From: a virus
Length of the DNA stretch: 64,000 nucleotides
Reading direction: 5' to 3' (one strand)
IMG/VR virus record: IMGVR_UViG_2816332652_000003
Location: 2,167 to 66,166 of that record
Shown: positions 1 to 64,000 of the stretch, piece after piece
How positions within the stretch are numbered: position 1 is the stretch's first letter
Layout: the number at the start of each line of letters is the position of its first letter
Notes under the pieces: generated by a model
The model's input: the letters and a program-made list of their open reading frames with translations, nothing else
Database searches by the model: none
Told to the model about the DNA's origin: nothing
Translations under genes and position numbers: made by a program

Positions 1-11
1 TGAACAGTTTA

Positions 12-248
12 GTGGAAACACAAAAGCGACAATTTTTCTCAGACTGTAGGAAACATAAAGGCACACAAGCAAAAGTGGCTCAAGATAATAAAATCTCAAC
101 GGTTTATGTTCGAATGATTGAGAATGGAACATTCACTCCTGGCAGAGATCTCATGTTCAAATTATCAAAATATTTCGGTCATCCAGCAGAAAAACTGTTT
201 CCTGATTATTTTGAAAGGCTTCTTAGTCATGCAAAAAGCGATAATTAA
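12..248 (+). CDS. Cro/XRE-family HTH regulator
   Basis: TQAKVAQDNKISTVYVRMIENG..PG HTH_3-like pattern; first gene of the early operon. Confidence 0.8.
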   Translation: METQKRQFFSDCRKHKGTQAKVAQDNKISTVYVRMIENGTFTPGRDLMFKLSKYFGHPAEKLFPDYFERLLSHAKSDN

Positions 249-338
249 ATTATCTACTGTTAATATAAACGATAATATAAATATCGTCAATAATGTTGAA
301 TATATTTTTTTTGACCTAATTGATAATTAAATTATCAA
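240..338. promoter_or_regulatory. Three operator-like palindromes, consensus GATAAT-N3-ATTATC
   Basis: GATAATTAAATTATC at 240-254 and 322-336; GATAATATAAATATC at 271-285. Confidence 0.6.
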
Positions 339-342
339 TCTA

Positions 343-630
343 ATGGGAAAGGAGATTTTTATGCTATCGATCAGCGTTGATGAAAAAGAAATAAAAAAAA
401 TCCTGAAAGAGAAAGTAGCAGAGATTTTAAAAGAAGCCGATGCGGAGTATATCTTTTGGGATGCCTCCGAATTGAAGCGCAGGACTTGCATGAGTTGGAA
501 TTTCATACAGGATCAATTCTTCTTTGATCAAAGGTTTCCTAAAAGGAAAGTCGGAAGTAAATGGTACTTTCCAGCAAGAGAAACACGTGAATTTTTGGAA
601 GAGTGGCTAACAGAACAGCCAATAATATAA
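343..630 (+). CDS. Small DNA-binding protein (excisionase/HTH-like)
   Basis: WDASELKRRTCMSWNFI...FPKRKVGSKWYFP winged-helix/Xis-like pattern. Confidence 0.55.
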   Translation: MGKEIFMLSISVDEKEIKKILKEKVAEILKEADAEYIFWDASELKRRTCMSWNFIQDQFFFDQRFPKRKVGSKWYFPARETREFLEEWLTEQPII

Positions 631-666
631 GGATTCTATTTTAAACGTTCTGGAAGGAGAATCAGG

Positions 667-1809
667 GTGTTAATTGACATAAACAAAATCAAAGTCAGTG
701 ACCGAATTCGTAAGGACTTCGGCGGTATCGAAGAACTGGCGCAAGACATTGATCAAAATGGTCTCATTAATCCTATCCTTGTAACACCTGATTATCAGTT
801 AATTGCAGGAGAACGCCGCTTGCGTGCTCATCAGTACCTGGGACGTAAAGAGGTTGTAGTCCGGGTTATGGAAATCAGTGACTTTGAACATCAGCTTCGG
901 CTTGAAATATCTGAGAACGAGCACCGGAAAGAATTTACCTTCTCCGAAAGAGTTGAATGGGCTAAACGGCTGGAAGAAGTCGAACGGATAAAGGCCAAGG
1001 AACGGATGGCAGGAGGCAAGGAAAATGTTCCTGAGCAGCCTGCCGGACAGGTTCGCGATATTGTAGCTGATCAAGCAGGCTTTGGATCAGGTAGAACCTA
1101 TGACAAAGCCAAGTTCATTATGGAAAACGCCACGCCGGAAATCATTCAGCAGCTTGACGCAGGGATCATTTCCACACACAAAGCATATGTGGAGACAAAA
1201 GATCGACTTGAAGCTGCTTTGCAAGAAGCCGAGGCTCGGGCTAACCAAGCAGAACAAGAGAAGGAAGAACTTCAGCGCCGTTACAAGGATGCAATTCCAG
1301 CCGATCAGGTGGACGAAGCAGTAGCAGCGGCAGTAGAACGCCGAGATGAAGAGACAGAAGTTCTTCTCGAACAGAAAGCTCAGGAAGCTGCTAAGAAGAT
1401 AAAAGAGCGTGATCAATACTGGAAGGACAAGCTTCAGGACGATGTGGAAGCTGAGCGTCTGAAGGTAGAAGAACTTAAAGCCGGTTATCAGCGTACGAAA
1501 GAAGAGTTAGAGACTATACAGCTCCAACAGCCTGATAACTTCGATGAACAACATGCTGCTGCTCAAATGAAGAAACTTCGTTTCGAAGCTGATAGAAATA
1601 CCATACAGATCAGCATCCATATAAATCAGTTTCTTCAGAAAGTCGGCATCTCATCGTTTATGCTTGGGGCTGTCTCCGGTGCTAGCGCCGGTGAGAAAAA
1701 ACGGTTATCAGAAGGTCTTGACATGCTCCAATCTTTCATTGACCAGATGCGTCCGGCAATTAATTCAAGAAAGGTGGTAAATCCAAATGACAACATTAAT
1801 GAATCCTAA
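667..1809 (+). CDS. ParB/Srx N-terminal domain protein with HTH and coiled coil
   Basis: GLINPILV...LIAGERRLRA ParB box, SENEHRKEFT, then a long charged coiled coil. Confidence 0.85.
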   Translation: MLIDINKIKVSDRIRKDFGGIEELAQDIDQNGLINPILVTPDYQLIAGERRLRAHQYLGRKEVVVRVMEISDFEHQLRLEISENEHRKEFTFSERVEWAKRLEEVERIKAKERMAGGKENVPEQPAGQVRDIVADQAGFGSGRTYDKAKFIMENATPEIIQQLDAGIISTHKAYVETKDRLEAALQEAEARANQAEQEKEELQRRYKDAIPADQVDEAVAAAVERRDEETEVLLEQKAQEAAKKIKERDQYWKDKLQDDVEAERLKVEELKAGYQRTKEELETIQLQQPDNFDEQHAAAQMKKLRFEADRNTIQISIHINQFLQKVGISSFMLGAVSGASAGEKKRLSEGLDMLQSFIDQMRPAINSRKVVNPNDNINES

Positions 1810-2218
1810 TCAGCCTGACTTCTTGTCAGTTGTTGAAAGACAGATGCAGTTAACTGAAGCTCAAGGTATGGCAATTCGTGGTTTGGTGGATGGCATCAGA
1901 CAGATGCAAGAGGATGTAGCAGAAAAGGTTGGAGAAGTCCAAATGATGGTTCAGGAGGTCCGGGACAGCGTAACGCTGACGGATGCAGAATGCTACCAAC
2001 TCCAGTCTCTTGTTCGCAAGAAATCTAATGGACTGACCAAAGATCGCTATAAAGAGTCAGATGAGAAATTCAAGGATATGGTTGGTCGTTATCGTCGAAT
2101 GATCTGGAGTAAGTTGAAGGAAAGGTTTGAATTAGCGAAATACAGCCATGTACGGCGTATCGACTTTGATGATGCAGTTGATTTCATTAAGGAATTTCGT
2201 CCGGAAGATTATATCTGA
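1787..2218 (+). CDS. ORF6C-domain (antirepressor C-terminal-like) protein
   Basis: IWSKLKERFELAKYSHVRRIDFDDAVDFI matches the ORF6C pattern. Confidence 0.7.
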   Translation: MTTLMNPNQPDFLSVVERQMQLTEAQGMAIRGLVDGIRQMQEDVAEKVGEVQMMVQEVRDSVTLTDAECYQLQSLVRKKSNGLTKDRYKESDEKFKDMVGRYRRMIWSKLKERFELAKYSHVRRIDFDDAVDFIKEFRPEDYI

Positions 2219-2234
2219 GGGGAGTTGAAGAACA

Positions 2235-2342
2235 ATGGCTCACAAATTCATAACGCTTGACGATTTAGCCAGAATGTGGTCACACAAGCCGTTACAACAT
2301 GAGATACTCACTCGAAACATTGATCGGAAGAAGAAATTATGA
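2235..2342 (+). CDS. Small hypothetical protein (35 aa)
   Basis: RBS GAGGGG upstream; MAHKFITLDDLARMWSHKPLQHEILTRNIDRKKKL; stop overlaps the next ATG. Confidence 0.4.
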   Translation: MAHKFITLDDLARMWSHKPLQHEILTRNIDRKKKL

Positions 2343-2701
2343 TTACTGTTCCGCAGAAATTGCTTCAATCCAGAATCATGCGGAAGAAGTTAAGAAATTT
2401 GTATGATGACATCATCGATGCTGAAAAATTTGACCTTGATGACAGAGAGATAAGTATTGAAGCGGCGATTTTATCCGATAAGTTGGAGAGGCTAGAATCC
2501 TCCATTCGTAAAAATCGCAAATATCTCGGATTGGAATGGAAACCTCCAACGGGATATAAAGTGTCTGGAACAGTAATTGGGATATGTCAACTTTGCCAAA
2601 AGGAAATCTTCTCAGGGCAGAAAATTCCTGATCCAAATGAAGAAGGACTCTTTTGTAACTACTATTGCAGAAGAGTCTACCGCAACAACAGTATCAAATG
2701 A
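2339..2701 (+). CDS. Hypothetical phage protein with Cys motifs
   Basis: CQLC and CNYYC motifs; lies within the operon. Confidence 0.6.
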   Translation: MITVPQKLLQSRIMRKKLRNLYDDIIDAEKFDLDDREISIEAAILSDKLERLESSIRKNRKYLGLEWKPPTGYKVSGTVIGICQLCQKEIFSGQKIPDPNEEGLFCNYYCRRVYRNNSIK

Positions 2702-2778
2702 GTCCTTAGGTTAATCGTGCTACCAACACGATCAATTAACAATTCAACTAAACATGACTTTATCATAAATTTATTATT

Positions 2779-3210
2779 TTGCAAATATCTGCATTGAATG
2801 GAGTGCCTGCATTGTCTCTACAAAAACAATATACGCTAGGCGAGCTATACAGTTTAGCAGAACAGTGCAGTCACGATTATCCGGCTACACTGGCGCGGAA
2901 GATTGAGTATTTGACTGAGGTTCAAGTTTTGATAGGCCGTAGAGCTGCTGAGGCAGTGAGGGACTATAAACGTCTCTACGCTGAACGCAAACGTGTCTAT
3001 GACGAGGCATACATTGCAGCCGGTAAAGATAAAGCCCAGCGTGCTGAACTCGCCATTATCCAACTTCGCCTTCAGGAAGCTGATGCTGAGGCAGATAAGG
3101 TTCGCTGGCACAATGCAGTAGAAAGTAACGACCAAGTTATAAACTCATTAAAATACAGCCTGAAGGTTCTGCTGGCTGAGTACAACAATCCTGCCAGCGG
3201 CAGACGGTAG
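2779..3210 (+). CDS. Hypothetical coiled-coil phage protein (start uncertain)
   Basis: Helical ORF directly upstream of the replication initiator. Confidence 0.6.
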   Translation: MQISALNGVPALSLQKQYTLGELYSLAEQCSHDYPATLARKIEYLTEVQVLIGRRAAEAVRDYKRLYAERKRVYDEAYIAAGKDKAQRAELAIIQLRLQEADAEADKVRWHNAVESNDQVINSLKYSLKVLLAEYNNPASGRR

Positions 3211-3232
3211 GGCTGACAATGCGAGGTTAATC

Positions 3233-4270
3233 ATGGCTGAAATAAAATGGATCAAGCTCAGTGCGGACATGTTTAGCGATAGGAAAATTGAGCTTATCGA
3301 AGATATGCCCGAAGCTGACACGATTATTGTTATATGGATTAAGCTACTGACAATGACAGGACAAGCGAATATGGGAGGCTACATCATGTTGACTGAAACG
3401 ATCCCGTATACAGAAGAAATGCTGTTGTCTGCCATTAAGCGTCCCTTACCTGTTATAAAAATGGCTTTATCTATATTTGAAAGATTCGGAATGTTGGAAG
3501 TTTCCGAAAGCGGAGCTTACTTCCTTCCCAATTGGGAAAAACATCAAAACGTAGATGGAATGGACAAGGTTCGTGCGCAAACAAACAAGCGAGTGCAATC
3601 CTTCAGAGAAAGACAGAAGCTTCTTGAACCTGGCAAACGAAAATTGGAACAAAAAAGTAACGTTACAAGAAACGCTACAGGTAACGTTACAGTAACGCCC
3701 AGTAACGGAACAGAACTAGATTTAGAACAAGAAAAAGATAGTAGTTGTTGTTTATCGCCCGAGGCTGATAACAATTCAAAAGATGAGGGGATACCGTCTT
3801 CCCGGCAAGGTACCGTTCCTGCCACTCCTGAAACAGATACTGACTCTGAACAGGATGAAATATCATCCACCGAATTAGATTATCGCAACGCGGTTGCTAA
3901 CAAGTACTTGCAACGCAGGGGAAAGGGAATGGATATTTCTCCGGCTGATGAGATAAGCATTTCTGAATTGCTAAAAAATAAAGTCCCTTTGAAAACAGCT
4001 CTTGGAGGGATTGATAAGGCGTTTGATAACTTCAAGCCTAAACACTCCCGTGATGAAATTAGGAGTGTGAACTACTGCGCTACCGTGATTCTGGCTTTAC
4101 ATGCTCTGAACATGGAAAAACCAAAGCAAGAGCAAACGGTTGAGGTTGATGCAGTTTCAGTTTTACCTGAAGCTTCTGAAACCATGTCTGCTCATGAACC
4201 TAGTTCGCAGTATACAGAGAATGATCTTAAGAAAATGCTGGCTGAATTAAGAGCGAAACAAGGAGTGTGA
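3233..4270 (+). CDS. Phage replisome organiser / replication initiator
   Basis: MAEIKWIKLSADMFSDRKIELIEDMPEADTIIVIWIKLL is the Phage_rep_org_N signature. Confidence 0.9.
   Translation: MAEIKWIKLSADMFSDRKIELIEDMPEADTIIVIWIKLLTMTGQANMGGYIMLTETIPYTEEMLLSAIKRPLPVIKMALSIFERFGMLEVSESGAYFLPNWEKHQNVDGMDKVRAQTNKRVQSFRERQKLLEPGKRKLEQKSNVTRNATGNVTVTPSNGTELDLEQEKDSSCCLSPEADNNSKDEGIPSSRQGTVPATPETDTDSEQDEISSTELDYRNAVANKYLQRRGKGMDISPADEISISELLKNKVPLKTALGGIDKAFDNFKPKHSRDEIRSVNYCATVILALHALNMEKPKQEQTVEVDAVSVLPEASETMSAHEPSSQYTENDLKKMLAELRAKQGV
3657..3707. repeat. Iteron-like repeats, putative replication origin inside the rep gene
   Basis: GTAACGTTAC at 3657 and 3681; GTAACG at 3692 and 3702. An origin inside the rep gene is typical of lambdoid and Firmicute phages. 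Confidence 0.55.
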
Positions 4271-4274
4271 GTGT

Positions 4275-5231
4275 ATGGGCAGCTTTCAAGAAGAGTTAAG
4301 GGCGCTGATCCCTCCTGATTTTGCAGAAAGACGACAGGCAGCTATCCAGAAGATTGATACGCACCCTGAGATTCAGCGACTCAGACAGGCATATGCTGAT
4401 CGTTCAGGCGACCTGACAAGCCCAAGAAGATACAGGGATGTGTCAGAGCATCTTGCTCAATGTGATGCATGCGCGGCGTGTCCTGGTTTAAGAGACTGCC
4501 AGAACGTCCAGAAGGGTCACAGGAGCGTTGAAGAACCTAACCCTAATAAACAAGACGAGTTGGTGTTTAGGCTCAGGAAATGCAATTTATTAAAGGCCTA
4601 CGAGAGACAGCAGGGGATTGGTCAGAGAATCAAAAGCCATTTTATACCCGCTCACATTTTGGACGCGACCTTTGATGAAATCGAACCTGATCCGCAACGA
4701 TTAGCCGCCATTACGGCGGCGGTAAAATTCTGTAGCACATTTGTTCCAGGGCAAACGACAGAAGGGTTGTACTTTTACGGCCCGATGGGTGTAGGTAAAA
4801 GCCTGATCGCTGGAGCGATTGCTCAAGAAATTGCCAAATGTGATATAGATGTTCTCATGGTTTATGTCCCGGATTTTCTACTTGAAGTCAAGGATGCTAT
4901 TGGTTCCAAGACAGAGACGGTAGAGAACAAACTCGACTCTCTCAGGAGTGCTTCTGTACTGATACTCGATGATATCGGAGCTGAGACCTTAACCATTTGG
5001 ACAAGGGATGAAGTAATAGGCCCTATACTCCAGAGACGCATGGAGCGGCTTCCGACAATCTACACATCCAATTTGACTATCAAAGAATTGAGACACCACC
5101 TGGCTAATGTAAAGGATGCTAAAGAGATGGACAGGAAGCAGCATGAGAAGAAGGCGGAGCGGATTATTGAACGGATTGAACCTTTTGCAAAAACAATATC
5201 GGTAGGCGGAAGAAATAGACGGAGGGGATAG
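4275..5231 (+). CDS. dnaI: DnaI/DnaC-like helicase loader
   Basis: N-terminal Cys motifs, Walker A GPMGVGKS, Walker B LILDDIG, TIYTSN. Confidence 0.9.
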   Translation: MGSFQEELRALIPPDFAERRQAAIQKIDTHPEIQRLRQAYADRSGDLTSPRRYRDVSEHLAQCDACAACPGLRDCQNVQKGHRSVEEPNPNKQDELVFRLRKCNLLKAYERQQGIGQRIKSHFIPAHILDATFDEIEPDPQRLAAITAAVKFCSTFVPGQTTEGLYFYGPMGVGKSLIAGAIAQEIAKCDIDVLMVYVPDFLLEVKDAIGSKTETVENKLDSLRSASVLILDDIGAETLTIWTRDEVIGPILQRRMERLPTIYTSNLTIKELRHHLANVKDAKEMDRKQHEKKAERIIERIEPFAKTISVGGRNRRRG

Positions 5232-5235
5232 TAGT

Positions 5236-5376
5236 ATGTGCAAAACTTGTGGTGGAGCAACAGTGAAATATCAGTTTATTGGTGCGATGATGATGCTCGG
5301 ACCTTGCCCAGAATGCAATCCCAACGCCAAGAAAAAACCGCAGGAGGTGAATCAACCTTATGAAAATAGTCGTTGA
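5236..5376 (+). CDS. Small Zn-ribbon protein (46 aa)
   Basis: RBS GGAGG; MCKTCGG...PCPECNP. Confidence 0.55.
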   Translation: MCKTCGGATVKYQFIGAMMMLGPCPECNPNAKKKPQEVNQPYENSR

Positions 5377-6490
5377 TAGCGAACTGCTGGCAGAAGCCTT
5401 GGAGGATGCAAGTAAAGCCATTGCAAGCAAAAATATTATGCCAATCCTGGACTGCTTTTTGATCGAAGCTGGAGCGGATGGGGTAAAGGTCACCGGAACG
5501 GATACAAGAACAACGATACAGTCTTACATTTTCAGTGAACATGTTCATGTTGATTTGCCTGGTCAGATCGCACTCCCTAAGCTATCCCTTGAAGTAATTA
5601 AGAAACTCAATGGTGATGTGAGCATTGAGAAAAAAGGCAACAACGCGATTATCATTTCTCGGAAGAAGGAAATAGACATGGGTGTATTTGATCCAGAAGA
5701 GTTTCCAAGGGTGCCTGACATTGATGACAGCGAATTATTTGAGACAACAGGCAGAGAGCTTAAACGGCTATTCAGAAAAGCGACTTATGCTGCTGATCCA
5801 ACAGGGAAGAATGCGGCAATCCTCGCCGGAGCACATGTATACATTAATGACGGAGTATTTGGCATTGAAGCAACAGATCGGCACAGGCTTGCTAAAACAG
5901 AGCAAGACACAGACGTAGGTAATTTGGGTGGAGCTGTCATAGAGGCCAAGGCATTGGGTGAATTACAAAAGATCATCTTGGATAAAGACAATCTTGAATT
6001 CGGATTTTCGAAATCTTTTACCGGAGAAGTAGTACACGTATTTGCGAGAACAGACCGATTCACTTTTTACTCCAGAGTGTTGGAAGGAGCGTTCCCGGAT
6101 GTAGGTCGGATGTCAATCGTGCCAGATGGTGTTACGGAAGTAAGCGTCGAAAAAAGAGAATTAATGAGTTGCCTTGATCTCATTTACACACTTGCTAAGG
6201 AAGATAAGCATAACCAAATCATCATCAGCATCACAGAGAATGAAGTGAGCATTCGCGGCAAAGGAAAAGAATCTGGAAAGGCAAATGAGAGTTTAGTTCC
6301 ATTGTCATTTAAAGGTGAAAATTTCGCTGTTGCGCTGAATTCCAAGTATTTCATAGATGCTATCAAAGCATTAGAAGGAGATAAGGTGACACTGGTTTTC
6401 GCTGGCAAGTTGAAGCCAATTTATATCTTGGATGAAAGTGACGAGAGATCACTCCACATGGTACTTCCTTATAGGACGGAAGAAGTGTAA
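5360..6490 (+). CDS. dnaN: DNA polymerase III beta sliding clamp (phage-encoded)
   Basis: 376 aa; SKNIMPILDCFLIEA, EATDRHRL, SRVLEGAFPD, ALNSKYFIDAI, MVLPYR are all DnaN motifs. Confidence 0.92.
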   Translation: MKIVVDSELLAEALEDASKAIASKNIMPILDCFLIEAGADGVKVTGTDTRTTIQSYIFSEHVHVDLPGQIALPKLSLEVIKKLNGDVSIEKKGNNAIIISRKKEIDMGVFDPEEFPRVPDIDDSELFETTGRELKRLFRKATYAADPTGKNAAILAGAHVYINDGVFGIEATDRHRLAKTEQDTDVGNLGGAVIEAKALGELQKIILDKDNLEFGFSKSFTGEVVHVFARTDRFTFYSRVLEGAFPDVGRMSIVPDGVTEVSVEKRELMSCLDLIYTLAKEDKHNQIIISITENEVSIRGKGKESGKANESLVPLSFKGENFAVALNSKYFIDAIKALEGDKVTLVFAGKLKPIYILDESDERSLHMVLPYRTEEV

Positions 6491-7003
6491 TGAACAAATA
6501 CAATGCAACCAAGGTGATCGTTACTGAAGACGGGACATTGTTCTCGGAATGGATCGTTAAAAAGCACAATCTGGATATAACCGGTATACGATTCGATAGC
6601 ATGGCTGAGGGGGAGTTTTTATCAGCTCCTACTCCAGCAAAAGAGGTTTGGGGAGATTAAATCCTTTGAATGTCATCCTAAATTTGTTCTTCAAGAGAAA
6701 CCGAAGGTCACTTACATTGCTGACTTCCTGGTAACGGAATTAGATGGCAGTCAGCGGGTGGTGGATATAAAAGGAGTGGAGACCTCCACATTCCGAGTCA
6801 AACTGAAACTATTCCAAGCTAAATATCCGACTTTACCAATAGATATACTTGTTAAAAAGCGAGGAGAATTCATTCCTCTTGCACAATACAAGAAGGAAAA
6901 ATCAGCGCGTAAACGGGCGGCGAATGCACTTAAAAAACGAGTAGATGAGGGGAGAATGCAAAATGAAAATCAAACATACCGTAATCAAAAACGAGGACGT
7001 TAA
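6490..7003 (+). pseudogene. DUF1064-family endonuclease-like gene, frameshifted
   Basis: MNKYNATKV...RFDSMAEGEF reads in frame to 6618; an extra T in TTTTT (6616-6620) gives a stop at 6658; the +1 frame continues YQLLL...TYIADFLV...VVDIKG. Confidence 0.8.
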
Positions 7004-7256
7004 TAAGCACCTTAACCAACAGGAGAAAGAAGACTTGCTTCGCTTGTTTCATAAAATTCAGTATGGTCGAGTATCGGAGGGGAAAGTTGGGTTCAACATG
7101 TACCTGGTCGTAAATACTGACGAAACTTACGCTGAAGATATTGTACGGATCTTACAAGAGAACGGTCATTGGGAACCAACACACGATCCAAGTCAAATCG
7201 AGTTTCGGCAAGAGGGTAATACGATGGAGCTTCCAGAAACTGAGGTGGAGGCATGA
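6957..7256 (+). CDS. Hypothetical phage protein
   Basis: ORF with RBS GAGGGGAG before ATG 6957. Confidence 0.6.
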   Translation, partial: CKMKIKHTVIKNEDVNKHLNQQEKEDLLRLFHKIQYGRVSEGKVGFNMYLVVNTDETYAEDIVRILQENGHWEPTHDPSQIEFRQEGNTMELPETEVEA

Positions 7257-7535
7257 GTGGACAAAGCCCTGAAACCAAGGGCAAAGGAAACATTTCCTTA
7301 CCTCTTGTACGAAACATTCTACTTGAACTTAATAGCCAATTGGGAGGTGTGCTCTGTGACTGAAGCTGAGAAAGATGAATTCTCCACAGATTTATCTGAA
7401 CGGTATACACAGGTTAAACAGTTAAGTTCTTCTAACAGAGAATTGATGAATACTTGGGATGCGGTGATTAGTGACTTGCCTTTAGATATAAAATCAAGGT
7501 TTGAAGAAAAACAGAGTCAAGTTTCGGCTTTGTAA
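7257..7535 (+). CDS. Hypothetical protein
   Basis: ORF within the operon. Confidence 0.5.
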   Translation: MDKALKPRAKETFPYLLYETFYLNLIANWEVCSVTEAEKDEFSTDLSERYTQVKQLSSSNRELMNTWDAVISDLPLDIKSRFEEKQSQVSAL

Positions 7536-7716
7536 GGGAGGTTTGGATGAGAGTACTGTAGATTTGAACAACTTCGATCAGCAACCTCAGGCTATTGCTT
7601 TTTATGTTGGATACACAGTAAGCGGAGTAACTGCTCAGGAAAGACAGACTCATTACGCTGTTTTAGAGCGTGTTGGGTTGTTAGAGCCTATCAAATCCGT
7701 AGTGGGTATGCAGTAA
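7501..7716 (+). CDS. Hypothetical protein (start probably 7547)
   Basis: RBS GGGAGG upstream of ATG near 7547. Confidence 0.45.
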   Translation: MKKNRVKFRLCKGGLDESTVDLNNFDQQPQAIAFYVGYTVSGVTAQERQTHYAVLERVGLLEPIKSVVGMQ

Positions 7717-7762
7717 ATTAGGTTCAAAATATAAGCATAAGGACAGGGAATAGGAAGGAAAG

Positions 7763-8440
7763 GTGGATGAGGAAATGGCCCATCAGACATTCTGGAAACC
7801 GGAGAAAAAAATGAAAGAAAAGAAAATTAGCAGCTTCGGGCGGATTAAGAAAGACAAAAAACCTGTACCGGAATGGAAGAAGGGAATATTATCTCATCAC
7901 CAATTTAGACCAGGCTCGAAGGAGCGCGGCGATTTCCCAAAAGATGTCATAGCTGAGCTTATCGAAGAATCAAACGGAGTTTGTGAATGCTGCAAGATAG
8001 TTGAAGCAACAACTACTCATCATGTCTATCCGAGAGGGAGAAAGGGACGCGGAGTTAAAACGAACGGGCTTCGACTTTGCTGGCCTTGTCATGATCGGAT
8101 TCAAACGAACGAAGAATTGCTTCAGTTTTGGATTTCAGCTTTCCGAGACAAATATGGGGATAGATTCTGGTTCGATGAACAGGATTGGGACGAGTACAAC
8201 CGTAAACAAGAGGTACAGCAAAAAGCAGATCAGGCGAAACAGAATCGCCAGCAAACTTTAAACCCGGTAAAAGAACTTATCTCTTCTGCGGCAGGACGTT
8301 CATTGAAAGCAAAAGAGGTTCGGCTTATTGAAATGATGGATGATAAACAAATCGCAATATTCGAGACTTTGATTAACGATATTGTACGTGTTGATGAGAA
8401 GTTTCAAGTGCCGTTTGGATATGGTAATTTCGATGATTGA
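7763..8440 (+). CDS. HNH endonuclease
   Basis: CECC...THHVYPRG...TNGLRLCWPCHD. Confidence 0.85.
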   Translation: MDEEMAHQTFWKPEKKMKEKKISSFGRIKKDKKPVPEWKKGILSHHQFRPGSKERGDFPKDVIAELIEESNGVCECCKIVEATTTHHVYPRGRKGRGVKTNGLRLCWPCHDRIQTNEELLQFWISAFRDKYGDRFWFDEQDWDEYNRKQEVQQKADQAKQNRQQTLNPVKELISSAAGRSLKAKEVRLIEMMDDKQIAIFETLINDIVRVDEKFQVPFGYGNFDD

Positions 8441-8521
8441 AATCAAATTAATTCATATAACAACGTAAATTATTTATTTATTCATTTAGGGGTCATCCTC
8501 AGGAAGGGAGTACAGACACAC

Positions 8522-9643
8522 ATGATCATCACAGGAAACTGCATCGAAGTGATGCCGCAGCTCGAAGCCGAGTCATTCCACACATGCGTAACATCTCCAC
8601 CGTATTGGGGCCTGCGTGATTACGGCTTGGAACCATCACACTGGTCCGAGATGACATATACGCCTATGCCGGGCCTTCCGTCACTCACAGTGCCTGAGTG
8701 GAGCGGTTGCTTGGGGCTGGAGCCTACGCCGGAAATGTTCGTTGCTCATACGGTGATGGTGTTTCGGGAGGTATGGCGGCTGCTGAGAGCTGACGGAACG
8801 TTATGGATGAATTTTGGTGACAGTTACGCAGGCAGCGGTAAAGGGGCATGGAGTAACACGGATGATCAGAAAGAGGTCTATGTACCTGCACCAGATAGTC
8901 CGCAAACAAAGATACCGAAATCTCCAAGCGGCTTAAAAGCAAAAGATATGGTTGGTATTCCTTGGCGCGTAGCTTTCGCCCTGCAGGCGGAAGGTTGGTA
9001 TCTCAGATTGGACAACATTTGGCATAAGCCTAATCCAATGCCAGAGAGCGTACGCGACCGTCCAACTAAAGCGCATGAATATATGTTTTTGTTAAGCAAA
9101 TCCGAACGATATTACTATGATGCCGAATCTATCCTTGAACCTGTATCTCCCAACACGCATGCGCGTTTATCCCAAGACGTGATGAACCAGATTGGAAGCG
9201 ACCGAGCAAACGGCGGAGCTAAGACCAACGGGAATATGAAGGCAGTCGGTAGAAAACCAAAGGCTTCAAAAGCGGGATCCGGAATCAAATACAACGAGAG
9301 CTATGAATCTGCCTTAGCGCTTCCTGTAACCCAACGTAACAAGCGCAGCGTCTGGACTGTGACAACACAGGGGTTTTCAGAAGCCCACTTTGCTACATTT
9401 CCTGAAGCACTAATCAAACCCTGCATACTGGCAGGCGCTCCGGTGGGCGGTCGTGTACTTGATCCATTCGGCGGATCGGGAACAACGCTGAAAGTCGCCA
9501 TGGAGAACAACCGGGAATGCACCATCATTGAAATGGGACCACATAACGTTGAGATAGCAGAACGGCGTACAGCGGTTGTACAGCCTACATTGATTTTTTT
9601 GAGGAAGGGGCAGAGCCTCTTCCCACCACATACCACAATATAA
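8522..9643 (+). CDS. Orphan beta-class amino-DNA methyltransferase (N4-C/N6-A)
   Basis: Catalytic TSPPY precedes the SAM-binding DPFGGSGTT; no cognate restriction nuclease adjacent. Confidence 0.92.
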   Translation: MIITGNCIEVMPQLEAESFHTCVTSPPYWGLRDYGLEPSHWSEMTYTPMPGLPSLTVPEWSGCLGLEPTPEMFVAHTVMVFREVWRLLRADGTLWMNFGDSYAGSGKGAWSNTDDQKEVYVPAPDSPQTKIPKSPSGLKAKDMVGIPWRVAFALQAEGWYLRLDNIWHKPNPMPESVRDRPTKAHEYMFLLSKSERYYYDAESILEPVSPNTHARLSQDVMNQIGSDRANGGAKTNGNMKAVGRKPKASKAGSGIKYNESYESALALPVTQRNKRSVWTVTTQGFSEAHFATFPEALIKPCILAGAPVGGRVLDPFGGSGTTLKVAMENNRECTIIEMGPHNVEIAERRTAVVQPTLIFLRKGQSLFPPHTTI

Positions 9644-9662
9644 ATTTGAGGGAGCGATTGAA

Positions 9663-10394
9663 TTGAGTAATCAAGAAAATGTTGTTCTTAACCCAGATCA
9701 AAAGGCTGTAGCACTTAAAACACTGAAAGATATGTTTTTCGCGGCACAACAGCTTCATAAATGGATCGAGACCGATAAACTGTCTCAGGAAATGTCTGGT
9801 ACACTGCCAACCCTGATAGAAAGTCATTTCACGGATATCGCCAAACAACTTAACTACGAAAGCAAACTGACAAAAGACCAGGAAGATCGTTACCGGGAAA
9901 TCAGAACAGCCAATGAACGCGTGCACGAACTTGAAAAACAACTAGGCGAGAACAAGCCGATGGACGGATTAAAAGAACAACTTCGGTATCTGGCAAGCAC
10001 AGTTTCGGATTGGTGGAACAAACATGGTTTTTATCATGTGTCAGATGGAAATTTCACTGAATACGGACATTATACCGCTCGTTTCTGTTTCATGCTTGAT
10101 CACCTTTCAATGTATAGTGCCACGCCAGTAACGGATAAGAGAAATTGGAAAGAGCGTATCCGACAACTGATTGACGAAGGTTGGGATATTGTTTTCGAGG
10201 ATGGACAACGTAGCCCAGAACTACTGGACAATGACAAAAACCGCGCAAAATTGGTGGACTTGATTAAGACTCGCTTCCCATCAGCGAAAATCTTTAAGAC
10301 ACGAAATTGGCTACGGAACAATGAAACGGGATATGTGTTTCGGGATTTAGAGGTTTACATCTACGACCTGAAAGACATTCCGGAGAATAAATAA
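9663..10394 (+). CDS. Hypothetical phage protein
   Basis: 243-aa ORF with RBS; no recognisable motif. Confidence 0.7.
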   Translation: MSNQENVVLNPDQKAVALKTLKDMFFAAQQLHKWIETDKLSQEMSGTLPTLIESHFTDIAKQLNYESKLTKDQEDRYREIRTANERVHELEKQLGENKPMDGLKEQLRYLASTVSDWWNKHGFYHVSDGNFTEYGHYTARFCFMLDHLSMYSATPVTDKRNWKERIRQLIDEGWDIVFEDGQRSPELLDNDKNRAKLVDLIKTRFPSAKIFKTRNWLRNNETGYVFRDLEVYIYDLKDIPENK

Positions 10395-10434
10395 AATTCG
10401 GGGGTATAGGCCCACCAAAGGAGAGATAACACAC

Positions 10435-10641
10435 ATGGCAAGGATGTGCCAGAAGTTGACTGAGGTAGTTAAGCTTTCCGTTAGATCACAAATGGAGATC
10501 AGGTCGGAAGAAAAAGCCAACAGGCTAATTGAAATGCTGGAGCTCATTGCAAAAGGGACTAAGTATGAACGTGATGTTTTCGAGGCTCTGGATAACTATC
10601 ACGAAACCACTGGTAGAGAAAACGGAAATGTAGTGGATTGA
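10435..10641 (+). CDS. Hypothetical protein
   Basis: RBS AAAGGAG upstream. Confidence 0.55.
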   Translation: MARMCQKLTEVVKLSVRSQMEIRSEEKANRLIEMLELIAKGTKYERDVFEALDNYHETTGRENGNVVD

Positions 10642-10666
10642 GGCTACGGCCTCTAACCAAGGAGGG

Positions 10667-12063
10667 ATATACAGAAGGCAGGCATACCGATCAAAACGCT
10701 TCTGGCTCATTTTTGCAGGCATCGCGCTGCAAGCTGACTGTTAGTAAGATAATATAAATGAATATAGTACACTTTAACTAAAGGTGGTGATTAAATGATT
10801 CTAGCTAAAAAAGTTAGAATTCGACCAACTCCTGAGCAGGAGAAGCAGTTGTGGCGTTCGGCAGGGACGGCTCGCTGGGTCTACAACTTGACGCTTGCCC
10901 GGCAAATAGAGAATTACCAGAATGGCGGGAAGTTCTTGCACGATGGAGTACTGAGAAAAGAGTTGACGCAACTTAAGAAGCGAGAAGAATATGCTTGGCT
11001 GTACGATGTTTCCAACAATGTAGCAAAACAAGCCGTAAAAGATGCCTGCGATGCCTACAAGAAGATGTTCAAAGGACAATCCAAGAAACCGAAGTTCAAG
11101 ATCAAGAAGCGCTCCAAACCAGCGTTCTACAACGATACAGTCAAGTTCAAGGTCAAAGACAGTAAGGTCTTACTCGAAAAAATAGGCTGGGTGGCAACTT
11201 CTGAACAACTTCCAGAATCGGACAAGTACAGCAATCCGCGAGTATCATTTGACGGTAAGTATTGGTACGTATCCGTAGGTATTGAGCAGAAGCAAGAAAG
11301 CTCTGAACTGTCGGACGAGGCGATTGGTATTGATGTAGGTATTAAAGAACTGGCGGTCTGTAGTAACGGAATGGTCTTTAAGAACATCAACAAGACAGCC
11401 GCCGTAAGAAAGACGGAGAAACGATTGCGGAGGTTGCAACGCAAAGTGTCCCGCAAATATGAAATGAATAAGGAAGGAAGCCGTTTCGTCAAGACATGTA
11501 ACATTGTAAAAGTCGAAAATTCCATTCGTTTGCTTCATCGGAGAATAACTAATATTCGCGGCAATCACATCCATCAAGCAACAAACGCAATAGCGAAAAC
11601 CAAGCCTAGCGCTGTTGTGATGGAAGACTTGAATGTTAAAGGGATCATGAAGAACCGATACTTAAGTAAAGCAATTGCAGGGCAAAAACTGCATGAGTTT
11701 ACCCGACAAATGAAATACAAGTGTGAGAAGATAGGCGCAAGGTTTATCCAAGCCGACAGGTGGTTCTCTTCATCGAAATTGTGTTCGTGTTGTGGGCGGA
11801 TCAAGAAAGACTTGAAATTATCTGATCGTACCTATGAATGCGATTGCGGATTCATTATTGACCGAGATATGAACGCGGCAATCAATTTATCTAAATTGGC
11901 GAATTAACACTTACACGTTATCGCTGATATGTAGGATTCGTTGTATCCGAATTTACGCCCTTGGAGTGTTATATCAAACAAAAGTAGTCTCTGGACAAAA
12001 TTGGGCACGAGGAAAAGGGAAGCAAACAAGGATTGTGTAGATTTATACAACTCTTGGCAACGG
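10667..12063 (+). mobile_element. Non-autonomous IS607-type element (tnpB only, no tnpA); left end inferred
   Basis: The right end terminates in ...CTTGGCAACGG (12063), as IS607-family ends typically do. The left end is placed after AAGGAGGG (10659-10666). No transposase ORF is present. Confidence 0.6.
10795..11907 (+). CDS. tnpB: TnpB RNA-guided endonuclease, catalytic residues intact
   Basis: N-terminal HTH; RuvC-I IGIDVG, RuvC-II VMEDL, Zn finger CSCC..CDC, RuvC-III DRDMNAAIN. Confidence 0.95.
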   Translation: MILAKKVRIRPTPEQEKQLWRSAGTARWVYNLTLARQIENYQNGGKFLHDGVLRKELTQLKKREEYAWLYDVSNNVAKQAVKDACDAYKKMFKGQSKKPKFKIKKRSKPAFYNDTVKFKVKDSKVLLEKIGWVATSEQLPESDKYSNPRVSFDGKYWYVSVGIEQKQESSELSDEAIGIDVGIKELAVCSNGMVFKNINKTAAVRKTEKRLRRLQRKVSRKYEMNKEGSRFVKTCNIVKVENSIRLLHRRITNIRGNHIHQATNAIAKTKPSAVVMEDLNVKGIMKNRYLSKAIAGQKLHEFTRQMKYKCEKIGARFIQADRWFSSSKLCSCCGRIKKDLKLSDRTYECDCGFIIDRDMNAAINLSKLAN

Positions 12064-12083
12064 ATATATAGATGACACAAAAA
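11880..12083 (+). ncRNA. Putative TnpB omegaRNA scaffold plus guide (guide begins at 12064: ATATATAGATGACACAAAAA)
   Basis: ~155-nt non-coding tract after tnpB with hairpins (TAGGATTCGTTGTATCCGAATTTA) ending in GCAACGG. TnpB omegaRNAs derive from the element's right end plus flanking DNA. Confidence 0.7.
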
Positions 12084-12178
12084 AATAATAAATCAAAAAA
12101 ACCAATAAATGACATAAATAAATAAAAAAACAAAAAGAGATAAGGAAATGTTCCTAATCACCTTGAGGAGGTAAAGCA

Positions 12179-12802
12179 TTGAACAACGATGATGTAGTTG
12201 TAGTAGTCAATCGAGAAGATTTCGAGGATACAAATAAAATCATTCAACTTAACTTTTTTTCTGACGTGGACGAAGTAGATATCCGCAAAACCAAATGGTT
12301 ACTTGGAAAATATGTCGACATGGTGGACATTATAAAAAATTATGAATTTTCGCTTCAGCAGATTGAAAACGGGATGTCAGGATACGAGTTATTGTCTGCG
12401 GAGGGTTCGGTTGCTAAACGTGAATCTGGACATGAACTAACTGCTGATGTCACAGCGAACGCGGTAATTATGAAAGACAAGCGGCACGCAAACTACAAAC
12501 TTTATGTAGCAATATCCAACAATGTCCGATTTGCAATAAACAATTTAAGAGATCCACACGAAGGGGTAACAGCTAGATTGCTATTTTTGGAAGGTAAAAA
12601 ATACTTGAAAGCGCAGGAGTATATGGAGAAAGGATATCGAAAGGACGTTCCTGGTATCGCGGCGACTACATTTGCAGATAAGCGGCGCAGGGCCATAGCT
12701 AACATAGCTAACAGTCTTAAATTCAATCGAACTTTAGATTTTGTAGTAATAGATTATGGACGGGGGCGAAGTAAAGAAGGAGAGGTTGGTTTAAAAATGT
12801 AG
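12179..12802 (+). CDS. ArpU/RinA-like late transcriptional activator
   Basis: Position at the end of the early region; C-terminal sigma-region-4-like helix (ARLLFLEG...DKRRRAIANIANSL). Confidence 0.65.
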   Translation: MNNDDVVVVVNREDFEDTNKIIQLNFFSDVDEVDIRKTKWLLGKYVDMVDIIKNYEFSLQQIENGMSGYELLSAEGSVAKRESGHELTADVTANAVIMKDKRHANYKLYVAISNNVRFAINNLRDPHEGVTARLLFLEGKKYLKAQEYMEKGYRKDVPGIAATTFADKRRRAIANIANSLKFNRTLDFVVIDYGRGRSKEGEVGLKM

Positions 12803-12904
12803 AGGTGTATTAAGGTATTTTTAAAAGGAAATTTAATTAATTTCCTTTTAAAAAATCCTGATTTGAAAATATAATAAAAAAACAAACAGAGAGGGTGCTC
12901 TAAA

Positions 12905-13732
12905 TTGAATCTTGACGATGATTCTAAAATAAGTCTATTAAGAATTACATTAGGTTATTTAGAAAAAGAATTAAATCGAAAGAAAAATGAAGTGGAGATG
13001 CTAAAGCAGATGCATCAAAACATTAATAAGCTCGGGGCTAAGTTGGAAAGTGTCTTAGTTTTAAATAAATTAGCCACCAAATTAACCATGAATTCTTACT
13101 TTATCCACGCTACTCCGAAAGTCACATATGATGGAATATCGAAGAAAAGACCGGGTGGTATAGAATTTGGAGATGTTCTGTACATTTATACTGAAGGTGA
13201 TAAGCAAAATAAGATTAGAGAGAATGCGATGCTGTATCAGGCAAAATTGTTTAGTTCCAGTAAAGTAGATGAACATCAATTGAAGTTGTATACTAAATGG
13301 TCGCCTTTTAGTCTCCTTAAAGAAAAAAATCGAAAATATGTGTTGAATACTAATTCAAATCCTCATCCAGGAGCGAGATATCTACTCCTAGATACTAGTA
13401 CACTGAACAAAAAATTCGCTTCAACTATGACACCAGAAGATAATCTTAGAGCAAATCGAAATGATAGCTATTTAGAGAATGATTTAGTTGGGTTGTTAGA
13501 TTTTAGTAGAGGGAAAGAGCTGACAGGAGAGTGGGGGGATGCAATAAACAAAGTTAGGGACGAGATAATAACTAATAATCTTTCTAAAAGTGGGTTCGTA
13601 AAAAATCAAGCTCTGTCTTTATTATCAGAAGGACAAGATAATAATTTGAATGAAGAGATTATGAAAAATGTTGATGTAAAAGGTTTTTGGTTAATACATA
13701 TAGTATCTGAAGTGAGTAACACTGTAGATTAA
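12905..13732 (+). CDS. Accessory AT-rich protein with a PD-(D/E)XK-like motif
   Basis: EFGDVLYIY...AMLYQAK; noticeably AT-richer than its neighbours. Confidence 0.55.
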   Translation: MNLDDDSKISLLRITLGYLEKELNRKKNEVEMLKQMHQNINKLGAKLESVLVLNKLATKLTMNSYFIHATPKVTYDGISKKRPGGIEFGDVLYIYTEGDKQNKIRENAMLYQAKLFSSSKVDEHQLKLYTKWSPFSLLKEKNRKYVLNTNSNPHPGARYLLLDTSTLNKKFASTMTPEDNLRANRNDSYLENDLVGLLDFSRGKELTGEWGDAINKVRDEIITNNLSKSGFVKNQALSLLSEGQDNNLNEEIMKNVDVKGFWLIHIVSEVSNTVD

Positions 13733-13774
13733 GTATAGACTAATGAAAAAGTGTAGTTTGTTTGTAGTAAATCC

Positions 13775-13793
13775 ATGTTATCTTAAATCCATA
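13775..13793 (+). promoter_or_regulatory. Late-promoter-like motif, copy 1
   Basis: ATGTTATCTTAAATCCATA (TGn + -10-like hexamer + CATA); similar motifs at 19306 and 22428. Confidence 0.45.
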
Positions 13794-13807
13794 TAATAAC
13801 GTATTCG

Positions 13808-13836
13808 AAAAGGTCGCTCATTCGAGCGGCCTTTTT
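13808..13836 (+). terminator. Intrinsic terminator-like hairpin
   Basis: AAAAGGTCGCTC-ATTC-GAGCGGCCTTTTT. Confidence 0.75.
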
Positions 13837-13853
13837 GCATTGGAGGAAAGAGT

Positions 13854-14024
13854 ATGGAAGTTAACTATTACAGTAGGAATGAGCCAGCTATACCCGGAGT
13901 TTCGGATAAGCAGCCAGAGCAGTGTCGTGGTTGTGGTTGGGGGACATGGACGGGAGTGAATCAATTATGTATTATGCCGAGATGTTGGAAGGAGAACCAT
14001 GATCCAGAGAAGGTGATGAAATGA
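13854..14024 (+). CDS. Cys-rich micro-protein, copy 1 (56 aa)
   Basis: RBS GGAGG; KQPEQCRGCGWGTWTGVNQLCIMPRC; stop overlaps the recombinase ATG. Confidence 0.65.
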   Translation: MEVNYYSRNEPAIPGVSDKQPEQCRGCGWGTWTGVNQLCIMPRCWKENHDPEKVMK

Positions 14025-14581
14025 GAAAAGTACAGCCGATCCGCGATGAACGGGTTATAGATGGAATGAAAGAATACTTCTATATACGAAGTAAGCGAAA
14101 TTACTTATTTTTTTGTATGGGCATATACAGCGGACTTCGAGTATCTGACTTGCTCGAACTCAAGGCGTGGCAAACTAAAGGGACCCATATCAGTATGGTT
14201 GAGCAGAAAAATAAGCATGCGAAGACTTTTATTATCCATCCGAGTATAAGAGAGGATCTGGACGAATTCACTGCTGACATGCGACCAACTGATTATCTGT
14301 TTGCTAGTCGTCAGATTAAAACGATCAGCCGTATGCGAAATAAACCGATCGATCGGACAACTGCCTATCGTTTTTTACACGAAGCAGCTCAGGAATTCAG
14401 GTTAAAGGATATCGGAGTCCATTCATTGCGGAAGACATGGGCATATAGGCTCTACATGGACAATCCTGAGAACCTAGCGTTACTAATGGATATGTTTGGA
14501 CACAGCGATCCAAGGGAGACTTTGGACTATATCGGGCTGACTCAGGACATGATGGACAAGGCAATCTTGAATTTGAGGTGA
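14021..14581 (+). CDS. Small tyrosine recombinase (catalytic domain only, XerC/D-like)
   Basis: GLRVSDLL (R), HSLRKT (HxxR), FGHS, and Tyr in TLDYIG. Confidence 0.92.
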   Translation: MRKVQPIRDERVIDGMKEYFYIRSKRNYLFFCMGIYSGLRVSDLLELKAWQTKGTHISMVEQKNKHAKTFIIHPSIREDLDEFTADMRPTDYLFASRQIKTISRMRNKPIDRTTAYRFLHEAAQEFRLKDIGVHSLRKTWAYRLYMDNPENLALLMDMFGHSDPRETLDYIGLTQDMMDKAILNLR

Positions 14582-14586
14582 ATTTA

Positions 14587-14701
14587 GTGCAACACAATAC
14601 GGTTTATATTGCACTCATTTTTCAATTAGGAAGACATTAGATGAAGAAACATGTTTTTTCATGCCTGAAATGAGTGCAACAGAATTACCTTTATGTTTCA
14701 C
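14587..14701 (+). repeat. Two directly repeated dif/lox-like 11-6-11 sites
   Basis: GTGCAACACAA-TACGGT-TTATATTGCAC (14587-14614) and GTGCAACAGAA-TTACCT-TTATGTTTCAC (14674-14701), 87 bp apart. Confidence 0.7.
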
Positions 14702-14843
14702 TCAACTTACATTATTTAGTGAATATGAGTACAGAACAACAGCCTGCGATTCAGACGGAGGCTTATTTTGATTCGTAACGTTTGACTATTACTGACCTTA
14801 AATAGGAATTCCAACTCAATTACATGAAAGTGGTGATAATTTT

Positions 14844-15572
14844 GTGAGCAGGAAGCAGAATCCGAATCGTAAGAAGGCGTTCAAAATTTGGAAAGATAGT
14901 GGCGCTGTGATGAAGCCGAAAGAGATTGCGGAAAAGTTGGGCATCACATCTGAGTCAGTCCGGAAGTGGAAGTCACTTGATCAATGGGAAGGAAAGATGG
15001 CGAATGCTAAACCCGGTGCTCCTCGTGGCAATCAGAATGCTAAAGGTAATCGAGGTGGTAAAGGCGGTCCGCTCGGGAATCAGAAAGCTGTAACACATGG
15101 ATTGTTCCGTAAGTTCGAGCCGCAAGATCCTGAGTATTTAGAACTCATAGATATTGTTCAGCAAATGGAACCTATAGACATGATCTGGCATAACATCACT
15201 CAGGGATTCCGTAAAATCATTTGGGCGCAGCGTATCTTCTTCATCAAAGACAAAGAGGATATGACGAAAGAGTTGAAAAGGGAGAAACCAGGTGAGTATG
15301 GAGACGAATACGAATGGGAAATTCAATTCGCTTGGGATAAATATGCGAGTTTCATCAAGGCAGAGGCTACAGTCATGCGTGAGATCAGGGGAGCTATCAA
15401 ACAATTCCTTGATATCGCGCCGCAGGAAGATGAGCGCCGATTGAAACTGGATCAGATGCAGGCCAAAGTCGAGAAAACCCGCCTTGAGATTGAAAAACTG
15501 AAGAATGGTGATGGAGATACCGAGGATGATCTGATCGAAGATTGGGTGAAGGCGGTGGAAACTGGTGAGTAA
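14844..15572 (+). CDS. terS: Terminase small subunit
   Basis: N-terminal HTH (KEIAEKLGITSESVRKWK), GAPRGNQNA motif; overlaps terL. Confidence 0.88.
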   Translation: MSRKQNPNRKKAFKIWKDSGAVMKPKEIAEKLGITSESVRKWKSLDQWEGKMANAKPGAPRGNQNAKGNRGGKGGPLGNQKAVTHGLFRKFEPQDPEYLELIDIVQQMEPIDMIWHNITQGFRKIIWAQRIFFIKDKEDMTKELKREKPGEYGDEYEWEIQFAWDKYASFIKAEATVMREIRGAIKQFLDIAPQEDERRLKLDQMQAKVEKTRLEIEKLKNGDGDTEDDLIEDWVKAVETGE

Positions 15573-17019
15573 AGAGTCTCCACAAACTAAACGCAGATTC
15601 GCTGCATTCAAAAAACGTATTCCCGAGTACCGGAAGAATCCGGTTCTTTTTTGCGTGGAATTACTGAAATTTACTCCTGATGAGTGGCAAGCAGAAGTAA
15701 TGATGGACATAGCTGGAGGTCCGCGAGTGTCGGTGCGATCTGGACAGGGTGTTGGAAAGACCGGCCTTGAGGCTGCGGTGGCATTATGGTTCCTATCGTG
15801 CTTCCCGTTTCCGAAGGTTATCTGTACTGCACCGACTCGTCAGCAGTTGCATGATGTCTTATGGGCTGAGATTAGCAAATGGCAAGAGAAAAGTCCGTTG
15901 CTTAAACGGATACTCAAATGGACAAAGACTAAGATTTACATGCGAAATTATGAGGAACGCTGGTTTGCTACAGCCCGGACAGCTACCAAGCCCGAGAACA
16001 TGCAGGGTTTCCATGAGGACTACATGCTCTTTATTGTGGACGAAGCTTCCGGGGTTGAAGATCGTATCATGGAGGCTATCCTGGGGACGCTCTCGGGTGA
16101 ATTTAATAAGCTGCTAATGTGCGGGAACCCAACTCGGACCAGTGGTGTATTCTATGACTCTCACAACAGGGACCGGGCAGATTACAACACGCACAAAGTT
16201 TCCTGTCTGAACAGTCCTCGGACAAGTAAAGAGAACATAGCCATGCTTGAACGAAAATATGGTAAAGGATCTGATGTATGGCGTGTCCGAGTTGAAGGGG
16301 AGTTTCCGCGGGGCGAGTCAGAAACCTTTATCGCTCTGGAAGTGGCTGAGTTTGCTACCAAAGATGTAACCTTGGAACCGTCTGGAGATACCTTAACCAT
16401 CGGCTGTGACGTTGCCCGTTTTGGTGATGATGAAACATCTATGTACGCGGGGATAGGCCCAGTAACAGTTGGGCAGCATCATCATTTCAAGAAAGACACA
16501 ATGGTTACTGCTGGCTGGGTGTTGAACTTAATAAGAGAATTGCTTCCGCAGTTTCCAGAAGTCGTTCATACGAGAATCAGGATAGATGATACAGGTGTCG
16601 GTGGTGGTGTGACTGATCGGTTGAATGAAGTAATAGCAGAAGAAGGACTTCCGTATGAATTAGTTCCAATAAATAATGGATCGTCATCTTTGGATGAACA
16701 TTATGGAAACCTGGGCGCAGAAATGTGGGCGCATATAAAGGGACAACTGGAACAAAACATGAGCAATTATATAAACAATGAGTCCGCGGTCTTACAACTT
16801 CCTGATGATGATGTATTGACCTCCCAATTGACTACGAGAAAATGGTCAATGACCAGCAAAGGTAAGATACTTCTTGAAAGCAAGAAGGATATGAAAAAAC
16901 GTGGTCTCAAGTCACCGGATAGGGCTGACGCATACGTTCTCACCTTTGGTGAATATTTGCTGGGGGCACCTCAGTCAATAATGCTTCCAACAATAGGAGG
17001 TGTATCAATAAAAAGATAA
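15565..17019 (+). CDS. terL: Terminase large subunit (resembles the P1 PacB type)
   Basis: VRSGQGVGKT, LFIVDEASGV, GNPTRTSGVFYDSH, nuclease IGCDVARFGDD, SPDRADA. Confidence 0.95.
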   Translation: MSKESPQTKRRFAAFKKRIPEYRKNPVLFCVELLKFTPDEWQAEVMMDIAGGPRVSVRSGQGVGKTGLEAAVALWFLSCFPFPKVICTAPTRQQLHDVLWAEISKWQEKSPLLKRILKWTKTKIYMRNYEERWFATARTATKPENMQGFHEDYMLFIVDEASGVEDRIMEAILGTLSGEFNKLLMCGNPTRTSGVFYDSHNRDRADYNTHKVSCLNSPRTSKENIAMLERKYGKGSDVWRVRVEGEFPRGESETFIALEVAEFATKDVTLEPSGDTLTIGCDVARFGDDETSMYAGIGPVTVGQHHHFKKDTMVTAGWVLNLIRELLPQFPEVVHTRIRIDDTGVGGGVTDRLNEVIAEEGLPYELVPINNGSSSLDEHYGNLGAEMWAHIKGQLEQNMSNYINNESAVLQLPDDDVLTSQLTTRKWSMTSKGKILLESKKDMKKRGLKSPDRADAYVLTFGEYLLGAPQSIMLPTIGGVSIKR

Positions 17020-17089
17020 CAAGAAACTTTGAAATCATATTAAGAGGGAGGGTGATTATAAAGTAACTTGAATCTTCAATAAAACTGAT

Positions 17090-17391
17090 CTGCTGCGGGC
17101 AAGACGGCAAACGCTACGATTCTTATAGAGAAACAGCGCTGGGTGTACAAAAGATAGGACTTCTATACACACCAGTTGGAAAGGGCGCAGCGGCTAATCA
17201 AAGACGAAGAAGCCCGTAAAGCCGTTGATTACAGATACATTCAAGGTTATTCACGCAAAGAAACGATACTCTTCTTCCGGCGCGCTCTCAATGATAGTAC
17301 AATCAAGCGCAAGATCGATGAGGGGCTGGAGAGTGTCGCAAATACCTTGAAGCTAATCGGCTTTTTTGAGCAAGATGATGCAGAATACTAA
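17090..17391 (+). pseudogene. Relic of a second ArpU-like regulator (5' truncated, internal TAG)
   Basis: KTANATILIEKQRWVYKR*DFY...EGLESVANTLKL aligns by eye with VTANAVIMKDKRHANY...IANIANSLKF of 12179-12802. Confidence 0.65.
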
Positions 17392-17427
17392 AAGAGAAGC
17401 TGACGATTAATCGTCAGCTTCTCTTTT
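17390..17427. terminator. Perfect 38-bp palindrome, bidirectional terminator
   Basis: AAAAGAGAAGCTGACGATT/AATCGTCAGCTTCTCTTTT between convergent genes. Confidence 0.85.
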
Positions 17428-17435
17428 TTGCACTG

Positions 17436-19154
17436 TTATCCTTTAATGAAATCTTGCAGTTCGCTCTTAAAGAATTCCAATTTTTCTGGAGTGTTGTTTA
17501 ACACTAATTCAGTCAGTTCCATTCCATGAACTATTTTATTGTAGTGTAAAGAGTAACTTTCAAATAAGCGTTCTAACACTTCACTTCCAACGACATCTTT
17601 TAATACATTTGTAGAACCTTTTTTAGGGAATAATTTATTGTCATCGATTGATAATAATAAATGGTCGATTTTGCTCTTTATTAGATCTGGATCTGCAGCA
17701 GCTATTGATAAATTTCGATTAATGATTTCAGAAAGCTCATGATAACAGTCTAAAAAGTAGTTCTCGTACTCTCGTCGTCCCAAGATAATTATACTATCTC
17801 CATAGCTTTCTCTTAATGTGAGAAGTTTTTCGTCGGTTTTGTTATCTGCATCAATAATTATTTTATAAGGTATTGGACTCTCTGATATGCCACTTAGAAT
17901 TAAGTCAAGTTTGCCTTTATACGCTCGCATAGAAGAATTCTTATTAAAATAATTACCAGTTCCCTTCATATTTAATATTCTGTAATTATAACCAATCTGT
18001 TTTAAGCCGAAATGAGTGAGGATCATCGGAATTACAAGTTCCTCAGTTTGTCCTTCTACAAATATTACTTTATCAGATAAAGCAAAGTCACTATTACTAA
18101 CACCTATATCAGACAACACTTCTTGAATATGTTCTAACTGTGTGAAGGAACTTATCCCATTCAACTTACTTACATGAATTAAATATTTATCAGATGGATA
18201 ATTAATTAAAATAGGGGAATGCGTAGTGAATACAAACTGGTGTTCATTGCTATCGCTTACTAAATCATAGATGGCCTTCTCGGCAGAAGGATGTAAGAAT
18301 ACTTGTGGCTCATCAAATAGAACTATACTGTTTTCTTTTGTATAGAGTACACACAATAGTAATAAAACGTGAGTATAGCCACTTCCGCAATCTGATAAGG
18401 GAATTGGCGTATCTAAGCCTTCGAAGGATACACTTATAAAAGTCTGGTTACCTCCATCAATAGGAGTCCTAATAGTTATAACGTCAGTAAATATTTGTTT
18501 AAACGTTTCCACAATTTTATCAAAAGTTTCTTCTTCATTATTGTGCATAGAGTAAAGAAACCCATTAAGATTTGTCCCATCAATTTTTAAGTAATTGTTT
18601 AAAGTTGAAGTCTCAGTCGAAGGTACATGTCTAGAACCAGTTATATAAACAATTTTCTTGTTTAAAAGGTTCATGAAATTAGAAATAAATGTACTATTGG
18701 GGACTAATACGCTGTCTTCTTGATCGGGTATCACGAACATATATTTTGGAGCTACTCCAACTTTATGATAATTACTGTTAATGTAAACATCTTGAAAATG
18801 ATCGTTGTAGTATCCTTGTACTTTATTAAAAACTGTCACATTATGACTATTGAAATATCTTAAAAAAAGTCTGAACTTTTCTGAATACTGGATTGTAAAT
18901 CCTGGAGGTACATTATCATTTAGATAATTTACTTCTTCGTCTGACAAGGATAATTCTAATTCAATTTCGGTTGATTGAGTATCTAAGGCCGGGGAGTTTA
19001 GCATACCTTGTAGAACTTTATACAACGCTTCAATGAAAGCTGATTTACCTGTATTATTTTTACCTGCTAAAACATTCATTTTATTATGTAATTTAATCTC
19101 TCCTGAATCATCGATACTTTTGTGATTTTTAATACGAACGTTAAGAATTATCAT
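17436..19154 (-). CDS. OLD-family ABC-ATPase + TOPRIM nuclease (candidate anti-phage gene)
   Basis: Walker A GKNNTGKS, signature LSDCGSG, Walker B LFDEP, H-loop TTHSP, TOPRIM VEGQTEE and IIDAD; start set at ATG 19154 with its RBS. Confidence 0.88.
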   Translation of the reverse strand: MIILNVRIKNHKSIDDSGEIKLHNKMNVLAGKNNTGKSAFIEALYKVLQGMLNSPALDTQSTEIELELSLSDEEVNYLNDNVPPGFTIQYSEKFRLFLRYFNSHNVTVFNKVQGYYNDHFQDVYINSNYHKVGVAPKYMFVIPDQEDSVLVPNSTFISNFMNLLNKKIVYITGSRHVPSTETSTLNNYLKIDGTNLNGFLYSMHNNEEETFDKIVETFKQIFTDVITIRTPIDGGNQTFISVSFEGLDTPIPLSDCGSGYTHVLLLLCVLYTKENSIVLFDEPQVFLHPSAEKAIYDLVSDSNEHQFVFTTHSPILINYPSDKYLIHVSKLNGISSFTQLEHIQEVLSDIGVSNSDFALSDKVIFVEGQTEELVIPMILTHFGLKQIGYNYRILNMKGTGNYFNKNSSMRAYKGKLDLILSGISESPIPYKIIIDADNKTDEKLLTLRESYGDSIIILGRREYENYFLDCYHELSEIINRNLSIAAADPDLIKSKIDHLLLSIDDNKLFPKKGSTNVLKDVVGSEVLERLFESYSLHYNKIVHGMELTELVLNNTPEKLEFFKSELQDFIKG

Positions 19155-19305
19155 TATCTCTACCTCTATTCTTTTTCTATTAAACACAACAATACCATTA
19201 TAGTCCATCTTAGTATGTAATTAAGAGAGTGAATTATTGACCCAAATGAGAACCCTACATGACCTCGTTTAGAGATCATGTTGAACCCCACAAGACTATT
19301 TTCCC

Positions 19306-19325
19306 GTGATACATTAGGAACATAG
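19306..19325 (+). promoter_or_regulatory. Late-promoter-like motif, copy 2, preceded by TTGACCC/TTGAACCC repeats
   Basis: GTGATACATTAGGAACATAG; repeats at about 19238 and 19281. Confidence 0.5.
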
Positions 19326-19460
19326 AAAAAGGTGCGAATGAAATGCACAGCCGCACATACGGCATATGACTGGGACGTTCCTATTCTCGCCTTTTCTATT
19401 TTCAGGATTATCATTCCGTGAGCTTCAACGATATGATCATGTCGAGGTAATGCTCGGTAT
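19322..19460 (+). ncRNA. Putative structured RNA leader
   Basis: Closing stem ATAGAAAAAGG(19322) with CCTTTTCTAT(to 19399) encloses hairpins GCCG-CACATA-CGGC and GTGC..GCAC; a second GAGC..GCTC domain follows. Confidence 0.4.
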
Positions 19461-19503
19461 GATATGTAGCAAGAAGACGTTCCATTGAGAGAGGAGAAAG
19501 ATA

Positions 19504-19767
19504 ATGGATTCAACTATTAATGAGGAATTACAAGAAACAGCAATTGCATTTCTAAAGTGGGCTAGAAACACGCTTGAGAATGAGCCAGCTAATTTCGAAA
19601 CAATGAATTTGGTCCCTCAAGTTTCAGAAGTAGCTTGCACTATAATTACTCACTTAAGAGATCAGGGAGCTGGAGAGAGCCCTGAACATTATGTTCAAAA
19701 GCTCCAGCAACCACAAATAAAAGAATTAATATGTAAGACTATTTCTGAGTCTCTAAATAAGTTGTAA
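19504..19767 (+). CDS. Hypothetical accessory protein
   Basis: Strong RBS GAGAGGAG. Confidence 0.6.
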   Translation: MDSTINEELQETAIAFLKWARNTLENEPANFETMNLVPQVSEVACTIITHLRDQGAGESPEHYVQKLQQPQIKELICKTISESLNKL

Positions 19768-19987
19768 GTTCTTTGTGATATTGTTTTAGAACTTTGTTTG
19801 TCAATGAAGCTGATGCAGCTAATGTAATAGACGAAAGCATAATTAGTTCGGCGCGATCACCTACAAGTGATTGTAAACTTGCATAATTAGGTCCTTTTAT
19901 CGCTTCGTTAAGATTGTCTACAATAGCATCGGTTAATTCGGAAACCAATTCCTTTGTAACTCTATCAAAATCAAATTCAAAACTCAT
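19739..19987 (-). CDS. Hypothetical accessory protein
   Basis: RBS AAGGAGAG on the minus strand; 3' end overlaps 19504-19767. Confidence 0.6.
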   Translation of the reverse strand: MSFEFDFDRVTKELVSELTDAIVDNLNEAIKGPNYASLQSLVGDRAELIMLSSITLAASASLTNKVLKQYHKELTTYLETQK

Positions 19988-20339
19988 GTTTAATCTCTCC
20001 TTAAATAAAGTGTTGTGTGCAAATTACATTTTAGCAGAAAGAGGAAATAGCATGTTGGACTAATTACGAATTAGCAAGCAATCCGTAGTAAATGACGGGT
20101 TTGTTCCAGCTCATCGGGACTCACCCGTTTTCTGTTCCTTGACCTGCATATGGTAGCTTCAGTAAAATGGTCTTGTTCTTCCTCTAAAGTTACATAGTAC
20201 GTATGCATTTAAAGCAAAGAGCGTAGCGTTTTTGCGGCGACCGTTTCGGGCGCATGCTTTTAAGACGTATCACCAACATAATACATATCATTTTAAAGTC
20301 GTTCCTTATGGATCGGCTTTTTTTATTGGAGGAATTGAA

Positions 20340-20495
20340 GTGATCAGCAGCAGAAGACGGAAGAAGCAACGCATCCGTCTCAACAAGCAGCCAGAGAAAT
20401 GCAAAGGATGTGTATGGGGTAGATGGGATGGAGTGAAGCAGTTCTGTAGTAGACCTGTCTGCCCAAAAGAGGTAAAATATCCCTATCATATTTGA
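20340..20495 (+). CDS. Cys-rich micro-protein, copy 2 (51 aa, GTG start)
   Basis: Preceded by a terminator and GGAGG; KQPEKCKGCVWGRWDGVKQFCSRPVC. Confidence 0.65.
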   Translation: MISSRRRKKQRIRLNKQPEKCKGCVWGRWDGVKQFCSRPVCPKEVKYPYHI

Positions 20496-20512
20496 CATGG
20501 AAGGGAATTTAG

Positions 20513-21151
20513 ATGAGCGAAATTGATTATACTGGCTTGCTATTAATACCAGTAGCTACTGCACTCCTTACTACAGGAGCATTGTTAATTAAAGAATGGT
20601 TTCAAAGTAGCAATGCTACCAAAAGGGCTCTAACCGAGAAAAAGTTGGTTGAACTTTACAACCATTTGTACAGCACGGTTATTCGATACGAAGGAAGGTT
20701 GAGCATAAAATATAATAAAGAAGTCTATGATGTTGATCCGAACGGAAAAGAGATGTATAGGGAGATACCTGAGGCCGAAGATCCTGAAGTATGGGAAGAA
20801 GCTATCCAAAACGTCTCAAATGAAATTTATAATAAGATACATCTTTTAGAATATGATGATCTTGTTCTATGGCTTAAAGTTGAAAATGGTGCTCAAGAAG
20901 AATATGCACTGGAAGAACACTCTGTTAATAAAGCCCTGTCATATCGGAATTTTAGCAAAAATGTTAAGAAAAGCTATGGCCGATTATATAACGAATTCCA
21001 TTTAAGCACCCGAAAAAGGAAGAAAGCGAGAATCAAAGATATAAAAATCAGTATAAAGAATTTAAAACGAAATCCGTTTCTTGAGAAAGACGAGCGTAAG
21101 AAACAGAAAAAGAAGTTAAAAAAAGAAATTAAAACTATCAAGAGAACGTAG
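20513..21151 (+). CDS. Accessory protein with N-terminal TM helix and basic C-terminus
   Basis: GLLLIPVATALLTTGALLI; Lys/Arg-rich tail. Confidence 0.7.
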   Translation: MSEIDYTGLLLIPVATALLTTGALLIKEWFQSSNATKRALTEKKLVELYNHLYSTVIRYEGRLSIKYNKEVYDVDPNGKEMYREIPEAEDPEVWEEAIQNVSNEIYNKIHLLEYDDLVLWLKVENGAQEEYALEEHSVNKALSYRNFSKNVKKSYGRLYNEFHLSTRKRKKARIKDIKISIKNLKRNPFLEKDERKKQKKKLKKEIKTIKRT

Positions 21152-21325
21152 CACCCACAGTGGTGCTTTTTCTTTTGCTCTCATATGACAGAATGTGAGT
21201 CGGTTTAAGCTTCTCAGCATGAGAACGTCCGTTTGTAAGGATCAAACCATTGAAGAGCGGAGAACACCGTCTGATTGAGCGTACGCACGAATATGAAGCT
21301 CACCCAAACGTCGAAACCAACTCAA
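21150..21325 (+). repeat. ~175-nt conserved non-coding element, copy 1 (terminator + structured tract)
   Basis: Clearly homologous to 25427-25600. Confidence 0.8.
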
Positions 21326-21392
21326 CACAAATATTTATGTTCCTTCGCTCACATTTTGGAGGAAAAGGCTTGTTTTTGTTGAATTATTGTAG

Positions 21393-21941
21393 TTGAGGAG
21401 GGATTATATGGATATTCAAAAGTATCTTGATTCATTAAACAGCTCTGGTAAACACCATCTCGTTTTGGTTGTTGCTCCTAAAGGTGAATTTCCAACAGAT
21501 ATTATTGATCAAAAGTATTTGATGTTTGAGAAAAGCATTTTGAAAAATCCTAAATCTTATATAGGACTCTATGAAAATGAATTAGATGAGATTATGCAAT
21601 TCACAGCATTTCGGATATTTTTAAAAGATGAAGTAACTGATCACTACAATCTCCCATATAGCACTGTTGAGGGAAAGAAACGCGCGACCTCAGAAGAAGT
21701 TCTGAATTTCTTTGTGGTTAAGGAATTTTATAATCATGTGCCTCATGGAAATAAAAGTGAGGAAGATGCAATAACCGAAGGGACAGAGTCTGGAAGGGAA
21801 TTCCTGAAGAAGTACAATAATGATGAATACGAGTATGTTATCACTTCTTTGGGTAAGCACAGCAATGCTGCAAATGTATTGCTTGATATCAATTTCACGT
21901 CCAACGAGGCTTATCACTTCGACAAGGTTTATATTTATTAA
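21393..21941 (+). CDS. Accessory hypothetical protein (weak likeness to a relaxase fold)
   Basis: EFLKKYNNDEYEYVITSLGKHSNAANVLLDIN resembles MOBP motifs II-III without the His triad. Confidence 0.55.
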   Translation: MRRDYMDIQKYLDSLNSSGKHHLVLVVAPKGEFPTDIIDQKYLMFEKSILKNPKSYIGLYENELDEIMQFTAFRIFLKDEVTDHYNLPYSTVEGKKRATSEEVLNFFVVKEFYNHVPHGNKSEEDAITEGTESGREFLKKYNNDEYEYVITSLGKHSNAANVLLDINFTSNEAYHFDKVYIY

Positions 21942-22029
21942 GAGCTACAACTGTAATATACAAAGATGAAGGACTGACCAAAAGGTTAGTTCTTTTTTTG
22001 TTGCCACATTACTATAGGAGGTAGAGGAT

Positions 22030-22209
22030 ATGAACATCAGAATCGTGCCAATTGATCAGATTAATGCAGCAGCCTACAACCCCCGTGTTGACCTTCAACC
22101 TGGTGATGTTGAATATGAGAAGCTTCGCCGCAGTATAGAGGAATTCGGTTATGTGGAGCCGATTGTCTGGAATGAACTCACAGGGCATATGGTCGTCGGT
22201 CATCAGTGA
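22030..22209 (+). pseudogene. Truncated ParB-like phage gene
   Basis: YNPRVDLQPGDVEYEKLRRSIEEFGYVEPIVWN...VVGHQ then TGA where Arg is expected. Confidence 0.8.
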
Positions 22210-22213
22210 TACA

Positions 22214-22396
22214 AGAAAATACTCAATGAACAGCAAGGGTAAGATATTACTTGAAAGTAAAAAGAACATGAAGAAGCGCGGATTAAAATCACCGGACAGA
22301 GCTGACGCATATGTTCTCACCTTCGGTGAATATTTGATGGGAACACCACAGTCTATAATGCTTCCGTCAATAAGTAGTATGTCAATAAAAAGGTAA
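22214..22396 (+). pseudogene. Second, diverged copy of the terL 3' end (60 codons)
   Basis: 51 of 60 residues identical to the TerL C-terminus; many additional synonymous differences. Confidence 0.92.
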
Positions 22397-22427
22397 ACTG
22401 AAGATTCGATATCTCAGTCTTATAGTA

Positions 22428-22448
22428 GTGATAATATAAAGAGCATAG
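22428..22448 (+). promoter_or_regulatory. Late-promoter-like motif, copy 3
   Basis: GTGATAATATAAAGAGCATAG. Confidence 0.45.
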
Positions 22449-22800
22449 CAAACACACTAAAGGATTGAAGAATGCTTTGGCCCTCCCAAAGGGAAGGTAT
22501 GTTGGCAATCGAATGACCGTGAAACAGCAATACATCTAGGCAGAGAGGTTATGCCCTCTCCGGTGTGCCTAGTGCCCGTTATCGTACTATGACTCAAGCA
22601 TGCTGAGTGACCCAACAAGATTTTTAGTGACATCTTGCAGATGTGGCGGTGTTGGCGTGGGGGAAAGCGGATAGGATAATCGCTATTCTATTGTATCCTA
22701 TCAAGTGTAGCTGGAGGCATGTCCCTCCAAGGACTACTAGAAGGTTTGAATATGCTTTGCTCCTTCTTAGTGAGACATCCAAACGGGTGGTTCTTTTTTG
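22445..22800 (+). ncRNA. Putative large structured non-coding RNA (~350 nt)
   Basis: No credible ORF; at least 7 hairpins in series, ending in a U-tract terminator. Confidence 0.5.
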
Positions 22801-22877
22801 ATACTTGAACAGAGAGGGAACTGGAAGATGTTGTCGAATAATAACTAAAAACATCTAATTAAGGGGTTATAGACAAC

Positions 22878-24209
22878 ATGAAATTTTTATTTCCTGGTTA
22901 TTATAAACTTACTAACGTTGAATTAAGAGAATTGTGGGAAAGATGTAATTTTGTACTTGACACTAATACTCTGCTTAATCTTTTTAGATACCCAAAAGAA
23001 ACGAGTAACGTTATGTTGAAATTGCTCGAAAGTATTAAAGATAGGATTTGGATTCCGCATCAAGTAGCGCTAGAGTATCATAGAAATCTGGAAACGGTAT
23101 TATATGAACAAAAGAATGAGTACGAAACTCTTGAGAAAGAATGTATGTCTGAACTTTCTAAACTTATTTCAAAATTTAAAAAATTAAGACATTCTCATAT
23201 AAGTACTAATACTATGGTGCAGACATTAGAACAAAGTAGTGAAATCATAAGAAAAGAATTATCAAATCAACGTGAACAGCAACCTGATTTACAGGAAATA
23301 AAAAAAAGAATCAACAACTTGGTAGGAGAAAATATAGGATCACAATTTGAACAAGCTGAGTTGGTTAAAATATTCGCAGAGGGGGCTCAAAGGTACGGAA
23401 ATAAAGTCCCTCCTGGATATATGGATTCTAAGAAAAACTTCTCTTACCTTCATAATGGTATTGAATATCAGGCAGCATATGGAGATTTGATTTTTTGGAA
23501 ACAGACTCTAAAATACGCTCAAAATAAAGAGGTTAGTTCTATCATTTTAGTAAGCGATGATAGAAAAGAAGATTGGATTCTAGAAGTATCTGGTGAGAAA
23601 AAAGGAATACATCCGTACTTAACAAATGAATTTCATGATCAAAGCAAAGGTAAGTTATTTAACTCGTATAACTCTGTTCAATTTATTAGTGAAGCTGAGC
23701 ATTTTTTAGGATTTAAGAGTAGTGCAATTGTAAGTGATGTCATAAAGGAAATTGAAACTGTTTATAGTAAGGCGGATTCTTTCAAGGATAGTGAGAATCT
23801 AACTTATAATAATACTTTTAAGGAAAAATATAATTATAGAGAAAGACTCTATGATCATTATCTTGAAGATAAAAAGCGCAGAATAGGTGAAACAGAGTTT
23901 TACTTTTATAAATTTTTCTTTGACGTGAGTAAATCTTTTGTTGAAACAGAGGAAAGGAACAGCAATTCAGTTTATAATTCTAATAATCATAACGCTTTCC
24001 CAGTTATACTTAAAAAAATTGTAAAAGATTATATTATTAATGCCGAAATAGTTGAGATCAAATATGAAGGCGAATTTCTTACTGTAATAGTTGCAACTCC
24101 TTTTGAATTTGAATATTCTTCAATAGATAATCTAGCGGAAGCTATTAGTAAAGAAATGAATCAATACTATACTGAAGAAACTATTAGATTATTAAGAATA
24201 TTTGTCTAG
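22878..24209 (+). CDS. PIN-like domain protein (DUF4935 type), candidate defence RNase
   Basis: FVLDTNTLL, IWIPHQVALEY, YGDLIFW, VSDDRKEDW. Confidence 0.85.
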   Translation: MKFLFPGYYKLTNVELRELWERCNFVLDTNTLLNLFRYPKETSNVMLKLLESIKDRIWIPHQVALEYHRNLETVLYEQKNEYETLEKECMSELSKLISKFKKLRHSHISTNTMVQTLEQSSEIIRKELSNQREQQPDLQEIKKRINNLVGENIGSQFEQAELVKIFAEGAQRYGNKVPPGYMDSKKNFSYLHNGIEYQAAYGDLIFWKQTLKYAQNKEVSSIILVSDDRKEDWILEVSGEKKGIHPYLTNEFHDQSKGKLFNSYNSVQFISEAEHFLGFKSSAIVSDVIKEIETVYSKADSFKDSENLTYNNTFKEKYNYRERLYDHYLEDKKRRIGETEFYFYKFFFDVSKSFVETEERNSNSVYNSNNHNAFPVILKKIVKDYIINAEIVEIKYEGEFLTVIVATPFEFEYSSIDNLAEAISKEMNQYYTEETIRLLRIFV

Positions 24210-24590
24210 TAATTTAACTATGTTAAAACATTCTCTCTTTAATGAATGGTTTCTTTTATGTGTTCCGTGTTAAAGGTAAAAGCTTTCCAAAATGACCCTG
24301 ATATGTGACAGCTGAATTAGTAAATCAATATGCATACAAGAAGTGATATTAATTTGAATCTCGGCAAGAATAATGTGCCCTTTAATAGTCGATGGCCATT
24401 TCTAAGCCTGCATTCCCAATTGATTATGAAAAGAGGGGGAGGGAAAGAAAATGCCTAAAGTTACGTATAGATCAAAATTTTAGATGCCGCTACAGCTGAG
24501 GATGGGACAATAGATGAGTACAGTATGGGTTAAACCTATTGGAAAGCGACACCTAAGTTCGGATGCAATCAAAGAGCCACCTGTACCTTG

Positions 24591-24680
24591 ATGCAACCAG
24601 ACAAATGCAAAGGTCTCGTATGGGGCAGATGGGATGGAGTAAAGCAGTTTTGTAGTAATCCCTTTTTTTGAAAAATTTAA
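24591..24680 (+). pseudogene. Cys-rich micro-gene, copy 3 (degenerate)
   Basis: MQPDKCKGLVWGRWDGVKQFCSNP; the second Cys is replaced by Leu and the last Cys is missing. Confidence 0.7.
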
Positions 24681-24710
24681 AATAAACAAAATGAAGGGGG
24701 TGAGAGTGAC

Positions 24711-25427
24711 ATGGATAAACGGAAAGATTTATCAGCGCTGACTAACTTACTTGAAATTGATCCTGAATCGACTTTTAGCACAGCAATTGAATATACTATA
24801 AACCAGATGCCTTTTATAGGAAAGGTGTACAACACTTTGAAAATGAGGGCATTTGAGAAGAAAATAAATCGCTTAGAATCAAGATTGCATGTCTTATCTA
24901 ATCATTTATTGGAAAGGCCTGACGACCTCGTTAGTCAGTTCATTAAAAACAGAGCATTTCCCTTTATGTTAGATCAATTGTTAGAAGAACAACAAGAAGA
25001 AAAAACAGATTTGATAATGAATGGAATAGAATACATTTATGAACAAAGAATAACTGAAGAAAATAAGATGTTAATGCATTTTGATATTCTAAAAGAACTA
25101 AGAGTCAATGAGCTTAAATTCCTCTTAAGATTTACAGAGGAAGCTAAAGAAGTTGCTAGTAAAGAAGATCAACATGAGGAACCATCAGAAGATGAATGGA
25201 TTTACTATGAGTACATTATGACTCATCTCGAAGCACTAGGACTTATTGATACAGACGAAAGTTCTATTAATGTAACCAAGTTTAATATTGTAACTATTTT
25301 AAATGATATAGCTGCTAGTAAAGGGAAATATACCATACGTGCAACTCGACCGAGGCTAACAAAATTCGGGCATGAGTTTGTGAAATTTTTCGATTTAAAG
25401 TCATTAATAAGATTACCTGCACAGTAA
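24711..25427 (+). CDS. DUF4393/Abi-alpha-like accessory protein
   Basis: MPFIGKV...DILKELRVNELKFL...HLEALGLI...RLTKFGHEFVKF winged-helix-like ending. Confidence 0.55.
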   Translation: MDKRKDLSALTNLLEIDPESTFSTAIEYTINQMPFIGKVYNTLKMRAFEKKINRLESRLHVLSNHLLERPDDLVSQFIKNRAFPFMLDQLLEEQQEEKTDLIMNGIEYIYEQRITEENKMLMHFDILKELRVNELKFLLRFTEEAKEVASKEDQHEEPSEDEWIYYEYIMTHLEALGLIDTDESSINVTKFNIVTILNDIAASKGKYTIRATRPRLTKFGHEFVKFFDLKSLIRLPAQ

Positions 25428-25600
25428 GCACCCAACCGTGGTGCTTTTTCTTTTGCTCTCATATGATTAATATGAGCCGTTTTAAGCTTTATTCAGCAAG
25501 AATGTATTTGCAGGGATCAACCCGTTCAAGAGCGGAGAAGAGGCGCTGAGTGAGCGTATCCACGAATATGAAGCTAGTTCAGAAGTTGAAACCAACTCAA
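25427..25600 (+). repeat. ~175-nt conserved non-coding element, copy 2
   Basis: Homologous to 21150-21325. Confidence 0.8.
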
Positions 25601-25664
25601 TTTAAATAAGGATATTTTTGTTTATTTATAGTAAAATAATTACAAAAAATTAGGAGTTGGTATA

Positions 25665-26483
25665 GTGAGCACGTTTACTCAGAAGGAAGTCAAAAGAGCC
25701 ATCAGAGATTTTGAAGTTATTGCGACTTCTTTACTTAATGCTTCTTCGACTCATTTTTCAGCTAGAGTCACTCAATTTATTGATTTTATAGAAAGGAACC
25801 TTGTTATTAACTCAGTCCTAGGAGAATACCTTAATCTCCCAATAAATATTGAAGATATTGAATCGGATGAATCTGGGTGGTTACAGGTTTCTCTGCCTTC
25901 TGAGATGGACTATCAGATCGCATACATTTTACAGACTCTTGTATCTTTTAGACGGGATGAGAATGCTGTAATTAACTACACATTCCATCTATATAAAAAT
26001 AAAGGTATAGATTATAATATTCAATTATTTAATGAGGATATGTTGCAACCGATTGTACGGGAGATTTTTAATAGGTTAGAGGATTTAGTTGAAGACGAAG
26101 TTGAGGGGAAGGATAATATCCCGAGTTCCTCCTTATCTATTACACATATTGGAGATATTATCGCACATACAGGTAGTAATATTGCAGTAGGCAAGAACAT
26201 AACTCAAAATTTGAAAACAGGTGACATACGAACTGAAATCATAGATAAGCTCAAGGAACAAGGTGCTATTCCTGAAGATAAGATATCTGAAGTAGAGCCA
26301 ATAATTGCTGAGATTGAAGAGGTGTTAAGTGATGAGAGTAACCCTAATTCCGGAAAATTAAAAGATTTAGTTGGGAAAGTATACAACCTTGGAAAAAACG
26401 CTGCTTTAACTGTATTTAAGGATACTATAAAAGATCCACGCTGGTCTTCAGCTATCGCAGATTTCTTCCTTGGAGGAAACTAA
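25665..26483 (+). CDS. Accessory hypothetical protein
   Basis: 272-aa AT-rich ORF with RBS; no recognised motif. Confidence 0.7.
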   Translation: MSTFTQKEVKRAIRDFEVIATSLLNASSTHFSARVTQFIDFIERNLVINSVLGEYLNLPINIEDIESDESGWLQVSLPSEMDYQIAYILQTLVSFRRDENAVINYTFHLYKNKGIDYNIQLFNEDMLQPIVREIFNRLEDLVEDEVEGKDNIPSSSLSITHIGDIIAHTGSNIAVGKNITQNLKTGDIRTEIIDKLKEQGAIPEDKISEVEPIIAEIEEVLSDESNPNSGKLKDLVGKVYNLGKNAALTVFKDTIKDPRWSSAIADFFLGGN

Positions 26484-26763
26484 GATAAAAAGTTGCGATA
26501 CTATAAATAGTTGTTGACTTATCAGCAAAGAAAAGTCATTCCAACATTAGCGGTAAGATGCTTAATATAAACATAATCAAATCATGCTGTGATGGGAGAC
26601 TGTTGCAACTTTTTTTAGTGGGGGGGAGGTATGAGGATTGATGATTAAATCCGTAGTAACACTATAGTAACTCGATGATATTATTAATCCATAGAAGTAT
26701 GAAGAACTTTAGAAGGTAAGGAAACTTTTCCTGCCTTCTATTTTTATGTCTGGAGGTGAAACA

Positions 26764-28212
26764 TTGAAATGGTATCATAAAGCCATTTATTCATTTGCAA
26801 ATTCTGTTCTCCCAGCTGCGGTGAAGCGTCAGATGATGGGTTTTGGCAGGATGACCTCTCCAAGATCATCAAACGGATGGGATATATTCAATTGGCTCCC
26901 GAAAAAGTATCAGAGTGCTCATAATATTGATCTGACCAAACTCCAAAACCATACAGCTGAGGAATTGCTTGAGATTCTTGTGTCTGTTCATCCCGATATT
27001 TCGCATGCGCTCTACAATTTTTTGCGTATGGGTGACACTCCACTTACATTTACAGCAAAGAAGCAGAGTGGTAGTGACGATAAGAATGGGCAGAGGAATT
27101 TGGATTCAATCAAGAACTTATTGGATTCTCCACTTCCTTCACCTGGTTATCAACATGGAAGGTCTCTGGACAAGCTTGATACGATTCAGCGGATGATGAT
27201 CATGGTGCGTGGAGCTTGTGCTGGTGAAGTAGTTCTGAATGAGCGATGTAACGATGTGATTGATATCGTACCTGTTGACCCAGCGACGATTTGGTTCAGA
27301 AGAGAAGAGGGAACGGATCGACTTGTGCCTTGGCAATTCATCAAGAATCCACGTCCTCGTTCTGGTGAAGAATGGTTTGGGCAATACAAAAAGATTGATA
27401 CGCCGACATTTATATATGAAGAGTTCGATCCGATGATCGATGATCCATATGGGCGAACACCGATACTACCAGTTCTTCAAGCGGTTTTTTTTCATCTACA
27501 GGTTTTGCAGGACTTGAAGGCTGTTGTTCACAATCAGGGATATCCAAGACTGGATATTTCTGTAGTTGAGGAAGTTTTGCTCAAAAACATTCCTAATCAA
27601 TATAAGAATAATCCTGCGGGGCAGCAAACGTGGTTGACTGAACGTATGAGTGAAATTATGGGACATTTTAATTCACTTAATCCAGACGATGCTATGATTC
27701 ATTGGGATAGTGTGAAAGTTGAATATCTCAAGGGCGGCAATGCGGGCCCAATGATTGATATCAAGAAATTGATAGATATTATTGATACGCAGATGGCAAC
27801 CGGATTGAAAACGTTGCTCACATTACTATCCAGGCATCAAGGTTCTACTGAGACATACAGCTCCGTGGATACTCAAATATATATCAAGTCCGTAGAGTCC
27901 GCTCGAAACGTAACCAAGCGTTTCTGGAAGCGGGCTTTTTCTATGGCTACAAGAGTGCGTGGTGTTCAAACGCAGGTTGAAGCAGATTATGCTCCTATTG
28001 ATCTACGTTCTGAAATGGAGAGAGAGCGTGATCTGAGAGCGAAGCTTAACAACTATGTTCTGGCGGAGAAAGAACGCTACATCACTGCCAAAGAAGCGGC
28101 GACAGAAGCGCGGTGGATTATGGGGATTGATCCTAATATACCGTCTGAGTTGCTTGCTGGTCTTGAGAAGAAGTATGGGTCTGATGATGACGATCATGAT
28201 TCAGCAAGTTGA
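26764..28212 (+). CDS. Portal protein
   Basis: Size, position before the head genes, and PYGRTPILP motif; TTG start after GGAGGTG. Confidence 0.8.
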   Translation: MKWYHKAIYSFANSVLPAAVKRQMMGFGRMTSPRSSNGWDIFNWLPKKYQSAHNIDLTKLQNHTAEELLEILVSVHPDISHALYNFLRMGDTPLTFTAKKQSGSDDKNGQRNLDSIKNLLDSPLPSPGYQHGRSLDKLDTIQRMMIMVRGACAGEVVLNERCNDVIDIVPVDPATIWFRREEGTDRLVPWQFIKNPRPRSGEEWFGQYKKIDTPTFIYEEFDPMIDDPYGRTPILPVLQAVFFHLQVLQDLKAVVHNQGYPRLDISVVEEVLLKNIPNQYKNNPAGQQTWLTERMSEIMGHFNSLNPDDAMIHWDSVKVEYLKGGNAGPMIDIKKLIDIIDTQMATGLKTLLTLLSRHQGSTETYSSVDTQIYIKSVESARNVTKRFWKRAFSMATRVRGVQTQVEADYAPIDLRSEMERERDLRAKLNNYVLAEKERYITAKEAATEARWIMGIDPNIPSELLAGLEKKYGSDDDDHDSAS

Positions 28213-28255
28213 GAAAGAAGAGAGTTTATTACATGAAGGAGGTGAAAAGGAGTAG

Positions 28256-29545
28256 ATGGCAAAGCCAACAACTGAGCAATTAGCGAGAATTAATCAACTT
28301 GCGCGTGTTCCACTCACGGAAGAAGAAGCCTATGTATTTCCTGCAAAGCTTGTGGGGGATCAAATCATCCCACGTCGATTTTACCGATTAACACCTAACT
28401 TCCTTCGAAAGATGGCTGTCCAAGCCAGAGAAGGTGTGTCGCTGCTGTTGGATCACTCATGGGCCAACTTAGGCATCATGACAATTCCACTCGGCAGAAC
28501 CTTTGACAGCCGATTGCAAATGGATGGCGATGAACTGGCATTATATGCCGACCATTACATGAAGCTGGGACAAGAGGTCGGTGACATCAAGATAGATCAG
28601 ATAGCGGAAGGTATTGATGCCGGAACGATCTTTGATACCTCAATCGGCTTCACGGTAAGTAGCCAAACGTGTTCCATCTGTGGTCAAGAATATTTCGGTG
28701 GAAGTTGCCCTCATATTCGTGGAAGAGAGTATGATTCTAAACTTTGTACGGTTGACATTAATGATGGCGACCTGATGGAAAATTCCCTTGTCTTTGACGG
28801 TGCTTATCCGGGTGCTGGAGTAGTGGGGATGAGCAATGCCACTGAGCAACAACCGACTGTGAAATGGGAAGCTTTATCTGAAGATACGAAGTCGCTTCCT
28901 AGCGGCGGACGTGTCTTTTATTCTTTTAGCGGAAAATCCGGTCTTGATGGATTCGTAATCAAGCAAGAAAAAAACAATGTGGCCGAAACGCAGGCCGAAG
29001 GAGATGACACTGTGACAGAAGAACAAAAGGCTGCTTTGGCAGCATCACAAACTCAAACAATCGCGCTGACTGCTGCGAATAGTGTACTCGGACAAGTCCG
29101 GGCTGCGCTGGGCGTTGAAAATGATGCGGACATTACCTCAAAGTTGGCTACACTTAGCGCTCAGGCTGCTGATGGTGCAGTTTACAAAACAAAGGTTACG
29201 GAGCAAGCTTGCGGCGCTGGTGTACGTGCGTTGGGAGAAGCGTTTAATACAGAAACTATGAAAGCTATGCTGTCCCACTTGCCAGTATCTGAGATTGAAA
29301 AAATCGGCGCGACTTACGAAGCTCAGGCTCAAGCTGCATTGGGTGGTGGTGGTCGTCATACCGAGGGTGATAACCCTGATCTTCCTGCAGGAGCTGCCAA
29401 TGGAACAGCGCCAACTAACGCGCAGGCAGCTGGTCAAAAGACACCAGAACAACTCCAAACAGAGGCAAAGGAAATGGCTAGAGCTGATGCTATAGCCGCC
29501 CTCAAAAATACCGGCAGAAGTAATCTGCTGAAGGAGGATAAGTAA
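28256..29545 (+). CDS. Prohead protease / scaffold
   Basis: LLLDH, TSIGF, CSICG..CPH, ENSLV; Ala/Gln-rich scaffold-like C-terminus. Confidence 0.75.
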   Translation: MAKPTTEQLARINQLARVPLTEEEAYVFPAKLVGDQIIPRRFYRLTPNFLRKMAVQAREGVSLLLDHSWANLGIMTIPLGRTFDSRLQMDGDELALYADHYMKLGQEVGDIKIDQIAEGIDAGTIFDTSIGFTVSSQTCSICGQEYFGGSCPHIRGREYDSKLCTVDINDGDLMENSLVFDGAYPGAGVVGMSNATEQQPTVKWEALSEDTKSLPSGGRVFYSFSGKSGLDGFVIKQEKNNVAETQAEGDDTVTEEQKAALAASQTQTIALTAANSVLGQVRAALGVENDADITSKLATLSAQAADGAVYKTKVTEQACGAGVRALGEAFNTETMKAMLSHLPVSEIEKIGATYEAQAQAALGGGGRHTEGDNPDLPAGAANGTAPTNAQAAGQKTPEQLQTEAKEMARADAIAALKNTGRSNLLKEDK

Positions 29546-29546
29546 T

Positions 29547-29915
29547 ATGATTGGATCTCAATACAACGGTGCACCGGGACCTGGTCAGATTAACACACAG
29601 GAGTTTGTTGAAGTTCTGGCTTCCACCGACTTGCAAGCGCGGATTCCTGGTGGCGTGTTGCTTGCAAAAGGGAACGGATTAATTAAGAAAGGTACTGTCC
29701 TTGGAAGGGTAACAGCTACTAATAAATTCGTTCCCTATCTCTCTTCAGCATCCGATGGTTCGCAAGACGCTGTTTGCATTTTGGACAATGATCAGGATAC
29801 TTCGCTTACCGATATGGGCGCTTCAGCGTGGATTGCTGGAATTTTCACTGAATCAAAATTGACCGGCATTGATGCAGCGGCTAAAACAGCGCTGAAGCTT
29901 TGCTACTTTGTATAA
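29547..29915 (+). CDS. Head decoration protein (lambda gpD-like)
   Basis: GTVLGRVTATNKFVPY...DGSQDAVCIL; lies upstream of the capsid gene. Confidence 0.8.
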   Translation: MIGSQYNGAPGPGQINTQEFVEVLASTDLQARIPGGVLLAKGNGLIKKGTVLGRVTATNKFVPYLSSASDGSQDAVCILDNDQDTSLTDMGASAWIAGIFTESKLTGIDAAAKTALKLCYFV

Positions 29916-29930
29916 GGGGGAACAAACTAA

Positions 29931-30944
29931 ATGGCAAACGTACTCGACCCGTACTTTTTGACGGAAGTTGTTCAGAATATTCGTACAGACATTAACAGTT
30001 TTCGAGGTGCTCAAATTCTGACAAATGGTGTGGATTTCAAACCAGAACTCGGCCTGACAATTAAATATGACGTTACCTACGATGATACCGGCATGACTCC
30101 ACCTACTGGACTCAATGATCCCTCACCAATCCATGCCGCTCCTGTTGTGAAACAAATGGAATTCACTAACCAGGAATGGCGTGAAAAAGCGATCATTGAT
30201 CGAGAAAAAATCGCTACCCTTCGCAAGCCTGGAAACAGTCTTGAGCAAACTTGGGGCGAAGAATATATGATTGAAAAAATGGTGAATCTCAACCAACGTC
30301 TTGAAACTCGATTCGAGTGGATGCGTTGGCAATCACTTACAGGGAACCTTGTTGTTCCAGCAACTGCGAATAAACCTTCTCGGACTATCGACTACGGCGT
30401 TCCGGCAAATAACAAGCCTACAGCTGATGTCCTTTGGAACAATATCGCAACTGCTGATCCTTTGAAAAATCTTGATGAATGGCTTCTTAGATTCCGGGGG
30501 AGTGGCGCAAGAGGTGTTAAAGTTGTAGCTAATAAAAAAGTAGACAGTTACCTGAAGCAAAACGAAAAAATCCGCGATCTGATCAAATTCACCTATGGCA
30601 AAGATATTGTAACGGATGGTTCGCTTTCAGAAATTGTCAGCCAAAACCTGAATGGTCTTCAATACGAAGTATATGATGGCGGATATATTGACGATACAGG
30701 AACATTCTTCCCGTTCATCCCTGACAACGCCGTAATTATCATTGGTCAAGGTATGACAGGTTCTATCATGGACCTAGTGACGAGCCCGAACAACTACGAA
30801 GACATCTTTACTGGTCACACCGGAAAATTCGCACTCGCTAAACTGATTCAAGGCGACCCTGACCAATGGCAAGTAATTAACGGGGCAACTGTGCTGCCAC
30901 GTTTGAAATACGTCAACTGGCACATTTTTGCTACAGTGGCGTGA
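29931..30944 (+). CDS. Major capsid protein (lambda gpE-like)
   Basis: 337 aa; RLETRFEWMRWQSLTG, IDYGVP. Confidence 0.88.
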   Translation: MANVLDPYFLTEVVQNIRTDINSFRGAQILTNGVDFKPELGLTIKYDVTYDDTGMTPPTGLNDPSPIHAAPVVKQMEFTNQEWREKAIIDREKIATLRKPGNSLEQTWGEEYMIEKMVNLNQRLETRFEWMRWQSLTGNLVVPATANKPSRTIDYGVPANNKPTADVLWNNIATADPLKNLDEWLLRFRGSGARGVKVVANKKVDSYLKQNEKIRDLIKFTYGKDIVTDGSLSEIVSQNLNGLQYEVYDGGYIDDTGTFFPFIPDNAVIIIGQGMTGSIMDLVTSPNNYEDIFTGHTGKFALAKLIQGDPDQWQVINGATVLPRLKYVNWHIFATVA

Positions 30945-30958
30945 GGGAGGAATAACCT

Positions 30959-31369
30959 ATGACTACTGTGAAAATTTTGGTTGATGCTGTTGGTGAATAC
31001 AACGCAGGGGACATCGTAAAAGATGCCCCTGATGGACTTGTTGAGATTGCTAAAAAGCAAGTTCGCAATGCAGCAACTGGTGAGTTACTGGCAGAGATCG
31101 TTGAAGTCGGTTCAATTTCTACGCACACCCCTTCGGAACGAGAATTAATGCTTCAGGAAGAGTTGGACGAATCAAAGAAGCGCGAGGCTGAACTTTTGGC
31201 GCAGATTGATGAACTGCAATCTGACATCCAAAATAGTGATTCGGATGATGAACTGAAAGAATTGAAATCTGTTGCGAAGGAAATGAAAATCCCTGGCTAT
31301 ACAAAAATGGGTATCGAAGAATTGAAAGAGGCCATTGCCGCAACTGGCGGTGACGCTGGTGGCGAATAA
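30959..31369 (+). CDS. Head-associated protein with a Rho-N/HeH-like C-terminus
   Basis: ELKSVAKEMKIPGYTKMGIEELKEAI. Confidence 0.65.
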   Translation: MTTVKILVDAVGEYNAGDIVKDAPDGLVEIAKKQVRNAATGELLAEIVEVGSISTHTPSERELMLQEELDESKKREAELLAQIDELQSDIQNSDSDDELKELKSVAKEMKIPGYTKMGIEELKEAIAATGGDAGGE

Positions 31370-31793
31370 GATACTTACGACAGGAACATATCACGAAGAA
31401 ATAAGAGGGCGTCTAGGCGTTGGTGAGGATGTAATATCTGACTCTGACATAGACGCTATTTCTGTTTTGCCAATCGCTGAAGCGAGGATTGTAAAGCAAG
31501 TTCCAGATTACGCTGATTTGATTGGTGATGATCAAGCCTATATATATGTAGCAGCTATTTGTATGGTTGCTGCTATACTGGCTCCATCTATGGCTGCGAG
31601 AATCAAAAAAACGATGAAAGATTTCGATTTCTCTTTCGAAAATCAGGCAGTCAATTGGGATAGACGTGCCTCACAACTGGTTGATGAGGCAAATGAGTTC
31701 ATCGGCTTGATCTCAAGTTTTCAAGAGACCTTGGATGCTCCATTATTTATGTTGTCTGGTCCCACGAGGGAGAAGGAAAGGCGGCGCTTCTAA
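31335..31793 (+). CDS. Head-tail adaptor
   Basis: Synteny and size. Confidence 0.6.
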   Translation: MPQLAVTLVANKILTTGTYHEEIRGRLGVGEDVISDSDIDAISVLPIAEARIVKQVPDYADLIGDDQAYIYVAAICMVAAILAPSMAARIKKTMKDFDFSFENQAVNWDRRASQLVDEANEFIGLISSFQETLDAPLFMLSGPTREKERRRF

Positions 31794-32368
31794 TGTTTAA
31801 AGATTTCGCTCATAGACATTCTCCCTGTACTGTAAATGGGGAACCGGATAAAGTCATTCTGTCCAGAGAAACAAAGGCGACTACGGTTCTTGGTAAAGAG
31901 TATATGTACAACGGCCTTTTTGCCCCTAAGTCGCCTGTATTACCTGGGAATGTCGTCCAGAATGATATGAGATTTTTGGTTCAAACTCTCCGTAATACTG
32001 CAACCAAAGACAAATACTGTTCCTTAATCAAAACGAATGTTACCGCGGAAGTTCAACGGTACATGCAGGAATACGATGCGAATGACAATCCAAAGGGCAA
32101 ACCTGAGTTTACACCTGTTGCCGCTGAAGTTATTGGTTTCGCTCAACATGTCTCTGCTCAGCTGAGACAAGAAGAACCTGGTCTTCTATCTACAACTTCG
32201 CTGGTTCTTCTTTTGCAGACCAGTGTTGATGTAAGGGAACCGAGTGATCCGTCATTGGTAAGTCCAGACCGCATCATGATTGCTGGAAAGAAATATCAAG
32301 TGGATGTGGTGGATCGGATCAAGTATCCGAATCTTCTACATATTCAGTTGTGCGAGGACAGGCGATGA
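31793..32368 (+). CDS. Head closure / connector protein
   Basis: Synteny; DRIMIAGKKYQVDVVD. Confidence 0.55.
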   Translation: MFKDFAHRHSPCTVNGEPDKVILSRETKATTVLGKEYMYNGLFAPKSPVLPGNVVQNDMRFLVQTLRNTATKDKYCSLIKTNVTAEVQRYMQEYDANDNPKGKPEFTPVAAEVIGFAQHVSAQLRQEEPGLLSTTSLVLLLQTSVDVREPSDPSLVSPDRIMIAGKKYQVDVVDRIKYPNLLHIQLCEDRR

Positions 32369-32943
32369 TTGCGGGATATGATGCTGAACGTGCAGCGAAG
32401 GACTTAGAAAATAGGCTGGCTGTTGAAATTACAGGTCTAACGAAAATCATTATGCTTACTGCAAAGACTGGTATCAGGTATTATCCGGCTGTCAGAGAAA
32501 GCCTGGCAATGCACATGACTGTGCTGGCAAACCAGATGATATCAGGAGACATCACTGCTGATTACTGGCAAGCATGGCTTGAACAGTTTGGTAAAGGATC
32601 GCTCATGGCGGGTCCGAGTCAAAACCCGGGTTTGATCAGCTACATGAACAGTGAGGCGTGGAACAAACTGAGGTCAAAAGGTAGCCGAGTTGTTGTGGGG
32701 CGCGGTAGAGGTACTTACCGAGCTATAGACGGCACAATTAAAAAGTCCAAAGGCGGATACGTAGGTGTAGATTTGGAGGAGTTGGCAGAACGCGGGGACC
32801 TTGATCCTTCGTTCAAAGCCACTCCTCCTACTTATTTTATGCGTATAGCTCTTGAATCCAATCGTGATCGGATATTAAACGGTATTAGTCGTGTCATAAC
32901 CGAGTTTCCGTATCATCGTTACTTCAGGGAGGTGAGAGATTGA
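32350..32943 (+). CDS. Neck / tail completion protein
   Basis: Synteny; EQFGKGS and PTYFMRIAL motifs. Confidence 0.55.
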   Translation: MRGQAMIAGYDAERAAKDLENRLAVEITGLTKIIMLTAKTGIRYYPAVRESLAMHMTVLANQMISGDITADYWQAWLEQFGKGSLMAGPSQNPGLISYMNSEAWNKLRSKGSRVVVGRGRGTYRAIDGTIKKSKGGYVGVDLEELAERGDLDPSFKATPPTYFMRIALESNRDRILNGISRVITEFPYHRYFREVRD

Positions 32944-33374
32944 GTCTTCAATTGTTGGATGCAGTTCAGCATGCGCTTAAAAATGATGCCGAACTTATGG
33001 AGTTACTTGAGCTTGACTCATCTTCACCTTCCGTGGAGGTAGCGAAGAGATTGACAAAGGGGATGGAACCTGAAATCACTGTAAGTCATGAAACGGTTCC
33101 TCATATCTGCCAATATGTGATGCCAGGGCGCTTTTCTCCAAATCAATTAGTCTTCGAAGGAAAGTTTTGTTTAGATTTTTATGCTGGTACTGGTTATGCA
33201 GCAAAGTTGCTCTTTGAAAGAGCGTTTCGTATCTTACACGATAAACGGATAACGATGCCAGGTTGGGCGACATACCTATGTGTACTGACGTACGATGCTG
33301 ATTTTGCAACGGGTATACAAGGTGTCAAAGGGTATAAGGCAATATTTGATGTTGACTATCTCCGGATGAATTGA
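32940..33374 (+). CDS. Tail terminator-like protein
   Basis: Synteny and size. Confidence 0.55.
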   Translation: MSLQLLDAVQHALKNDAELMELLELDSSSPSVEVAKRLTKGMEPEITVSHETVPHICQYVMPGRFSPNQLVFEGKFCLDFYAGTGYAAKLLFERAFRILHDKRITMPGWATYLCVLTYDADFATGIQGVKGYKAIFDVDYLRMN

Positions 33375-33387
33375 GGTGGATGTTTTG

Positions 33388-33522
33388 ATGGTAAGCATTG
33401 AAGAAATGAGTGTAGCAATTGCAAATGCATCTAAAATTATCAGAGCAACTGGAGTTTCCATCGGTTCGAATTGGAAGAAAGTTTATCGCAAAGTAGGTGA
33501 AAAAGATGAACGAAGCAACTGA
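33388..33522 (+). CDS. Small hypothetical protein (44 aa)
   Basis: Open frame after GAGGTGG. Confidence 0.35.
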   Translation: MVSIEEMSVAIANASKIIRATGVSIGSNWKKVYRKVGEKDERSN

Positions 33523-33700
33523 TAAACAACAAGAAGCTAAGGAAGAATTTCCTGAGCTGGAGAAGTTGATCCGAGAAAAGATTCGTCTTGCCCAAAAACT
33601 CGGCTTGATGGATGGCAAGGAACCGGTTGAAGGATATAAAGAAACGAAGGAATACAAAAGAATTGAAGAGATTGATGCGCGGCTCTGGGAGCTTGTCTAA
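33497..33700 (+). CDS. Small hypothetical protein
   Basis: ORF within the operon. Confidence 0.55.
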   Translation: MKKMNEATDKQQEAKEEFPELEKLIREKIRLAQKLGLMDGKEPVEGYKETKEYKRIEEIDARLWELV

Positions 33701-33728
33701 TCAACTCTATATCTAAGGAGGATAATTC

Positions 33729-34499
33729 ATGAGACCACTCGTTTTTGATGGCGTAGGAACAATCGTAGCCCGTAATTTGGATGGAACAATTAAGTATGTT
33801 GAGGACAAGGTAACAAAAGTTACGTTACAACTGCAATTTGACTGGCAGGCAGTCATGGGCGGCGACAGTGGATATGCATTCCACTACACAGCGGGGGATC
33901 TACAAGACAAAGTGAGCATTGAAGTACCACGTTACTCTGCGGCAATCGCTGATATGTCTCAAGGCGGAAAAACAGAGAAGAAAGAAATTGTGTTTGACGA
34001 AATGGAAACGGCTTTTCTGAAGAATGGCGAATACAAACTGGCCTTTGGAGAAACCTTGGTAGCGGACAGTGACGAAGTCTATCTCAAGGACCCGGATACA
34101 GATGCATTGACTCAACTTACCCGTGTAGCATCAACGCCGACTGATCAACAATACACAATCACTGCTGAGGGAGTGATTGAATCTACCACGGCAAATAATG
34201 ATAAAGAGTTGCTTGTTACCTATAAGTGGTCTAACCAGGGCACAGAAACTTCATTCGATGGAACTCGTCGCCCAACAGCTTTCAAATTTACTCACAGATT
34301 CAAACTGATCGATGACAAAACGAGCAATGAGATTCAATGCCAGCTCACCATTTACAAAGCCTTGGGCGGTGGTACGCTTGACGTATCCCAAGAACGTAAA
34401 AAAGCTAATACTTCCACCATGGATTTGCAAGTTATGGAGCCTGAGCGCACACCAGATAACCCGAATGGTCATGCAATGACTATCAAGTTCGGAATTTAA
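33729..34499 (+). CDS. Major tail protein
   Basis: Position and size; beta-rich composition. Confidence 0.7.
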   Translation: MRPLVFDGVGTIVARNLDGTIKYVEDKVTKVTLQLQFDWQAVMGGDSGYAFHYTAGDLQDKVSIEVPRYSAAIADMSQGGKTEKKEIVFDEMETAFLKNGEYKLAFGETLVADSDEVYLKDPDTDALTQLTRVASTPTDQQYTITAEGVIESTTANNDKELLVTYKWSNQGTETSFDGTRRPTAFKFTHRFKLIDDKTSNEIQCQLTIYKALGGGTLDVSQERKKANTSTMDLQVMEPERTPDNPNGHAMTIKFGI

Positions 34500-34542
34500 A
34501 CTATCATACACAACCCTGCCGGTAATCGGTGGGGTTCTTTTT

Positions 34543-34962
34543 TTGGTAAAAACTATGCTCTCAAACCAAAGGAGAATGAACATGAGTGAAGTGGAACAAG
34601 CAGTTGAAACCCATGAAGAGAAAACGTTGGACCAGACCTTGAACATTGGCAGCACCGTACGTTTGGCTGAGGATCTACAGAAGACAATTAAGGTCGGAAC
34701 GATTAAGTTGATCCGGGAAGTACGGCAGCATGCGAAAAACCTCGGTGGTATTCGCTTCAGCTATGTAATTGGACGTGATCCTATTGAAGCAACGCAAGTT
34801 GGTGAGCAGGATATCCCAGCTATTGACTGTCCATCTATTGAGCAGGCGTATAAAAAAGCCTTCGACCTGATTTTTGTTGAGGGTTTAACGGATGAAGAGT
34901 ATGAACACGTGGACATGGAGGGCATCCAGGCTTTGGATAACGTTTTGGATCGATTTCTATAA
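34543..34962 (+). CDS. Tail assembly chaperone (gpG-like; start probably 34576)
   Basis: Lies between the major tail and tape measure genes. Confidence 0.7.
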   Translation: MVKTMLSNQRRMNMSEVEQAVETHEEKTLDQTLNIGSTVRLAEDLQKTIKVGTIKLIREVRQHAKNLGGIRFSYVIGRDPIEATQVGEQDIPAIDCPSIEQAYKKAFDLIFVEGLTDEEYEHVDMEGIQALDNVLDRFL

Positions 34963-35251
34963 GGAGTCTTTTCCTCCAGATCCTGATTCCGATGACGATG
35001 ATGAGGAATCGGAGGATGGTGAAGTAGATCAACCAGGAACGGACTGGATGGGTCTATGGGCACTCTGTATCAGCAACGGTATATCTGATACAGAGTGGCC
35101 AAATATGACCATACCTAAAATCCGAGCGCTGATGAATGAAAAACAGCGCTCTCGTGAATTCGAAATCACTCTTCATGGTGGTTCGGTTGAAAACAAAAAG
35201 CCGAAGAAAGCAAAATACTTATCAGATCTTGGTTTCTTCCAGCCAAGGTAG
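34955..35251 (+). CDS. Tail assembly chaperone extension (gpGT-like), in the +1 frame
   Basis: Overlapping frame FYKESFPPD...GLWALCISNG...MTIPKIRAL. Confidence 0.6.
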   Translation, partial: FYKESFPPDPDSDDDDEESEDGEVDQPGTDWMGLWALCISNGISDTEWPNMTIPKIRALMNEKQRSREFEITLHGGSVENKKPKKAKYLSDLGFFQPR

Positions 35252-35263
35252 GAAGGAGGCAAA

Positions 35264-38200
35264 ATGGCAGAGGGCACCAATAGAGATGTAGTTGCTGCGC
35301 GGATAAAATTAGACACTGGTACAGTGCTACAATCATTTAAAAACATTGATACGGGTGCTAAGGGTAATGCTGATGCGTTCAAGGCTCTGAATGTTGAGTT
35401 ATCATCCGCTGAGAAGTCATACAAGAATATATCATCAGCAATGGATAAGATGGCCTTAACTGCGGATCAACGCCGCCAAAAGATACTCGCTGAAGTTGAA
35501 GCTCAACATAAGCAAAAACTTGCTCAAACTGCCTTGCTTGGTGCGAGGGCTCAACAGTTGGAGCAAACCAATCGCTTGATTGATGCTAAAATGCAGGCTC
35601 AGCAAGCCTTGATCAAAAGGCGTAATCAACAGATTGAGCAATCCGAACGTGAACATCAACAAAAGATGCAGATTCTTCAGAATCGTTCTGTTAAGACCGG
35701 GCAGGAGGCAGCAAAGGCAACGGGGACAGGGACGGATGACCGGACGAGAGAGCGCGTACTACAAGAGGAACAGAAGATTCGCATGGCCTTGACTGAGCGA
35801 CAACGTAAAGAAGAAGCTCTCAGGGAAAAAGTGTTACAAGAGGAACAACGGATCAGACAAGCCTTGTCACAAACTGAACAGCAAACCAAACGGATGGGGT
35901 CCACAATGGATGCTGTCTCTAAAAGTTGGATTGGTAGAATAGGAGACATGGCTTCACATGCGGTTGTCTTCCATACGATGTACAAAGCGATGCACGAAGT
36001 CACCCAGGCCATGAAAGAAGGCTTGGTTGACATCGAATCAAACATGGCCGGTTACGTTCAGACCAATGAGCATTATTTTGTACATTTCGAAGATGGCACC
36101 AACAAGATGGTAATGGATACACAAAAGCTAAACCGTGAGACAAAAGCCTTTATCCAAACTGCTCACGAACTTGGATCAAACATATTGGATGTAACCGAAT
36201 CGGCGCGGCTTTGGGGCAGGATGTACAAGGATGTTAATGTGGTCCAGGAGCTTGTCCGTCAGTCTACAAAGTTGTCCACGGTCGATATGGTGGAACTCGA
36301 AGACGCAACCAAATCTATGGAATCCGTTATGTCTCAGTATGGTGTACACATCAGTAATGCGAATGAAGCCATGGTTATCGGCAACCGGGTTCTGGATTCC
36401 TGGTCTAAGGTAGCACACGATACGATGGCTCCAGCGCGTGACCTTGGCGCTGCTTTCCAACGAACCGGTAAGATAGCCGCCGAAACAGGCGTATCATTCG
36501 ACGTAATGAACGGTCTGATATCCTCTGGTGTGCGGAATACAGCCTTATCCGGGGAGAATTTAGGTAACATGTGGAAAACGGTTCTGGGTACAATCCGGAC
36601 AGACAAAGCCGTGGATGAGATTGAGCGTCTTGGTGTCAAAACCAAAGAGGTTGTCGATGGCGTTGAACAATGGCGCAAAGCGGAAGATATTCTACTGGAT
36701 CTTTCTATCCAGGTAACGGATAAAAACTATGACCTCACACAATCCTATGCGGATATCTCTCGGGGTGTCTATCAGTATGCGAAACTGGCGGCTTCTCTTA
36801 ATGTGGGGGATATCTTGCTTGGTACGGCTGCATCTGTAGGTTCCACTGGTTCAACAATGCAGTACCTAACCGTTCAGATGGATACAATTCAGCGGAAGGC
36901 TGCACAGACCAAAACCTCTCTCCTTGAGATATTTAACACAGCTGGAGAAGACGGCCTTCGCCAGATGATCAAAGATGTGCTGGACGGTATAGATCAACTC
37001 CTGATCGGATTAACTAAAATACCAACAGGTGTTTATGCTGCAACTGCGGGTTTGACTGGTCTATTACTTGCGTATAAAGCGTTGCGTGGTCCTGTTATGG
37101 CGGTAGTTGCTGCAATTGAAGTGCTAAATGTGGCTAAAGCGAAAGAAGCTGCTACAACGGTTGCTGGTACAGCGGCTACGGCTGCAAATAGTGCTGCGAA
37201 TACAGTCAATATCGTTTCAAGTGAAGGAGTCATCGTTTCTACTGTGCAACAGACTGCTGCAAGGGAGGCGCAAGTAGTCGCTACAGGAGCAGCTACCGTG
37301 GCTACTAGTGCCCTTAGTAAAGCGCAAGCGACAGCAACAATAACGATGGCCGCAGCAACTGCTGGATTATCCTTACTCGTAGGGGCAATTGCAATATTTG
37401 CATTTAAGAGTGGCGAAGCAGATAAGGCCGAGCGTGAAAGGATTCAGAGTCTTAAGGATAACGACTCAGCCAGTCAGCAGATGATCAGCCAGTATCAACG
37501 GCAAATTGATTTGTTACCTAAAATGGTCAATGCACATAACTCGCTTAAACAAATGATTGATAGTGGAACGTTATCTTCTAGTAAACAAGAACAGGCAAAG
37601 AGACAACTTGAAGAAGTATCCAAAGCCCTTACAATGACGATTGGTAAAGAAGGAATGGCTCAACTTGAAGCAGCTGGATTTACAGATGAAGCTACCAAGC
37701 AACAAATACAAAACCTTAATTTGTTAATCGAGAAGCAGAGAGAGTCCCGTCTAAACGTGCTGGAGGGCCAAAAAACGGCAATGAATGATCAACTCACTGC
37801 AAACGTTGCTGCTATTGAAGATGCTATGTCTAAGATAAGTGCAGTCAATAAAAGTATTGAGTCTTTTGGTTCAAGTGTAAACAGAACGGAGCAGCTTAAA
37901 TCTTTTGAAAATGATTTGGCTTCTTTAGAAGCGAAGAACCGTGAATTGCAGGCATCTTTAAGCGATGTTGACGTTCAAATGGGTCAAATGACATTGGAAG
38001 CCTTAGACGCACAAAAAGAGATGGATTCTTTAGCGGGCTTAAATGGGAAAGTTTCTGAGACCATTGAAGAACTGACTGAAAATCTAATTAAACAAACAGA
38101 AGCCTTACGTGAATCTGTTCAAACGAGTATTTCTTCAGTTTCTGAATTAAACCAAGTGGCTGAGACGCTTGCTGATGGACAATCTTTAAGCGCTTCTGCT

Positions 38201-41200
38201 GTGGCGGATTTAATTCTCAAGTACCCTGAACTCGCTTCTCAGATAAGAAAAACTACAGATGGATGGATATTTGAAGGACAAGTCTTAGAGAAGTTGCGGC
38301 AAGCAAAAATAAAGAAGGCTCTAGATGATCTGAGAGCAGAAAGAGATGCAACTCGTTTTGTAGCTTTGGAGAGTTTAAAACGCATTCAATTCTACGGAAA
38401 AGAATTTGAGGCTATTACAACCTTTGCCGAAGCGAAACAAAAGATTGCAGATATTGAATCTGATATTGCAGAACAGCAAAAAAAGAATGCTGCGAATCCA
38501 CCGTTCTCTAATTTGACATCAAGCCTACCAGCCGGACTTGCCGATGCATTGAAAAGTCAAAGCGAGATGCTAAATAAGATGTCAAATGATCAGTTAGCCG
38601 GAAAAAAACAACGAGTGCAAGAGCTGAACGATATCATCAAGCAATATGCTGGGCAATTACAGTTGAGCAATGATCAAATTAAAGCTATGACTGAACTTCT
38701 CGAAGATGACACTTACGGGGTAGAAGACAACAACAAGGCTCGCAAAGAAACCGTAGAAATCATGACAGAGCTGCAGAAAGCGATCGAAGGGTATAACAAA
38801 TCACTTGAAAAATTGGACTCCCAGCAGAAACGTGTTGCGAAGTCATCCAAAGAATACCTTGATATACTGGCTGAGAAGCGTAAAGCGTTGCTGGAGGAAC
38901 AAAAACTCTACGAACAAGGATACAACGATCCATCACAACTCGTATCATCACAAGCAGAAATAACAACAAGTGGGGCACCATCTACAGATATCACTAAGAT
39001 GCTATCTACTGCTGTTGATTTAGCGAACTCTGGCGTGATGAAGTACAAACAAATACCAGGTAACTTTAATGGTTCGTTTGATGAGTTCAAACAACGAGCC
39101 TATTCGGATTGTTCCCAGTTTGTCCAGGAAATGTTTGAGACAATAGGTGTACAAGTGCCTAGAACTGCGGCTCAACAAGCTAAATCCGGACTGGCTGTTT
39201 CTAAGAATAACCTGCAAGCGGGGGACCTTGTATTCTTCAACACAACGGGTAAGGATAACTCACACGTTGGAATTTACATGGGGGATAGCAAGTTCATCCA
39301 AATGGGCAATTCCGGACTAAAGGTTCAGGATTTGAACAGTGACTATTGGGCGACAAAATACAACGGGGCAACTCGTGTTCCTGGTGTATCAATTGATAAT
39401 GCATCTCCGGGTTCGGCAACTGTTTCTCAGGCTAGTGGTGGCGTGAAGTATGCTGGTAAATATGCTGCTGAGATTAACGCTGCCGCCAATCAATTTAATG
39501 TTGATCCATACCTTGTCGCTGCTGTGATTCAACGCGAATCAACTTTTGGAGCTAAGGGCGTAACCAATGTCATGCAAGTTAATGGCATGAACAATGCGAC
39601 AGTAAAACAGAGTATTGATGCAGGAACGAAGATGCTCTCCGAGTTACTGAAGAAATCTGGTGGAGATGTCGCTATGGCTCTGGGCGGATACAACATGGGA
39701 TCGGGAATTATTGATTGGTTCAAAAAGTCTGGTGGATACAATAAAGCTGATATGGCTGCGTATTCAGAGAAATACAAGAAAGTTTATAAAAGCAAGGTAT
39801 ATGGTGATGTAGGATATGTTGATAAAATCTTAGCTGATTATTCTCCACAAAAGGCCGGTACAACTACACAACCTACACAGAAGCAATTGAAGGATGCAAA
39901 AAACACTGCTGATAGTGAACTACTTCGGATTAGTGATGAACTTTATAACATTGATGTTTCAGAACTTGAGAGTAAACTCGGTATCAAAGATATGAAAATC
40001 TCAGACAAAGAGTTGGCTTTAAAACAATCTGAAGCGCGGCAGAAAAACTTGAAGAAAGACTCCCAAGAATACAAAACCGAATATGAGCTTCAATTGAAAC
40101 TCAAAACAGAAATACAGAAACTGATGCAGGAGCAGCGTCAGATGATCGAACAGTCCGGGCTAAAATCGGATGAATTGACTAATAAGCGGCGAAGTCTGAC
40201 TGAGAAAATCGGGGATGTGCAGACCGAGAAAGAAGACATGAAGGATCAGTATGCCAGCGACCAATTTGATACCGCACAGGCGAATATGGAAGCTCGTGTT
40301 GAACGGATGCGTCAGCAAGGACGTTCCGAGATGGAAATGACCAAGACGCAACTTCAGTTTCATCAGGGACAACTCAAGAATACAGCTCTCACTGAGGAAC
40401 AACGTGTTGAATCAGCTAAACAAGTGTATGACTTGACGAACAAGGTTACGGATCTGAAATTTAAAAATTCAACGAATTGGATTGATAAACAAACGGATCA
40501 GATGGAGCGCCAAGGTAAGTCTGAGGTTGAAATATATCAGATGCAAGCTGAAGCTTACAATCGTATGCGAAACGATACCACACTAAAAGCAGAGCAACGA
40601 GCCGAAGCAGAGAAAATGTATCAAGATACTTCCAAAAATTGATTACATCTCGTTATGAATTTTCTGAAAAGTGGATGACTAAAGAAGCTTTGAAAATGGA
40701 AATGTCCGGCGCTCAAAAAGTAGACATCATGAAATGGGAGCTGCAAGAGTACCTGAAAATGCAGGCTGATAAAACCCTATCTGCTGAACAACAATGGGAT
40801 CTTGAACAGAAAATATATAAGCAGAGACTGGATTTAGATAAAGAATACTACTCTGCTGCTGAAAAACGGATCAACCACTTGAAGGCCATCGGCGAAATGA
40901 CTACTCAGCAGGAACTTGCAGAGTATATGAAGCTTCAGGCAGCTTACCTCGTAGGAAGCGATCAACGAATGGATGCGGATGAAAAGGTCTACGATCTCAA
41001 GAAAAAACTGATGGACGAAATGACCAAGGCAGTATCTGAATCGGTAACGAAACAGAAAAAGCTATTTGACAGCGCGAGAGATGAGGAAATTAAACGTATC
41101 CAAGCCGAAAAGGACGCGTTCACCTCAGCACAAGAAGCCAAAATCAAAGCCATAGATGATCTGATTCAAGCCATGGAGCGAAGTAATGATCAGGATGACT

Positions 41201-42162
41201 ATGAGAGACAGCGTGCAGAGAAAGACGCTCGTCTTGAAAAGCTCCAGTCTGCTGTTGGTCCAGAGGGTATTGCTGAGCGTAAACAAGTCCAAAAGGATAT
41301 TGAGGATCTGGATCGAGAACATGGTCGTAAACTTGCGAAACAGGCGCTCGAAGATCAGAAAACGGCGTTGCAAGAGGAAAAAACAACTCGTGAAAAAGAT
41401 TTTGACGATAAAATTCAAGATGCTAAATCACATTATGATAATCTTTCAGCAGCCTTTGATGAATTTTCTTCAAATACTGAATTGTCTGCCGAAAACCTGA
41501 AAAACATTCAGATACTGAAAGAGAGCGAGAAGAACGAAACGATCCTCGGAATGCTTGATGCATTTGTGCTGGAGTATCAGAGCCGTCTTGATCAGATTGC
41601 TGCGGCAAGTGCTTCACTTGGAGTGATTGATGTTTCCAGAGGAGCTTTGGCTCCAGGCACCGCTTCGAAGGACTCTTCATATCAAAAGGAAATCGATCTT
41701 TACACCTATAACGCTAATAAGGATGCTTGGGATGCAGCTAAAGCTCGTGGCGATGCTGAAACCATGCGACTCCTTCAAGAACAAAACGATGCCATTCGTA
41801 AGAAATATGGAATCGATAAAGACACAGGCAAACTCCAGCATTTTAGTGAAGGGGGAGTAGTCAAAGGTCCTCGCGGTGCGGCTGTCCCGGTTATTGCGCA
41901 CGCTGGAGAAGCTATCCTTAATGACCGACAGCAGGATTCGTTGTTTAATCTCCTAAACCTACGAATGCACAGACTAGACTTCACAATGCCTGAGTTCTCA
42001 GTTCCTCAAGGTTCAAACGGAGTAAATCCGGAGAGAACCAGTAATCAATTCGTAATTAAATCAGGAGATACTTATATCGCGGACGAATCGGCTGCGAAAG
42101 TCTTCTGGAGTGAACGTGATAATTTGATGCGGAGGATGCAGGCAAGGGGAGGTAAAGGCTGA
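35264..42162 (+). CDS. Tape measure protein with NlpC/P60 and SLT domains, split by a frameshift at about 40635
   Basis: TP901-like core. NlpC/P60 (SDCSQF...SHVGIY, ~39060-39385); lytic transglycosylase (VIQREST...MQV...GYNMG, ~39450-39845). ORFs 35264-40642 and 40639-42162 join if TCC-AAAAA-TTG had six As. Confidence 0.9.
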
Positions 42163-42719
42163 TGATTGATGCAACAGCGGATGGAAAGTCTTTCCGATCA
42201 ATCGGGCTTGGGTTGAAGAAACATAACATACCAGTGTTGCCGCCAACGAGGGACTACAGTGTTGAGATTGCAGGGCGTGACGGAGAAATCGACTTTGGAA
42301 GCACCTACGGTCCGAGAGTAATTAATTTGGAGTGTATCGTCATGGCTGATGATCCCACCTTTGACTACCATAGAAGAGTCGCCCAAGTGGCGGCTCTTTT
42401 TAATGCTAAAAAAGGGGATATCGTATTTACATTCGACGATTTACCAGGCAGAAGATACATCGGAAGATATGCCGGTACTCTTGATATTGAAAAGATTCTA
42501 TTCGATGGGGAACTGACAATTCCAATCAAAATGGGCGAACATCCTTTTCCGGAAAGCGATGAAAACATGCTGGAAGAAACTATTATTCATTCTCCGGAAA
42601 AGATCAAAGTAATTTCTTTGGGTGATGAACGCGCAAGTCCAGTGATTGTTTTAACCAACACAGGTTCCATAACAATTCAAAAGTTCAAGATTCAGAATGA
42701 ATACTTGTTAGAGGGGTGA
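42162..42719 (+). CDS. Distal tail (Dit) protein, N-terminal part
   Basis: EIAGRDG...YGPRVINLEC...FDDLPGRRY, immediately after the tape measure gene. Confidence 0.8.
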   Translation: MIDATADGKSFRSIGLGLKKHNIPVLPPTRDYSVEIAGRDGEIDFGSTYGPRVINLECIVMADDPTFDYHRRVAQVAALFNAKKGDIVFTFDDLPGRRYIGRYAGTLDIEKILFDGELTIPIKMGEHPFPESDENMLEETIIHSPEKIKVISLGDERASPVIVLTNTGSITIQKFKIQNEYLLEG

Positions 42720-42723
42720 TCTA

Positions 42724-43164
42724 ATGAACATCAGTAAGTATTTAGCGACCAAACAATTGAATGTATCAGCAAGAGGGGAAAAATTCACTTTCCCAGATAG
42801 GCTATATGTCGCTCTTTATAATTCCGATCCGACCTGGAATGATACGGGACAAGAGGTGTCCGGTGGAGGTTATGGCAGGCAAGTGATAACCTTTGCCGAC
42901 CCTGCTCAAATTACAGTTCAAGAGTTTAACCCGATCACAGGTGTATTGATGAATAACATACAAAAGATGTCCATCAAATCTGCGGCAGATGTAGCTTTTG
43001 CGGTAGCGACAGCCAATTGGAGTACAGTTACACATTTTGGTCTGCGGGACGCCGCTACAGGCGGAAACCTCTACTACTTCGGGACTCTCGAAACACCACG
43101 TAGCATTTTGAATAATGATATTTTCAAATTCTTGGCGGGTCAAGTTGAGATCCGCTTGAACTAA
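42724..43164 (+). CDS. Baseplate / tail-fibre attachment protein
   Basis: LYVALYNSDP...EVSGGGYGRQ...THFGLRDAATGGNLYY. Confidence 0.65.
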   Translation: MNISKYLATKQLNVSARGEKFTFPDRLYVALYNSDPTWNDTGQEVSGGGYGRQVITFADPAQITVQEFNPITGVLMNNIQKMSIKSAADVAFAVATANWSTVTHFGLRDAATGGNLYYFGTLETPRSILNNDIFKFLAGQVEIRLN

Positions 43165-43174
43165 GGAGGAATGA

Positions 43175-44443
43175 ATGATGCTTGAAACAATGTATCCGGC
43201 AGCGGTCAATAGCAGGCAAACCGAATTGGCTGCTGCAATCAATGACACACAAACCAGCTTTACAGTATTGGATGGATCTGTTTTACCTCCTGCACCGAAC
43301 CAACTGACGCTAGGGACGGATGAATCTGCTGAAACGATACTTTACACAGGAAAGAGCGGAAATGAGATCACAGGCATAACCAGAAGTTTTGAGGGTGTGG
43401 CTAAATCATGGGTAGCTGGAACGAAACTGGCGAGATACTTCACCGCCTACGATCACGAAACCTTTAGACAAAATGTCTCTGATCTTGATGAACGTATAAA
43501 CAATATCCCTGCGCCGGAAGATGCATCTTTGACCCAAAAAGGGATTGTTCAGCTCTCCAATTCAACGTCTGGAGATCGAGATAATATAGCAGCTACTGAA
43601 TCGGCAGTGGGTGCGGTACATCAGCAGGTCATCGATCTGGAAGATACATTAATTGAAACATCTCTTAACTATATCCGACAGCCTGGTTATGCTGTCACAA
43701 GTGGCACATCAACAGTTTACATCGCAACTCTTAGCCCTGCGCCTGCGACATTACCGGATGGATTTGGAATTACGATTGTGCCGCACGTTGCAAACGGAGC
43801 AAATCCTACCCTAAACGTCAACGGACTGGGAGCTGTTCCGTTAAAAGACCAAAAAGGAGTGGCGTACACGGCGGGTAAACTGATCGCTGGAAGGCCATAC
43901 ACATTTCGTAAAGTTGGATCGGATTTTTTGGCCGATAGCTCTGGTGGCTCTGGTAACGCAGTAGCGGGAGATATCAGAGCAGGGAAAACGGCGACAAACG
44001 ATGGCGGGGATGTCGTAGGAAACGTAGTTGTTCGGAATACGTCCCAAACGAGTATTACACCAACAACAAGTGCACAAACGCTGCAACCTGGAATTTATGA
44101 CTATCCCATTGTGGTAGCAGGTGTTCCCGCAGCAACAGCAGATCTGCTCACTCAAACTCAATCGGTGCCTGCGAATTCAAGTAGAGCTTTTAATTATGCA
44201 ACCCAACCTAATATAGCATTTGTTACTACAAGTGCATCGATGGCCCAACAGCACTCAATGATGCTACTGGGGCCTACTCCTAGAATTAACCATAACGGAA
44301 CTGTCCTTTTCACAGACACTTTGAACCCAAATTCTTACAACTCAGCCCTTTCTTATACGAGTTGGAATGGGTCAAGTTACCAAATATATAACAATAATGG
44401 CGTAGCAGCAAACCTCACTGTGGAAGCGTATTTCAAACGATAA
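43175..44443 (+). CDS. Tail fibre protein 1
   Basis: Fibre repeat DASLTQKGIVQLS...AATESAV; PHVANGANPTLNVNGLGA. Confidence 0.8.
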   Translation: MMLETMYPAAVNSRQTELAAAINDTQTSFTVLDGSVLPPAPNQLTLGTDESAETILYTGKSGNEITGITRSFEGVAKSWVAGTKLARYFTAYDHETFRQNVSDLDERINNIPAPEDASLTQKGIVQLSNSTSGDRDNIAATESAVGAVHQQVIDLEDTLIETSLNYIRQPGYAVTSGTSTVYIATLSPAPATLPDGFGITIVPHVANGANPTLNVNGLGAVPLKDQKGVAYTAGKLIAGRPYTFRKVGSDFLADSSGGSGNAVAGDIRAGKTATNDGGDVVGNVVVRNTSQTSITPTTSAQTLQPGIYDYPIVVAGVPAATADLLTQTQSVPANSSRAFNYATQPNIAFVTTSASMAQQHSMMLLGPTPRINHNGTVLFTDTLNPNSYNSALSYTSWNGSSYQIYNNNGVAANLTVEAYFKR

Positions 44444-44456
44444 GGAGAGGGTAAAT

Positions 44457-44693
44457 GTGAATTCTACAGAGTGGATCAAATCAAACTATTTGGTGGTTAA
44501 TGACCCCTATATAGGCGAATCTGTTTACTGGGGTAACGGAATTGTTTATTACGGCATCCTTACCCCAATAGATAAATTTATCGAGATGTTTGGTGATTTG
44601 ATCGAAGAGTCAATCGAATCTAATGTTGATGTTAAACAGGCAATTAGAAATAGCGATCCCGATAACATCAAAGGATTCAATGAAATACTGTAG
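44457..44693 (+). CDS. Small fibre-associated protein
   Basis: GTG start after GGAGAGG. Confidence 0.55.
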   Translation: MNSTEWIKSNYLVVNDPYIGESVYWGNGIVYYGILTPIDKFIEMFGDLIEESIESNVDVKQAIRNSDPDNIKGFNEIL

Positions 44694-44800
44694 CAGCGTT
44701 CCGACATCGGAGCACTATTTTTATGTCTGATTCCAGACCATTTAACAACTTATTAACTAAATCGTATAGTCCTAGTAACAACTTAATTTGGAGGGATTAT

Positions 44801-46321
44801 ATGCCGATTGAAACAAGTCGATTAAAACTGCCGTTACCTTTGGGAAATGAGAGTGTCAGCCGTGTGGGAATTAATACGATCTTTGAAAAGATTGATGATA
44901 GTGTTGCAACACAGGAAGATTTGGGAGAGCTCCGTCACCATACAGATAGAACAATTGGCATTCTTGATGACTTGCAAACAACGAACAAGGTAAACCTTGT
45001 TGATGCTCTCAACGAGGTTTTTACATCTGGCGTTAATGGGAAAGAACAGGTTTCATCCGCCATTATCGCCAAAGGGGGAACGGTAGCAGGGACTTCCCCG
45101 CATTCATTCCAACAGCTTGCAGACGGGATCGATACCATTGAGACATCAACAGTTATTAACGGCCAGCAAAAAGTTTTTCGAACCTATGCGGAAGCGATAT
45201 CAGCAAATGATCCGGTGTATGTGTCAACAACGTTTGTTCCAGATGTAACTATACCGGAGCGACCGGGGAATAATGTACTAGATCTGTCTTGGAGTCCTGA
45301 TGGTCAATATCTTGCTTGTCCTATCCAATCAGCTCCCTATCTCTATATATACAAATGTGTAGGTAAATCCTTAATCAAGTTACCAGACCCAGATGTTATG
45401 CCAACTGGGGCTGGATATAGCACAAGTTTCAGTCTAGACGGAAATTATCTTGCGGTTGCTCATAGCGTTTCACCATTCGTCACTATCTATAAAAGGACGG
45501 GTGATACATTTACCAAATTAGCCAATCCTGCGACATCACCGACTGGGGGTGGTCAAGGAGTAAGTTTCGATTTAGACGGGAATTATCTGGCGGTTTCTCA
45601 TAGTACATCTCCTTACATAACTATTTATAAACGGACAGGTGATACATTTACAAAATTGGCTAATCCTACGTCATTAGAGACGTCGTCAGGTCGGGCTGTA
45701 GCTCTCAGCCCAGACGGAACATACTTGGCAATCGCTCATTTCTCGTCACCTTATCTTTCTATCTATAAACGGACAGGTGATACATTTACAAAATTGGCTA
45801 ATCCCACTGCTTTGCCAAACGGTGTAGGTAATTGCGTGACATTCAGCAGAGACGGAAATACTTTAGCTCTAGTGAGCAGCAGCACTACGAATAATCTGCT
45901 GTTGTATAGTCGAAATGGTGATGTGTTTACTAAAGCTGACTTGACCTACACAATACCATCTACATCAGTTTATAGAGCAGCGTTTATATACTTCAATGAT
46001 GCCGTTTATTTGGCTATAGGTGTCAATCTTGATCCTTACGTTATTCTGTATCGGTTTGTAAACAACGAACTCGTGAGGCAACCTGATATTACTGGCTTGC
46101 CTGGGGGCAGTAACGGCTTGTCTGCTAATCCTAATGGCGAGTTATTAGCTGTAGGGCACGTGGGATTGCCGTACCTAACCGTCTACAGCGGTAACTACGA
46201 CTACGTTCGAAAAAGTACAAATTCAGTTACTAGCTTGTCGAACTATATGACTGGCGTGGGATATGCACTGGAAAGTGGGCAACGAGGGGAATTAAAGGAG
46301 ATTATGACGATATGGAGATAA
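44801..46321 (+). CDS. Tail fibre / RBP 2 with a beta-propeller
   Basis: Repeated blades (SxDGxYLAVxH..SPY.TIYKRTGDTFTKLANP) with a 46-aa period; RBS GGAGGG before ATG 44801. Confidence 0.75.
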   Translation: MPIETSRLKLPLPLGNESVSRVGINTIFEKIDDSVATQEDLGELRHHTDRTIGILDDLQTTNKVNLVDALNEVFTSGVNGKEQVSSAIIAKGGTVAGTSPHSFQQLADGIDTIETSTVINGQQKVFRTYAEAISANDPVYVSTTFVPDVTIPERPGNNVLDLSWSPDGQYLACPIQSAPYLYIYKCVGKSLIKLPDPDVMPTGAGYSTSFSLDGNYLAVAHSVSPFVTIYKRTGDTFTKLANPATSPTGGGQGVSFDLDGNYLAVSHSTSPYITIYKRTGDTFTKLANPTSLETSSGRAVALSPDGTYLAIAHFSSPYLSIYKRTGDTFTKLANPTALPNGVGNCVTFSRDGNTLALVSSSTTNNLLLYSRNGDVFTKADLTYTIPSTSVYRAAFIYFNDAVYLAIGVNLDPYVILYRFVNNELVRQPDITGLPGGSNGLSANPNGELLAVGHVGLPYLTVYSGNYDYVRKSTNSVTSLSNYMTGVGYALESGQRGELKEIMTIWR

Positions 46322-46617
46322 CGGGGATGAGTAAATTTTATTTTCAATTAGAAGGCAATATCATTCGTGATGCAATCACATATCCACACGATGGATATTC
46401 GGAAGTTGAGCTGGATGTAACACACTTGCCTGTTGGCATTAACGCAGGCTACTACCGTTTGCAAGATGGCGTGCCGGTTCTTGACCAGGCGCTGAAAGAA
46501 GAAGTGGAAAAGGCCAGTCGTTCGGGTGTTTACGTAGATCGGAATAACAAACAGGAAAACCCAAAGCAGAAAGCAAAAAGATGGTTGGAGAGATTAACTC
46601 GAAAAAACAGGGATTGA
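46312..46617 (+). CDS. Fibre-associated small protein
   Basis: IRDAITYPHDGYSEVEL...INAGYYRL. Confidence 0.55.
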   Translation: MEITGMSKFYFQLEGNIIRDAITYPHDGYSEVELDVTHLPVGINAGYYRLQDGVPVLDQALKEEVEKASRSGVYVDRNNKQENPKQKAKRWLERLTRKNRD

Positions 46618-46678
46618 TCAAAACAAAAGTATTGATTAACAAGCGTTCCAATAATGGAGCGCTATTTTTTATGGGAGA

Positions 46679-47209
46679 GTGAAGGCCGTGTTTAACAGAG
46701 GGGCTTTTAACCGCATGGCCTTTAACCGCCTAATATCCGTATTCGTCTTTGGCCGGGCAGTTGCTGACATATCAGGATCTGCTGTAGCTGCTGCAACGAT
46801 GGAAATGACGGGTTCGGCGGTTATGGATGTCAATGCGGGAGCGGCAGGGGATTTTGTCCGTGAAATCTCATTTGCGGCTGTTATGGATGTAGCTGCGGGC
46901 ACAAAGGCGGATTTCATTCGTGAGATTACCAAACGAGCTGTTATGAATGTCGGTTTTGGTGCAGTTGCCAAAGGCAGTAGGTACCATGTGGAGTTTCTTG
47001 AATTCACCGGACCATTCAAACCAGGTGATCAAGTTATCATTGATGCCAACACATACAAGATCACCCAAAACGGAGTGAATGTTTCACACTTGCTCGAAGG
47101 TGATTTCTTTGACTTAAATCTTGGAGAAAACAATCTCACATGGACAGATCCTGAAACAGGTAGAAACGTTCTGATCCGTGTTACACATAGAGACAAATTC
47201 CTGTATTAA
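46679..47209 (+). CDS. Tail component with a Dit C-terminal-like region
   Basis: FKPGDQVIIDANTYKITQNGVN...GDFFDLNLGENNL. Confidence 0.6.
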   Translation: MKAVFNRGAFNRMAFNRLISVFVFGRAVADISGSAVAAATMEMTGSAVMDVNAGAAGDFVREISFAAVMDVAAGTKADFIREITKRAVMNVGFGAVAKGSRYHVEFLEFTGPFKPGDQVIIDANTYKITQNGVNVSHLLEGDFFDLNLGENNLTWTDPETGRNVLIRVTHRDKFLY

Positions 47210-47221
47210 TTGAGGTGTGAT

Positions 47222-49423
47222 ATGCCTAACCCAACAATGAAAGTATTCGACAAAAATCTTCGGCGTGTAGGTACGCTGATAGACAGTCATGAAATTCAAC
47301 GAAGAAGACGTATTAACAGTGATTACGAGCTAACATTCATGGTCCCAATGACTTCGGATGATTACCGCGAAAAAATAGCAATCAAAGGCCACGTTCAAGA
47401 TGAGCGTGGCCAATTTTATGTCATTCAGTCTCGGAGCCGGTCTCGTGAAGGTCGTAAGCTCATGGCTTCAATCTATTGCAACCACATTATGTTCAAACTG
47501 AATGATTTCAAGTTTCCCTATACTTCATACATCGATGAAGCTTATGGCGTACATCTCAACGAACTGACGGAGTTAATTACAAAAGCTACAGGCGGGAGAT
47601 TTACATTTGTTCTCCATGATACGTTTGATTTACATGACGTGAAAGATTTTGGGCGGGGAACATGTCTGGAAGCTTTGAATAAAATCGTCGATATGTATGA
47701 ATGTGAGGTTGAACCTGATAATTTCGTTATTAACCTCAAGAAGAGAATCGGATCTGACCATGGCTTGCAGTATAGGCTCAAGAAAAACATCGTATCCAGT
47801 TCCTTCAAAGACAAAGGCGAATCCCTGGTAACCCGGATGTATGCTCAAATGAAAGATGGCCGGACATTCATCGGTATGGATGCATCCTTGCTGACGGATC
47901 TGGAAAGAAGTTTATTGTCGAGCATACCAGGAACGATTGTGAACGGTAAACTCGCGGTTAACTACCTCATATCACCATTTGCTCAATACTGGGCAAGTGA
48001 TTCAGTTCCATTTTATGATGGGGAGATCATTGAGCAGGATATTGAAGAAGCAAAGGACTTGCTGAAGGCTACACGTAAAGCGTTGCTTGAACAAGAGGTA
48101 GTTTCTCTGGAGGCAACTATCTCCACGGCAGACTTGTTTAAAATCGACCACACCGAACCTAAACCTCATTTGGGCGATGATGTCATGTGTATCGACCCGG
48201 ACATGGGCATGAATCGATTGAAAGCTCGTATCACTGAACTGACAGAGTATCCATACAGTATCGACAAGCATGCTGAACCGACAATCTCCAATATCAATTT
48301 AAGAGATTACGATGATATTATCAGTGACCTGGAACGAAATAAAAATATCACCAACAACCTGTTCTCAAATGGGAAGATCCGGACAGATGTTTTTGAATCA
48401 TTTGCCAAGCAAGCTGTTATTGATATCAACAACAGCAAAACCGAGCTGATCTATCCACCAGAAGGCGGGATACTTGCCCAAGAGAAAACGAATCCGTTGG
48501 AACAAGTCAGATTCACTTCTAAAGGGGTGGGAATATCCACTGACGGATGGAACTCAATTAGGGCTGCAATCACAGCACGAGGTGTTGTGGCGGAGCAAGT
48601 TATAGGTCAACTCGGTAACTTTGTCTCCATGCTAATTGGTAATGGTGAGGACATTGTCCAGGTCAATACAAACGGCATTGCAGCAGGAGCTTCCTCGTTT
48701 AATAATGCTCCTTTCAGACTAAACATGAAAGGTGACTTGATTGCGAATAGCTTAACTGCTAACTATGCCAATATTGAGTACTCAAACTTTAAAAATGGAG
48801 CAATAGTAGGTTCCTCAATAAACGTAGGCAATGGGATGTTCACAGTTACTTCAGGCGGAATTATGTCTGCTGTAGGAGCAAACTTCTCTGGATCAATTAC
48901 TGCTTCCACTGTAACAGGAACAAATATTAATGGGGGTACAATCACCGGTGCTTTGATCCGTACAGCAGCAAGTGGAAGGCGGATTGAGCAAGACTCTTTA
49001 GGATTCCGTTCGTATGATGCTGGTAATAGAGTACGTATACAAATTGCTACTACAGAGGATGCAACAGCAGCGGCAATAATTTGGAGAGATGCTAACGGGT
49101 CGTCAGTAGGGGAAATTAATTCTTATGATTCAAGCGGACAATTGACTATTTTCAGTAACAACCTGTTTCTTGGATCAAATAATACGGGCAATCCCATAAG
49201 GCTATATGGTCGTGTGATTTTTAGTGGACAGACTAGTGGATTGACACTAACTATAGATGATGTAAGCGGATTGAGACAGAGATTAACAAATTTACAATCA
49301 GATATAGATAATCTCACTCGCTTGTTCAATAATCATAGTCACAGTGTAACCTTGCCAACTCATAACCATGGACTTTCTAATGCTTCAAATTGGGGTGGGA
49401 CCTTCCCAACATCAACACCGTAA
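47222..49423 (+). CDS. Tail spike / Tal-like hub protein
   Basis: Prophage_tail-like N-terminus (YRLKKNI, LVTRMY, LGDDVMC); Gly/Thr beta-helical repeats in the C-terminus. Confidence 0.85.
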   Translation: MPNPTMKVFDKNLRRVGTLIDSHEIQRRRRINSDYELTFMVPMTSDDYREKIAIKGHVQDERGQFYVIQSRSRSREGRKLMASIYCNHIMFKLNDFKFPYTSYIDEAYGVHLNELTELITKATGGRFTFVLHDTFDLHDVKDFGRGTCLEALNKIVDMYECEVEPDNFVINLKKRIGSDHGLQYRLKKNIVSSSFKDKGESLVTRMYAQMKDGRTFIGMDASLLTDLERSLLSSIPGTIVNGKLAVNYLISPFAQYWASDSVPFYDGEIIEQDIEEAKDLLKATRKALLEQEVVSLEATISTADLFKIDHTEPKPHLGDDVMCIDPDMGMNRLKARITELTEYPYSIDKHAEPTISNINLRDYDDIISDLERNKNITNNLFSNGKIRTDVFESFAKQAVIDINNSKTELIYPPEGGILAQEKTNPLEQVRFTSKGVGISTDGWNSIRAAITARGVVAEQVIGQLGNFVSMLIGNGEDIVQVNTNGIAAGASSFNNAPFRLNMKGDLIANSLTANYANIEYSNFKNGAIVGSSINVGNGMFTVTSGGIMSAVGANFSGSITASTVTGTNINGGTITGALIRTAASGRRIEQDSLGFRSYDAGNRVRIQIATTEDATAAAIIWRDANGSSVGEINSYDSSGQLTIFSNNLFLGSNNTGNPIRLYGRVIFSGQTSGLTLTIDDVSGLRQRLTNLQSDIDNLTRLFNNHSHSVTLPTHNHGLSNASNWGGTFPTSTP

Positions 49424-49441
49424 TGTATCATAATAGGTAAA

Positions 49442-50032
49442 TTGCACCATTACGGAGGTAGAATGATGAAGAGGTTCTCGCATAAAGTAGCGTATATGAC
49501 TGGTGGTATCATTATAGGAATAGTTTTTTCGACAACCGCAGGGGCGTTTGCGGATCAGGTCAAATCGCTTGTTGGGAAAAAGGTTACAGGAGAATATACA
49601 ATTGTCGTTGATGGGAAAAAATTATCTGACAAGGGAGCTGTAATTGATTCTAAAGCTAACGTTCCGGCTCGCGCCTTGTCTGAAGCACTGGGGGCTGATG
49701 TGCTAGTGGAAGGGAAAACAATTAATATAACGTCAGTTTCTAAGACTGATCAAAATGTAGTGATCGATACAAAGGCGGATGTCAATAACAAGTACATTGG
49801 AGATACAAAAAGCAGTTTAGAACAACTTAAAGCAAGTATTCTAGCCAACATATTAAATCCAACAATTGAAGGTAAAAATAAAATTCAAGCTGATATCGAA
49901 GAGTTAAAAACTTTCGGTGCGAACGATGCAGTTGCTGCAAAAGAAAAACAACTTGCACAGTATAAAGAGGACATTGAAAAGTATGAGAAGGAATTAGTAC
50001 TTATTGATGAAGCTTTACTTACTGCTAAATAA
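49442..50032 (+). CDS. Secreted protein with a copper-amine-oxidase N-terminal (stalk)-like domain
   Basis: Signal-like N-terminus; VIDSKANVPARALSEALGADV. Confidence 0.65.
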   Translation: MHHYGGRMMKRFSHKVAYMTGGIIIGIVFSTTAGAFADQVKSLVGKKVTGEYTIVVDGKKLSDKGAVIDSKANVPARALSEALGADVLVEGKTINITSVSKTDQNVVIDTKADVNNKYIGDTKSSLEQLKASILANILNPTIEGKNKIQADIEELKTFGANDAVAAKEKQLAQYKEDIEKYEKELVLIDEALLTAK

Positions 50033-50197
50033 ATCAGATTTTGAGAGTCTCTCAATTGTGGACTCTTTTTTTATTTTGCTTATATTTAACCTGTAAATCC
50101 GTAGCCACTCCGTAACAAAGATAAAAGATAATAAATCTATGAAGCCCTATTCCTTAATTGGAATGGGCTTATTTTCGTATAGAGAGGAGGAAAGGTC

Positions 50198-50404
50198 TTG
50201 GCAAAGATGACACATACACTCCAAGTTGAACTGGATCTGAATAAACCAGTTGAAGAATTGACTCAGGTAATCTCTGCGGTTCTTAGTTCACATTCACTTA
50301 ATCAAAAAGAGATTCTGACAGCTTTAGATTTGGAGATTGGGAATGCACTGGCAGCAATTGAGATTCAAGAGCAAAAGCAAGTGAATGAAGAAACAGGAAC
50401 TTAG
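50198..50404 (+). CDS. Hypothetical protein
   Basis: TTG start after GAGGAGG. Confidence 0.55.
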   Translation: MAKMTHTLQVELDLNKPVEELTQVISAVLSSHSLNQKEILTALDLEIGNALAAIEIQEQKQVNEETGT

Positions 50405-50443
50405 CTCAGGAAAATTATCCTTAGCAGAAATGAGGAGAACAAA

Positions 50444-50914
50444 TTGGATAAATGGAAAGCATTCTTTGCTTCATTAGGGGCGGTGACGGTGCCTGTGTTT
50501 GAATACTTATACGGTAGAGACGAAGCGGTAATTGGTTTTATGACGGCTGTTTTATTCTTCGTGATTTTGGATTGGATGTCAGGAATCAGTGCAGCCAAGC
50601 AAGATAATTCATATGGTAGTCGCTATGGGCTTGAAGGGATCTGGCGTACATTTTTTATACTGTTGCTTCCCGCCGGAGGACATTTATTAGATGTGGTGTT
50701 AAAAATGCCTGGTCTTATCTTTGGAGCCTTGTCTCTCGGTACTCTTTATCACGTAATTCAAAGCATGGTAGCTAACTCCATTAGGGCAGGATGGGGCCAA
50801 TGGATTCCACTACCGGTCTTTAACTGGTTAATCAACTGGGTAAAGTCTGAACTGGATAAAAAGATGGAACGGGCCGAATCCCGGAAAGGAGCTGGCACAG
50901 ATGACGCAACGTAA
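50444..50914 (+). CDS. Holin (toxin-secretion/phage-lysis family)
   Basis: TM segments; FVILDWMSGISAA; QSMVANSIRAGW. Confidence 0.85.
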   Translation: MDKWKAFFASLGAVTVPVFEYLYGRDEAVIGFMTAVLFFVILDWMSGISAAKQDNSYGSRYGLEGIWRTFFILLLPAGGHLLDVVLKMPGLIFGALSLGTLYHVIQSMVANSIRAGWGQWIPLPVFNWLINWVKSELDKKMERAESRKGAGTDDAT

Positions 50915-51596
50915 AATATCTCAAGCAGGAATTGCTCTGATTAAATCATTTGAGGGTTGTAAACTTACGGCATACAAGCCTGTTCAGTCCGAGAAGTATT
51001 GGACGATCGGCTGGGGGCATTACGGCTCTGATGTCAAACAAGGCCAGACGATCACGCAAGCTCAAGCTGATGCAATGCTTGTAGAGGACTTGGCCAAGTA
51101 TGAGGCTTTCGTCAATAACAAGGCTTACGTGCCAGTAATTGATCAGCTCACAAAGAATCAATTTGATGCATTGGTGAGCTTCTGTTACAACTGTGGTGCT
51201 GGTAATCTCAAAACGTTGTGTAACGGCCGTACCGTGGCCCAGATCGGTCAAAACATCACCAAGTACAACAAGTCCAACGGGATAGTATTGGCTGGACTGG
51301 TACGCCGCAGACAGGCTGAGCTTAACCTGTTTAACTCACCAGATAAAATTGTGCAGGAGGACAAGCCCGTGACATTAGAAGTAATGAAGCAGTTAGAGGA
51401 ACTAAAGACTACTGTTGAATCTCAGGCCAAGTGGATTGCGGCTCAGAAGGCTAAGGAGAACATGGAATGTCCTAAATGGGCAGAGGAAGCTTATGGATAC
51501 TATAAGGGATATATATCGGATAGAAATGGAAGTTATGACTTTTGGAGATACTTAACTATTAGTTATCGCAAAGAAAGAGGACTTAAGTCTAATTGA
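50901..51596 (+). CDS. Endolysin, GH24 lysozyme
   Basis: IKSFEG..LTAY...WTIGWGHY; QFDALVSFCYNCG; GLVRRRQAE. Confidence 0.92.
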   Translation: MTQRKISQAGIALIKSFEGCKLTAYKPVQSEKYWTIGWGHYGSDVKQGQTITQAQADAMLVEDLAKYEAFVNNKAYVPVIDQLTKNQFDALVSFCYNCGAGNLKTLCNGRTVAQIGQNITKYNKSNGIVLAGLVRRRQAELNLFNSPDKIVQEDKPVTLEVMKQLEELKTTVESQAKWIAAQKAKENMECPKWAEEAYGYYKGYISDRNGSYDFWRYLTISYRKERGLKSN

Positions 51597-51688
51597 CATA
51601 TTATTGTTGACAGAATAGTGTTTCTCTAGGAAAATTGTGGAATGGATAATCGGATAATTCACAATGATCTAAAAGAAAGGCTTGTTTA

Positions 51689-52219
51689 ATGATGAGTATA
51701 CCTGACTTTTTTGATAATTATCATTTGCCTGATGGTGTTCACGAGTGTACAATTGAAGAAATAGAACAGAGGTTCTTGTTTTCTTCAAAAAGGATTGAGC
51801 AATGGAAGTTATTCAAACAGATGCTAAATCGCCTTATTGGTTTGGGGCTTAAACCTTCGGCTATATTGATTGACGGCAGTTTTGTTACGGGTAGATTAGA
51901 ACCAGGAGATGTGGATTTTGCTGCGTTAATTCCGCCTGAAACTGTGCTAGAAGCCATGAAAACGATTGATGATCATGATAAAGCAGGTATTCAGCTTTTT
52001 ATGAATCCCGAAAATCAATTAGCATTAAGGAATCTTTTTGGCGCTCATTTGCTCTTGGCTGACAATGAATATACACTTGATCTATGGGCGGATTTTTTTC
52101 GTACTGGTGGACAAAATGGAAAATTGAGAGAACGGGATGAAGAAAGGGACCCTGAATGGGTAATAGTCCCTTCTGCCAAGGGTATACTAAAAGTGTACTT
52201 AGATGGGGGTGAAGTATGA
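51689..52219 (+). CDS. Pol-beta-superfamily nucleotidyltransferase (DUF6932-like)
   Basis: YHLPDGVHECT...ILIDGSFVT...PGDVD. Confidence 0.75.
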   Translation: MMSIPDFFDNYHLPDGVHECTIEEIEQRFLFSSKRIEQWKLFKQMLNRLIGLGLKPSAILIDGSFVTGRLEPGDVDFAALIPPETVLEAMKTIDDHDKAGIQLFMNPENQLALRNLFGAHLLLADNEYTLDLWADFFRTGGQNGKLRERDEERDPEWVIVPSAKGILKVYLDGGEV

Positions 52220-53298
52220 TGGAGAAATTCGACATTTCAGAACAGGTTAAAAAGCTTAATCTTGCTAAAGATAATTTGGAACGTATTCAGAAGGAATATG
52301 CTGACCAACCTGAGTTGTTAAGTTTCTATGAGCCCTCTGCTTCCTTCATGGTGAAATCCTTAAAGAAACAACTAAGTGAGTCTTTAGTTCATGAAACTGG
52401 ACATGGATTAGTTCTTGATGATGATATTGATCTTTGGGTTAGAATAGAAGGAGAAGAATTTCATGGAGGAAAAGGCCCAATTGGAGTAATTGGGTCATTC
52501 CTAAATAAATTGAACAACGCCAATAAATTTGCAGCTAGCGTTGTCTCCAGAATGAAAAATTTCACCGAGGAAATGCTTGAGATTGATGGTACCTTTGATC
52601 TTGCCGCTACAGCAAGTGGCAGCCTAAAATTAGGACTTAAACGTCATGAACTAAGTATTGTGAATGATGAGCAGATTAAATTTAATTTTTCTGAAGAACA
52701 TGATTCCGAGCCTGACAATTGGGAGATCCTTAAACGAGGAGCTAAACGTGAAGAGGTTTTTAACGACTCAATAAATCTTGTTTTAGCTGCGATAGCATCT
52801 GCAGAAGATGAAGACACTTTTGAGAAATTATCTGAAAGTTATGATCGAAAAGACATCTTAAAAGTAATTCATTTTGCTAAAGATTTACTTCCAAGTTCAC
52901 AATCGAATATTGAGGCAATATCATTTGAAATTGAACATCTACAATTTCCAAAAAAAATAATTCGTACTAATAAAGAAACAAGAAAATTGTTGTCTAGTCG
53001 TGCTAAAAAACTGATTCCGGATAAAGAGTTTATTAAAGGAAAAGGGATGATACGCGCTCTAGATCTTGATGAAAAGACCATAACTATTAGACCATTGAAA
53101 TACGAAGACAACATCCATGAAGAAGTTAAATGTATCTTTACAAAAGGGATTGATCTGAACGATCTACAACTATTAATTGATAAACCGATTAATTTAGAAG
53201 GATTCTTGGTTTTCTCCTCAAATAATCATTTATTAAGATTAGAGATCGAAGAATTCGAACTAGTTAAAAGCTTCAACGAAGTAACAGATACCAACTAA
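52216..53298 (+). CDS. Uncharacterised partner protein with an OB-fold-like C-terminus
   Basis: ATGA overlap with the upstream gene; GMIRALDLDEKTITIR...VKCIF...INLEG. Confidence 0.7.
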   Translation: MMEKFDISEQVKKLNLAKDNLERIQKEYADQPELLSFYEPSASFMVKSLKKQLSESLVHETGHGLVLDDDIDLWVRIEGEEFHGGKGPIGVIGSFLNKLNNANKFAASVVSRMKNFTEEMLEIDGTFDLAATASGSLKLGLKRHELSIVNDEQIKFNFSEEHDSEPDNWEILKRGAKREEVFNDSINLVLAAIASAEDEDTFEKLSESYDRKDILKVIHFAKDLLPSSQSNIEAISFEIEHLQFPKKIIRTNKETRKLLSSRAKKLIPDKEFIKGKGMIRALDLDEKTITIRPLKYEDNIHEEVKCIFTKGIDLNDLQLLIDKPINLEGFLVFSSNNHLLRLEIEEFELVKSFNEVTDTN

Positions 53299-53324
53299 GG
53301 AAAATGAAAAAAAGATAAGCAATG

Positions 53325-53362
53325 AAAAACTCTGTTTGCGTATTATCGCAAACAGAGTTTTT
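53325..53362. terminator. Bidirectional terminator (16-bp perfect stem)
   Basis: AAAAACTCTGTTTGCG-TATTAT-CGCAAACAGAGTTTTT. Confidence 0.85.
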
Positions 53363-53382
53363 AGAAATGAGCGATTAAATTT

Positions 53383-53937
53383 TTAACGTGATAATTCACC
53401 AGAACCTACATATTTATCTTTCTTACTATTCCACTTGTAATAGGCTACCGAAGTATCCCATCCTCCTTCAGGGAAATAATTCTTCCACGCTTGTCTGATC
53501 TCACCTGATTTTGATATTTGAATACTTACATCACCGATAATGGAGAGTTTCTTTTTAAGCGTACCATCCTGGTACTTAAAAACAAATAGTTCAGTGTTTG
53601 AAGGTGGGTAGTCTAACGTTATAGCAACATGTTTTTCTTTTGGAGAGATATTAATTATATGGAAGGTAGGATCTTCTTCGTTGTAGTAATTCGTATCTAT
53701 AAGTACTATTACACCTTTAGAGTTTATGAAATAAAAGTTGTTTGAGTCGGTGATCAATAAGTGTTCCTTTTTGTTATCGCCGTTCAGATCAATGGACTTA
53801 CTGACGGTAACGCGTTCTCTGGGGTATTTCTTTTCCAACAGTTTCTTTGGATTGATTTCAGCAGCATCCATTGTAGACGCTAGTAGACTGAATATGATTG
53901 ATAAGGAACATAACAGTGAAATTACTTTACGCAACAC
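53383..53937 (-). CDS. Secreted hypothetical protein
   Basis: Signal peptide; DLNGDNKKE (VCBS/FG-GAP-like). Confidence 0.7.
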   Translation of the reverse strand: MLRKVISLLCSLSIIFSLLASTMDAAEINPKKLLEKKYPRERVTVSKSIDLNGDNKKEHLLITDSNNFYFINSKGVIVLIDTNYYNEEDPTFHIINISPKEKHVAITLDYPPSNTELFVFKYQDGTLKKKLSIIGDVSIQISKSGEIRQAWKNYFPEGGWDTSVAYYKWNSKKDKYVGSGELSR

Positions 53938-53960
53938 AAGTCATCCTCTTCTTTTAAGTA

Positions 53961-54593
53961 TTATTGTACTTTTACAAACTCATCCACAAACTTTTGACGT
54001 TCATTTTTATTAAAATACTTACTACTTAATTGTGATTTCCAAGATTCAGGATCTGAATTTAAAGCGTTGAAATTTACATCGAAATAGGTTTCTGCAACGG
54101 ATTTATCCAAATCGACAGAGTATGTCTTTCCATCGAAAGGAACGGCAATATTAATAGTATCGGCAGAGGTGAATTGCTTCAAGAGCCGCGAAGATTCTTC
54201 CATAAGGATCTTATTGATTTCATCACCGGTACTGAAGTAATTAGTATAATCTTCTTCTGAAACACTTGATTGAGGATTGGCAGAGATGTAGTTTTCATAT
54301 GTATCATAGAACTCTACATTTATGTTGTGATCTCCGACTAATACTTCTTTTACAAAGGTACGTCCTCTAATATTTGCTGTATAGGTCAACACAGCTTCTT
54401 GATCTAGAATAGTAAGTTCCTTTTCTTCATCGCGTTCTATCAACTCATTCACATCCCCTTTATCACCTTGATCGTTACTTATAGCAGTTTGACTAGCTTC
54501 TGGTTCAGTTTTATCTCCCATGCTACCAATAGCGGCAACTAGTAGAACAATTAACAACCAAAACCACCATTTTTTATAAATAGGCTTTTTCAA
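53961..54593 (-). CDS. Membrane-anchored extracellular protein
   Basis: KKPIYKKWWFWLLIVLLVAAIG anchor; TTG start after GGAGG. Confidence 0.75.
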   Translation of the reverse strand: MKKPIYKKWWFWLLIVLLVAAIGSMGDKTEPEASQTAISNDQGDKGDVNELIERDEEKELTILDQEAVLTYTANIRGRTFVKEVLVGDHNINVEFYDTYENYISANPQSSVSEEDYTNYFSTGDEINKILMEESSRLLKQFTSADTINIAVPFDGKTYSVDLDKSVAETYFDVNFNALNSDPESWKSQLSSKYFNKNERQKFVDEFVKVQ

Positions 54594-54684
54594 TCTTCTT
54601 CCTCCTGATATAGTAATAATTAACAACATGAATAGTCTATCAGACCTAGGTGAAATTTTCTATAAAATAGTATGGGTGTGGAAA

Positions 54685-54906
54685 ATGAATACATATCGAG
54701 TGTTGGAAACAAATGAAGAGTTCTTTGTCGCTGCTTTATCACAGATACGTGTCTCTGTATGGCTTGTTCTACAGGATCAAGAGGTGATTATGGATTATGG
54801 AGGGGTATTAGAAGCGTACAGTGATGTATTAGTAAAGATTGCTGGAAATCGATATTTTAGAGACAAGTTTGAGTTTAGAGCGCACATAGTAATTAACTAT
54901 AATTGA
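54685..54906 (+). CDS. Hypothetical protein
   Basis: MNTYRVL...DYGGVLEAYSDVLVKIAGNRYFR. Confidence 0.55.
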   Translation: MNTYRVLETNEEFFVAALSQIRVSVWLVLQDQEVIMDYGGVLEAYSDVLVKIAGNRYFRDKFEFRAHIVINYN

Positions 54907-55922
54907 AACTGCATAAGGGAGAACGTTATAAGATGGGCAAATTGCAAGATTATTTGATGAAAATTATTTATTTGTTCTTAAAGATATCAGAATGGATAAA
55001 GAACAGAAATTTGTTGAGATGGTTACTTCAAAACAAAACAAAATTTTTCAATGCATTAGCTATATTTGTTGCTATTCTTGGTGTAGGTTTAATCCAAATA
55101 TTTAAACCGTACATAATGGACATTTCAGTTGTAAGGGAAAAAATATATGAGGACAAATTACAAAAAGTTAAAATCGGGTATTCTAAGAAATATGTTGAAG
55201 ATTCGATGGGCACTCCAGAAAGAGAACAAAAAATAGCTTGGTCAGATTCATACGGAAATGACCATTTAATAACAAGAACTGATTATATCAAAAAAGACTT
55301 TTTGTATACGGTTTTCTATAAAGATGATTTAAATGTTCTAGGGTACGGTCTAATATCAAGAAATAAAAATTTCAATCCAAGATTACCCTCAAAAGAATCT
55401 CCAGGTCTTTTGAAAAAAAGCCAAAATAGTTATTTGAGTGAGCATGGAGAGGTAAGATTTACAACATTTCACATAGGAACTAGGGGTGACGTTTCAGATT
55501 ACGAAATGGATTTTGATTACGGTTCATTAAGTACTCAAGGGATAATAACTGGGTATGGAGTTTCCGAATTTGGTTATCAACAACATAAGGATTCACTTCC
55601 GATTTATATTATAAATTCCTTGTTTAATGCTCCCTTCACTGAGAACTTTTACGACAATAATGGCTTTTACAACTTGCTAGGCAATACTGTCAGAACATAC
55701 GCACAATTTAGCGAGGTTGAAAAAAACAGAAGTATCGACCCGTCTGATGAAAATAGAAAGGTGTTGATCCCAAATGTAGTTCTTGTTTTTGATGGAACAA
55801 GCGGTTACGGCTATACAGAAATCAACAATTTTGACATAGCCTTTGAATTTATAATTGATCAACTCAAGTTTGGTTTTTTGTATGAAAGAGGAGAGTTCAA
55901 TAACATAACAGAGAGATTTTAA
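54903..55922 (+). CDS. Membrane-anchored accessory protein
   Basis: Single TM helix FFNALAIFVAILGVGLIQI followed by a large soluble domain. Confidence 0.7.
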   Translation: MKLHKGERYKMGKLQDYLMKIIYLFLKISEWIKNRNLLRWLLQNKTKFFNALAIFVAILGVGLIQIFKPYIMDISVVREKIYEDKLQKVKIGYSKKYVEDSMGTPEREQKIAWSDSYGNDHLITRTDYIKKDFLYTVFYKDDLNVLGYGLISRNKNFNPRLPSKESPGLLKKSQNSYLSEHGEVRFTTFHIGTRGDVSDYEMDFDYGSLSTQGIITGYGVSEFGYQQHKDSLPIYIINSLFNAPFTENFYDNNGFYNLLGNTVRTYAQFSEVEKNRSIDPSDENRKVLIPNVVLVFDGTSGYGYTEINNFDIAFEFIIDQLKFGFLYERGEFNNITERF

Positions 55923-56054
55923 TGAAACTGAAGTATGAATTCAGCGAATTGGCTAGTAATCAAGATTAGTACAAGGTGATTTAGCAATTAATTAAACATA
56001 TATAGACAAAAAAAATTTAGAGCAGCAAAGTATCATCGCTGCTCTTTTGAATCT

Positions 56055-56726
56055 TTAGATTACCTCTTTAACTAGACCCTCAGTGTTATTCCGTACATTA
56101 CCAACTTCCTTTGGTACCTCGTATGCTCGCATCTCAGACGCTTGATATGGCTTCAAAAGGCCAAGCAAAGACTGAACATTGTCATTATCCCTACCAAGCC
56201 ATTCCGACTCATCCTCGGGTCTTAGGATAACCGGCATACGATTATGAATGTCTTCCATAAGACTATTTGGTTCCGTTGTAATGATGGTGCACGTACTCAA
56301 TTTGTTTCCATCCGGATCTGTCCAGGTATCGTACAGGCCAGCCAGCGAGAATAGACTGTCATCCTTCATCAGAATACGCATTGGTTGCTTTTCCGTTCCT
56401 TCCTTACGCCACTCATAAAATCCATTCGTCGGTATAATACACCTCTTAGAGCTGATCAGACGTTTAAAGGCTGGCTTTTCTGCTAGTGTCTCGGCCCGAG
56501 CGTTAATCATCTTATTACCAATCTTGTCATCCTTAGCCCAAACGGGAACCAATCCCCATCGGAGTGCACCCAATCGATTGCCGTCTTTGCTCCCGATGAT
56601 CGTGGGAATGTTTTGCATGGGTGCTGCATTGTAATTAGGTTTGTACTCAAACCCATCAGCTATAGAAGCATAGTACCTGTCCATTATCGCGTCTAAGGGA
56701 TCAGTGATTGTAAATCTTCCGCACAT
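56055..56726 (-). CDS. SOS response-associated peptidase (SRAP/HMCES-like)
   Basis: MCGRF N-terminus, INARAET, GFYEW, HNRMPVIL. Confidence 0.95.
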   Translation of the reverse strand: MCGRFTITDPLDAIMDRYYASIADGFEYKPNYNAAPMQNIPTIIGSKDGNRLGALRWGLVPVWAKDDKIGNKMINARAETLAEKPAFKRLISSKRCIIPTNGFYEWRKEGTEKQPMRILMKDDSLFSLAGLYDTWTDPDGNKLSTCTIITTEPNSLMEDIHNRMPVILRPEDESEWLGRDNDNVQSLLGLLKPYQASEMRAYEVPKEVGNVRNNTEGLVKEVI

Positions 56727-56931
56727 GATAATGCCTCCTTTGAGACTCTATAATATGTAATTTTACTCAAATATTTAAGAATAGAAACGGGTAATTTGTG
56801 GAGATGTGTATCCAAAATAAAATAAAAATGCAATAAATTGGATGATATTTATAGATCAGCAAGTTTATGTTTAGACACACTTATAAGATCAGTGTATCTT
56901 GTTACGAGATTGAAACAAAAGATGTGGAGGA

Positions 56932-57744
56932 ATGATTATGAGAAAGTTGTTTACTAGAAAGGTAGGAATTTTACTTGTTGCATTTTTAATTTCTACAGGA
57001 GCTCTTTTCCAAACAGAAGTAAAAGCTGCTACAGATTATACAGGAGGATTATTGGACAACAAAGTTTTTAAATTCTTAAAACCAACAAACTTTAGTACCA
57101 ATTTAAGTGATTATGATACTTCTACTGATTATGCGAAGTTAATTACTGATAACAATGAAGCTACCTCCAATACATTAGCCATGAATAACCCTTCAAAGAC
57201 TACATACAACCAAGCGATGGTAGTTTACAAGTTTGATACTGAGGTTAAAGTTTACTCATTCATATTAAAAGCAGATAATCGTGCAACTATTACGTTTTTT
57301 GATTCTGAGGGAAAATATATACCAATTGTTTGGGACACTGCCATTGATGGTATGGTTCATGAATCCGAGACAATAGAAGGTGTTCGTTATGTTGCGTTGA
57401 CAAATCCTAACGTTAATATCGGGATTAAAGTTAGTGAATTTAATGTCTATGGAGTTCCTATGCAAGAGCCCGAGCCACAACCAGAGCCTGGCTCAGATCC
57501 ACAAGAACCATCAGGTACCCGCGCGATGCTAGTAATTACAATGACTACTGGCTTGGAGAAAGAGTTTGACCTAAGCATGCTGGAGGTAAATAACTTCATT
57601 GATTGGTATGAAGCCAAACAAACTGGGAGTGGGAAGGCATCTTATGCAATCGACAAGCATGATAATAACAAAGGACCGTTTAAGAGTCGTAAAGACTACA
57701 TCCTGTTTGATCGAGTTCTAACGTTTGAAGTGAGCGAATATTAA
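56932..57744 (+). CDS. Secreted modular protein with a Pro-rich linker
   Basis: Signal peptide; EPEPQPEPGSDPQEP linker; distinct C-terminal domain. Confidence 0.75.
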   Translation: MIMRKLFTRKVGILLVAFLISTGALFQTEVKAATDYTGGLLDNKVFKFLKPTNFSTNLSDYDTSTDYAKLITDNNEATSNTLAMNNPSKTTYNQAMVVYKFDTEVKVYSFILKADNRATITFFDSEGKYIPIVWDTAIDGMVHESETIEGVRYVALTNPNVNIGIKVSEFNVYGVPMQEPEPQPEPGSDPQEPSGTRAMLVITMTTGLEKEFDLSMLEVNNFIDWYEAKQTGSGKASYAIDKHDNNKGPFKSRKDYILFDRVLTFEVSEY

Positions 57745-57797
57745 ACAGTCAATACAAAAGGCTCCGCATTAAGTTGCGAAGCCTTTTTTGCATTATC

Positions 57798-58688
57798 TCA
57801 GACAATAAATTGATCAAATACAGGTATACGCAGTAAGCCCGATTTGGTCCAGTTCCGCATTTTGACCCTGGCTTGTATACGTGGTTCCAGGTAAACGTGA
57901 TTCTTGTCCTCTCCAGTCACAAGCTGCTGGCACACTCCGCGGAAAGCTTGCTTATGTTTTGGACTCGGGCCATGCTCAATAATCCCTACCGGACGCATCC
58001 TGCCAGTTGGATCTGGAACGGCAGCAAGCCACCCAAATTCGGCCTTTTTGTATCCTGTGATGAACACATCTGTATAGGACCAGTTAATAACCTTCAGCCA
58101 ATCCTTGGACCGTCTGCTGACGTACTGACTGTCTTTGCTTTTACCAACTACTCCTTCCATACCCATAGCCTCTATCTGAGCGTATAGATCTTCTCCAGCA
58201 CCTTCTATATAGGGCACAACTCCAAAGTTAGAGGAAGGAAGAGATAGACTGTGTAGGATCATCTTGCGTTCCATAAGAGGTAGCTTACGTAGATCTCGTC
58301 CTTGGTAGAAAAGAATATCAAATATAGCAAACGTGGCAGGCAGTTTATGAGTGAGCTGTGTTATCTTGCTGGCCTGCTTGGTGCTGAATCTACTCATGAC
58401 TGCTTCAAAGTCGTTAAGCCCTGTCTCTGGATCGGTGCAAGCGACCTCGCCGTCCAGGATAATATCAGAGTCAAACGGCAGAAGCAATTCCGGGTACTGA
58501 TGGGTGCAGTCGTTGTTGTGACGAGTGAATAGCCGGACTTCTCCAGCTTGTTGCGAATATATCAACCGGTGACCGTCAACTTTAGGTTCAAAAATGAATT
58601 CTGAATGTGAGAAGGGACCTGGTGCTGTTTCAAGTAACATAGGACTTATGAACATAAAAACACCTCTGATCCAATTATAGCGTTTCAA
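57798..58688 (-). CDS. ATP-dependent DNA ligase (LigD-type ligase domain)
   Basis: EPKVDG, ILDGEV, IFDIL, MEGVVGK, WLKV; start probably 58655. Confidence 0.9.
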   Translation of the reverse strand: MKRYNWIRGVFMFISPMLLETAPGPFSHSEFIFEPKVDGHRLIYSQQAGEVRLFTRHNNDCTHQYPELLLPFDSDIILDGEVACTDPETGLNDFEAVMSRFSTKQASKITQLTHKLPATFAIFDILFYQGRDLRKLPLMERKMILHSLSLPSSNFGVVPYIEGAGEDLYAQIEAMGMEGVVGKSKDSQYVSRRSKDWLKVINWSYTDVFITGYKKAEFGWLAAVPDPTGRMRPVGIIEHGPSPKHKQAFRGVCQQLVTGEDKNHVYLEPRIQARVKMRNWTKSGLLRIPVFDQFIV

Positions 58689-58726
58689 TACAATAGATAG
58701 AGGCGGTAAGTTATGGAATTGTCATC

Positions 58727-59011
58727 TTAATTCTGCGATGATTTTTCAATGAGCTGTTCTAAAGTTAAATCTTTGTTATTAATCCACCACGATGCAGAAG
58801 TCTTATTTTGGAGCGGCAACAAAGTCTCTAAATTTTTATCTTTGTCGTGGGCTTGATTTAAAAATTTGATCCTGATATCTCGTGCCCATTTAATCTGAGC
58901 TACAGAACCCTTGAGGTCTGGTATATTATAGTGGATTTCGATTTCACTTGCTAGGTTATTTGAATAATCTTCCATCTCTTTAGAGCGTACAATCTTAACC
59001 AGGATAATCAC
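58727..59011 (-). CDS. Small hypothetical protein
   Basis: PDLKGSVAQIKWARDIR...ASWWINNK. Confidence 0.6.
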   Translation of the reverse strand: MIILVKIVRSKEMEDYSNNLASEIEIHYNIPDLKGSVAQIKWARDIRIKFLNQAHDKDKNLETLLPLQNKTSASWWINNKDLTLEQLIEKSSQN

Positions 59012-59380
59012 CTCGTTTTTAGTTTATAAGGATTATTAGTATTGTTTAGAAGAGTTTCTTCATATTGATTAGCCTGTTTTTTTATAGAATATCTTTTTCA
59101 TTCTTCTTTCTCCTGATATAGTAATAATTAACAACAAAACATAGTCTATCAGACCTAAGAAAATGTTTCTATATTTATATTGGGATAATTTACAATAATA
59201 TCGAATTAGGCTATAATATAACCAAATCCGAAAGTATCGGTGAAAAAGCACTGCTGGCAAACGCTCGCAGTGCTTTTTTTGTATTATTTTATATATGTTT
59301 CATATTATATGGGTGTTTATATACATAAAAATATTTAAATGGTATATTGTGTATCTAAAATGTAATTAGGAGGAAATAAA

Positions 59381-59884
59381 ATGAAGAAACTAGCAAGTGG
59401 TTTAATAGCAGGAGCTTTGTTACTTTCACTAACAGCAGGGGTAGCATCAGCTGATTCAAGTGTACATAATCTTCCCAGTGTACCTCCTGTAAACAACACA
59501 AATGTAATTGTGCCATTTGGTCAAGATAAACCAGGTACTAATGCTTCTACACATGATTTATCTGTAAGTAGCTATAACTATCAAGTACAAAAAGTTGGAT
59601 ATGAGGTTTTTACTGACAAGTGGCTTACAGGTGCTACTTCAATTAAAGTTCAAGTACTCAATTGGGCTTTGGTAAATAATGGTGGTGGGGCAACCAATAA
59701 ACTAATTATTTCTATTTATAGTGCAAATGGTTTAGTTGCGAATAAACAAATTAATCCTAATAATACTCTTTCCCATACATTTACTGGCCTGAACAAAAGC
59801 ACTAAATATTACGTTAAATTCTCTGTAGATACTGGAAATGATAATACCTACTCCTTTAACGGCGCTATATCCTCAGTAAAATAA
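59381..59884 (+). CDS. Secreted hypothetical protein
   Basis: Signal peptide ending ASA; RBS GGAGG. Confidence 0.75.
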   Translation: MKKLASGLIAGALLLSLTAGVASADSSVHNLPSVPPVNNTNVIVPFGQDKPGTNASTHDLSVSSYNYQVQKVGYEVFTDKWLTGATSIKVQVLNWALVNNGGGATNKLIISIYSANGLVANKQINPNNTLSHTFTGLNKSTKYYVKFSVDTGNDNTYSFNGAISSVK

Positions 59885-59916
59885 TATTTTGTATTAATGT
59901 AGAAAGGCTATGGACT

Positions 59917-60456
59917 TTGTCCGTAGCCCTATTAATTTTTGAAAGGAGTACTATGAGACGTTTGTTAAACAAAAAAATAGTAAACTATATATTTTACATC
60001 TATATATTTTGCTTAATTAATTTTGTAGTTGTTAAATTTTTTGGAGACTTCGACTCAATAATTGCAAGAATTAATGGTGTTCTAGAACAAAGAAAATTTT
60101 TTGGAACTTGGAATTATTCATTTAAATTTTTTAGTACAATTTCTACTGCGATAAGCTCATATAAACAAGATCCAAGTTTAGGACTTGCCATAAAACTATT
60201 CATCGCAAATATTCTATGTTTTGTACCTCTGGGGTATTTATTGGCTTTAAAATTAGAAAAGAATTCAATGATTAGAGTGGCATTAATTTCTCTGGCTATA
60301 ATCTTATGTATCGAGGTAACACAATTTATAACATGTCTCGGTATTGCAGATGTAGACGATGTAATCCTTAATATGCTAGGTAGTGGATTAGGGTACATTC
60401 TTTTCGTTGTAATTGAGAGAATATATCCTTTGAAATCAAAAATAAATAGAATGTAA
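59917..60456 (+). CDS. VanZ-like membrane protein
   Basis: ANILCFVPLG, IEVTQF, DVDDVILNMLG. Confidence 0.85.
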   Translation: MSVALLIFERSTMRRLLNKKIVNYIFYIYIFCLINFVVVKFFGDFDSIIARINGVLEQRKFFGTWNYSFKFFSTISTAISSYKQDPSLGLAIKLFIANILCFVPLGYLLALKLEKNSMIRVALISLAIILCIEVTQFITCLGIADVDDVILNMLGSGLGYILFVVIERIYPLKSKINRM

Positions 60457-60757
60457 CTAAAAAGTAACCCCAAAAACTTTTGATATTGAGGTTACTTTTT
60501 GCTTACATAAATATTTTTATCAAACAGTGTGTCCGGTCTTATTTGTCTAGAAGCTCAGAGGTAGCCTTGCGCCCAGTAGACGTTTGACGATCCGGACCAC
60601 TTAATAATACTTATCTACATCAATAAAGGTACTGCTGGCATAATTGCTGGCAGTGCCTTTTTTTATTTCTTGCCGGTAGGGGGCTATCCACTTATCTAGG
60701 TTAGTATTAGTGGAAATCAGTTTGTCATTCAAAAAGTGTATACTAGGGTTTTAATGC

Positions 60758-60810
60758 GCATAATTTATGCACATTATTTATTGACGTGCATAAATTATGC
60801 ATGTTATAAT
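60758..60810 (+). promoter_or_regulatory. hicAB sigma-A promoter with two operator palindromes
   Basis: TTGACG(60781)-18 bp-TATAAT(60805) with extended TG; GCATAAWTTATGC at 60758 and 60788. Confidence 0.75.
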
Positions 60811-60834
60811 ATAATAAGAGAGGAGGAAATACAT

Positions 60835-61029
60835 TTGAAAATATACTCATCACGTGAGATGGCTAAGATCATCGGAGCTGATGGGTGGTACTTAGTAAGT
60901 CACAATGGAACAAGTCATCAACAGTATAAACATCCAACCAAAAAGGGTCGCGTAACAATTCCTCATCCGAGGAAAGAATTAGACCCTAAAACAGCGAAGT
61001 CAATTCTCAAGCAGGCGGGGCTTTCATAG
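60835..61029 (+). CDS. hicA: HicA toxin
   Basis: GTSHQQYKHP..KGRVTIPHP; TTG start after GAGGAGG. Confidence 0.9.
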   Translation: MKIYSSREMAKIIGADGWYLVSHNGTSHQQYKHPTKKGRVTIPHPRKELDPKTAKSILKQAGLS

Positions 61030-61057
61030 CCCTTCCTCAAAGGAGGTTATAATATAA

Positions 61058-61477
61058 ATGAATGATAAGTACATCTACCCGGCAATATTTGAAAAGGGTG
61101 AAATCAAAGGTTATGTAGTCACATTTCCTGATCTTCCTGGAGCAATTACCGAGGGTGACGACATCGAAGAAGCGTTGCGGATGGCAAGAGAATGTTTAGA
61201 ACTACACTTGTACGGAATGGAAGAGGACGATGAGGAATTACCGATTGCTTCAGATCCCGCAAGCATTGTAGTCCCAGCGCTGTCATTTCTGACAATGATT
61301 GAAATAAGAATGGGTGCAATCAGGGATGAAATGATGAATAAATCTGTAACGAAAAATGTAACTATCCCACGCTGGCTTGAAAAAGAAGCAGCTCGTGAAC
61401 AGCTTAACTTCTCACAAGTATTACAACATGCATTGAAAGAACGGCTTGGAGTTAAGGACTATCCAACAGCTAAATAA
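61058..61477 (+). CDS. hicB: HicB antitoxin
   Basis: YVVTFPDLPGAITEGD; KNVTIPRWL...NFSQVLQ. Confidence 0.92.
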   Translation: MNDKYIYPAIFEKGEIKGYVVTFPDLPGAITEGDDIEEALRMARECLELHLYGMEEDDEELPIASDPASIVVPALSFLTMIEIRMGAIRDEMMNKSVTKNVTIPRWLEKEAAREQLNFSQVLQHALKERLGVKDYPTAK

Positions 61478-61621
61478 GACGAGTGTAGTGCGTGGATTGA
61501 AATGCCACAGGTGTAAAATAAAGAATAAAAATAAATAAATATTGACTATAAACGTCAAAGAAAGTATTAGCCCCTATTGGCAATTGAATTGCTAATAGGG
61601 TTTTTTTTCTTGTTGAATAAA

Positions 61622-61656
61622 GAACGTTTGTTCGCATATAATACAAACAAACGTTC
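61622..61656. promoter_or_regulatory. LexA/DinR (SOS) box(es)
   Basis: GAAC-GTTT-GTTC at 61622-61633 and a near match AAAC-AAAC-GTTC at 61645-61656, overlapping TATAAT. Confidence 0.75.
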
Positions 61657-61667
61657 TTATTGGAGGG

Positions 61668-61868
61668 ATGAACATGCCAATGAAATACCTGGGCTGGTTA
61701 GTTGAAATCATTTATGAAGATCAAAGCGGAAAGATCACGAAACGCCGTATCCAGGTCAAAAGCATTCGATCCGGGATGATCAAAGCTGATGATCTATTGT
61801 CGGGGCAGCCGCGGACGTTTAAAGAATCCGGTTTGCTGGCATGCTATCCAATTAGAACAACAGCTTAG
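61668..61868 (+). CDS. Small WYL/YolD-like protein
   Basis: VEIIYEDQSGKITKRRIQV...GQPRTFK; preceded by an SOS box. Confidence 0.6.
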   Translation: MNMPMKYLGWLVEIIYEDQSGKITKRRIQVKSIRSGMIKADDLLSGQPRTFKESGLLACYPIRTTA

Positions 61869-61879
61869 GAGGCGGTTAT

Positions 61880-62173
61880 ATGTTATCTGATTATGAACGT
61901 AAAATATTGAGGATCTTGTTTAATTACAGTAGTGGCCGCAGACGATTACCGACGATTCATGAACTTACGGTTAAAACAGGTAAGGATAATACGGATGTCA
62001 CGGCTGCTTTGGATGCCCTTGTGTCTGCGAATTACATACAATGGGATGACAAATCAGATTCAGCGAATATCGTCATTTTGGAAGGCTGGGAGCGGGAATC
62101 TGAAAAGCCCCAGCTTCCTGCGTCACCACAGACCATTAAGCCGAATAACACGGATTACTGGACACAATATTGA
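61880..62173 (+). CDS. Winged-helix protein (LexA-N-like)
   Basis: RRLPTIHELTVKTG...ALDALVSANYIQW. Confidence 0.55.
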   Translation: MLSDYERKILRILFNYSSGRRRLPTIHELTVKTGKDNTDVTAALDALVSANYIQWDDKSDSANIVILEGWERESEKPQLPASPQTIKPNNTDYWTQY

Positions 62174-62293
62174 GGAGGAATGAACAGTCTACTATATTTC
62201 CACTTGTCCTAAAAGGGGCATTTGTGTAAGGGATAATGCCATGTTCAATCCTTCTAAATTTTAATAGAGTACATTATATCTAATTTAGGAGGA

Positions 62294-63886
62294 ATGGTAA
62301 TGGCAGATTCAGAGTGTAATCAAAATGCCTCAGGACTTTGTTCTGAGACCGAAGGGAACACAACGACCGCAAGCGGGTTTGCTTCTCACGCGGAAGGATA
62401 CCAAACGACCGCAAGTGCATCTGCTTCCCATGCCGAAGGATATCAAAGCAGCGCCAGCATGGATTCAGCCCATACGGAAGGAAGCCATACACTCGCCTCG
62501 GGAGCTGCATCTCACGCCGAAGGGTATATGACGCCGGCTACAATCGATGCGGCCCATGCGGAGGGAGCCTATATAACAGCATCCGGTTATGAGGCCCATG
62601 CTGAAGGTTACCTTACCGTATCATCAGGACACGCTGCCCATGCTGAAGGCTCCCGAACCACTGCATCAGGATATGGAGCTCATGCGGAGGGTGCTGATTC
62701 AGATGCGAGTGGAAGTGCTTCTCACGCTGAAGGAGTAGGGGCGGCGGCTGTCGGCGATGCATCCCATGCGGAAGGTACGAATACAACAGCACTTGGGGCA
62801 GGGGCTCATGCTGAAGGGCAGTTTACAATAGCCAGTGAAGATGCTTCTCATGCTGAGGGGTTTCGAACAACAGCAAGTGGGATATATTCTCATGCCGAAG
62901 GGTCTTATACATTATCTTCTGGAATGTCAGCGCACGCAGAAGGTGGTTTAGGTAATACGGCTTCAGGAGAATACTCTCATGCGGAAGGAGTGGGTACGAA
63001 AGCTCTTGGCGGTGCTTCACATGCTGAAGGTCAAGCTACTAATGCAGCATCTCATGCCGAGGGTGGATCGTCATTAGTTAGCGGTGTATATTCCCATGCA
63101 AGAGGTCAAGAAACGAGATCAACCGGTACAGCTTCAAGCTCAGAAGGCGGCTTAACTCAGGCTAATGCAAATTATTCACATACTGAAGGGAACTTTACTA
63201 ACGTTCTTTCCGATCATGTTGCCTCACATATAATGGGCATAAATGGAGCAACGTTATACCCTGCTTCATGGCATTTAGCCAATGGTATAAGTCCTCGCTA
63301 TGGATTAGCCGCTGTACTCCAAGGTTCAACCGGGAATCTGTATATTGATGGAACTGTTATGTCACCTGCGGCTGATTACGCAGAAATGTTTGAAACAGTC
63401 GATGGGCAGCCAATTGAACCGGGATATTTCGTGACCCTGGATGGTGATAAAGTTCGGAAAGCAACAAGTTCAGATGACTATGTTGCAGGTATTGTCAGTG
63501 CCAGGCCGTCATTTATAGGGGGAGCCAGCCACCTAAATTGGATAGGCAAATATGAAACAGATGAATGGGGCAAGATCCAATACGAAGACAGAGTGGTTCC
63601 GGAGCAGAAGGATGAGCGGGGAGAAGTTATAATACCAGCTTATACAATCAACAGTGCTGTCATTAGCACCTCTTATGACCATTCACGCGAATATGTCTCC
63701 CGCATAGATCGAATGGAATGGGTTGCCGTAGGAATGATGGGTAAACTCCTTGTTCGGGATGATGGAACCTGCCAAGTGGATGATTACTGCCGACCCAATG
63801 ATGAAGGAATTGCAACTGCTGCTGCTGAAGGGTTCCGAGTATTAGCAAGAACAGGAGCCAATCAGATTAAAGTCCTTGTTAAATAA
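62294..63886 (+). CDS. HAEG-repeat protein with a peptidase-G2 autoproteolytic C-terminal domain (probably chromosomal)
   Basis: More than 20 (S/A)HAEG 14-aa repeats; ADYAEMFE; EWVAVGMMGKLLVRDDG. Confidence 0.85.
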   Translation: MVMADSECNQNASGLCSETEGNTTTASGFASHAEGYQTTASASASHAEGYQSSASMDSAHTEGSHTLASGAASHAEGYMTPATIDAAHAEGAYITASGYEAHAEGYLTVSSGHAAHAEGSRTTASGYGAHAEGADSDASGSASHAEGVGAAAVGDASHAEGTNTTALGAGAHAEGQFTIASEDASHAEGFRTTASGIYSHAEGSYTLSSGMSAHAEGGLGNTASGEYSHAEGVGTKALGGASHAEGQATNAASHAEGGSSLVSGVYSHARGQETRSTGTASSSEGGLTQANANYSHTEGNFTNVLSDHVASHIMGINGATLYPASWHLANGISPRYGLAAVLQGSTGNLYIDGTVMSPAADYAEMFETVDGQPIEPGYFVTLDGDKVRKATSSDDYVAGIVSARPSFIGGASHLNWIGKYETDEWGKIQYEDRVVPEQKDERGEVIIPAYTINSAVISTSYDHSREYVSRIDRMEWVAVGMMGKLLVRDDGTCQVDDYCRPNDEGIATAAAEGFRVLARTGANQIKVLVK

Positions 63887-63911
63887 GCCGAGCTAGAATT
63901 GTTTCGATACA

Positions 63912-63941
63912 GGTCCAATCTTTCAAAAGTTGGACTTTTTT
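63912..63941 (+). terminator. Intrinsic terminator
   Basis: GTCCAA-TCTTTCAAAAG-TTGGAC followed by a T-tract. Confidence 0.6.
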
Positions 63942-64000
63942 GTATTCTGATATCGTCACGCCGAGAGTGTTTAACTCTTTAAATGATGACGTTATGTGCA

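Follow-up and report, generated by a model that had tools for sequence, protein, structure and literature searches.

Introduction

Transposons of the IS607 family follow the rule that exchange takes place at a GG dinucleotide and leaves no target duplication (PMC6188088). In TnpB of ISFba1 (PDB 8IAZ), an IS607 element, three RuvC residues were shown to be catalytic, and TAMs of AGGAG or GAGGG were measured for enzymes of this type (Ren et al. 2024, PMC11061315). The same study reported RAGATH-18 with IS607-type TnpB only. In CboIStron, retention and homing are driven by an IS607 TnpB, and a right-end flank that is not a TAM is a known way in which IS607 elements escape self-cutting (Zedaveinyte et al., PMC10690162). 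A TnpB gene drive between plasmids was obtained in the laboratory (Mears et al. 2025, PMC11870625). Among phages, homing endonucleases spread or kill competitors (T4 SegB/SegF, reviewed in PMC13565253; PhiPA3 gp210, PMC11620839). Our literature search found no test of TnpB homing between phages.

Here, we compare with these systems a tnpB gene carried by a provirus. The window, i.e., the whole stretch of DNA analysed, comprises 64,000 nt of IMG/VR record IMGVR_UViG_2816332652_000003 (67.5 kb), which is classed as a complete provirus. Positions given alone refer to the window.

Results

The provirus and its TnpB

The provirus is of the Paenibacillus type, and the nearest relatives of the 207-aa gene flanking the tnpB cassette are found in Paenibacillus prophages. 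Replication genes, a DNA methylase, a tyrosine recombinase and terminase genes form the neighbourhood of the cassette (Table 1). The methylase slot 5' of it (8522-10394) is filled differently in each carrier, with an N6/N4 methylase in the window, Dcm and Dam in L035, and PAPS-reductase and YoqU in L096. A 590-aa ATPase is encoded directly after the terminase genes on the minus strand (17436-19208); its PADLOC matches are OLD/GajA/AriA-like, and it is likely to be defence cargo. In relatives, this slot holds other cargo (Schlafen, AIPR, TIR, PIN). Short repeated intergenic modules (hairpin-RBS units) mark gene-swap boundaries in the variable middle region of these phages, in the window at 10400-10434, 10640-10676 and 12130-12175 and likewise in relatives; several relatives have a 20-bp palindrome 5' of the 207-aa gene.

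Table 1. Features of the tnpB cassette and its flanks.
Feature	Position	Strand	Remarks
Hairpin, RBS and spacer module of the phage, outside the element	10640-10676	+	Hairpin 10640-10653, RBS 10659-10666; also stands before about 15 different genes of TnpB-free Paenibacillus prophages
Gene stub	10677-10729	+	Some 17 codons left of a phage gene for 61-62 aa, with AAG where the start codon has decayed; gene intact in L006 and L055/L065
Remnant IS607 left end	10730-10794	+	Inner motif at 10737; runs into the tnpB RBS; no GG core or upstream target motif; start ±1-2 nt
tnpB, 370 aa	10795-11907	+	RuvC D180/E277/D358 and zinc finger intact; Pfam PF12323, PF01385, PF07282; NF040570 above cut-off
omegaRNA/reRNA scaffold and right end	11908-12063	+	Ends in GG core; homologues diverge directly afterwards
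Predicted guide	12064-12081	+	RBS spacer and first codons of the deleted target gene; 18/18 match in element-free loci; identical in three filled alleles
A-rich filler, 55 nt	12082-12136	+	41 A, 8 T, 5 C, 1 G; occupies the place of the target gene and of some 2 kb of genes behind it
207-aa phage gene	12179-12802	+	Kept in all relatives examined; phrog_21810, a family whose function is not known; right-hand anchor of the variable region
Sister TnpB cassettes	L038:5660-7290; L098:7660-9290		Follow a Dam-like methylase gene; insertion site in a conserved hairpin module

The protein has all parts of a TnpB, namely the HTH, the RuvC D-E-D motif and the zinc finger. Its best PDB match is 8IAZ (E 1e-78), and D180, E277 and D358 align with D194, E290 and D371 of ISFba1 TnpB; all three catalytic residues are kept in 5/5 copies compared. 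The active site is thus intact, as the earlier note had stated. Among the NCBIfam models, the general one alone passes, since the IS607_TnpB model reaches 179 bits (cut-off 350) and IS200_TnpB 246 bits (cut-off 425). The assignment to the IS607 type, also made in that note, was supported by the closest solved relative, by RAGATH-18 downstream of tnpB (11958-12021; RF03064, 66.7 bits vs a gathering score of 44.9) and by the GG right end. Like ISFba1, the locus thus combines RAGATH-18 directly downstream with the same triad and a purine-rich, RBS-like target motif. Unlike ISFba1, it has no tnpA and has lost the left core, two of its TAM-contact residues are changed (K80 to N75 and N122 to D115), and it lies in a prophage with the target gene deleted.

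That tnpB stands alone was likewise confirmed: neither the provirus nor the host that carries the nearest copy (G000 and G004 searched) yielded an IS607 serine-recombinase tnpA (NF033518). Two relatives with 80% identity, L039 and L041, have apparent tnpA remnants. In L022-L025 and L029, a small divergent gene that by eye resembles a ribbon-helix-helix protein occupies the tnpA position 5' of tnpB. An IStron was ruled out, as only about 65 nt precede tnpB and no Rfam group I intron matched in the left end.

The right end and the insertion habit of the family

Similarity to homologues breaks off behind the GG at 12063, which fixes the right end at this position, in agreement with the earlier note. 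The omegaRNA may have its 5' end inside tnpB. When the scaffold was folded alone, its stability was no better than that of shuffles (z -0.8), and the fold was not used as evidence.

At 46 of 57 distinct insertion sites of homologues (L019-L175), a start codon follows shortly after the right end, at a distance of 2-14 nt (6-9 nt in 38 of them). Counting ATG alone, the proportion is 35/57, compared to 7.6% at random positions. Insertion between an RBS and its start codon is therefore routine for this TnpB family, because its target motif is RBS-like; this motif is consistent with the TAMs AGGAG and GAGGG. The earlier note had seen this placement correctly in the window, but named the wrong RBS.

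The empty site in element-free relatives

The true empty site consists of GGAGG followed by an 18-nt match to 12064-12081 and was found in the same phage region at 12 distinct element-free related phage loci, 18/18 nt matching at each. The match of the proposed guide to element-free phages was thereby verified, as was the reading of these 18 nt as a real RBS spacer with start codon. In the relatives, small genes begin at this site; for one of them, a Phage_ABA_S protein was confirmed as the product. A reversed control pattern gave 0 matches in 401 genomes. Markers other than the target were used to choose 15 TnpB-free prophage regions; six of these carry the target (five perfectly, one with a mismatch at position 15), and in 2 further regions it stands behind a changed motif. 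Changed-motif variants are represented by L002 and L067. The exact target is absent from the carrier provirus and from host G004. The empty target has GG at the exchange point, the right end terminates in GG, and no target duplication is seen.

DNA upstream of the empty sites varies from locus to locus and never resembles the present left flank of the window. The proposal that the empty allele is restored by fusing the present flanks therefore failed: true empty alleles carry GGAGG behind unrelated DNA and join at another left position, the outcome that the earlier note itself had named as refuting it. A search of viral contigs for the empty-site sequence proposed earlier gave one match (L033), which runs into a different gene.

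A broken left end

Hairpin and RBS are present in the left flank as described before. The left end proposed at 10667-10677, however, falls into this phage module and the truncated gene behind it; the hairpin-RBS-spacer arrangement heads many different genes in TnpB-free relatives. In L006 and L055, the counterpart of positions 10673-10721 is the beginning of a phage gene that is intact and encodes 62 aa. The ATG of this gene is intact in L035, whose cassette is 98% identical, reads AAG in the window and is deleted in L096. A matrix was trained on 23 left ends of the family (lowest training score 15.4, median 32.3), and position 10737 gave the top inner-motif score of the whole 64 kb. At 16.7 this score is weak and close to the lowest of the training set; it falls to 2.7 at the window's left end when the full matrix including the GG part is used. 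The purine-rich motif with GG, normally 5-8 nt upstream of the inner motif, is missing. Of the sister copies, L096 scores 12.4, and L035 has a 1-nt deletion and no longer scores. In place of the left GG core, the window and L035 have TG and L096 has TA. Judging by the module shared among unrelated genes, the stub match, the ATG of L035 and the matrix peak at 10737, the element spans about 10730 to 12063 and its left core is broken.

The site taken for the left end had been said to resemble the guide except at position 6, a mismatch that could protect the carrier. It actually has two mismatches to the guide in the first 11 nt, at positions 6 and 10, and 6/18 overall. The argument is also not needed, since the cassette's own target copy is preceded by AACGG and not by GGAGG. 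We rejected self-avoidance via this look-alike; besides its 6/18 mismatches, the start codon lost in 2/3 carriers is equally explained by pseudogene decay.

Deletions on both sides of the cassette

In relatives with the 207-aa gene, the empty site lies 2.0-2.5 kb before this gene, compared to 0.15 kb in the window. The stub gene is found about 1 kb (L006) and 2 kb (L065) upstream of the empty site. Given these distances and the differing upstream DNA of the empty sites, the comparison shows an insertion into an RBS, followed by two deletions that removed both flanks and the target gene and kept the guide. Of the marks of an intact mobile IS607 element, the window lacks the GG core at the left junction, and tnpA was not found.

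The A-rich tract follows immediately on the last nucleotide matching the empty allele. It is the sole such tract in the window, 0/57 other family insertions have one, and it measures 55, 54 and 32 nt in the three copies. That it is an untemplated tail written into DNA at the 3' end of the guide is very unlikely. A retro-copy origin was not supported, as the provirus has no reverse transcriptase and the left-end remnant was kept. The ATG after the right end opens a frame of only 17 codons (5 and 14 codons in the sister copies); the target gene is thus gone. The 17-codon frame itself was rejected as a real gene, as it is not conserved among these copies.

Conservation and spread of the cassette

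Three diverged prophages (the window, L035 and L096) share the same broken junctions. Among them, 30-39 of 1113 nt differ in tnpB and 2-3 of 156 nt in the scaffold, and the guide is identical; its invariance, taken alone, is borderline (P about 0.05). For tnpB, dS was 0.11-0.12 and dN/dS 0.07-0.12, and the pooled changes in the three copies are 38 synonymous vs 14 non-synonymous (p about 6e-15). By this codon comparison, tnpB was shown to be under purifying selection after its stranding. Stub and A-rich filler collect indels and decay while tnpB, scaffold and guide stay conserved.

Between carriers, identity in the next gene, coding for the 207-aa protein, is no more than 78-88%, and in the tree the copy of the window falls among TnpB-free phages (99/99), so the cassette was moved by recombination; the tree of this gene alone is compatible with a single origin of the carriers. 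Other genes of these phages are 98-99.9% identical between otherwise different phages, a discordance equal to that of the cassette. Lateral spread does not prove drive, because the phages are mosaic everywhere. Carriers are rare (1/93 genomes), and a genus-wide search found one further carrier only.

A sister lineage at the same locus

A TnpB with 91% amino acid identity lies before the same 207-aa gene in L038 and L098, with a guide different from that of the window. In these cassettes the left end seems complete, the right core reads GA, and a divergent HTH_26 gene or the remnant of one is present. The sister guide matches perfectly in a hairpin module at 12 related loci, including the carrier L035, but not in the window's provirus.

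Discussion

Taken together, the comparisons show how the cassette arose. In a Paenibacillus temperate phage, a tnpA-less IS607-family element inserted within the variable middle region, at the GG of a GGAGG RBS before a small gene (often one for a Phage_ABA_S protein), and spacer and start codon thereby became its guide. On the left, a deletion that fused the left end to the stub took the RBS and the GG core, probably along with 1-2 kb of genes; on the right, another removed the target gene and about 2 kb more, sparing 18 nt of guide. With mismatched cores and no tnpA, the cassette presumably no longer transposes. Recombination has since carried it into at least three diverged phage backgrounds, with tnpB, scaffold and guide conserved. 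Selection would then come from TnpB cutting relatives that still have GGAGG and the target: in a co-infected or superinfected cell, the rival would be removed, or the break would be repaired from the carrier, copying the cassette. The carrier itself would be spared, because its own target copy follows AACGG. We infer that the cassette is expressed, that its TAM is close to GGAGG (judged from the flanks), that it is immobile and that selection comes from the cutting of relatives.

Comparison across relatives makes homing or competition plausible, and we lean slightly towards a transposition-dead TnpB that is kept by homing into, or competitive cutting of, related phages during shared infection. 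A role like that of a homing endonuclease is favoured by the presence of the target in element-free relatives and the absence of the exact target from the carrier; against homing in particular, repair would have to bridge 1-2.5 kb of non-homology on each side. A wider claim is possible but doubtful, namely that Paenibacillus phages have domesticated IS607 TnpB as an RNA-guided weapon or drive against relatives. It would accommodate two such events at one locus, broken cores, guides directed at a conserved intergenic or gene-start module, and one lineage targeting a carrier of the other.

It is unlikely, though worth weighing, that the cassette is a stranded passenger carried by ordinary phage mosaicism without effect on relatives, its low dN/dS reflecting gene conversion with mobile copies or selection against a toxic mutant protein. 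The insertion site is typical of the family, mosaicism is rampant in these phages, carriers are few, and immobile TnpBs are common (PMC10691335). However, no chromosomal donor above about 83% identity was found, the scaffold has changed at so few positions and the guide at none, the right deletion spared exactly the length of the guide, and the same pattern recurs in a second lineage. Superinfection exclusion at the prophage level is also unlikely. TnpB expressed in the lysogen would destroy incoming relatives to the benefit of phage and host, and the cassette would not be copied. The target as a constrained RBS/start module common to many relatives would suit such a function, loss of flanking homology hampers homing but not cutting, and changed-motif variants exist; yet these may be ordinary RBS variants, tnpB is co-oriented inside the replication/middle region, and no sigma-70-like promoter was found when the left-end remnant was scanned.

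Phage-borne immobilised TnpB derivatives are known to act as TldR-like RNA-guided repressors (10.1101/2023.11.30.569447). That binding rather than cutting blocks the target gene of relatives here is, however, extremely unlikely, because the RuvC domain is not inactivated and all five copies have the three catalytic residues. Practically negligible is the probability of the anatomy proposed by the earlier note, an intact element from 10667 to 12063 with a left end mimicking the guide, whose excision would rebuild the empty allele. The textual resemblance to the guide is real, because both are phage RBS spacers, but that end is phage module and gene stub, the family left-end motif lies at 10737 and empty alleles join elsewhere.

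On the preferred reading, i.e., retention through cutting of related phages, the cassette invites comparison with other nucleases. With CboIStron (PMC10690162) it shares the GG core, a guide derived from the right flank and self-protection by a non-TAM right end; unlike CboIStron, it has no group I intron and is not excisable as a clean unit, so any homing would take place between phages and not be restorative. The likeness to the plasmid drive (PMC11870625) would lie in the cutting of element-free copies of a multicopy replicon, which here would be a phage. Free-standing and intron-borne homing endonucleases of phages (PMC13565253; PMC11620839) are likewise immobile nuclease genes between conserved anchors, aimed at alleles of relatives. 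In contrast to T4 SegB/SegF and PhiPA3 gp210, which belong to other protein families, the nuclease described here is an RNA-guided RuvC enzyme of transposon origin.

The TnpB protein, its RNA and its insertion habit are already known. What differs is the stranded state, with a broken core, a deleted target gene, a retained guide and continued selection, and its occurrence in two lineages at one phage locus. The locus offers a compact natural test set in a culturable genus, comprising carriers, target-bearing relatives, changed-motif relatives and two guides. If the nuclease is not kept for cutting relatives, the cassette would be an ordinary stranded IS607 remnant; if it is, the cassette would represent a stage between the accessory gene of a transposon and a free-standing gene for RNA-guided homing or exclusion.

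Follow-up and report, generated by a model that had tools for sequence, protein, structure and literature searches.

P2-like phages and P4 satellites carry known hotspots for defence genes (Rousset et al. 2022, PMC9122126). The old/tin locus of P2 lies between gpA and the portal gene, adjoining cos, and exchange by recombination during co-infection has been proposed for the P2/P4 hotspots; activity of the DUF4238 family was shown in the same study (PMC9122126). Lambdoid phage morons provide a further point of reference (Juhala et al. 2000; Cumby et al. 2012, both via the citation in bioRxiv 10.1101/2024.10.15.618418). Here we compare with these systems an island located between terL and the portal gene in a 64,000-nucleotide stretch of viral DNA (the window). 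We consider it probable that the terL-portal junction is an insertion-tolerant hotspot in which relics of a foreign "type-2" late-control module form a scaffold and ordinary recombination drives turnover. The island is a rich yet fairly ordinary instance of phage mosaicism.

The terL-portal gap and the resident unit

The initial annotation drew attention to a 9.7-kb separation of terL and portal, and this distance is indeed found (terL 15565-17019, portal 26746-28212). Across 19 related loci the gap varies from 32 nt to 11 kb and contains 112 ORFs in 89 families, 75 of which are confined to one locus. The terL-portal gap of this family of Paenibacillus prophages is a fast-changing hotspot of accessory and defence genes. 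The functional late-control unit and the right-hand border comprise the following features:

12179-12802, forward: resident late-regulator candidate (type 1), 207 aa, PHROG 21810; opens the unit
12905-13732, forward: resident post-regulator cargo, 275 aa, no family
13854-14024, forward: Cys micro-gene copy 1, 56 aa, four Cys, intact
14021-14581, forward: mini tyrosine recombinase consisting of the catalytic domain, 186 aa
14844-15572, forward: terS, functional packaging gene of the resident unit
15565-17019, forward: terL, functional packaging gene of the resident unit
26647-26745, forward: conserved pre-portal element with hairpin and T-run (26711-26745); right-hand hotspot border
26746-28212, forward: portal gene, phrog_3753 match (8.5e-68)

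No Pfam or NCBIfam family was found for the type-1 regulator candidate, and the HMMs of these databases lend no support to the name ArpU used in the initial annotation. The candidate is ~25% identical to the type-2 protein, for which a model suggests a C-terminus resembling sigma-70 region 4. The protein encoded at 12905-13732 is rare and confined to Paenibacillaceae, and its gene was not found in the same slot of any relative examined. A hairpin with a T-run (13812-13836) is located upstream of micro-gene 1, the stop codon of which overlaps the start of the recombinase gene (ATGA). Homologues of this mini-recombinase adjoin ArpU-annotated genes in Bacillus phages. Three motifs previously described as late-promoter-like (13775, 19306 and 22428) have no detectable similarity to each other, and a promoter scan returned no more sites than shuffled sequence.

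Unit 1 as a probable relic of a foreign late-control region

The first part of the gap, unit 1 (17095-22396), consists of:

17095-17388, forward: type-2 late-regulator pseudogene, 5'-truncated, residues 69-166 of a 166-aa protein, 70% identity
17390-17427: perfect 38-nt palindrome between the regulator pseudogene and the OLD gene
17436-19208, reverse: OLD-family ATPase-TOPRIM nuclease, 590 aa, a single gene
19232-19405: conserved non-coding skeleton piece, counterpart at 7254-7379 of L170
20159-20324, forward: conserved non-coding leader upstream of micro-gene 2
20340-20495, forward: Cys micro-gene copy 2, 51 aa, GTG start, four Cys, intact
20513-21151, forward: 212-aa protein gene, N-terminal hydrophobic helix, no family or fold match
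21150-21335, forward: 175-nt element copy a, terminator hairpin and, after it, ~150 nt of conserved sequence without coding capacity
21393-21941, forward: unit 1 cargo B, 182 aa, no family
22030-22209, forward: ParB_N stub, 59 codons, abutting the terL stub
22210-22396, forward: terL 3' stub, remnant of a foreign terL allele, 62 codons plus stop

The order of these pieces matches the native pre-terS region of at least ten other Paenibacillus prophages, including L064, L073, L115, L128, L135, L136, L138, L145 and L170. This supports the earlier notion that the spacers are late-control relics, and unit 1 can therefore be regarded as what is left of a heterologous type-2 module for late control and packaging. 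Among the collinear phages, L064 and L073 have a different portal and L170 an unrelated Terminase_3 terL. Sequence comparison supports a different phage lineage, rather than self-duplication, as the likely source.

The regulator pseudogene that had been placed at 17090 is confirmed as a truncated relic, with the first 68 codons missing and one in-frame stop; full-length homologues occur in L073, L136, L145, L128, L121, L142 and L170. The adjacent palindrome is probably a bidirectional terminator. In the minimal native arrangement, the counterpart of 19232-19405 lies directly 3' of the type-2 regulator gene. The leader contains a ~75-nt block conserved in 15 genomes, a hairpin (20234-20253) with compensatory changes and a second hairpin with T-run (20298-20324). 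Intact orthologues of micro-gene 2 are present in the gaps of L007, L008, L092 and L093. The following gene (20513-21151) had been listed as cargo; this is weakened by homologues in the same post-micro-gene position of L064 (47%) and of the Paenibacillus lactis prophage L170 (78%), and the gene probably belonged natively to the captured type-2 module. No reading frame is open in all copies of the 175-nt element, and no covariation was observed beyond its terminator (fold z-score -0.48). Homologues of cargo B with 41% identity occur in the gaps of L018 and L021, and a terminator (21968-21995) follows the gene.

Both stubs at the end of unit 1 were found as annotated, and their junction is identical in L006/L091, L007 and L008. 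The duplicated terL 3' end (16833-17019 and 22210-22396) is 81% identical in nucleotides and 84% in amino acids over 62 codons, with the frame open. Stub and real terL differ with dS 1.05 and dN/dS 0.09, the stub versus stub value being ~0.41. The foreign lineage of the relics, as seen in both the divergent regulators and the terL stub dS, speaks in favour of the proposed capture of late-control segments followed by core decay.

Unit 2 echoes the middle part of unit 1

Unit 2 (22397-26745) repeats the order of the middle part of unit 1:

22397-22685: non-coding tract, 74-78% identical to the tract after the real terL in L006/L091
22878-24209, forward: PIN_8 (PIN-like) protein gene, 443 aa, 3e-55; cargo at the equivalent of the post-regulator slot
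24591-24671, forward: Cys micro-gene copy 3, 26-codon relic, two Cys lost
24711-25427, forward: unit 2 cargo A, 238 aa, rare; PF14337 present in one homologue (43% identity)
25427-25611, forward: 175-nt element copy b
25665-26483, forward: unit 2 cargo B, 272 aa, match to PADLOC candidate PDC-M14B (7.6e-17)

As reported initially, the 175-nt element occurs twice (79% identity between 21150-21335 and 25427-25611), as does the succession of micro-gene, first gene (A), element and second gene (B), with genes lacking detectable similarity between the copies. The Cys micro-gene is likewise present three times, but only the copies at 13854 and 20340 are intact. Homologues of the PIN_8 protein are found in the gap of L014 and in the native slot between regulator and micro-gene of L138. 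Both ends of unit 2 have been lost, and the case for a second captured module therefore comes down to gene order and two short repeats (79-86% identity). Three stacked generations remain a fair description of the anatomy, although the order of events, be it capture or replacement of an older resident module, we only infer.

Slot occupants differ between relatives

The claim that variable cargo lies between skeleton pieces is borne out: rather than the same fixed cargo, different genes fill the slots in nearly every relative. The post-regulator slot holds 85 families across the 42 loci compared, the slot between micro-gene and element at least 8 distinct occupant sets in 10 instances, and the slot after the 175-nt element 10 families in 11 instances. 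Within the window itself, the post-regulator slot is occupied by 12905-13732 in the resident unit versus the OLD nuclease in the relic unit, as first noted. The OLD gene (AAA_15 9e-22, OLD-like_TOPRIM 1.4e-6, PADLOC Old 1e-21, GajA 1e-22) was found in no relative's gap.

Most cargo has no family match. Window cargo with family support includes the OLD, PIN_8 and PDC-M14B proteins, while relatives contribute Mrr, SIR2/DUF4917, Schlafen, protease, DUF4238 and HEPN families. The assertion that each unit carries defence-like genes is weakened, only three of the seven cargo genes being demonstrably of this kind.

Cargo of 2-6 kb is present in the gaps of L009, L018, L022, L032, L101 and L119, all devoid of type-2 late-control pieces there, and the type-2 scaffold is hence unnecessary for hotspot activity. 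In three of these six, the only skeleton remnant in the gap is the conserved element upstream of the portal. This element is doubled in L097 and also in L014, where the copies flank the PIN_8 homologue. The closest relative changes with the piece considered: L008 for the terL stub (92%) and L092 for the leader (94%). The gene after the portal is 99% identical in L092 versus 61-71% elsewhere.

Alternative origins of the island

Unit 1 might be a discrete mobile element inserted Campbell-style at the terL 3' end. Such an element would bring its own terL 3' end, so that the essential terL would stay intact; the model fits the 187-nt terL 3' direct repeats bracketing 5.2 kb, and it too predicts the purifying selection on both terL copies. 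It is nonetheless unlikely, given that no integrase or recombinase was detected in unit 1 or in the larger gap ORFs scanned in relatives, that the close relatives L090, L092 and L093 share gap skeleton pieces without any stub, and that in L006 the tract that should come after the stub is found behind the real terL. Furthermore, the content of unit 1, with its pseudogenes, lines up with a phage late-control region.

Highly variable genes flanked by short conserved pieces also call to mind a dedicated integron-like cassette system, in which a recombinase, e.g. the 186-aa mini tyrosine recombinase, acts on repeats at cassette borders. Although the resident unit does carry this gene, translationally coupled to a micro-gene copy, its two 28-bp sites (14587-14614 and 14674-14701) lie only beside it, with no others in 64 kb at up to three mismatches. 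No other repeat family of at least 20 nt occurs at cargo borders, no recombinase gene was detected among the island's main ORFs in the window or among 20 of the larger gap ORFs of relatives, and homology breakpoints scatter by tens of bases. Turnover is moreover seen in relatives lacking late-control pieces. The integron-like mechanism put forward initially is thus unsupported, and we regard it as very improbable.

If the phage had duplicated its own late-control region in tandem and the copy had then decayed neutrally, the recurrence of regulator, micro-gene and terL end in resident-unit order would be accounted for. This reading is largely refuted and barely credible: the relic regulator is of the other type and only ~25% identical to the resident one, micro-gene 2 shares 60% identity with micro-gene 1 versus 94-97% with the gap copies of other genomes, and the resident unit contains no equivalent of ParB, leader or 175-nt element. 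The dN/dS between stub and real terL also argues against it.

An assembly chimera or chance similarity has a negligible probability, and the chimera is rejected, since independent contigs from three other studies (four runs) match 16500-27000 with zero differences, 96-99% of sampled words of 16800-26790 are present in runs from seven studies, among them the two from which this DNA may originate, the sole contig break coincides with the 38-nt palindrome, three other genomes have the same ParB/terL junction, and the repeat E-values (3e-45, 8e-34, 3e-14) are far below chance.

Proposed model

Returning to a hotspot scaffolded by foreign relics, the anatomy suggests that a second late-control and packaging module from a type-2 phage came to lie beside the resident module. 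The captured module would have begun with the regulator, continued with leader, Cys micro-gene, 212-aa gene, terminator element and ParB-methylase, and ended with terS and terL. Redundant core genes would then have been lost, by truncation of the regulator and by a single deletion from ParB codon 59 to terL codon 424, leaving non-coding pieces, the micro-gene and the module's pre-existing variable slots (after the regulator, between micro-gene and terminator element, and after the element). Unit 2, placed between stub and portal, may be another copy of the middle part of this module that has eroded further.

Cargo would be swapped when related prophages that reside in the same host or co-infect it undergo ordinary recombination, both homologous and illegitimate, with conserved pieces presumably acting as homology patches rather than as part of a dedicated site-specific system. 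The OLD nuclease gene on the reverse strand and the forward genes enclosed by terminators appear to behave like morons. They are probably expressed independently and probably useful to the lysogen, partly as anti-phage defence.

Discussion

The island resembles the P2/P4 hotspots in its conserved core flanks, with the portal at one side and the packaging region close by, in gene content that turns over very extensively between close relatives, and in the recombination during co-infection proposed for exchange. An OLD-family nuclease is part of the cargo, and a DUF4238 protein occupies a native slot of the relative L073. The island differs in its Paenibacillus host and phage lineage, in its position between terL and portal, and in an internal scaffold of second late-control module relics that splits it into sub-slots.

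Lambdoid morons are similarly accessory genes among late genes, here bounded by terminators (21150, 21968 and 25426). Some of these accessory genes are encoded on the other strand, pointing to expression that does not depend on the late operon. Relative to lambdoid morons, promoters are not demonstrable in this locus (the scan being at shuffled level), several units with homologous non-coding pieces are stacked, and a conserved small Cys4 protein gene accompanies the scaffold.

Like an integron, the island lines up unrelated genes with short conserved pieces between them. Unlike in integrons, no integrase was found among the main ORFs of the array, its borders carry no attC-like repeat and its breakpoints are not sharp, while the conserved pieces are gene and leader relics. 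Each piece of this scaffold has a traceable origin in a module native to other genomes, and the island's sub-slots can be compared across at least ten genomes.

Setting of the terL-portal island

The window covers most of a 67.5-kb provirus record, the nearest relatives of which are prophages of Paenibacillus amylolyticus, P. xylanexedens and other Paenibacillus strains (terL identity 92-97%). Gene order on the + strand opens with replication and methylase genes, followed by a TnpB insertion, a 207-aa regulator candidate and the terminase genes. A gap of 9.7 kb, referred to here as the island, separates terL from the portal gene.

Resident features around the island (window coordinates)
10795-11907, +, solo TnpB gene (OrfB_IS605 plus Cas12f1-like TNB domain), with the methylase region on one side and the regulator gene on the other
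11958-12021, after the TnpB gene, RAGATH-18 RNA (Rfam, 66.7 bits, E 1.3e-11)
12179, +, regulator candidate, 207 aa, of the resident late-control module
12905, +, orphan gene, 275 aa, in the resident slot after the regulator
13854-14024, +, Cys micro-gene 1, 56 aa, its stop overlapping the start of the recombinase gene
14021, +, tyrosine recombinase, 186 aa, catalytic domain only, next to micro-gene 1
14844, +, terS, upstream of terL
15565-17019, +, terL, 9.7 kb before the portal gene
26746, +, portal gene, after which the head and tail genes follow

The RAGATH-18 RNA adjoining the TnpB gene was the sole Rfam match over 9000-29000 (E up to 1), and a DNA search of the phage collection with the whole island returned zero matches. 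Two further repeats lie downstream: a 97-nt direct repeat in an AT-rich region near the prophage right end (54570-54664 and 59078-59173, 87% identity), and an internal repeat at 45401-45807 (offset 138 nt, ~72% identity) within a 532-aa gene of the tail region (44723-46321).

Repeats and relics within the island

Three repeat families were borne out by self-comparison of the window. The last 187 nt of terL (16833-17019) recur as a stub with an open frame at 22210-22396 (81% nucleotide and 84% amino acid identity), a 175-nt element is present as two non-coding copies of about 175-185 nt at 21150 and 25427 (79% identity), and the core of the Cys micro-gene occurs at 13910, 20387 and 24593. Micro-genes 1 and 2 are intact Cys4 ORFs, while micro-gene 3 is a 26-codon relic. 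A 59-codon ParB_N fragment directly precedes the terL stub, and a pseudogene located right after the real terL (17095-17388, one in-frame stop) is 70% identical to residues 69-166 of a 166-aa protein that is intact in other genomes. At 24414-24437, a 24-nt stretch matches terL just upstream of its duplicated end (16822-16845, 79%); this may be chance or the trace of a further terL remnant in the later part of the island (unit 2, below).

The initial annotation described the genes between the repeated pieces as unrelated, and comparison among these intervening genes indeed shows zero similarity. Its three supposedly related late-promoter-like motifs could not be verified: they are mutually without detectable similarity, the short words common to them (TAGTAA-type, mostly in AT-rich cargo) carry zero signal, and promoter-like sites are no commoner than in shuffled sequence (50 sigma-70 sites versus 50.3 expected). 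The island is real DNA and not an assembly chimera, as 96-99% of sampled words of 16800-26790 are present in runs of seven studies, two of which may be where this DNA comes from. Contigs from three of those studies show zero differences over 16500-27000, with the only break at a perfect 38-nt palindrome (17390-17427).

Origin of the scaffold

The conserved relic pieces of the island, its scaffold, have counterparts in numerous Paenibacillus prophages whose terL is more distant (58-63% identity). In the related loci L064, L073, L115, L128, L135, L136, L138 and L145, the region leading into terS has, in functional form, the native order 166-aa type-2 regulator, non-coding block, leader, micro-gene, variable gene, first part of the 175-nt element, ParB-methylase gene, terS and terL. 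The native non-coding pieces correspond to 19232-19405 (block) and 20159-20260 (leader) of the window. The most compact form comes from a prophage of P. lactis, whose terminase is unrelated. Here a 2-kb stretch directly upstream of terS contains the regulator, the two non-coding blocks, the micro-gene, a gene for a protein 78% identical to the 212-aa one of the window, and both ends of the 175-nt element.

Because the first part of the island (unit 1, 17095-22396) has exactly this native type-2 order, we infer that it is the decayed remnant of such a module. Its regulator is truncated, and a single deletion has fused ParB codon 59 to terL codon 424. The resulting junction between ParB and the terL stub recurs in three relatives, namely L007, L008 and L006 (which is one record with L091), and therefore derives from one old event. 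The captured module was foreign to the resident phage. The relic type-2 regulator is only ~25% identical to the resident regulator, and most differences between the stub and the real terL are synonymous (dS 1.05, dN/dS 0.09), compared with a dN/dS of ~0.41 between stubs. The two terL ends had thus been evolving apart, each as a working gene of a different phage, when they came together.

The remainder of the island (unit 2, 22397-26745) opens with a tract which in L006 comes after the real terL. Next is a PIN_8 gene, homologues of which occupy the gap of L014 and, in L138, the native regulator-to-micro-gene slot. A micro-gene relic, a gene, the 175-nt element and a gene then repeat the order seen in unit 1. 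A second micro-gene copy 3' of the stub is also present in L006 and L008. Gene order and short repeats suggest that unit 2 is another such remnant, older than unit 1. The tract after the terL stub (22397-22800) is GC-richer and non-coding over ~400 nt, its first 290 nt being those conserved in L006, and has no Rfam match.

Variability of the island among related prophages

Homologous terL and portal genes bracket a gap in 19 loci, measuring 32 nt in L026 and 2.2-11 kb elsewhere. The gaps contain 112 ORFs of 80 aa or more, which fall into 89 families, 75 of them seen in one locus only. Relatives with a terL at 93-97% identity have almost zero cargo in common with the window, and none of its OLD, 238-aa and 272-aa genes recurs in any relative's gap across the 19 loci. 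The slot after the regulator gene holds 85 families over 42 loci. Where both flanks are present, the slot between micro-gene and 175-nt element has at least 8 different occupant sets in 10 instances, and the slot after the element 10 families in 11 instances. The initial annotation had named variable genes between the same pieces in relatives as a test of its reading, and occupants do differ nearly everywhere. The locus combines the same core flanks with strongly variable content, two properties of accessory and defence hotspots (Rousset et al. 2022). Six relatives carry cargo in the gap without any type-2 late-control piece, three of which keep only the element upstream of portal. These arrangements indicate that the terL-portal junction itself tolerates insertions, with the scaffold merely subdividing the island.

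Cargo genes

The window's cargo includes an OLD-family ATPase-TOPRIM nuclease, PIN_8 and PDC-M14B. The OLD-family architecture is complete (AAA_15 at residues 19-335, OLD-like_TOPRIM at 378-420), and the PADLOC Old and GajA models match too. A Gabija system (GajA with GajB) was rejected, as the UvrD-like helicase partner is absent: the neighbours of the OLD gene are a pseudogene and ORFs of 87 and 82 aa, far too short for a helicase. The 87-aa ORF has zero matches in Pfam, PHROG and PADLOC.

Cargo of the relatives comprises Mrr_cat, SIR2/DUF4917 (PDC-S21), Schlafen AlbA_2, subtilase, trypsin-like protease, MBL-fold, SLH and DUF5677 proteins. The families seen that bear on a possible defence role are OLD, PDC-M14B, PDC-S21/SIR2, Mrr_cat, subtilase, trypsin-like protease and MBL fold, with most ORFs lacking a match; when ten of the large ORFs in the L006 and L008 cargo were scanned against PADLOC and Pfam, nine had no family. 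In the native slot after the type-2 regulator of L073 (641-2553), two reverse-strand genes encode DUF4238 (2e-33) and HEPN_Cthe2314 (5e-23) proteins, an arrangement resembling that of the window, where the OLD gene is likewise on the reverse strand.

Only 6-10 homologues of the window's 275-, 238- and 212-aa proteins exist among 5.8 billion proteins. The predicted fold of the 212-aa protein (pLDDT 75.9) has zero PDB matches at E up to 0.001, and an atlas search returned unnamed clusters only. In L064 the micro-gene and the homologue of the 212-aa protein at first looked fused, but this was an ORF-calling artefact, the two genes being in different frames.

Late regulator and conserved small elements

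The 207-aa regulator had been labelled ArpU, a name that the profiles do not bear out: Pfam and NCBIfam models match neither this protein, nor the relic, nor five full-length relatives. In the predicted structure of the type-2 regulator (pLDDT 81.5), the last 63 residues can be superposed on ECF sigma factor region 4 (TM by target ~0.7, rmsd 2 A), with Foldseek E values of only 0.06-1. The phage families DUF1492 and DUF722 are among the atlas neighbours, as leads only, a profile built from the regulator alignment gave no significant match to solved structures (best E 0.49), and the 207-aa regulator and micro-gene 2 have zero matches among phage-collection proteins. The mini-recombinase at 14021 has two 28-bp sites downstream (14587-14614 and 14674-14701), their arms inverted, and its homologues, common in phages of Bacillus, Clostridium and Streptococcus, adjoin ArpU-annotated genes. 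From the sigma-like model, the atlas leads and these ArpU-annotated neighbours, a late regulator of sigma-like kind is therefore a reasonable assignment. The sigma-like domain, together with a position between replication genes and terS as in ArpU-type regulators, speaks for an ArpU-like mode of working, membership of ArpU itself being without profile support.

The micro-gene family consists of ~50-aa proteins with a basic N-terminus and a conserved KQPxxC..C.WG.W.G..Q.C....C pattern. It is present at >20 loci, always as the first gene after the leader upstream of packaging genes, and has zero matches in profile libraries and the phage collection. The leader block of ~75 nt, found at 20159-20260 and in 14 loci (e.g. 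L092 16568-16752, L135 6429-6524 and L170 7558-7649; 73-94% identity), is kept among phages whose terL is only ~60% identical and has no Rfam match. The hairpin after it (20234-20253) varies in sequence with compensatory changes. The block may represent a late-promoter leader or a protein-binding site. For the 175-nt element, a structured RNA was rejected, as covariation is confined to the terminator stem (fold z-score -0.48), as was a gene relic, with zero frames open across all copies.

T-run hairpins occur immediately before the start codons of micro-gene 1 (13812-13836), micro-gene 2 (20298-20324) and portal (26711-26745); if these act as terminators, late transcripts have to continue past them by read-through. 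Like morons, the cargo units have terminators of their own, with T-run hairpins at 21150, 21968, 25426 and 22776 and the palindrome at 17390; candidate promoters of their own did not stand out from the shuffled background in the sigma-70 scan.

Turnover of the cargo

There are strong signs of ordinary recombination in the comparisons between genomes. The nearest relative switches from piece to piece, real and stub terL ends do not form a clean two-group pattern, and flanks are swapped between real and stub copies in different genomes. The element upstream of portal is doubled in L014 (12822-12875 and 14220-14317) and L097 (5938-6048 and 7487-7590). In L014 the two copies flank the PIN_8 homologue, as though recombination at the element had brought this gene in.

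A Campbell-type integrative element residing in the terL 3' end would account for the direct repeat of the target 3' end at both borders (16833-17019 and 22210-22396). However, an integrase was not found among the main ORFs of the island, and the ends are not constant: L090, L092 and L093 have the skeleton without the stub, and the flanks are exchanged in L006. We consider it highly improbable that the type-2 scaffold (leader, Cys4 micro-gene and 175-nt element) is a portable docking module, actively promoting or licensing the capture and late expression of foreign genes, and not a passive relic. Such a role, possibly exerted through read-through control at the hairpins before micro-gene 1, micro-gene 2 and portal, or through an unrecognised recombination activity, would account for the persistence of an intact scaffold in many gaps despite decay of the neighbouring core genes. 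The initial annotation is largely upheld in its observations and partly in their interpretation. The integron-like array that it proposed is not supported: the main ORFs of the island lack a recombinase domain (the only one being upstream, at 14021), and the search for border repeats gave none.

Nothing found points to a dedicated turnover system: the 28-bp recombinase-associated site occurs window-wide only at 14587 and 14674, self-comparison of the window revealed no other repeats at cargo borders, and homology breaks differ by tens of bases between genome pairs.

Implications and relation to known systems

The island provides a concrete, traceable example of how a phage hotspot can form: the redundant copy of a module for regulation and packaging degenerates, while the variable slots it already contained persist as an accessory-gene island. 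The locus is easily found because it lies between conserved terL and conserved portal. With 89 gap ORF families, many without a family match among the ORFs scanned, it is a convenient hunting ground for new genes with roles in anti-phage defence or phage competition in Paenibacillus, a genus little explored for either. Three unannotated conserved elements merit functional work, namely the Cys4 micro-protein, the ~100-nt leader and the 175-nt element.

The closest known case to the Paenibacillus terL-portal island is the P2 old/tin hotspot, flanked by gpA and the portal gene and adjacent to cos, for which recombination during co-infection has been proposed as the means of exchange (PMC9122126). 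The moron concept (bioRxiv 10.1101/2024.10.15.618418) is also close to the island cargo. To these, the present comparison adds a scaffold traced piece by piece to a native module, and the resulting split of the island into several comparable slots.

Follow-up and report, generated by a model that had tools for sequence, protein, structure and literature searches.

The locus lies in a Paenibacillus-type prophage, within a window of 64 kb (the whole stretch of DNA that was analysed) taken from an IMG/VR provirus record of 67.5 kb. Reading rightward from a terminator-like stem-loop to the packaging genes, the window contains the following features, of which the sites and the segments beside them are given without a strand:

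13806..13837, + strand: strong stem-loop followed by a T run, resembling an intrinsic terminator, upstream of the Cys-rich ORF and the recombinase gene (RNA fold, inverted repeat)
13854..14024, + strand: Cys-rich ORF of 56 aa, CxxC...C...C (ORF translation; conserved in the closest relatives)
14021..14581, + strand: mini tyrosine recombinase of 186 aa (Pfam, PHROG, AlphaFold2 model, homologue alignment)
14586..14616, no strand: site 1, with arms at 14587-14597 and 14604-14614 and spacer TACGGT at 14598-14603
14617..14672, no strand: inter-site segment with the motif TA.ATGAA..AAC at about 14638-14650 (alignment)
14673..14703, no strand: site 2, with arms at 14674-14684 and 14691-14701 and spacer TTACCT at 14685-14690
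14702..14720, no strand: 19-nt conserved extension to the right of site 2, CA..TTACATTATTTAG (alignment of relatives)
14844..15572, + strand: terminase small subunit (terS), the first packaging gene past the sites (profile matches)
15565..17019, + strand: terminase large subunit (TerL; PHROG_2 at 1e-46, tblastn to P1 pacB)

The stem-loop that precedes the gene pair folds at -21.5 kcal/mol (z = -4.6), and none of 200 shuffled sequences folded equally well. The Cys-rich ORF, which matched no family in Pfam, PHROG or NCBIfam, overlaps the start of the recombinase gene with its stop (ATGA), and the same small protein precedes the recombinase in four related loci. Relic copies of this ORF are also present in the window at about 20387 and 24593. 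Beyond the sites, terS was assigned by its matches to Pfam PF10668 (4.7e-17), PHROG_509 (7.5e-67) and NCBIfam NF040601 (1.4e-60). A preliminary description of this DNA had compared TerL to PacB of phage P1, and the three TerL motifs that it named are present at residues 59, 159 and 189. The comparison holds as a distant likeness that is confined to the ATPase half of the protein (tblastn 7e-24, 29% identity, residues 15-266 of 484), and the terminases of Parageobacillus and Bacillus B83 are much nearer relatives (55-62%). At the left end of the record we found a 408-aa open frame encoding a full-length integrase, whereas the record yielded no serine recombinase when searched for one. With a separate full-length integrase present, the mini enzyme is a second recombinase of this phage and not its integrase.

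The mini enzyme belongs to the tyrosine recombinase superfamily. It matched Pfam PF00589 (Phage_integrase) over residues 24-173 at 3.7e-16, scoring 59.8 bits against a cut-off of 27.1, and PHROG_216 ('integrase') over residues 1-185 at 1e-48. The catalytic set R40, K63, H134, R137, H161 and Y170 is complete in the 186-aa ORF, and each of the six residues was unchanged in 105 out of 105 homologues that ranged from 39 to 99% identity, indicating that the recombinase chemistry is under selection. An AlphaFold2 model, built with 26 homologues in the alignment (pLDDT 89, pTM 0.86), consisted of the catalytic domain alone, and the enzyme therefore has neither an arm-binding nor a core-binding domain. 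Pfam, PHROG_216 and the model thus bear out the earlier observation of a 186-aa recombinase with an intact catalytic set and no arm-binding domain. The top solved structures for the model were archaeal XerA, the integron integrase IntI4 and XerH, together with the HP1 and P2 integrases, each represented by its catalytic domain on its own. Foldseek returned a probability of 1.00 against XerA, IntI4, XerH, HP1 and Cre, although Cre is only remotely similar in fold (E about 5e-5, 11-15% identity).

Placement below the level of the superfamily was less straightforward. The best NCBIfam scores went to XerA (43.3 bits, cut-off 220), XerS (42.2, cut-off 267) and XerD (40.7, cut-off 329.6), with further weak matches to XerC and to FimE-type invertases, all of them far under the family cut-offs; by curated score and by the two-domain architecture of Xer recombinases, the 186-aa protein falls outside that family. 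It falls instead within the PHROG_216 and YoeC-like group, whose members are about 180-190 aa long and carry no N-terminal DNA-binding domains. The nearest reviewed protein, B. subtilis YoeC (UniProt O35009; 181 aa, 38% identity, TM 0.84), belongs to this same family, and its entry is named only 'probable integrase/recombinase', just as PHROG_216 is named integrase. Searching at E <= 1e-10 we found 208 database proteins that matched the recombinase, and nearly all of the 120 listed were 185-198 aa in length. The FimB and FimE invertases share the catalytic-domain-only architecture and the size of about 200 aa, and FimE is co-linear with the mini enzyme (residues 1-172 of 198; TM 0.70 by query, 0.67 by hit). 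Nevertheless, NCBIfam PRK09871 matched at positions 25-172 of 198 with only 25.6 bits against a cut-off of 222, and Fim sites are inverted, with identical cores around an invertible promoter, an arrangement that differs from the one described below.

Two dyad sites spaced 87 bp apart follow the recombinase gene. In each, 11-nt arms flank a 6-bp centre and 9 of the 11 arm positions are complementary, and a degenerate pattern for the whole site matched only sites 1 and 2 in 64 kb, where 0.01 matches were expected by chance. The pair of 11-6-11 sites with different spacers that had been reported downstream of the recombinase is therefore real and occurs nowhere else in the window. Two details of that report needed revision. 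Site 1, said to begin 6 bp after the gene, is separated from the TGA stop by 5 nt, the sixth base being the start of the site. The sites had also been called direct repeats, which agrees with 19 of 22 arm matches, but the near-palindromic arms give 18 of 22 matches when inverted, leaving the orientation weakly defined in the window; in relatives from the B. cereus group the inverted reading of the pair has a slight edge. Whichever way they are read, the spacers TACGGT and TTACCT do not match. For this recombinase family a 10-8-10 reading of the sites would be equally possible.

The inner bases of site 2, AGAA and TTATGT, are identical to the ones in the B. subtilis dif sequence given in PMC3025954, and the dif sequences quoted in the preliminary description agree with that source. 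Both sites have the 28-bp, 11-6-11 form with conserved inner arm bases that is expected of an Xer/dif target. The locus thereby resembles the single-recombinase Xer/dif systems (XerS/difSL of streptococci and lactococci, XerH/difH, and archaeal XerA/dif), in which one recombinase is linked to its own dyad site of ~28-31 bp: the 11-6-11 geometry and the dif-like inner bases are shared, XerA and XerH are among the best solved structures, and XerA, XerS and XerD give the best NCBIfam scores. It differs in that the mini enzyme has no core-binding domain, is 186 rather than about 290-360 aa long, and scores 43 bits where the family cut-offs are 220 or more; moreover, there are two sites here instead of one, and they lie at the early/late junction of a phage rather than at a replication terminus, where Xer/dif systems have their single, FtsK-activated site.

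The sequences around the sites include two further conserved elements. The inter-site motif TA.ATGAA..AAC is invariant in the alignment columns of 11 relatives and may bind a host or phage factor. Homology with distant relatives stops at the 19-nt extension to the right of site 2, with a break at +35 from the start of the site-2 spacer, and a motif similar to this extension was found in two other loci. When positions 13600-14950 were scanned for promoters and terminators, matches were no more numerous than in shuffled sequence, the site region had no sigma-70-type promoter, and a weak hairpin at 14741-14763 (z = -0.87) was unconvincing as a terminator. We also considered whether the sites might act as RNA hairpins and rejected this idea: the folds are weak (-6 and -10 kcal/mol), no U tract follows, and the arm changes seen in relatives are not compensatory.

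A nucleotide search of a phage collection with positions 13800-15000 returned no match, and relatives were therefore reached through the protein. In 11 IMG/VR relatives (69-99% protein identity) both sites were kept at an unchanged distance; site 2 was nearly constant along with its spacer, whereas site 1 had conserved outer arms and a variable centre and spacer. A scan of one genome per species then gave at least 600 candidate stretches, and of the 600 listed, 579 encode a relative of the recombinase. Our survey of sites covered 97 loci, made up of 80 from this species-genome scan plus others. Across these 97 loci, 33 strict site-2-like sites were found within 200 nt after the stop codon, as against at most 3 per 100-nt bin elsewhere, and 51 of the 97 had at least one relaxed site, compared with 13% of control segments.

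The layout of the pair was retained while the arms changed from clade to clade. In the Paenibacillus clade the arms contain GTGCAAC and the sites are 87 bp apart. In the B. cereus group all four half-sites carry AGTTAC arms, and the spacing of the pair is a constant 84 bp, including in loci where an insertion displaces the pair 0.75-2.5 kb from the gene. (A 'hybrid site' that we considered at the left end of these insertions proved to be a resemblance produced by the insertion's own terminal inverted repeat.) In Streptococcus, the arms read ATTTAAC, an invariant 28-bp site 2 was present in 79 of 80 loci, and some 88 bp upstream of it there is a site 1 of degenerate sequence. In all, IMG/VR contains 476 loci of the B. 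cereus type and 94 of the Streptococcus type. Phage phi105 and several further genera follow the same two-site scheme. The preliminary description had staked its reading on the sites being conserved beside homologues, and indeed both are kept, with a two-site layout of 84-88 bp. The arm sequence thus shifts with the clade of the recombinase (Paenibacillus, B. cereus group, Streptococcus, small plasmids) while the layout and the dif-like inner bases stay the same. Four half-sites that change jointly, clade by clade, beside a clade-specific recombinase are the signature of a cognate protein–DNA pair, and on these comparisons the two conserved dif-like sequences are very probably the targets of the mini recombinase.

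The same observations speak to whether a host Xer protein (XerCD or XerS) might be the acting enzyme, with the sites serving as its targets in the manner of IMEX elements and the mini recombinase having no part in the reaction. The inner arm bases are, after all, equal to those of dif, and the right arm of the Streptococcus site 2 agrees with the XerD arm of E. coli dif at 10 of 11 bases. Yet the arms track the clade of the phage recombinase and not the dif of the host, and the prophage relies on its own integrase to insert elsewhere, with the sites intact inside it. In addition, when we searched 5 Paenibacillus-type and 5 B. cereus-group genomes for a partner site with the same arms, the only copies found in these 10 host genomes adjoined mini-recombinase genes. 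We consider it extremely improbable that host Xer is the enzyme at work. As the host genomes carry the site only beside mini-recombinase genes, the sole available partner is the corresponding site on a second copy of the element, or on one related to it.

The spacers of site 1 and site 2 were unequal in every locus examined, so the earlier expectation that unequal spacers should block recombination between the two sites extends to the whole family. Roughly 175 loci that we examined were all co-linear, without a flipped inter-site segment; together with spacers that match in neither orientation, this led us to discard an invertible switch. A protelomerase-type hairpin resolvase, a large multi-domain enzyme whose one palindromic target has a self-complementary centre, was likewise discarded, given that none of the spacers TACGGT, TTACCT and TATAAG is self-complementary and the protein has only 186 aa. 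The site-2 spacer TATAAG is conserved in many genera, a degree of conservation that pure self-recombination does not require. Its similarity to a sigma-A -10 box did not hold up: the B. cereus spacers TACAAG, TTAAAC and TAGAAC, as well as the Paenibacillus spacers, lose A2 and T6.

We also weighed a regulatory or architectural role for the protein. It could bind both in-phase sites, perhaps looping the ~85-bp segment between them, and so gate or insulate transcription of the late operon, with recombination being rare or irrelevant. The sites lie between the recombinase or a late-activator gene and terS, where a late promoter is expected, and in many relatives the recombinase gene is translationally coupled to a late activator (ArpU-like or sigma-like), a placement that would also suit a regulatory role. 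The conserved spacing of 84-88 bp corresponds to about eight helical turns, a synapse between two sites with unequal spacers would yield no product, the intergenic region has no sigma-70-type promoter, and a repressor with an integrase fold has been described, namely SroF of SPbeta-like phages (10.1101/2025.11.27.690993). SroF, however, lacks the catalytic tyrosine and binds an asymmetric operator as a monomer (10.1101/2025.11.27.690993), whereas here the catalytic set is invariant in all of the homologues compared and the sites are dyads with a 6-bp centre. The regulatory explanation also sits poorly with spacers that do not resemble a -10 box, and with the homologues on small plasmids, which have the same kind of site and adjoin replication genes with no late operon in sight. 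On balance we regard it as unlikely.

Full-length homologues of the recombinase, at 33-62% identity, were encoded on 650 plasmid records. On the Planococcus plasmid pNM11 (11.4 kb) the homologue is flanked by RepL and Rep and has a perfect 11-6-11 site at a distance of 233 bp upstream, and a Macrococcus plasmid of 13.7 kb carries three 11-6-11 sites with different spacers. From established plasmid biology, a recombinase and its site next to replication genes look like a system for resolving multimers, and reading the plasmid homologues in this way suggests that the phage module is the same machine. We therefore favour the interpretation, to which we assign a probability of roughly 55%, that the gene works together with its two sites as a single autonomous module of the Xer/dif or Cre/lox type, which would probably serve to resolve multimers of phage DNA. 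It counts against this interpretation that an integrating phage that packages from concatemers has no obvious need for such resolution.

P1 uses Cre-lox to cyclise its headful-packaged DNA, and the preliminary description had proposed a comparable role tied to pac, in which terminally redundant headful DNA would be cyclised after injection. The gene and a site adjoin the packaging genes, TerL is distantly PacB-like, and P1 provides the precedent. The sites, however, are upstream of terS, and in a rightward series from terS each early headful carries them once; with a pac site in terS and rightward packaging, they are outside the terminal redundancy of the first headfuls. The module is also found in cos phages, including SM1, whose annotated cos site is 0.7 kb downstream of the module, and HNH-bearing phages of Listeria and B. 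cereus, as well as on small plasmids. We conclude that cyclisation of this kind is very unlikely. The observations made in the preliminary description were confirmed, while its interpretation was supported in part.

P1 is nonetheless among the closest known systems. As in Cre/loxP, a phage-encoded tyrosine recombinase has an adjacent target near the packaging genes, needs no host site and, here as proposed, resolves multimers of a circular replicon. The differences are that Cre is a two-domain protein of 343 aa and loxP a single 13-8-13 site, as opposed to a one-domain protein with paired 11-6-11 sites; that P1 is a plasmid prophage, whereas the phage studied here integrates by its own integrase; and that the position of the sites relative to pac is unsuited to cyclisation. 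A second parallel is provided by resolution sites with several subsites for a single recombinase, such as the IRS of the Tn4430 recombinase TnpI and the res sites of serine resolvases. There, too, the crossover core is accompanied by further binding sites for the recombinase in a stretch of about 115 bp next to its gene, the difference being that the accessory element in our locus is a second complete dyad site.

The mechanism that we infer, from binding and cleavage to the choice of crossover site and the biological role, would run as follows. Two catalytic-domain-only monomers would bind each dyad site, which would explain why one arm sequence recurs in all four half-sites of a locus. The cuts would fall at the two edges of the 6-bp centre (or possibly of an 8-bp centre), and strands would be exchanged between site 2 on one copy of the phage genome and site 2 on another, exchange between sites 1 and 2 being precluded by their differing spacers. 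Crossing over would probably take place at site 2, the best conserved of the pair, with site 1, at a distance of about eight helical turns, probably being an accessory site for the same protein, comparable to those of the multi-subsite resolution sites. The preliminary description had credited the pair with two independent specificities; in relatives, site 1 is the degenerate and variable member, more in keeping with an accessory role than with a second point of crossover. The job of the module would be to interconvert or resolve multimers of circular replicating phage DNA, as expected of the plasmid homologues, and as a side effect it could exchange late halves between related phages with compatible copies of site 2.

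When, within its own clade, the window was compared along with loci L002 and L003 to L004, L005, L006 and L012, nucleotide identity rose from ~78% to 93-96% at positions -1 to +5 relative to the site-2 spacer. Since conservation covers the right arm and the following 19 nt in any case, a crossover can be placed only within 14684-14720. In a set of 46 B. cereus-group prophages whose recombinases are nearly identical, we counted 34 unrelated right-hand sequences, and homology stopped at +16 to +20, the outer end of the right arm. In Streptococcus, across recombinases of 54-99% identity, the 28-bp site is an invariant island with variable flanks. One locus has a 1.2-kb reverse-strand gene between two copies of site 2 with the same spacer. 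A boundary this sharp at site 2 is consistent with site-specific exchange of late modules.

These patterns would also fit a different purpose for the module, in which site 2 would be a population-wide crossover point for swapping the late halves of phages, with their virion and host-range genes, or for taking up cargo, much as an integron attI site does. Support for it comes from the boundaries just described and from the three sites of the Macrococcus plasmid, which bound small modules. There is also a precedent in the pdif modules of Acinetobacter plasmids, in which dif-like sites bound discrete variable modules (PMC6449649, PMC13141974); those modules depend on the host XerC/XerD, in contrast to the phage's own mini recombinase, and a phage normally has one site pair. 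Other results weigh against the exchange reading. Any conserved island can be a hotspot of relaxed homologous recombination, so the boundary is no proof of site-specific exchange, and the pairs compared are not independent events. A duplicated site 2 occurred in only 1 of 80 loci, the 0.75-2.5-kb insertions near site 1 are bounded by inverted repeats of their own and not by recombinase sites, and two co-resident prophages with the same spacer showed no recent exchange. Of 20 public runs that contain this stretch, all of them as contigs, the four that we compared gave identical short contigs with no recombinant joints, although contigs are blind to rare events. Given the hotspots and the non-independence of the pairs, we retain exchange as a rival or a side effect of multimer resolution and judge it improbable as the main function. 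We are similarly doubtful of its strongest form, a 'universal joint' in which the mini-Xer exists mainly to let related temperate phages and prophages that share a cell swap late halves at one base-pair position, with occasional capture of a cassette. Multimer resolution is thus favoured over exchange of late modules, with both still in contention.

Systems in which a tyrosine recombinase acts on an adjacent dyad site are well known, and the chemistry expected here is ordinary. By contrast, the literature that we searched contained no description of a conserved two-site dif-like locus paired with an enzyme that has only the catalytic domain, as seen at the early/late junction of these temperate phages of Gram-positive bacteria, and no functional study of this recombinase family. 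The homologous 'second integrase' p22 of phIS3501 has been flagged in a genome paper that called its role unclear and assigned none (PMC3335513). Hosts suited to experiments are at hand, with phi105 in B. subtilis, SM1 and the pneumococcal prophages making the module experimentally tractable, and, should the module work as proposed, a recombinase of 186 aa with a 28-bp site could serve as a compact tool for genome engineering.

The module is widespread, being found in temperate phages of Bacillus, Paenibacillus, Streptococcus (including pneumococcal prophages), Listeria and Clostridium and on plasmids of Gram-positive bacteria. If it works as we propose, a tyrosine recombinase can both recognise and recombine a dif-like site without a core-binding domain, and hundreds of temperate phages together with many plasmids carry a minimal, self-sufficient recombinase–site system. 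The puzzling 'second integrase' of phage genome papers would then be explained, and the very sharp mosaic boundary at the early/late junction would have a testable mechanism. Were the swapping of late halves to prove the main purpose of the enzyme, mosaicism at this junction would be programmed and enzyme-driven rather than an accident of homologous or illegitimate recombination.

Among Paenibacillus phages the spacer of site 2, the probable crossover site downstream of the mini recombinase gene, varied widely, and yet two prophages of a single Paenibacillus thermotolerans genome (L030 and L032) both carried the spacer TATATG. Comparison of their right flanks, which were only 54–65% identical, gave no sign of a recent exchange between the two. 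Two Streptococcus loci from IMG/VR (L222 and L235) had the site 2 spacer TGTAAG rather than TATAAG, and in both of them the right arm, ATATGTTAAAT, was duplicated 12 nt downstream, just to the right of site 2, a duplication that an aberrant event there may have left behind as a scar.

Site 2 was itself present twice in the B. cereus-group IMG/VR locus L112 (about 2155–3375), where both copies have the spacer TATAAG and the second, which has a motif like that of the inter-site segment in front of it, lies 1.19 kb farther downstream. Between the two copies lies a reverse-strand gene for a 281-aa protein with an Excalibur-like C terminus, an arrangement that looks like a cassette held between directly repeated sites. 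Small gene modules were also bounded by sites on the Macrococcus plasmid pMP21332_1 (L271:589–1630), where three dif-like 11-6-11 sites (spacers TATAAA, TGGTAA and TGCTAA) lie upstream of the plasmid's own mini recombinase in an arrangement reminiscent of dif modules.

Within the inter-site segment, just upstream of site 2, phi105 (L015:about 3130–3190) and B. cereus-group loci shared the motif AAGG(G)ATTCAGCGATT despite their far-diverged recombinases. This motif, which was absent from the window's clade, may be a binding place for a further factor.

Many B. cereus-group IMG/VR loci (L111, L113, L117, L118, L120, L123, L137, L141, L152, L153, L157, L158 and others) carried insertions of 0.75–2.5 kb between the recombinase stop codon and site 1, the probable accessory site. 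These insertions had inverted repeats of ~25–38 bp (GGGGTATCGCCAGCATTTT...) as their boundaries and an apparent duplication of TA, and their diverse cargo included a cold-shock-like protein, small membrane proteins and an acetyltransferase-like ORF. No transposase was seen in these insertions next to site 1. The distance between their end and the left arm of site 1 was always 5 bp, a geometry like that of IS1202-family elements, whose insertion 5 bp from pdif sites is described in PMC10132070.

The window itself contains several further elements:

10795–11907 (+), IS605-family OrfB/TnpB-type gene (Cas12f-like TNB domain; PHROG_506 at 3e-115)
13910–13974, Cys-rich micro-gene upstream of the recombinase
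16833–17036, terL 3′ end
17436–19208 (−), OLD-family ATPase/TOPRIM gene
20387–20451, Cys-rich micro-gene copy
22210–22413, terL 3′ end, repeated
22878–24209, PIN_8 gene
24593–24657, Cys-rich micro-gene copy

The OrfB/TnpB-type gene is located within the prophage early region. A tandem repeat at 13768–13797, TAAATCCAT(G/A)T.AT, with TATAAT inside its second copy, stands directly 5′ of the strong terminator-like hairpin at 13806–13837, and together they could form a promoter-plus-attenuator leader for the Cys-rich gene, the recombinase and the late operon. Both further copies of the Cys-rich micro-gene have diverged and are situated between terL and the portal gene; this 9.7-kb interval, which also holds the OLD-family and PIN_8 genes, looks like a region of stacked defence cargo.

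Follow-up and report, generated by a model that had tools for sequence, protein, structure and literature searches.

In the model of Hendrix, Juhala and Pedulla, illegitimate recombination between phage genomes leaves mosaic joints and gene remnants, and homeologous exchange follows. Unequal crossing-over at microhomology is a general route to tandem duplication. Relaxed homologous exchange between phages has an experimental basis: phage recombinases act on sequences about 20% diverged (PMC2327257), and phages gain DNA from defective prophages through relaxed recombination (PMC3945230). In E. coli, e14 (and phage 21) sit in the 3' end of icd, with a displaced icdC fragment (PMC13626634, citing Hill et al., 1989).

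Here we describe a 64,000-nt stretch of viral DNA (IMG/VR record IMGVR_UViG_2816332652_000003, positions 2,167 to 66,166), referred to below as the window, in which the 3' end of terL occurs twice around a segment of 5.4 kb. The phage of the window is called W, related loci carry the prefix L, and G052 is a degraded prophage remnant. The original prediction for this locus was that a collapsed phage circle had integrated by a single crossover in the terL tail as a defence unit that could be lost again.

Results

The 3' End of terL Is Present Twice

The small terminase subunit gene terS (14844-15572, + strand; PF10668, E = 4.7e-17) is directly followed by terL (15565-17019, + strand), a functional gene of 484 aa that matches terminase large subunit families (phrog_2, E = 1e-46; phrog_5902, E = 1e-79) and is 92-97% identical in aa to the terL genes of Paenibacillus prophages. 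Its end (tail A, 16833-17019) recurs behind a ParB stump at 22210-22396 (tail B, + strand), a relic that is W-type over its whole length. The repeat search reported a direct repeat of 204 nt with 79% identity (16833-17036 and 22210-22413; spacing 5377 nt), and self-BLAST aligned the two tails at 81.3% over 187 nt (E = 3e-45). This pair is the top repeat of the 64-kb window and is therefore not due to chance. In the terL frame each tail has 61 codons plus the stop, and 52 of the 61 residues are identical, close to the 51 of 60 originally counted. The 35 nt differences fall into 20 synonymous and 9 non-synonymous codons, and the longest identical stretch is 12 nt. The segment is thus flanked by direct repeats of homology in the same orientation at 81% identity, as in a Campbell-type integration.

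Tail B was predicted to come from the terL of a functional relative rather than from a fresh local copy. The many silent differences bear this out, and tail B is a mosaic of blocks from other phages' tails. It departs from L008_B at two positions over its first 115 nt, against 15 over the final 72 (Fisher p = 1.5e-5), and over its final 37 nt it agrees with the primary tail of L006. Between W and L086 the identity drops from ~95% to ~80% at about 16773, ~60 nt upstream of tail A. The identity matrix of the tails is likewise mosaic, not clade-like. These breakpoints, in tail B and ~60 nt upstream of tail A, agree with the crossover in the terL tail of the earlier proposal and indicate that downstream arrays were moved by recombination inside the terL 3' end. 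The essential terL stays intact because all exchanges fall in or after its last ~60-80 codons.

An assembly artefact as the source of the second tail was ruled out by Logan contigs from independent public runs (perhaps of the same or near-identical strains), which span both the joint of tail A with its downstream DNA and the joint of the stump with tail B. The stretch is contained in 20 rows from 11 studies, all of them Logan contigs, and no RNA run is listed among these rows. Four runs with intermediate word shares were compared over 14000-27500; low coverage, not structural variants, explains the shares. Neither a circle joint nor a deletion joint was seen in the low-coverage public-run contigs, which cannot reveal rare forms. 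Megablast of 14800-27000 gave no match among phage GenBank records.

A ParB Stump Is Joined to the Second Tail at a Microhomology

The ORF at 22030-22209 (+ strand) corresponds to the N-terminus of ParB-like proteins (phrog_620, E = 1.5e-17; PF02195, E = 4e-4, below the gathering score) and forms the right scar of the segment. It ends GHQ-TGA after 59 codons, compared with 175-432 in the full-length genes, and shares 81-85% aa identity with the full-length ParB or ParB-methylase genes of L073, L132, and L141. We aligned the joints, full-length ParB genes, and primary tails side by side. The illegitimate joint (22207-22236, + strand) lies at a shared (GA)TACAAGA microhomology of 7-9 nt, within a patch of ~27 nt where the ParB DNA (GHQRYKIMVNEQG) resembles the terL-tail DNA (TRKWSMTSKG). 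In L006 and L007 it reads CAG-CGA-TACAAGA-AAATGG: the left part is found in ParB only, the right part in terL only, and the middle in both, so that two otherwise unrelated genes meet at a microhomology. W and L008 share a derived change of CGA to TGA. Translated in the ParB frame, the joint of W gives GHQ-TGA-YKKILNEQQG, and the terL frame gives TRKYSMNSKG. This agrees with the YKKILNEQQG and RKYSMNSKG written originally, and the microhomology guessed then is upheld by the alignment.

The joint has an identical position in W, L006 (same as L087), L007, L008, and G052. It was thus found in at least five other places, namely three other proviruses (one of them in two collections) and one degraded prophage remnant. 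The two tails lie 4.2 to 6.3 kb apart in these carriers, and the cargo differs on both sides. The truncated fragments carry disabling changes: tail B of L007 has a 10-nt deletion, L008 has lost the stop of tail B and gained 1 nt in the stump, 45 nt and 1 nt are deleted from the L006 stump, and W has the TGA at the joint and a TAG in a second relic described below. The tail frame is still open in W, L008, and G052. G052 is a defective remnant in which a unit is flanked by terL 3' fragments, and L086, L088, L089, and L090 have a single tail. A protein-coding role of tail B or the stump was rejected, since orthologous copies are broken. Several loci have the joint in common, each with its own cargo, and a number of them carry a broken stump or tail; we concluded from this that the joint is an inherited scar, not a recent insertion. 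The second terL tail and the ParB stump are relics, neither genes nor att sites.

Across four proviruses, the stump-tail island is conserved from the ParB ribosome-binding site to the terL stop, and the flanks are unrelated. Its nt identity of 79-92% between relatives is about that of neighboring working genes. The island contains an ORF of 81 aa (22151-22396) with a GAGG motif 9 nt upstream of the ATG at 22151.

Two Cargo Arrays Lie Between terL and the Portal Gene

The left scar of the segment is a 5'-truncated phrog_21810 relic (17095-17391, + strand) that keeps the last ~98 codons and has an in-frame TAG at 17155-17157; by tblastn it is 70% identical (E = 1e-43) to residues 69-166 of the protein encoded at L073 59-559. 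A perfect palindrome of 19+19 nt (17390-17427, no strand assigned), found by the repeat search and self-BLAST, separates the relic from the first cargo gene and is likely a two-way terminator. This gene (17436-19208, - strand) combines an OLD-family ATPase and a TOPRIM nuclease in a single Old/GajA-like protein (PF13175, E = 9e-22; PF20469, E = 1.4e-6; PADLOC matches to GajA, Old, AriA, and HEC-01A, E = 1e-21 to 1e-25), and it has no counterpart in any relative examined. It is followed by a small Cys-rich ORF (20232-20495, + strand) with anchor R3a (core 20387-20451), whose paralogues lie at 13854-14024 and ~24593-24657; the R3 core also occurs in L006-L012, L086-L090, L142, and the pre-terminase region of L073. 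ORF212 (20513-21151, + strand) matches no family in Pfam, PHROGs, or PADLOC and has a 47%-identical homologue directly upstream of ParB in L064. Anchor R2a (21150-21333, + strand) consists of a terminator hairpin and ~160 nt of conserved non-coding DNA. By self-BLAST it is 79% identical (E = 8e-34) to R2b (25427-25608), and R2 was also found in L006, L007, L008, L086, L088, L089, L090, and L011. The last cargo gene, ORF182 (21393-21941, + strand), is followed by a terminator (21968-21995) and has 40-41% identical homologues between terL and portal of L018 and L021.

None of the ORFs in 17020-22209 has a recombinase domain (Pfam, PHROGs, PADLOC), and no replication gene or att core was found within the unit. 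The only tyrosine recombinase in the vicinity (14021-14581) lies upstream of terS, outside the tail-to-tail segment. Sites associated with this recombinase (14586-14617 and 14673-14704) do not recur elsewhere in the window, so none is present at the unit borders. The segment therefore lacks both the internal integrase and the identical att core at both borders that e14 and phage 21 have. Nor is it a same-content element that is present or absent at one site, since the cargo differs in W, L006, L007, L008, and G052. We concluded that the 5.4-kb tail-to-tail segment is no element capable of moving by itself.

Behind tail B lies a non-coding, hairpin-rich tract (22397-22877, + strand); its first ~290 nt are homologous to the DNA after the primary terL tail of L006 (74% over 304 nt, E = 5e-44). 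An Rfam scan of 16500-27000 (E <= 1) gave only two chance-level matches, none of them for this tract or R2. The second cargo array (22878-26483, + strand) is composed of a PIN_8 protein (22878-24209; PF18476, E = 3e-55), R3b, ORF238 (24711-25427), R2b, and ORF272 (25665-26483), which is PDC-M14B-like (PADLOC, PDC-M14B, E = 8e-17). R3 precedes R2 in both arrays; the paired cargo ORFs (212 and 238 aa; 182 and 272 aa) have no homology, so that the arrays are alike in skeleton, not in cargo. The portal gene (26746-28212, + strand; phrog_3753, E = 8.5e-68) is the right border of this accessory island; in distant relatives such as L102 it directly follows terL. The island has the features of a hotspot: the flanks are conserved (terL 92-97% and portal 93-95% in aa) and the cargo varies. 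None of the W cargo ORFs occurs in L006-L008 or in L086-L090, and the single-tail relatives have other cargo in place, not an empty site. An anti-phage function of the cargo is predicted from family matches (OLD/GajA-like, PDC-M14B-like, PIN_8).

The Same Gene Order Precedes terS in More Distant Relatives

W has a resident full-length phrog_21810-family gene, ORF207 (12179-12802, + strand; phrog_21810, E = 1.7e-5), which heads its own pre-terminase region. ORF207 is 84-95% conserved in close relatives; its identity with the 166-aa proteins that L073, L132, and L141 encode, for which Pfam gave no family, is 24-28%. An "ArpU" or "late regulator" label for the phrog_21810 gene had position alone behind it and was not confirmed.

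The contents of W 17095-22209, i.e., the phrog_21810 relic, cargo, R3, (R2), and ParB, are found in the same order and orientation upstream of terS in L073, L132, L141, and L112, where the portal gene lies directly 3' of terL. The 5.4-kb unit is thus collinear with the region upstream of terS in more distant relatives and is cut here at both ends. Homologues of unit cargo or of neighboring genes lie just upstream of ParB in L064, L065/L114, and L134. In the wider family ParB normally stands upstream of terS-terL, as the original prediction presupposed. The terL genes that accompany this ParB type differ from tail B in their last ~20 aa, whereas tail B stays W-type to the last residue. A fuller arrangement is preserved in L011 (terL 81% identical): behind terL it has a phrog_21810 relic, R3, R2, a ParB-methylase region broken up over three reading frames, an ORF of ~70 aa, a terS relic, and portal. 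The terS relic (first 27 codons) is 78% identical to the terS of L141 and unlike L011's own terS.

Discussion

We propose that illegitimate recombination left the ParB stump and the second terL tail as a scar without function, that a small group of Paenibacillus prophages has inherited this scar and lets it slowly decay, and that it originated in three steps; we put the probability of this reading at roughly 55%. In the first step, suggested by the collinearity, the present terS-terL module would have been placed in an ancestor upstream of another phage's pre-terminase region, made up of the phrog_21810 gene, variable cargo with R3 and R2, ParB(-methylase), terS', and terL', and the joint would have cut the phrog_21810 gene. 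The redundant second terminase would have been lost, and the leftover "ghost" region would have become the accessory/defence island between terL and portal. The second step was probably an unequal crossover at the 7-9 nt microhomology between ghost ParB codon ~59-62 and codon ~423 of a W-type terL, in another genome copy or a co-infecting relative. Such a joint, of the tandem-duplication type, would stack the arrays in the order terL, array 1, ParB stump joined to terL tail, array 2, and portal. In the third step the cargo of both arrays would have been swapped with relatives at the terL tails, ParB stump, R3, R2, and portal leader, as the mosaic patterns support. R3 followed by R2 in both arrays is what stacking predicts. 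Array 2 of W has neither a phrog_21810 relic nor ParB; simple stacking predicts both at first, and their loss must be assumed. Two intact terminase modules did not turn up together in any genome, so that we infer step 1 and the order of events. The L011 ghost may have been acquired independently. The same joint might also have formed recurrently at the 27-nt look-alike patch; only W and L008 share derived changes that prove common descent. The 79-92% nt conservation of the stump-tail island could mean that it spread recently or is under some selection, and not that it has long been decaying neutrally.

A collapse in cis would also produce a ParB-terL joint, and we regard it as possible but rather unlikely. 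Here an ancestor with two complete tandem packaging modules, the second with a W-type terL', would have undergone one intramolecular deletion from ParB codon ~59 to the terL' tail. The ParB C-terminus, terS', and the terL' body would be lost, tail B would be the terL' remnant, and array 2 would have arrived later. Where ParB precedes terS-terL, as in the canonical order, a deletion would give precisely this joint; remains of a second module persist behind terL in L011, and packaging limits would presumably favour loss of a redundant module. However, the sole second-module terS relic seen, that of L011, is Z-type, and the stump is nearest to ParB genes accompanying Z-type terL, yet tail B is W-type throughout. 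Among 160 loci there is no W-type terL with an upstream ParB, and the repeated R3-R2 skeleton in array 2 is left unexplained. The W-type tail B, set against the different ends of ParB-associated terL genes, therefore favours crossover with a W-type terL over deletion in cis. We are more doubtful about the circle of the original prediction, in which tail, cargo, and ParB stump, closed by the microhomology joint, entered the terL tail by one homologous crossover and could leave again by the same crossover, so that a defence unit would come and go reversibly with terL intact, much like e14 in icd. Its end topology is identical to that of an unequal crossover. An L011-like genome, with ParB downstream of terL, could release such a circle by a ParB-tail event, and the G052 unit between terL 3' fragments could act as a donor; breakpoints in or near both tails and the existence of single-tail relatives fit as well, and the icd/icdC pair at e14 shows that excision can leave an essential gene viable as a hybrid (PMC13626634). 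The circle requires, however, two rare steps where one suffices.

The microhomology joint, the relative-derived tail, and recombination at the terL end thus stand, but the recent, discrete, and excisable unit does not. The joint is old and shared by W, L006/L087, L007, L008, and G052 with other cargo at 4.2-6.3 kb, so that the "unit" does not travel as a unit and no discrete mobile or defence element of 5.4 kb is delimited. Frameshifts, deletions, or a lost stop in the stump or tail of L006, L007, and L008 speak against a recent event. A collapsed whole-phage circle as donor does not fit a unit that spans only the phrog_21810 gene to ParB, with a W-type rather than ParB-associated tail B. Ready, reversible excision is difficult to reconcile with a unit that has no integrase, replication gene, att core, or mini-recombinase sites at its borders, and with tails that are 81% identical and nowhere agree over more than 12 consecutive bases; that no excision joint was seen is weak evidence, since contigs hide rare forms. 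The anticipated phages without a second tail do exist (L086, L088, L089, L090), with other cargo instead of a true empty site. Retention of the stump-tail island for a function, either as a homology adaptor to two cargo pools or through the 81-aa ORF 22151-22396 as a TerL C-terminal peptide that hinders packaging by related superinfecting phages, seems to us very improbable as an explanation of the locus. Its sharp limits in four proviruses, from the ParB ribosome-binding site to the terL stop, the identity similar to working genes, the GAGG motif, and the open tail frame in W, L008, and G052 would suit it. The frameshifts, deletions, and lost stop argue against a conserved protein, though, sharp edges are expected anyway from recombination with relatives' full-length ParB and terL genes, and selection for evolvability is presumably weak in general. 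As a speculation that we would not bet on, the island may have been retained as a homology adaptor, acting as an accretion point that resembles an integron but lacks an integrase, whose stump recombines with pre-ParB cargo regions of canonical phages and whose tail recombines with post-terL islands of close relatives; if so, it would enable the phage to pile up and exchange entire defence arrays downstream of terL while terL itself stays untouched. In a bolder variant, the 81-aa tail ORF would make a TerL C-terminal decoy that blocks the packaging of related phages.

Under the preferred reading, the inherited scar, the locus is a worked example of how a phage accessory/defence hotspot may originate and grow: one phage's pre-terminase region would have ended up behind the terL of another, then been extended by one microhomology crossover and kept in flux by recombination at short conserved anchors. 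A search for new defence systems would do well to include the genes that separate terL from portal in this group of Paenibacillus phages.

In comparison with known systems, the locus is ordinary phage mosaicism, unusually well preserved, and no new kind of mobile element. It shares with mosaic phages a few-base microhomology joint of unrelated genes, truncated relics flanking a block, later breakpoints in conserved but diverged sequence, and a defective remnant (G052) that carries the same block. It departs from usual mosaicism in that both scars of one captured region survive (the 5'-cut phrog_21810 gene and the 3'-cut ParB), L011 keeps a fuller intermediate, and the captured region became an accessory-gene hotspot; with both scars and the intermediate at hand, steps of mosaicism that are usually postulated can be read from the sequence. 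As with e14, the frame of the essential gene is complete, a diverged copy of its 3' end lies beyond the insert, and loss of the insert would give a hybrid functional gene. In contrast to e14, which encodes its own integrase, has a defined att core, and excises upon SOS induction, the W segment has neither integrase nor att core, a microhomology fuses its far copy to a ParB stump, its content varies between relatives, and its relics are decaying. Like the defence hotspots of P2/P4 prophages (bioRxiv 10.1101/2021.01.21.427644), the W hotspot has a fixed place between conserved genes and defence-like cargo that differs in each relative, here an OLD-family nuclease, a PIN_8 protein, and a PDC-M14B-like protein. 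Unlike them, it lies between terL and portal, has the internal anchors R3, R2, and stump-tail, holds two tandem stacked arrays, and appears to descend from another phage's pre-terminase region. As in a tandem duplication, the joint reads downstream sequence (ParB) and then upstream sequence (terL tail), and the skeleton has the same order in both arrays. The copies differ in cargo, however, and the tails by 19%, unlike in a plain tandem duplication, which suggests that the partners were two different phages or that the copies were later overwritten by relatives' DNA.

Setting of the terL repeat

The IMG/VR provirus is 67.5 kb, most of it covered by the window, and it is most closely related to prophages of the Paenibacillus amylolyticus/xylanexedens group. 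The pre-terminase region of this prophage (W) is headed by a phrog_21810 gene (ORF207, 12179-12802), followed by the cargo gene ORF275, a small Cys-rich ORF (13854-14024) and a 186-aa tyrosine recombinase comprising the catalytic domain only (14021-14581, phrog_216), directly upstream of terS (14844-15572). terL (15565-17019) is separated from the portal gene (26746-28212) by ~9.7 kb of accessory genes. Two similar 32-nt sites form a direct repeat 3' of the recombinase gene (14586-14617 and 14673-14704), with no further copy in the window and none at the borders of the ~5.4-kb unit between the terL tails. A TnpB/Cas12f-like gene (OrfB_IS605 with TNB domain, 10795-11907) with no adjoining tnpA also lies inside the prophage.

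The terL 3' end (tail A, 16833-17019) recurs at 22210-22396 (tail B) with 81% identity over 187 nt (E = 3e-45), so the duplication reported in the original prediction is real. The two tails comprise 61 codons plus stop with 52 identical residues, differ at 20 codons silently and at 9 with a residue change, and share no identical run longer than 12 bases. Directly 5' of tail B lies the stump (22030-22209), which codes for the N-terminal 59 residues of a ParB-like protein; contigs of several public runs span both the joint 3' of tail A and that between stump and tail B. The stump is not the sole ParB-like sequence of the prophage, whose early region encodes a full-length 380-aa ParB_N-domain protein; a distinct N6/N4 DNA methylase is present as well (667-1809 and 8522-9643).

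The ParB-terL joint

The reading of the joint in both frames in the original prediction agrees with the sequence. We compared the joint alongside nine full-length ParB genes and eight primary terL tails. ParB DNA coding for GHQRYKIMVNEQG resembles terL DNA coding for TRKWSMTSKG over ~27 nt in different frames, and the change from ParB-specific to terL-specific bases lies inside the common (GA)TACAAGA, so that the proposed microhomology origin holds. The identical joint, at the same base, was found in three further IMG/VR proviruses (L006, L007 and L008; L006 and L087 are one prophage, from Paenibacillus sp. PAMC 26794) and, among 93 Paenibacillus species genomes, in one further genome (G052). 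The codon at the joint is CGA (Arg) in L006 and L007 and TGA in W and L008. The four proviruses share a conserved stretch from the ParB ribosome-binding site to the terL stop, flanked by unrelated DNA; across the joint-bearing loci tail-to-tail spacing ranges from 4.2 to 6.3 kb, and the cargo on either side differs in every case. We regard the joint as old and common to several prophages. The stump and tail relics are degrading in several relatives: tail B has a 10-nt deletion in L007 and has lost its stop in L008, and the stump carries a 1-nt insertion in L008 and deletions of 45 nt and 1 nt in L006.

Identity of the 5.4-kb unit

Beginning 75 bases past the terL stop, 17095-17391 corresponds to the 3'-terminal ~98 codons of a phrog_21810 gene (70% identity to L073 59-559, in-frame TAG at 17155). 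In the distant relatives L073, L132, L141 and L112 (Z-type; terL 58-62% identical to that of W), a full-length phrog_21810 gene is followed by 2-4 kb of variable cargo, ParB or a ParB-methylase, a few small genes, terS, terL and, directly 3' of terL, the portal gene. In L064, L065/L114 and L134, the position immediately 5' of ParB is occupied by homologues either of genes in the unit or of the family found before the stump in relatives. The window contains three copies of the small Cys-rich ORF (CxxC...C...C; 13854-14024, 20232-20495 and ~24590-24660), each just 5' of a different gene (recombinase, ORF212 and ORF238), and its 65-nt core, R3, is conserved in many relatives, including the L073 pre-terminase region. 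From the phrog_21810 relic, the Z-type gene order, the ParB-upstream homologues and R3, 17095-22209 is seen to be collinear with the pre-terminase region of another phage, truncated on either side. Because shorter phrog_21810 relics lie 3' of terL in L007, L086, L009 and L142, the terL-portal island of the whole group looks like a stranded pre-terminase region.

A fuller version is present in L011, whose terL is 81% identical to that of W. Its terL-portal interval holds a phrog_21810 relic, R3, the element R2, a ParB-methylase region split over three reading segments, probably by frameshifts, an ORF of ~70 aa and the first 27 codons of a terS, which are 78% identical to L141 terS and unlike L011's own. 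From its gene content, this interval is best interpreted as what is left of a second packaging module, of Z type, behind a working terL.

R2 is a ~185-nt non-coding element: its terminator hairpin, placed at the stop codon of the preceding cargo gene, is followed by conserved blocks. It occurs at 74-86% identity in at least seven relatives, with different genes on either side (among them L006 15592-15777, L007 14941-15110, L008 15506-15692, L088 17194-17338 and L090 18755-18920), and had no match in Rfam; it may have a regulatory role as a leader, or be no more than an anchor for recombination. An R3-then-R2 skeleton is found twice in the window (20387-20451 with 21150-21333, and 24593-24657 with 25427-25608).

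The cargo includes a single-gene OLD-family ATPase-TOPRIM protein (17436-19208, minus strand) and, between tail B and the portal, a PIN_8 protein and a PDC-M14B-like protein; the other cargo ORFs gave no family match. ORF272 (in 24711-26483) matched the PADLOC candidate PDC-M14B (E = 8e-17), and ORF238, which precedes it and weakly matches phrog_11520, may be its partner. A defence role of the cargo, predicted by family and position, is plausible. In L088, three paralogous cargo genes (207, 287 and 275 aa, mutual identity 50-56%) stand in tandem in the terL-portal island (13248-15889).

Origin of the stump-tail joint

A single unequal crossover in a genome resembling L011 would account most simply for the joint: the ghost-region ParB (that of the stranded region) of one copy would join the W-type terL tail of another copy or of a co-infecting relative. 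Such a crossover would leave a joint of the tandem-duplication type and stack two arrays, tail A to stump and tail B to portal, which fits with the repeated R3-then-R2 skeleton. The array between tail B and the portal yielded no phrog_21810 relic. A deletion in cis inside a double module, a possible alternative, would give the same final gene order. The terL genes travelling with this kind of ParB differ in their last ~20 residues, and tail B is W-type to its end; the sole second-module terS relic seen, in L011, is Z-type, and none of the relatives among the 160 loci compared combines a W-type terL with a ParB gene 5' of it. The route of the original prediction, a phage circle inserted into the terL tail by a Campbell-type crossover, also arrives at the same order but requires one extra step compared with the unequal crossover.

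Exchange through the terL 3' end

Both tails are built as mosaics of blocks that also occur in the tails of other phages. Tail B differs from tail B of L008 at 2 positions over 115 nt and then at 15 over 72 nt (p = 1.5e-5). The final 37 nt of W tail B agree with the L006 primary tail, and the first ~290 nt of the tract that follows are 74% identical to the DNA past L006 terL. That tract (22397-22877, 480 nt, up to the PIN_8 gene) is non-coding, GC-richer and hairpin-dense, and has no Rfam family. Identity between W and L086 falls from ~95% to ~80% at about 16773, and their terS-terL region is mosaic throughout. W DNA from 16702 through the phrog_21810 relic is also found in G052, whose copy (L171, G052:C1:853000-872500, reverse strand) is a degraded prophage remnant with terL residues 377-484 only (last 108 codons). 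Along with the phrog_21810 relic, the remnant retains 4.2 kb of cargo and a stump and tail that look intact, and terS and portal are absent from it; infecting phages could draw on it as a reservoir for exchange. The tail mosaic, the L086 breakpoint and the G052 sharing thus show that downstream arrays have been exchanged by way of the terL tail, and in this respect the original prediction is sound. Such exchange agrees with experiments in which phage recombinases act on ~20%-diverged DNA and acquire DNA from defective prophages (PMC2327257, PMC3945230).

Family searches of the ORFs between the tails found no integrase, and the segment holds no att core; no excised or circular form appeared in public-run contigs, which cannot reveal rare forms. 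With the joint old and shared and the cargo variable, the claim of a recent, discrete, reversibly excising 5.4-kb element does not stand. The nearest formal analogue is e14 in icd, with its icdC fragment; e14/icd has all the site-specific features that the W segment is without (PMC13626634). We concluded that the locus is an unusually well-preserved case of a known kind of phage mosaicism.
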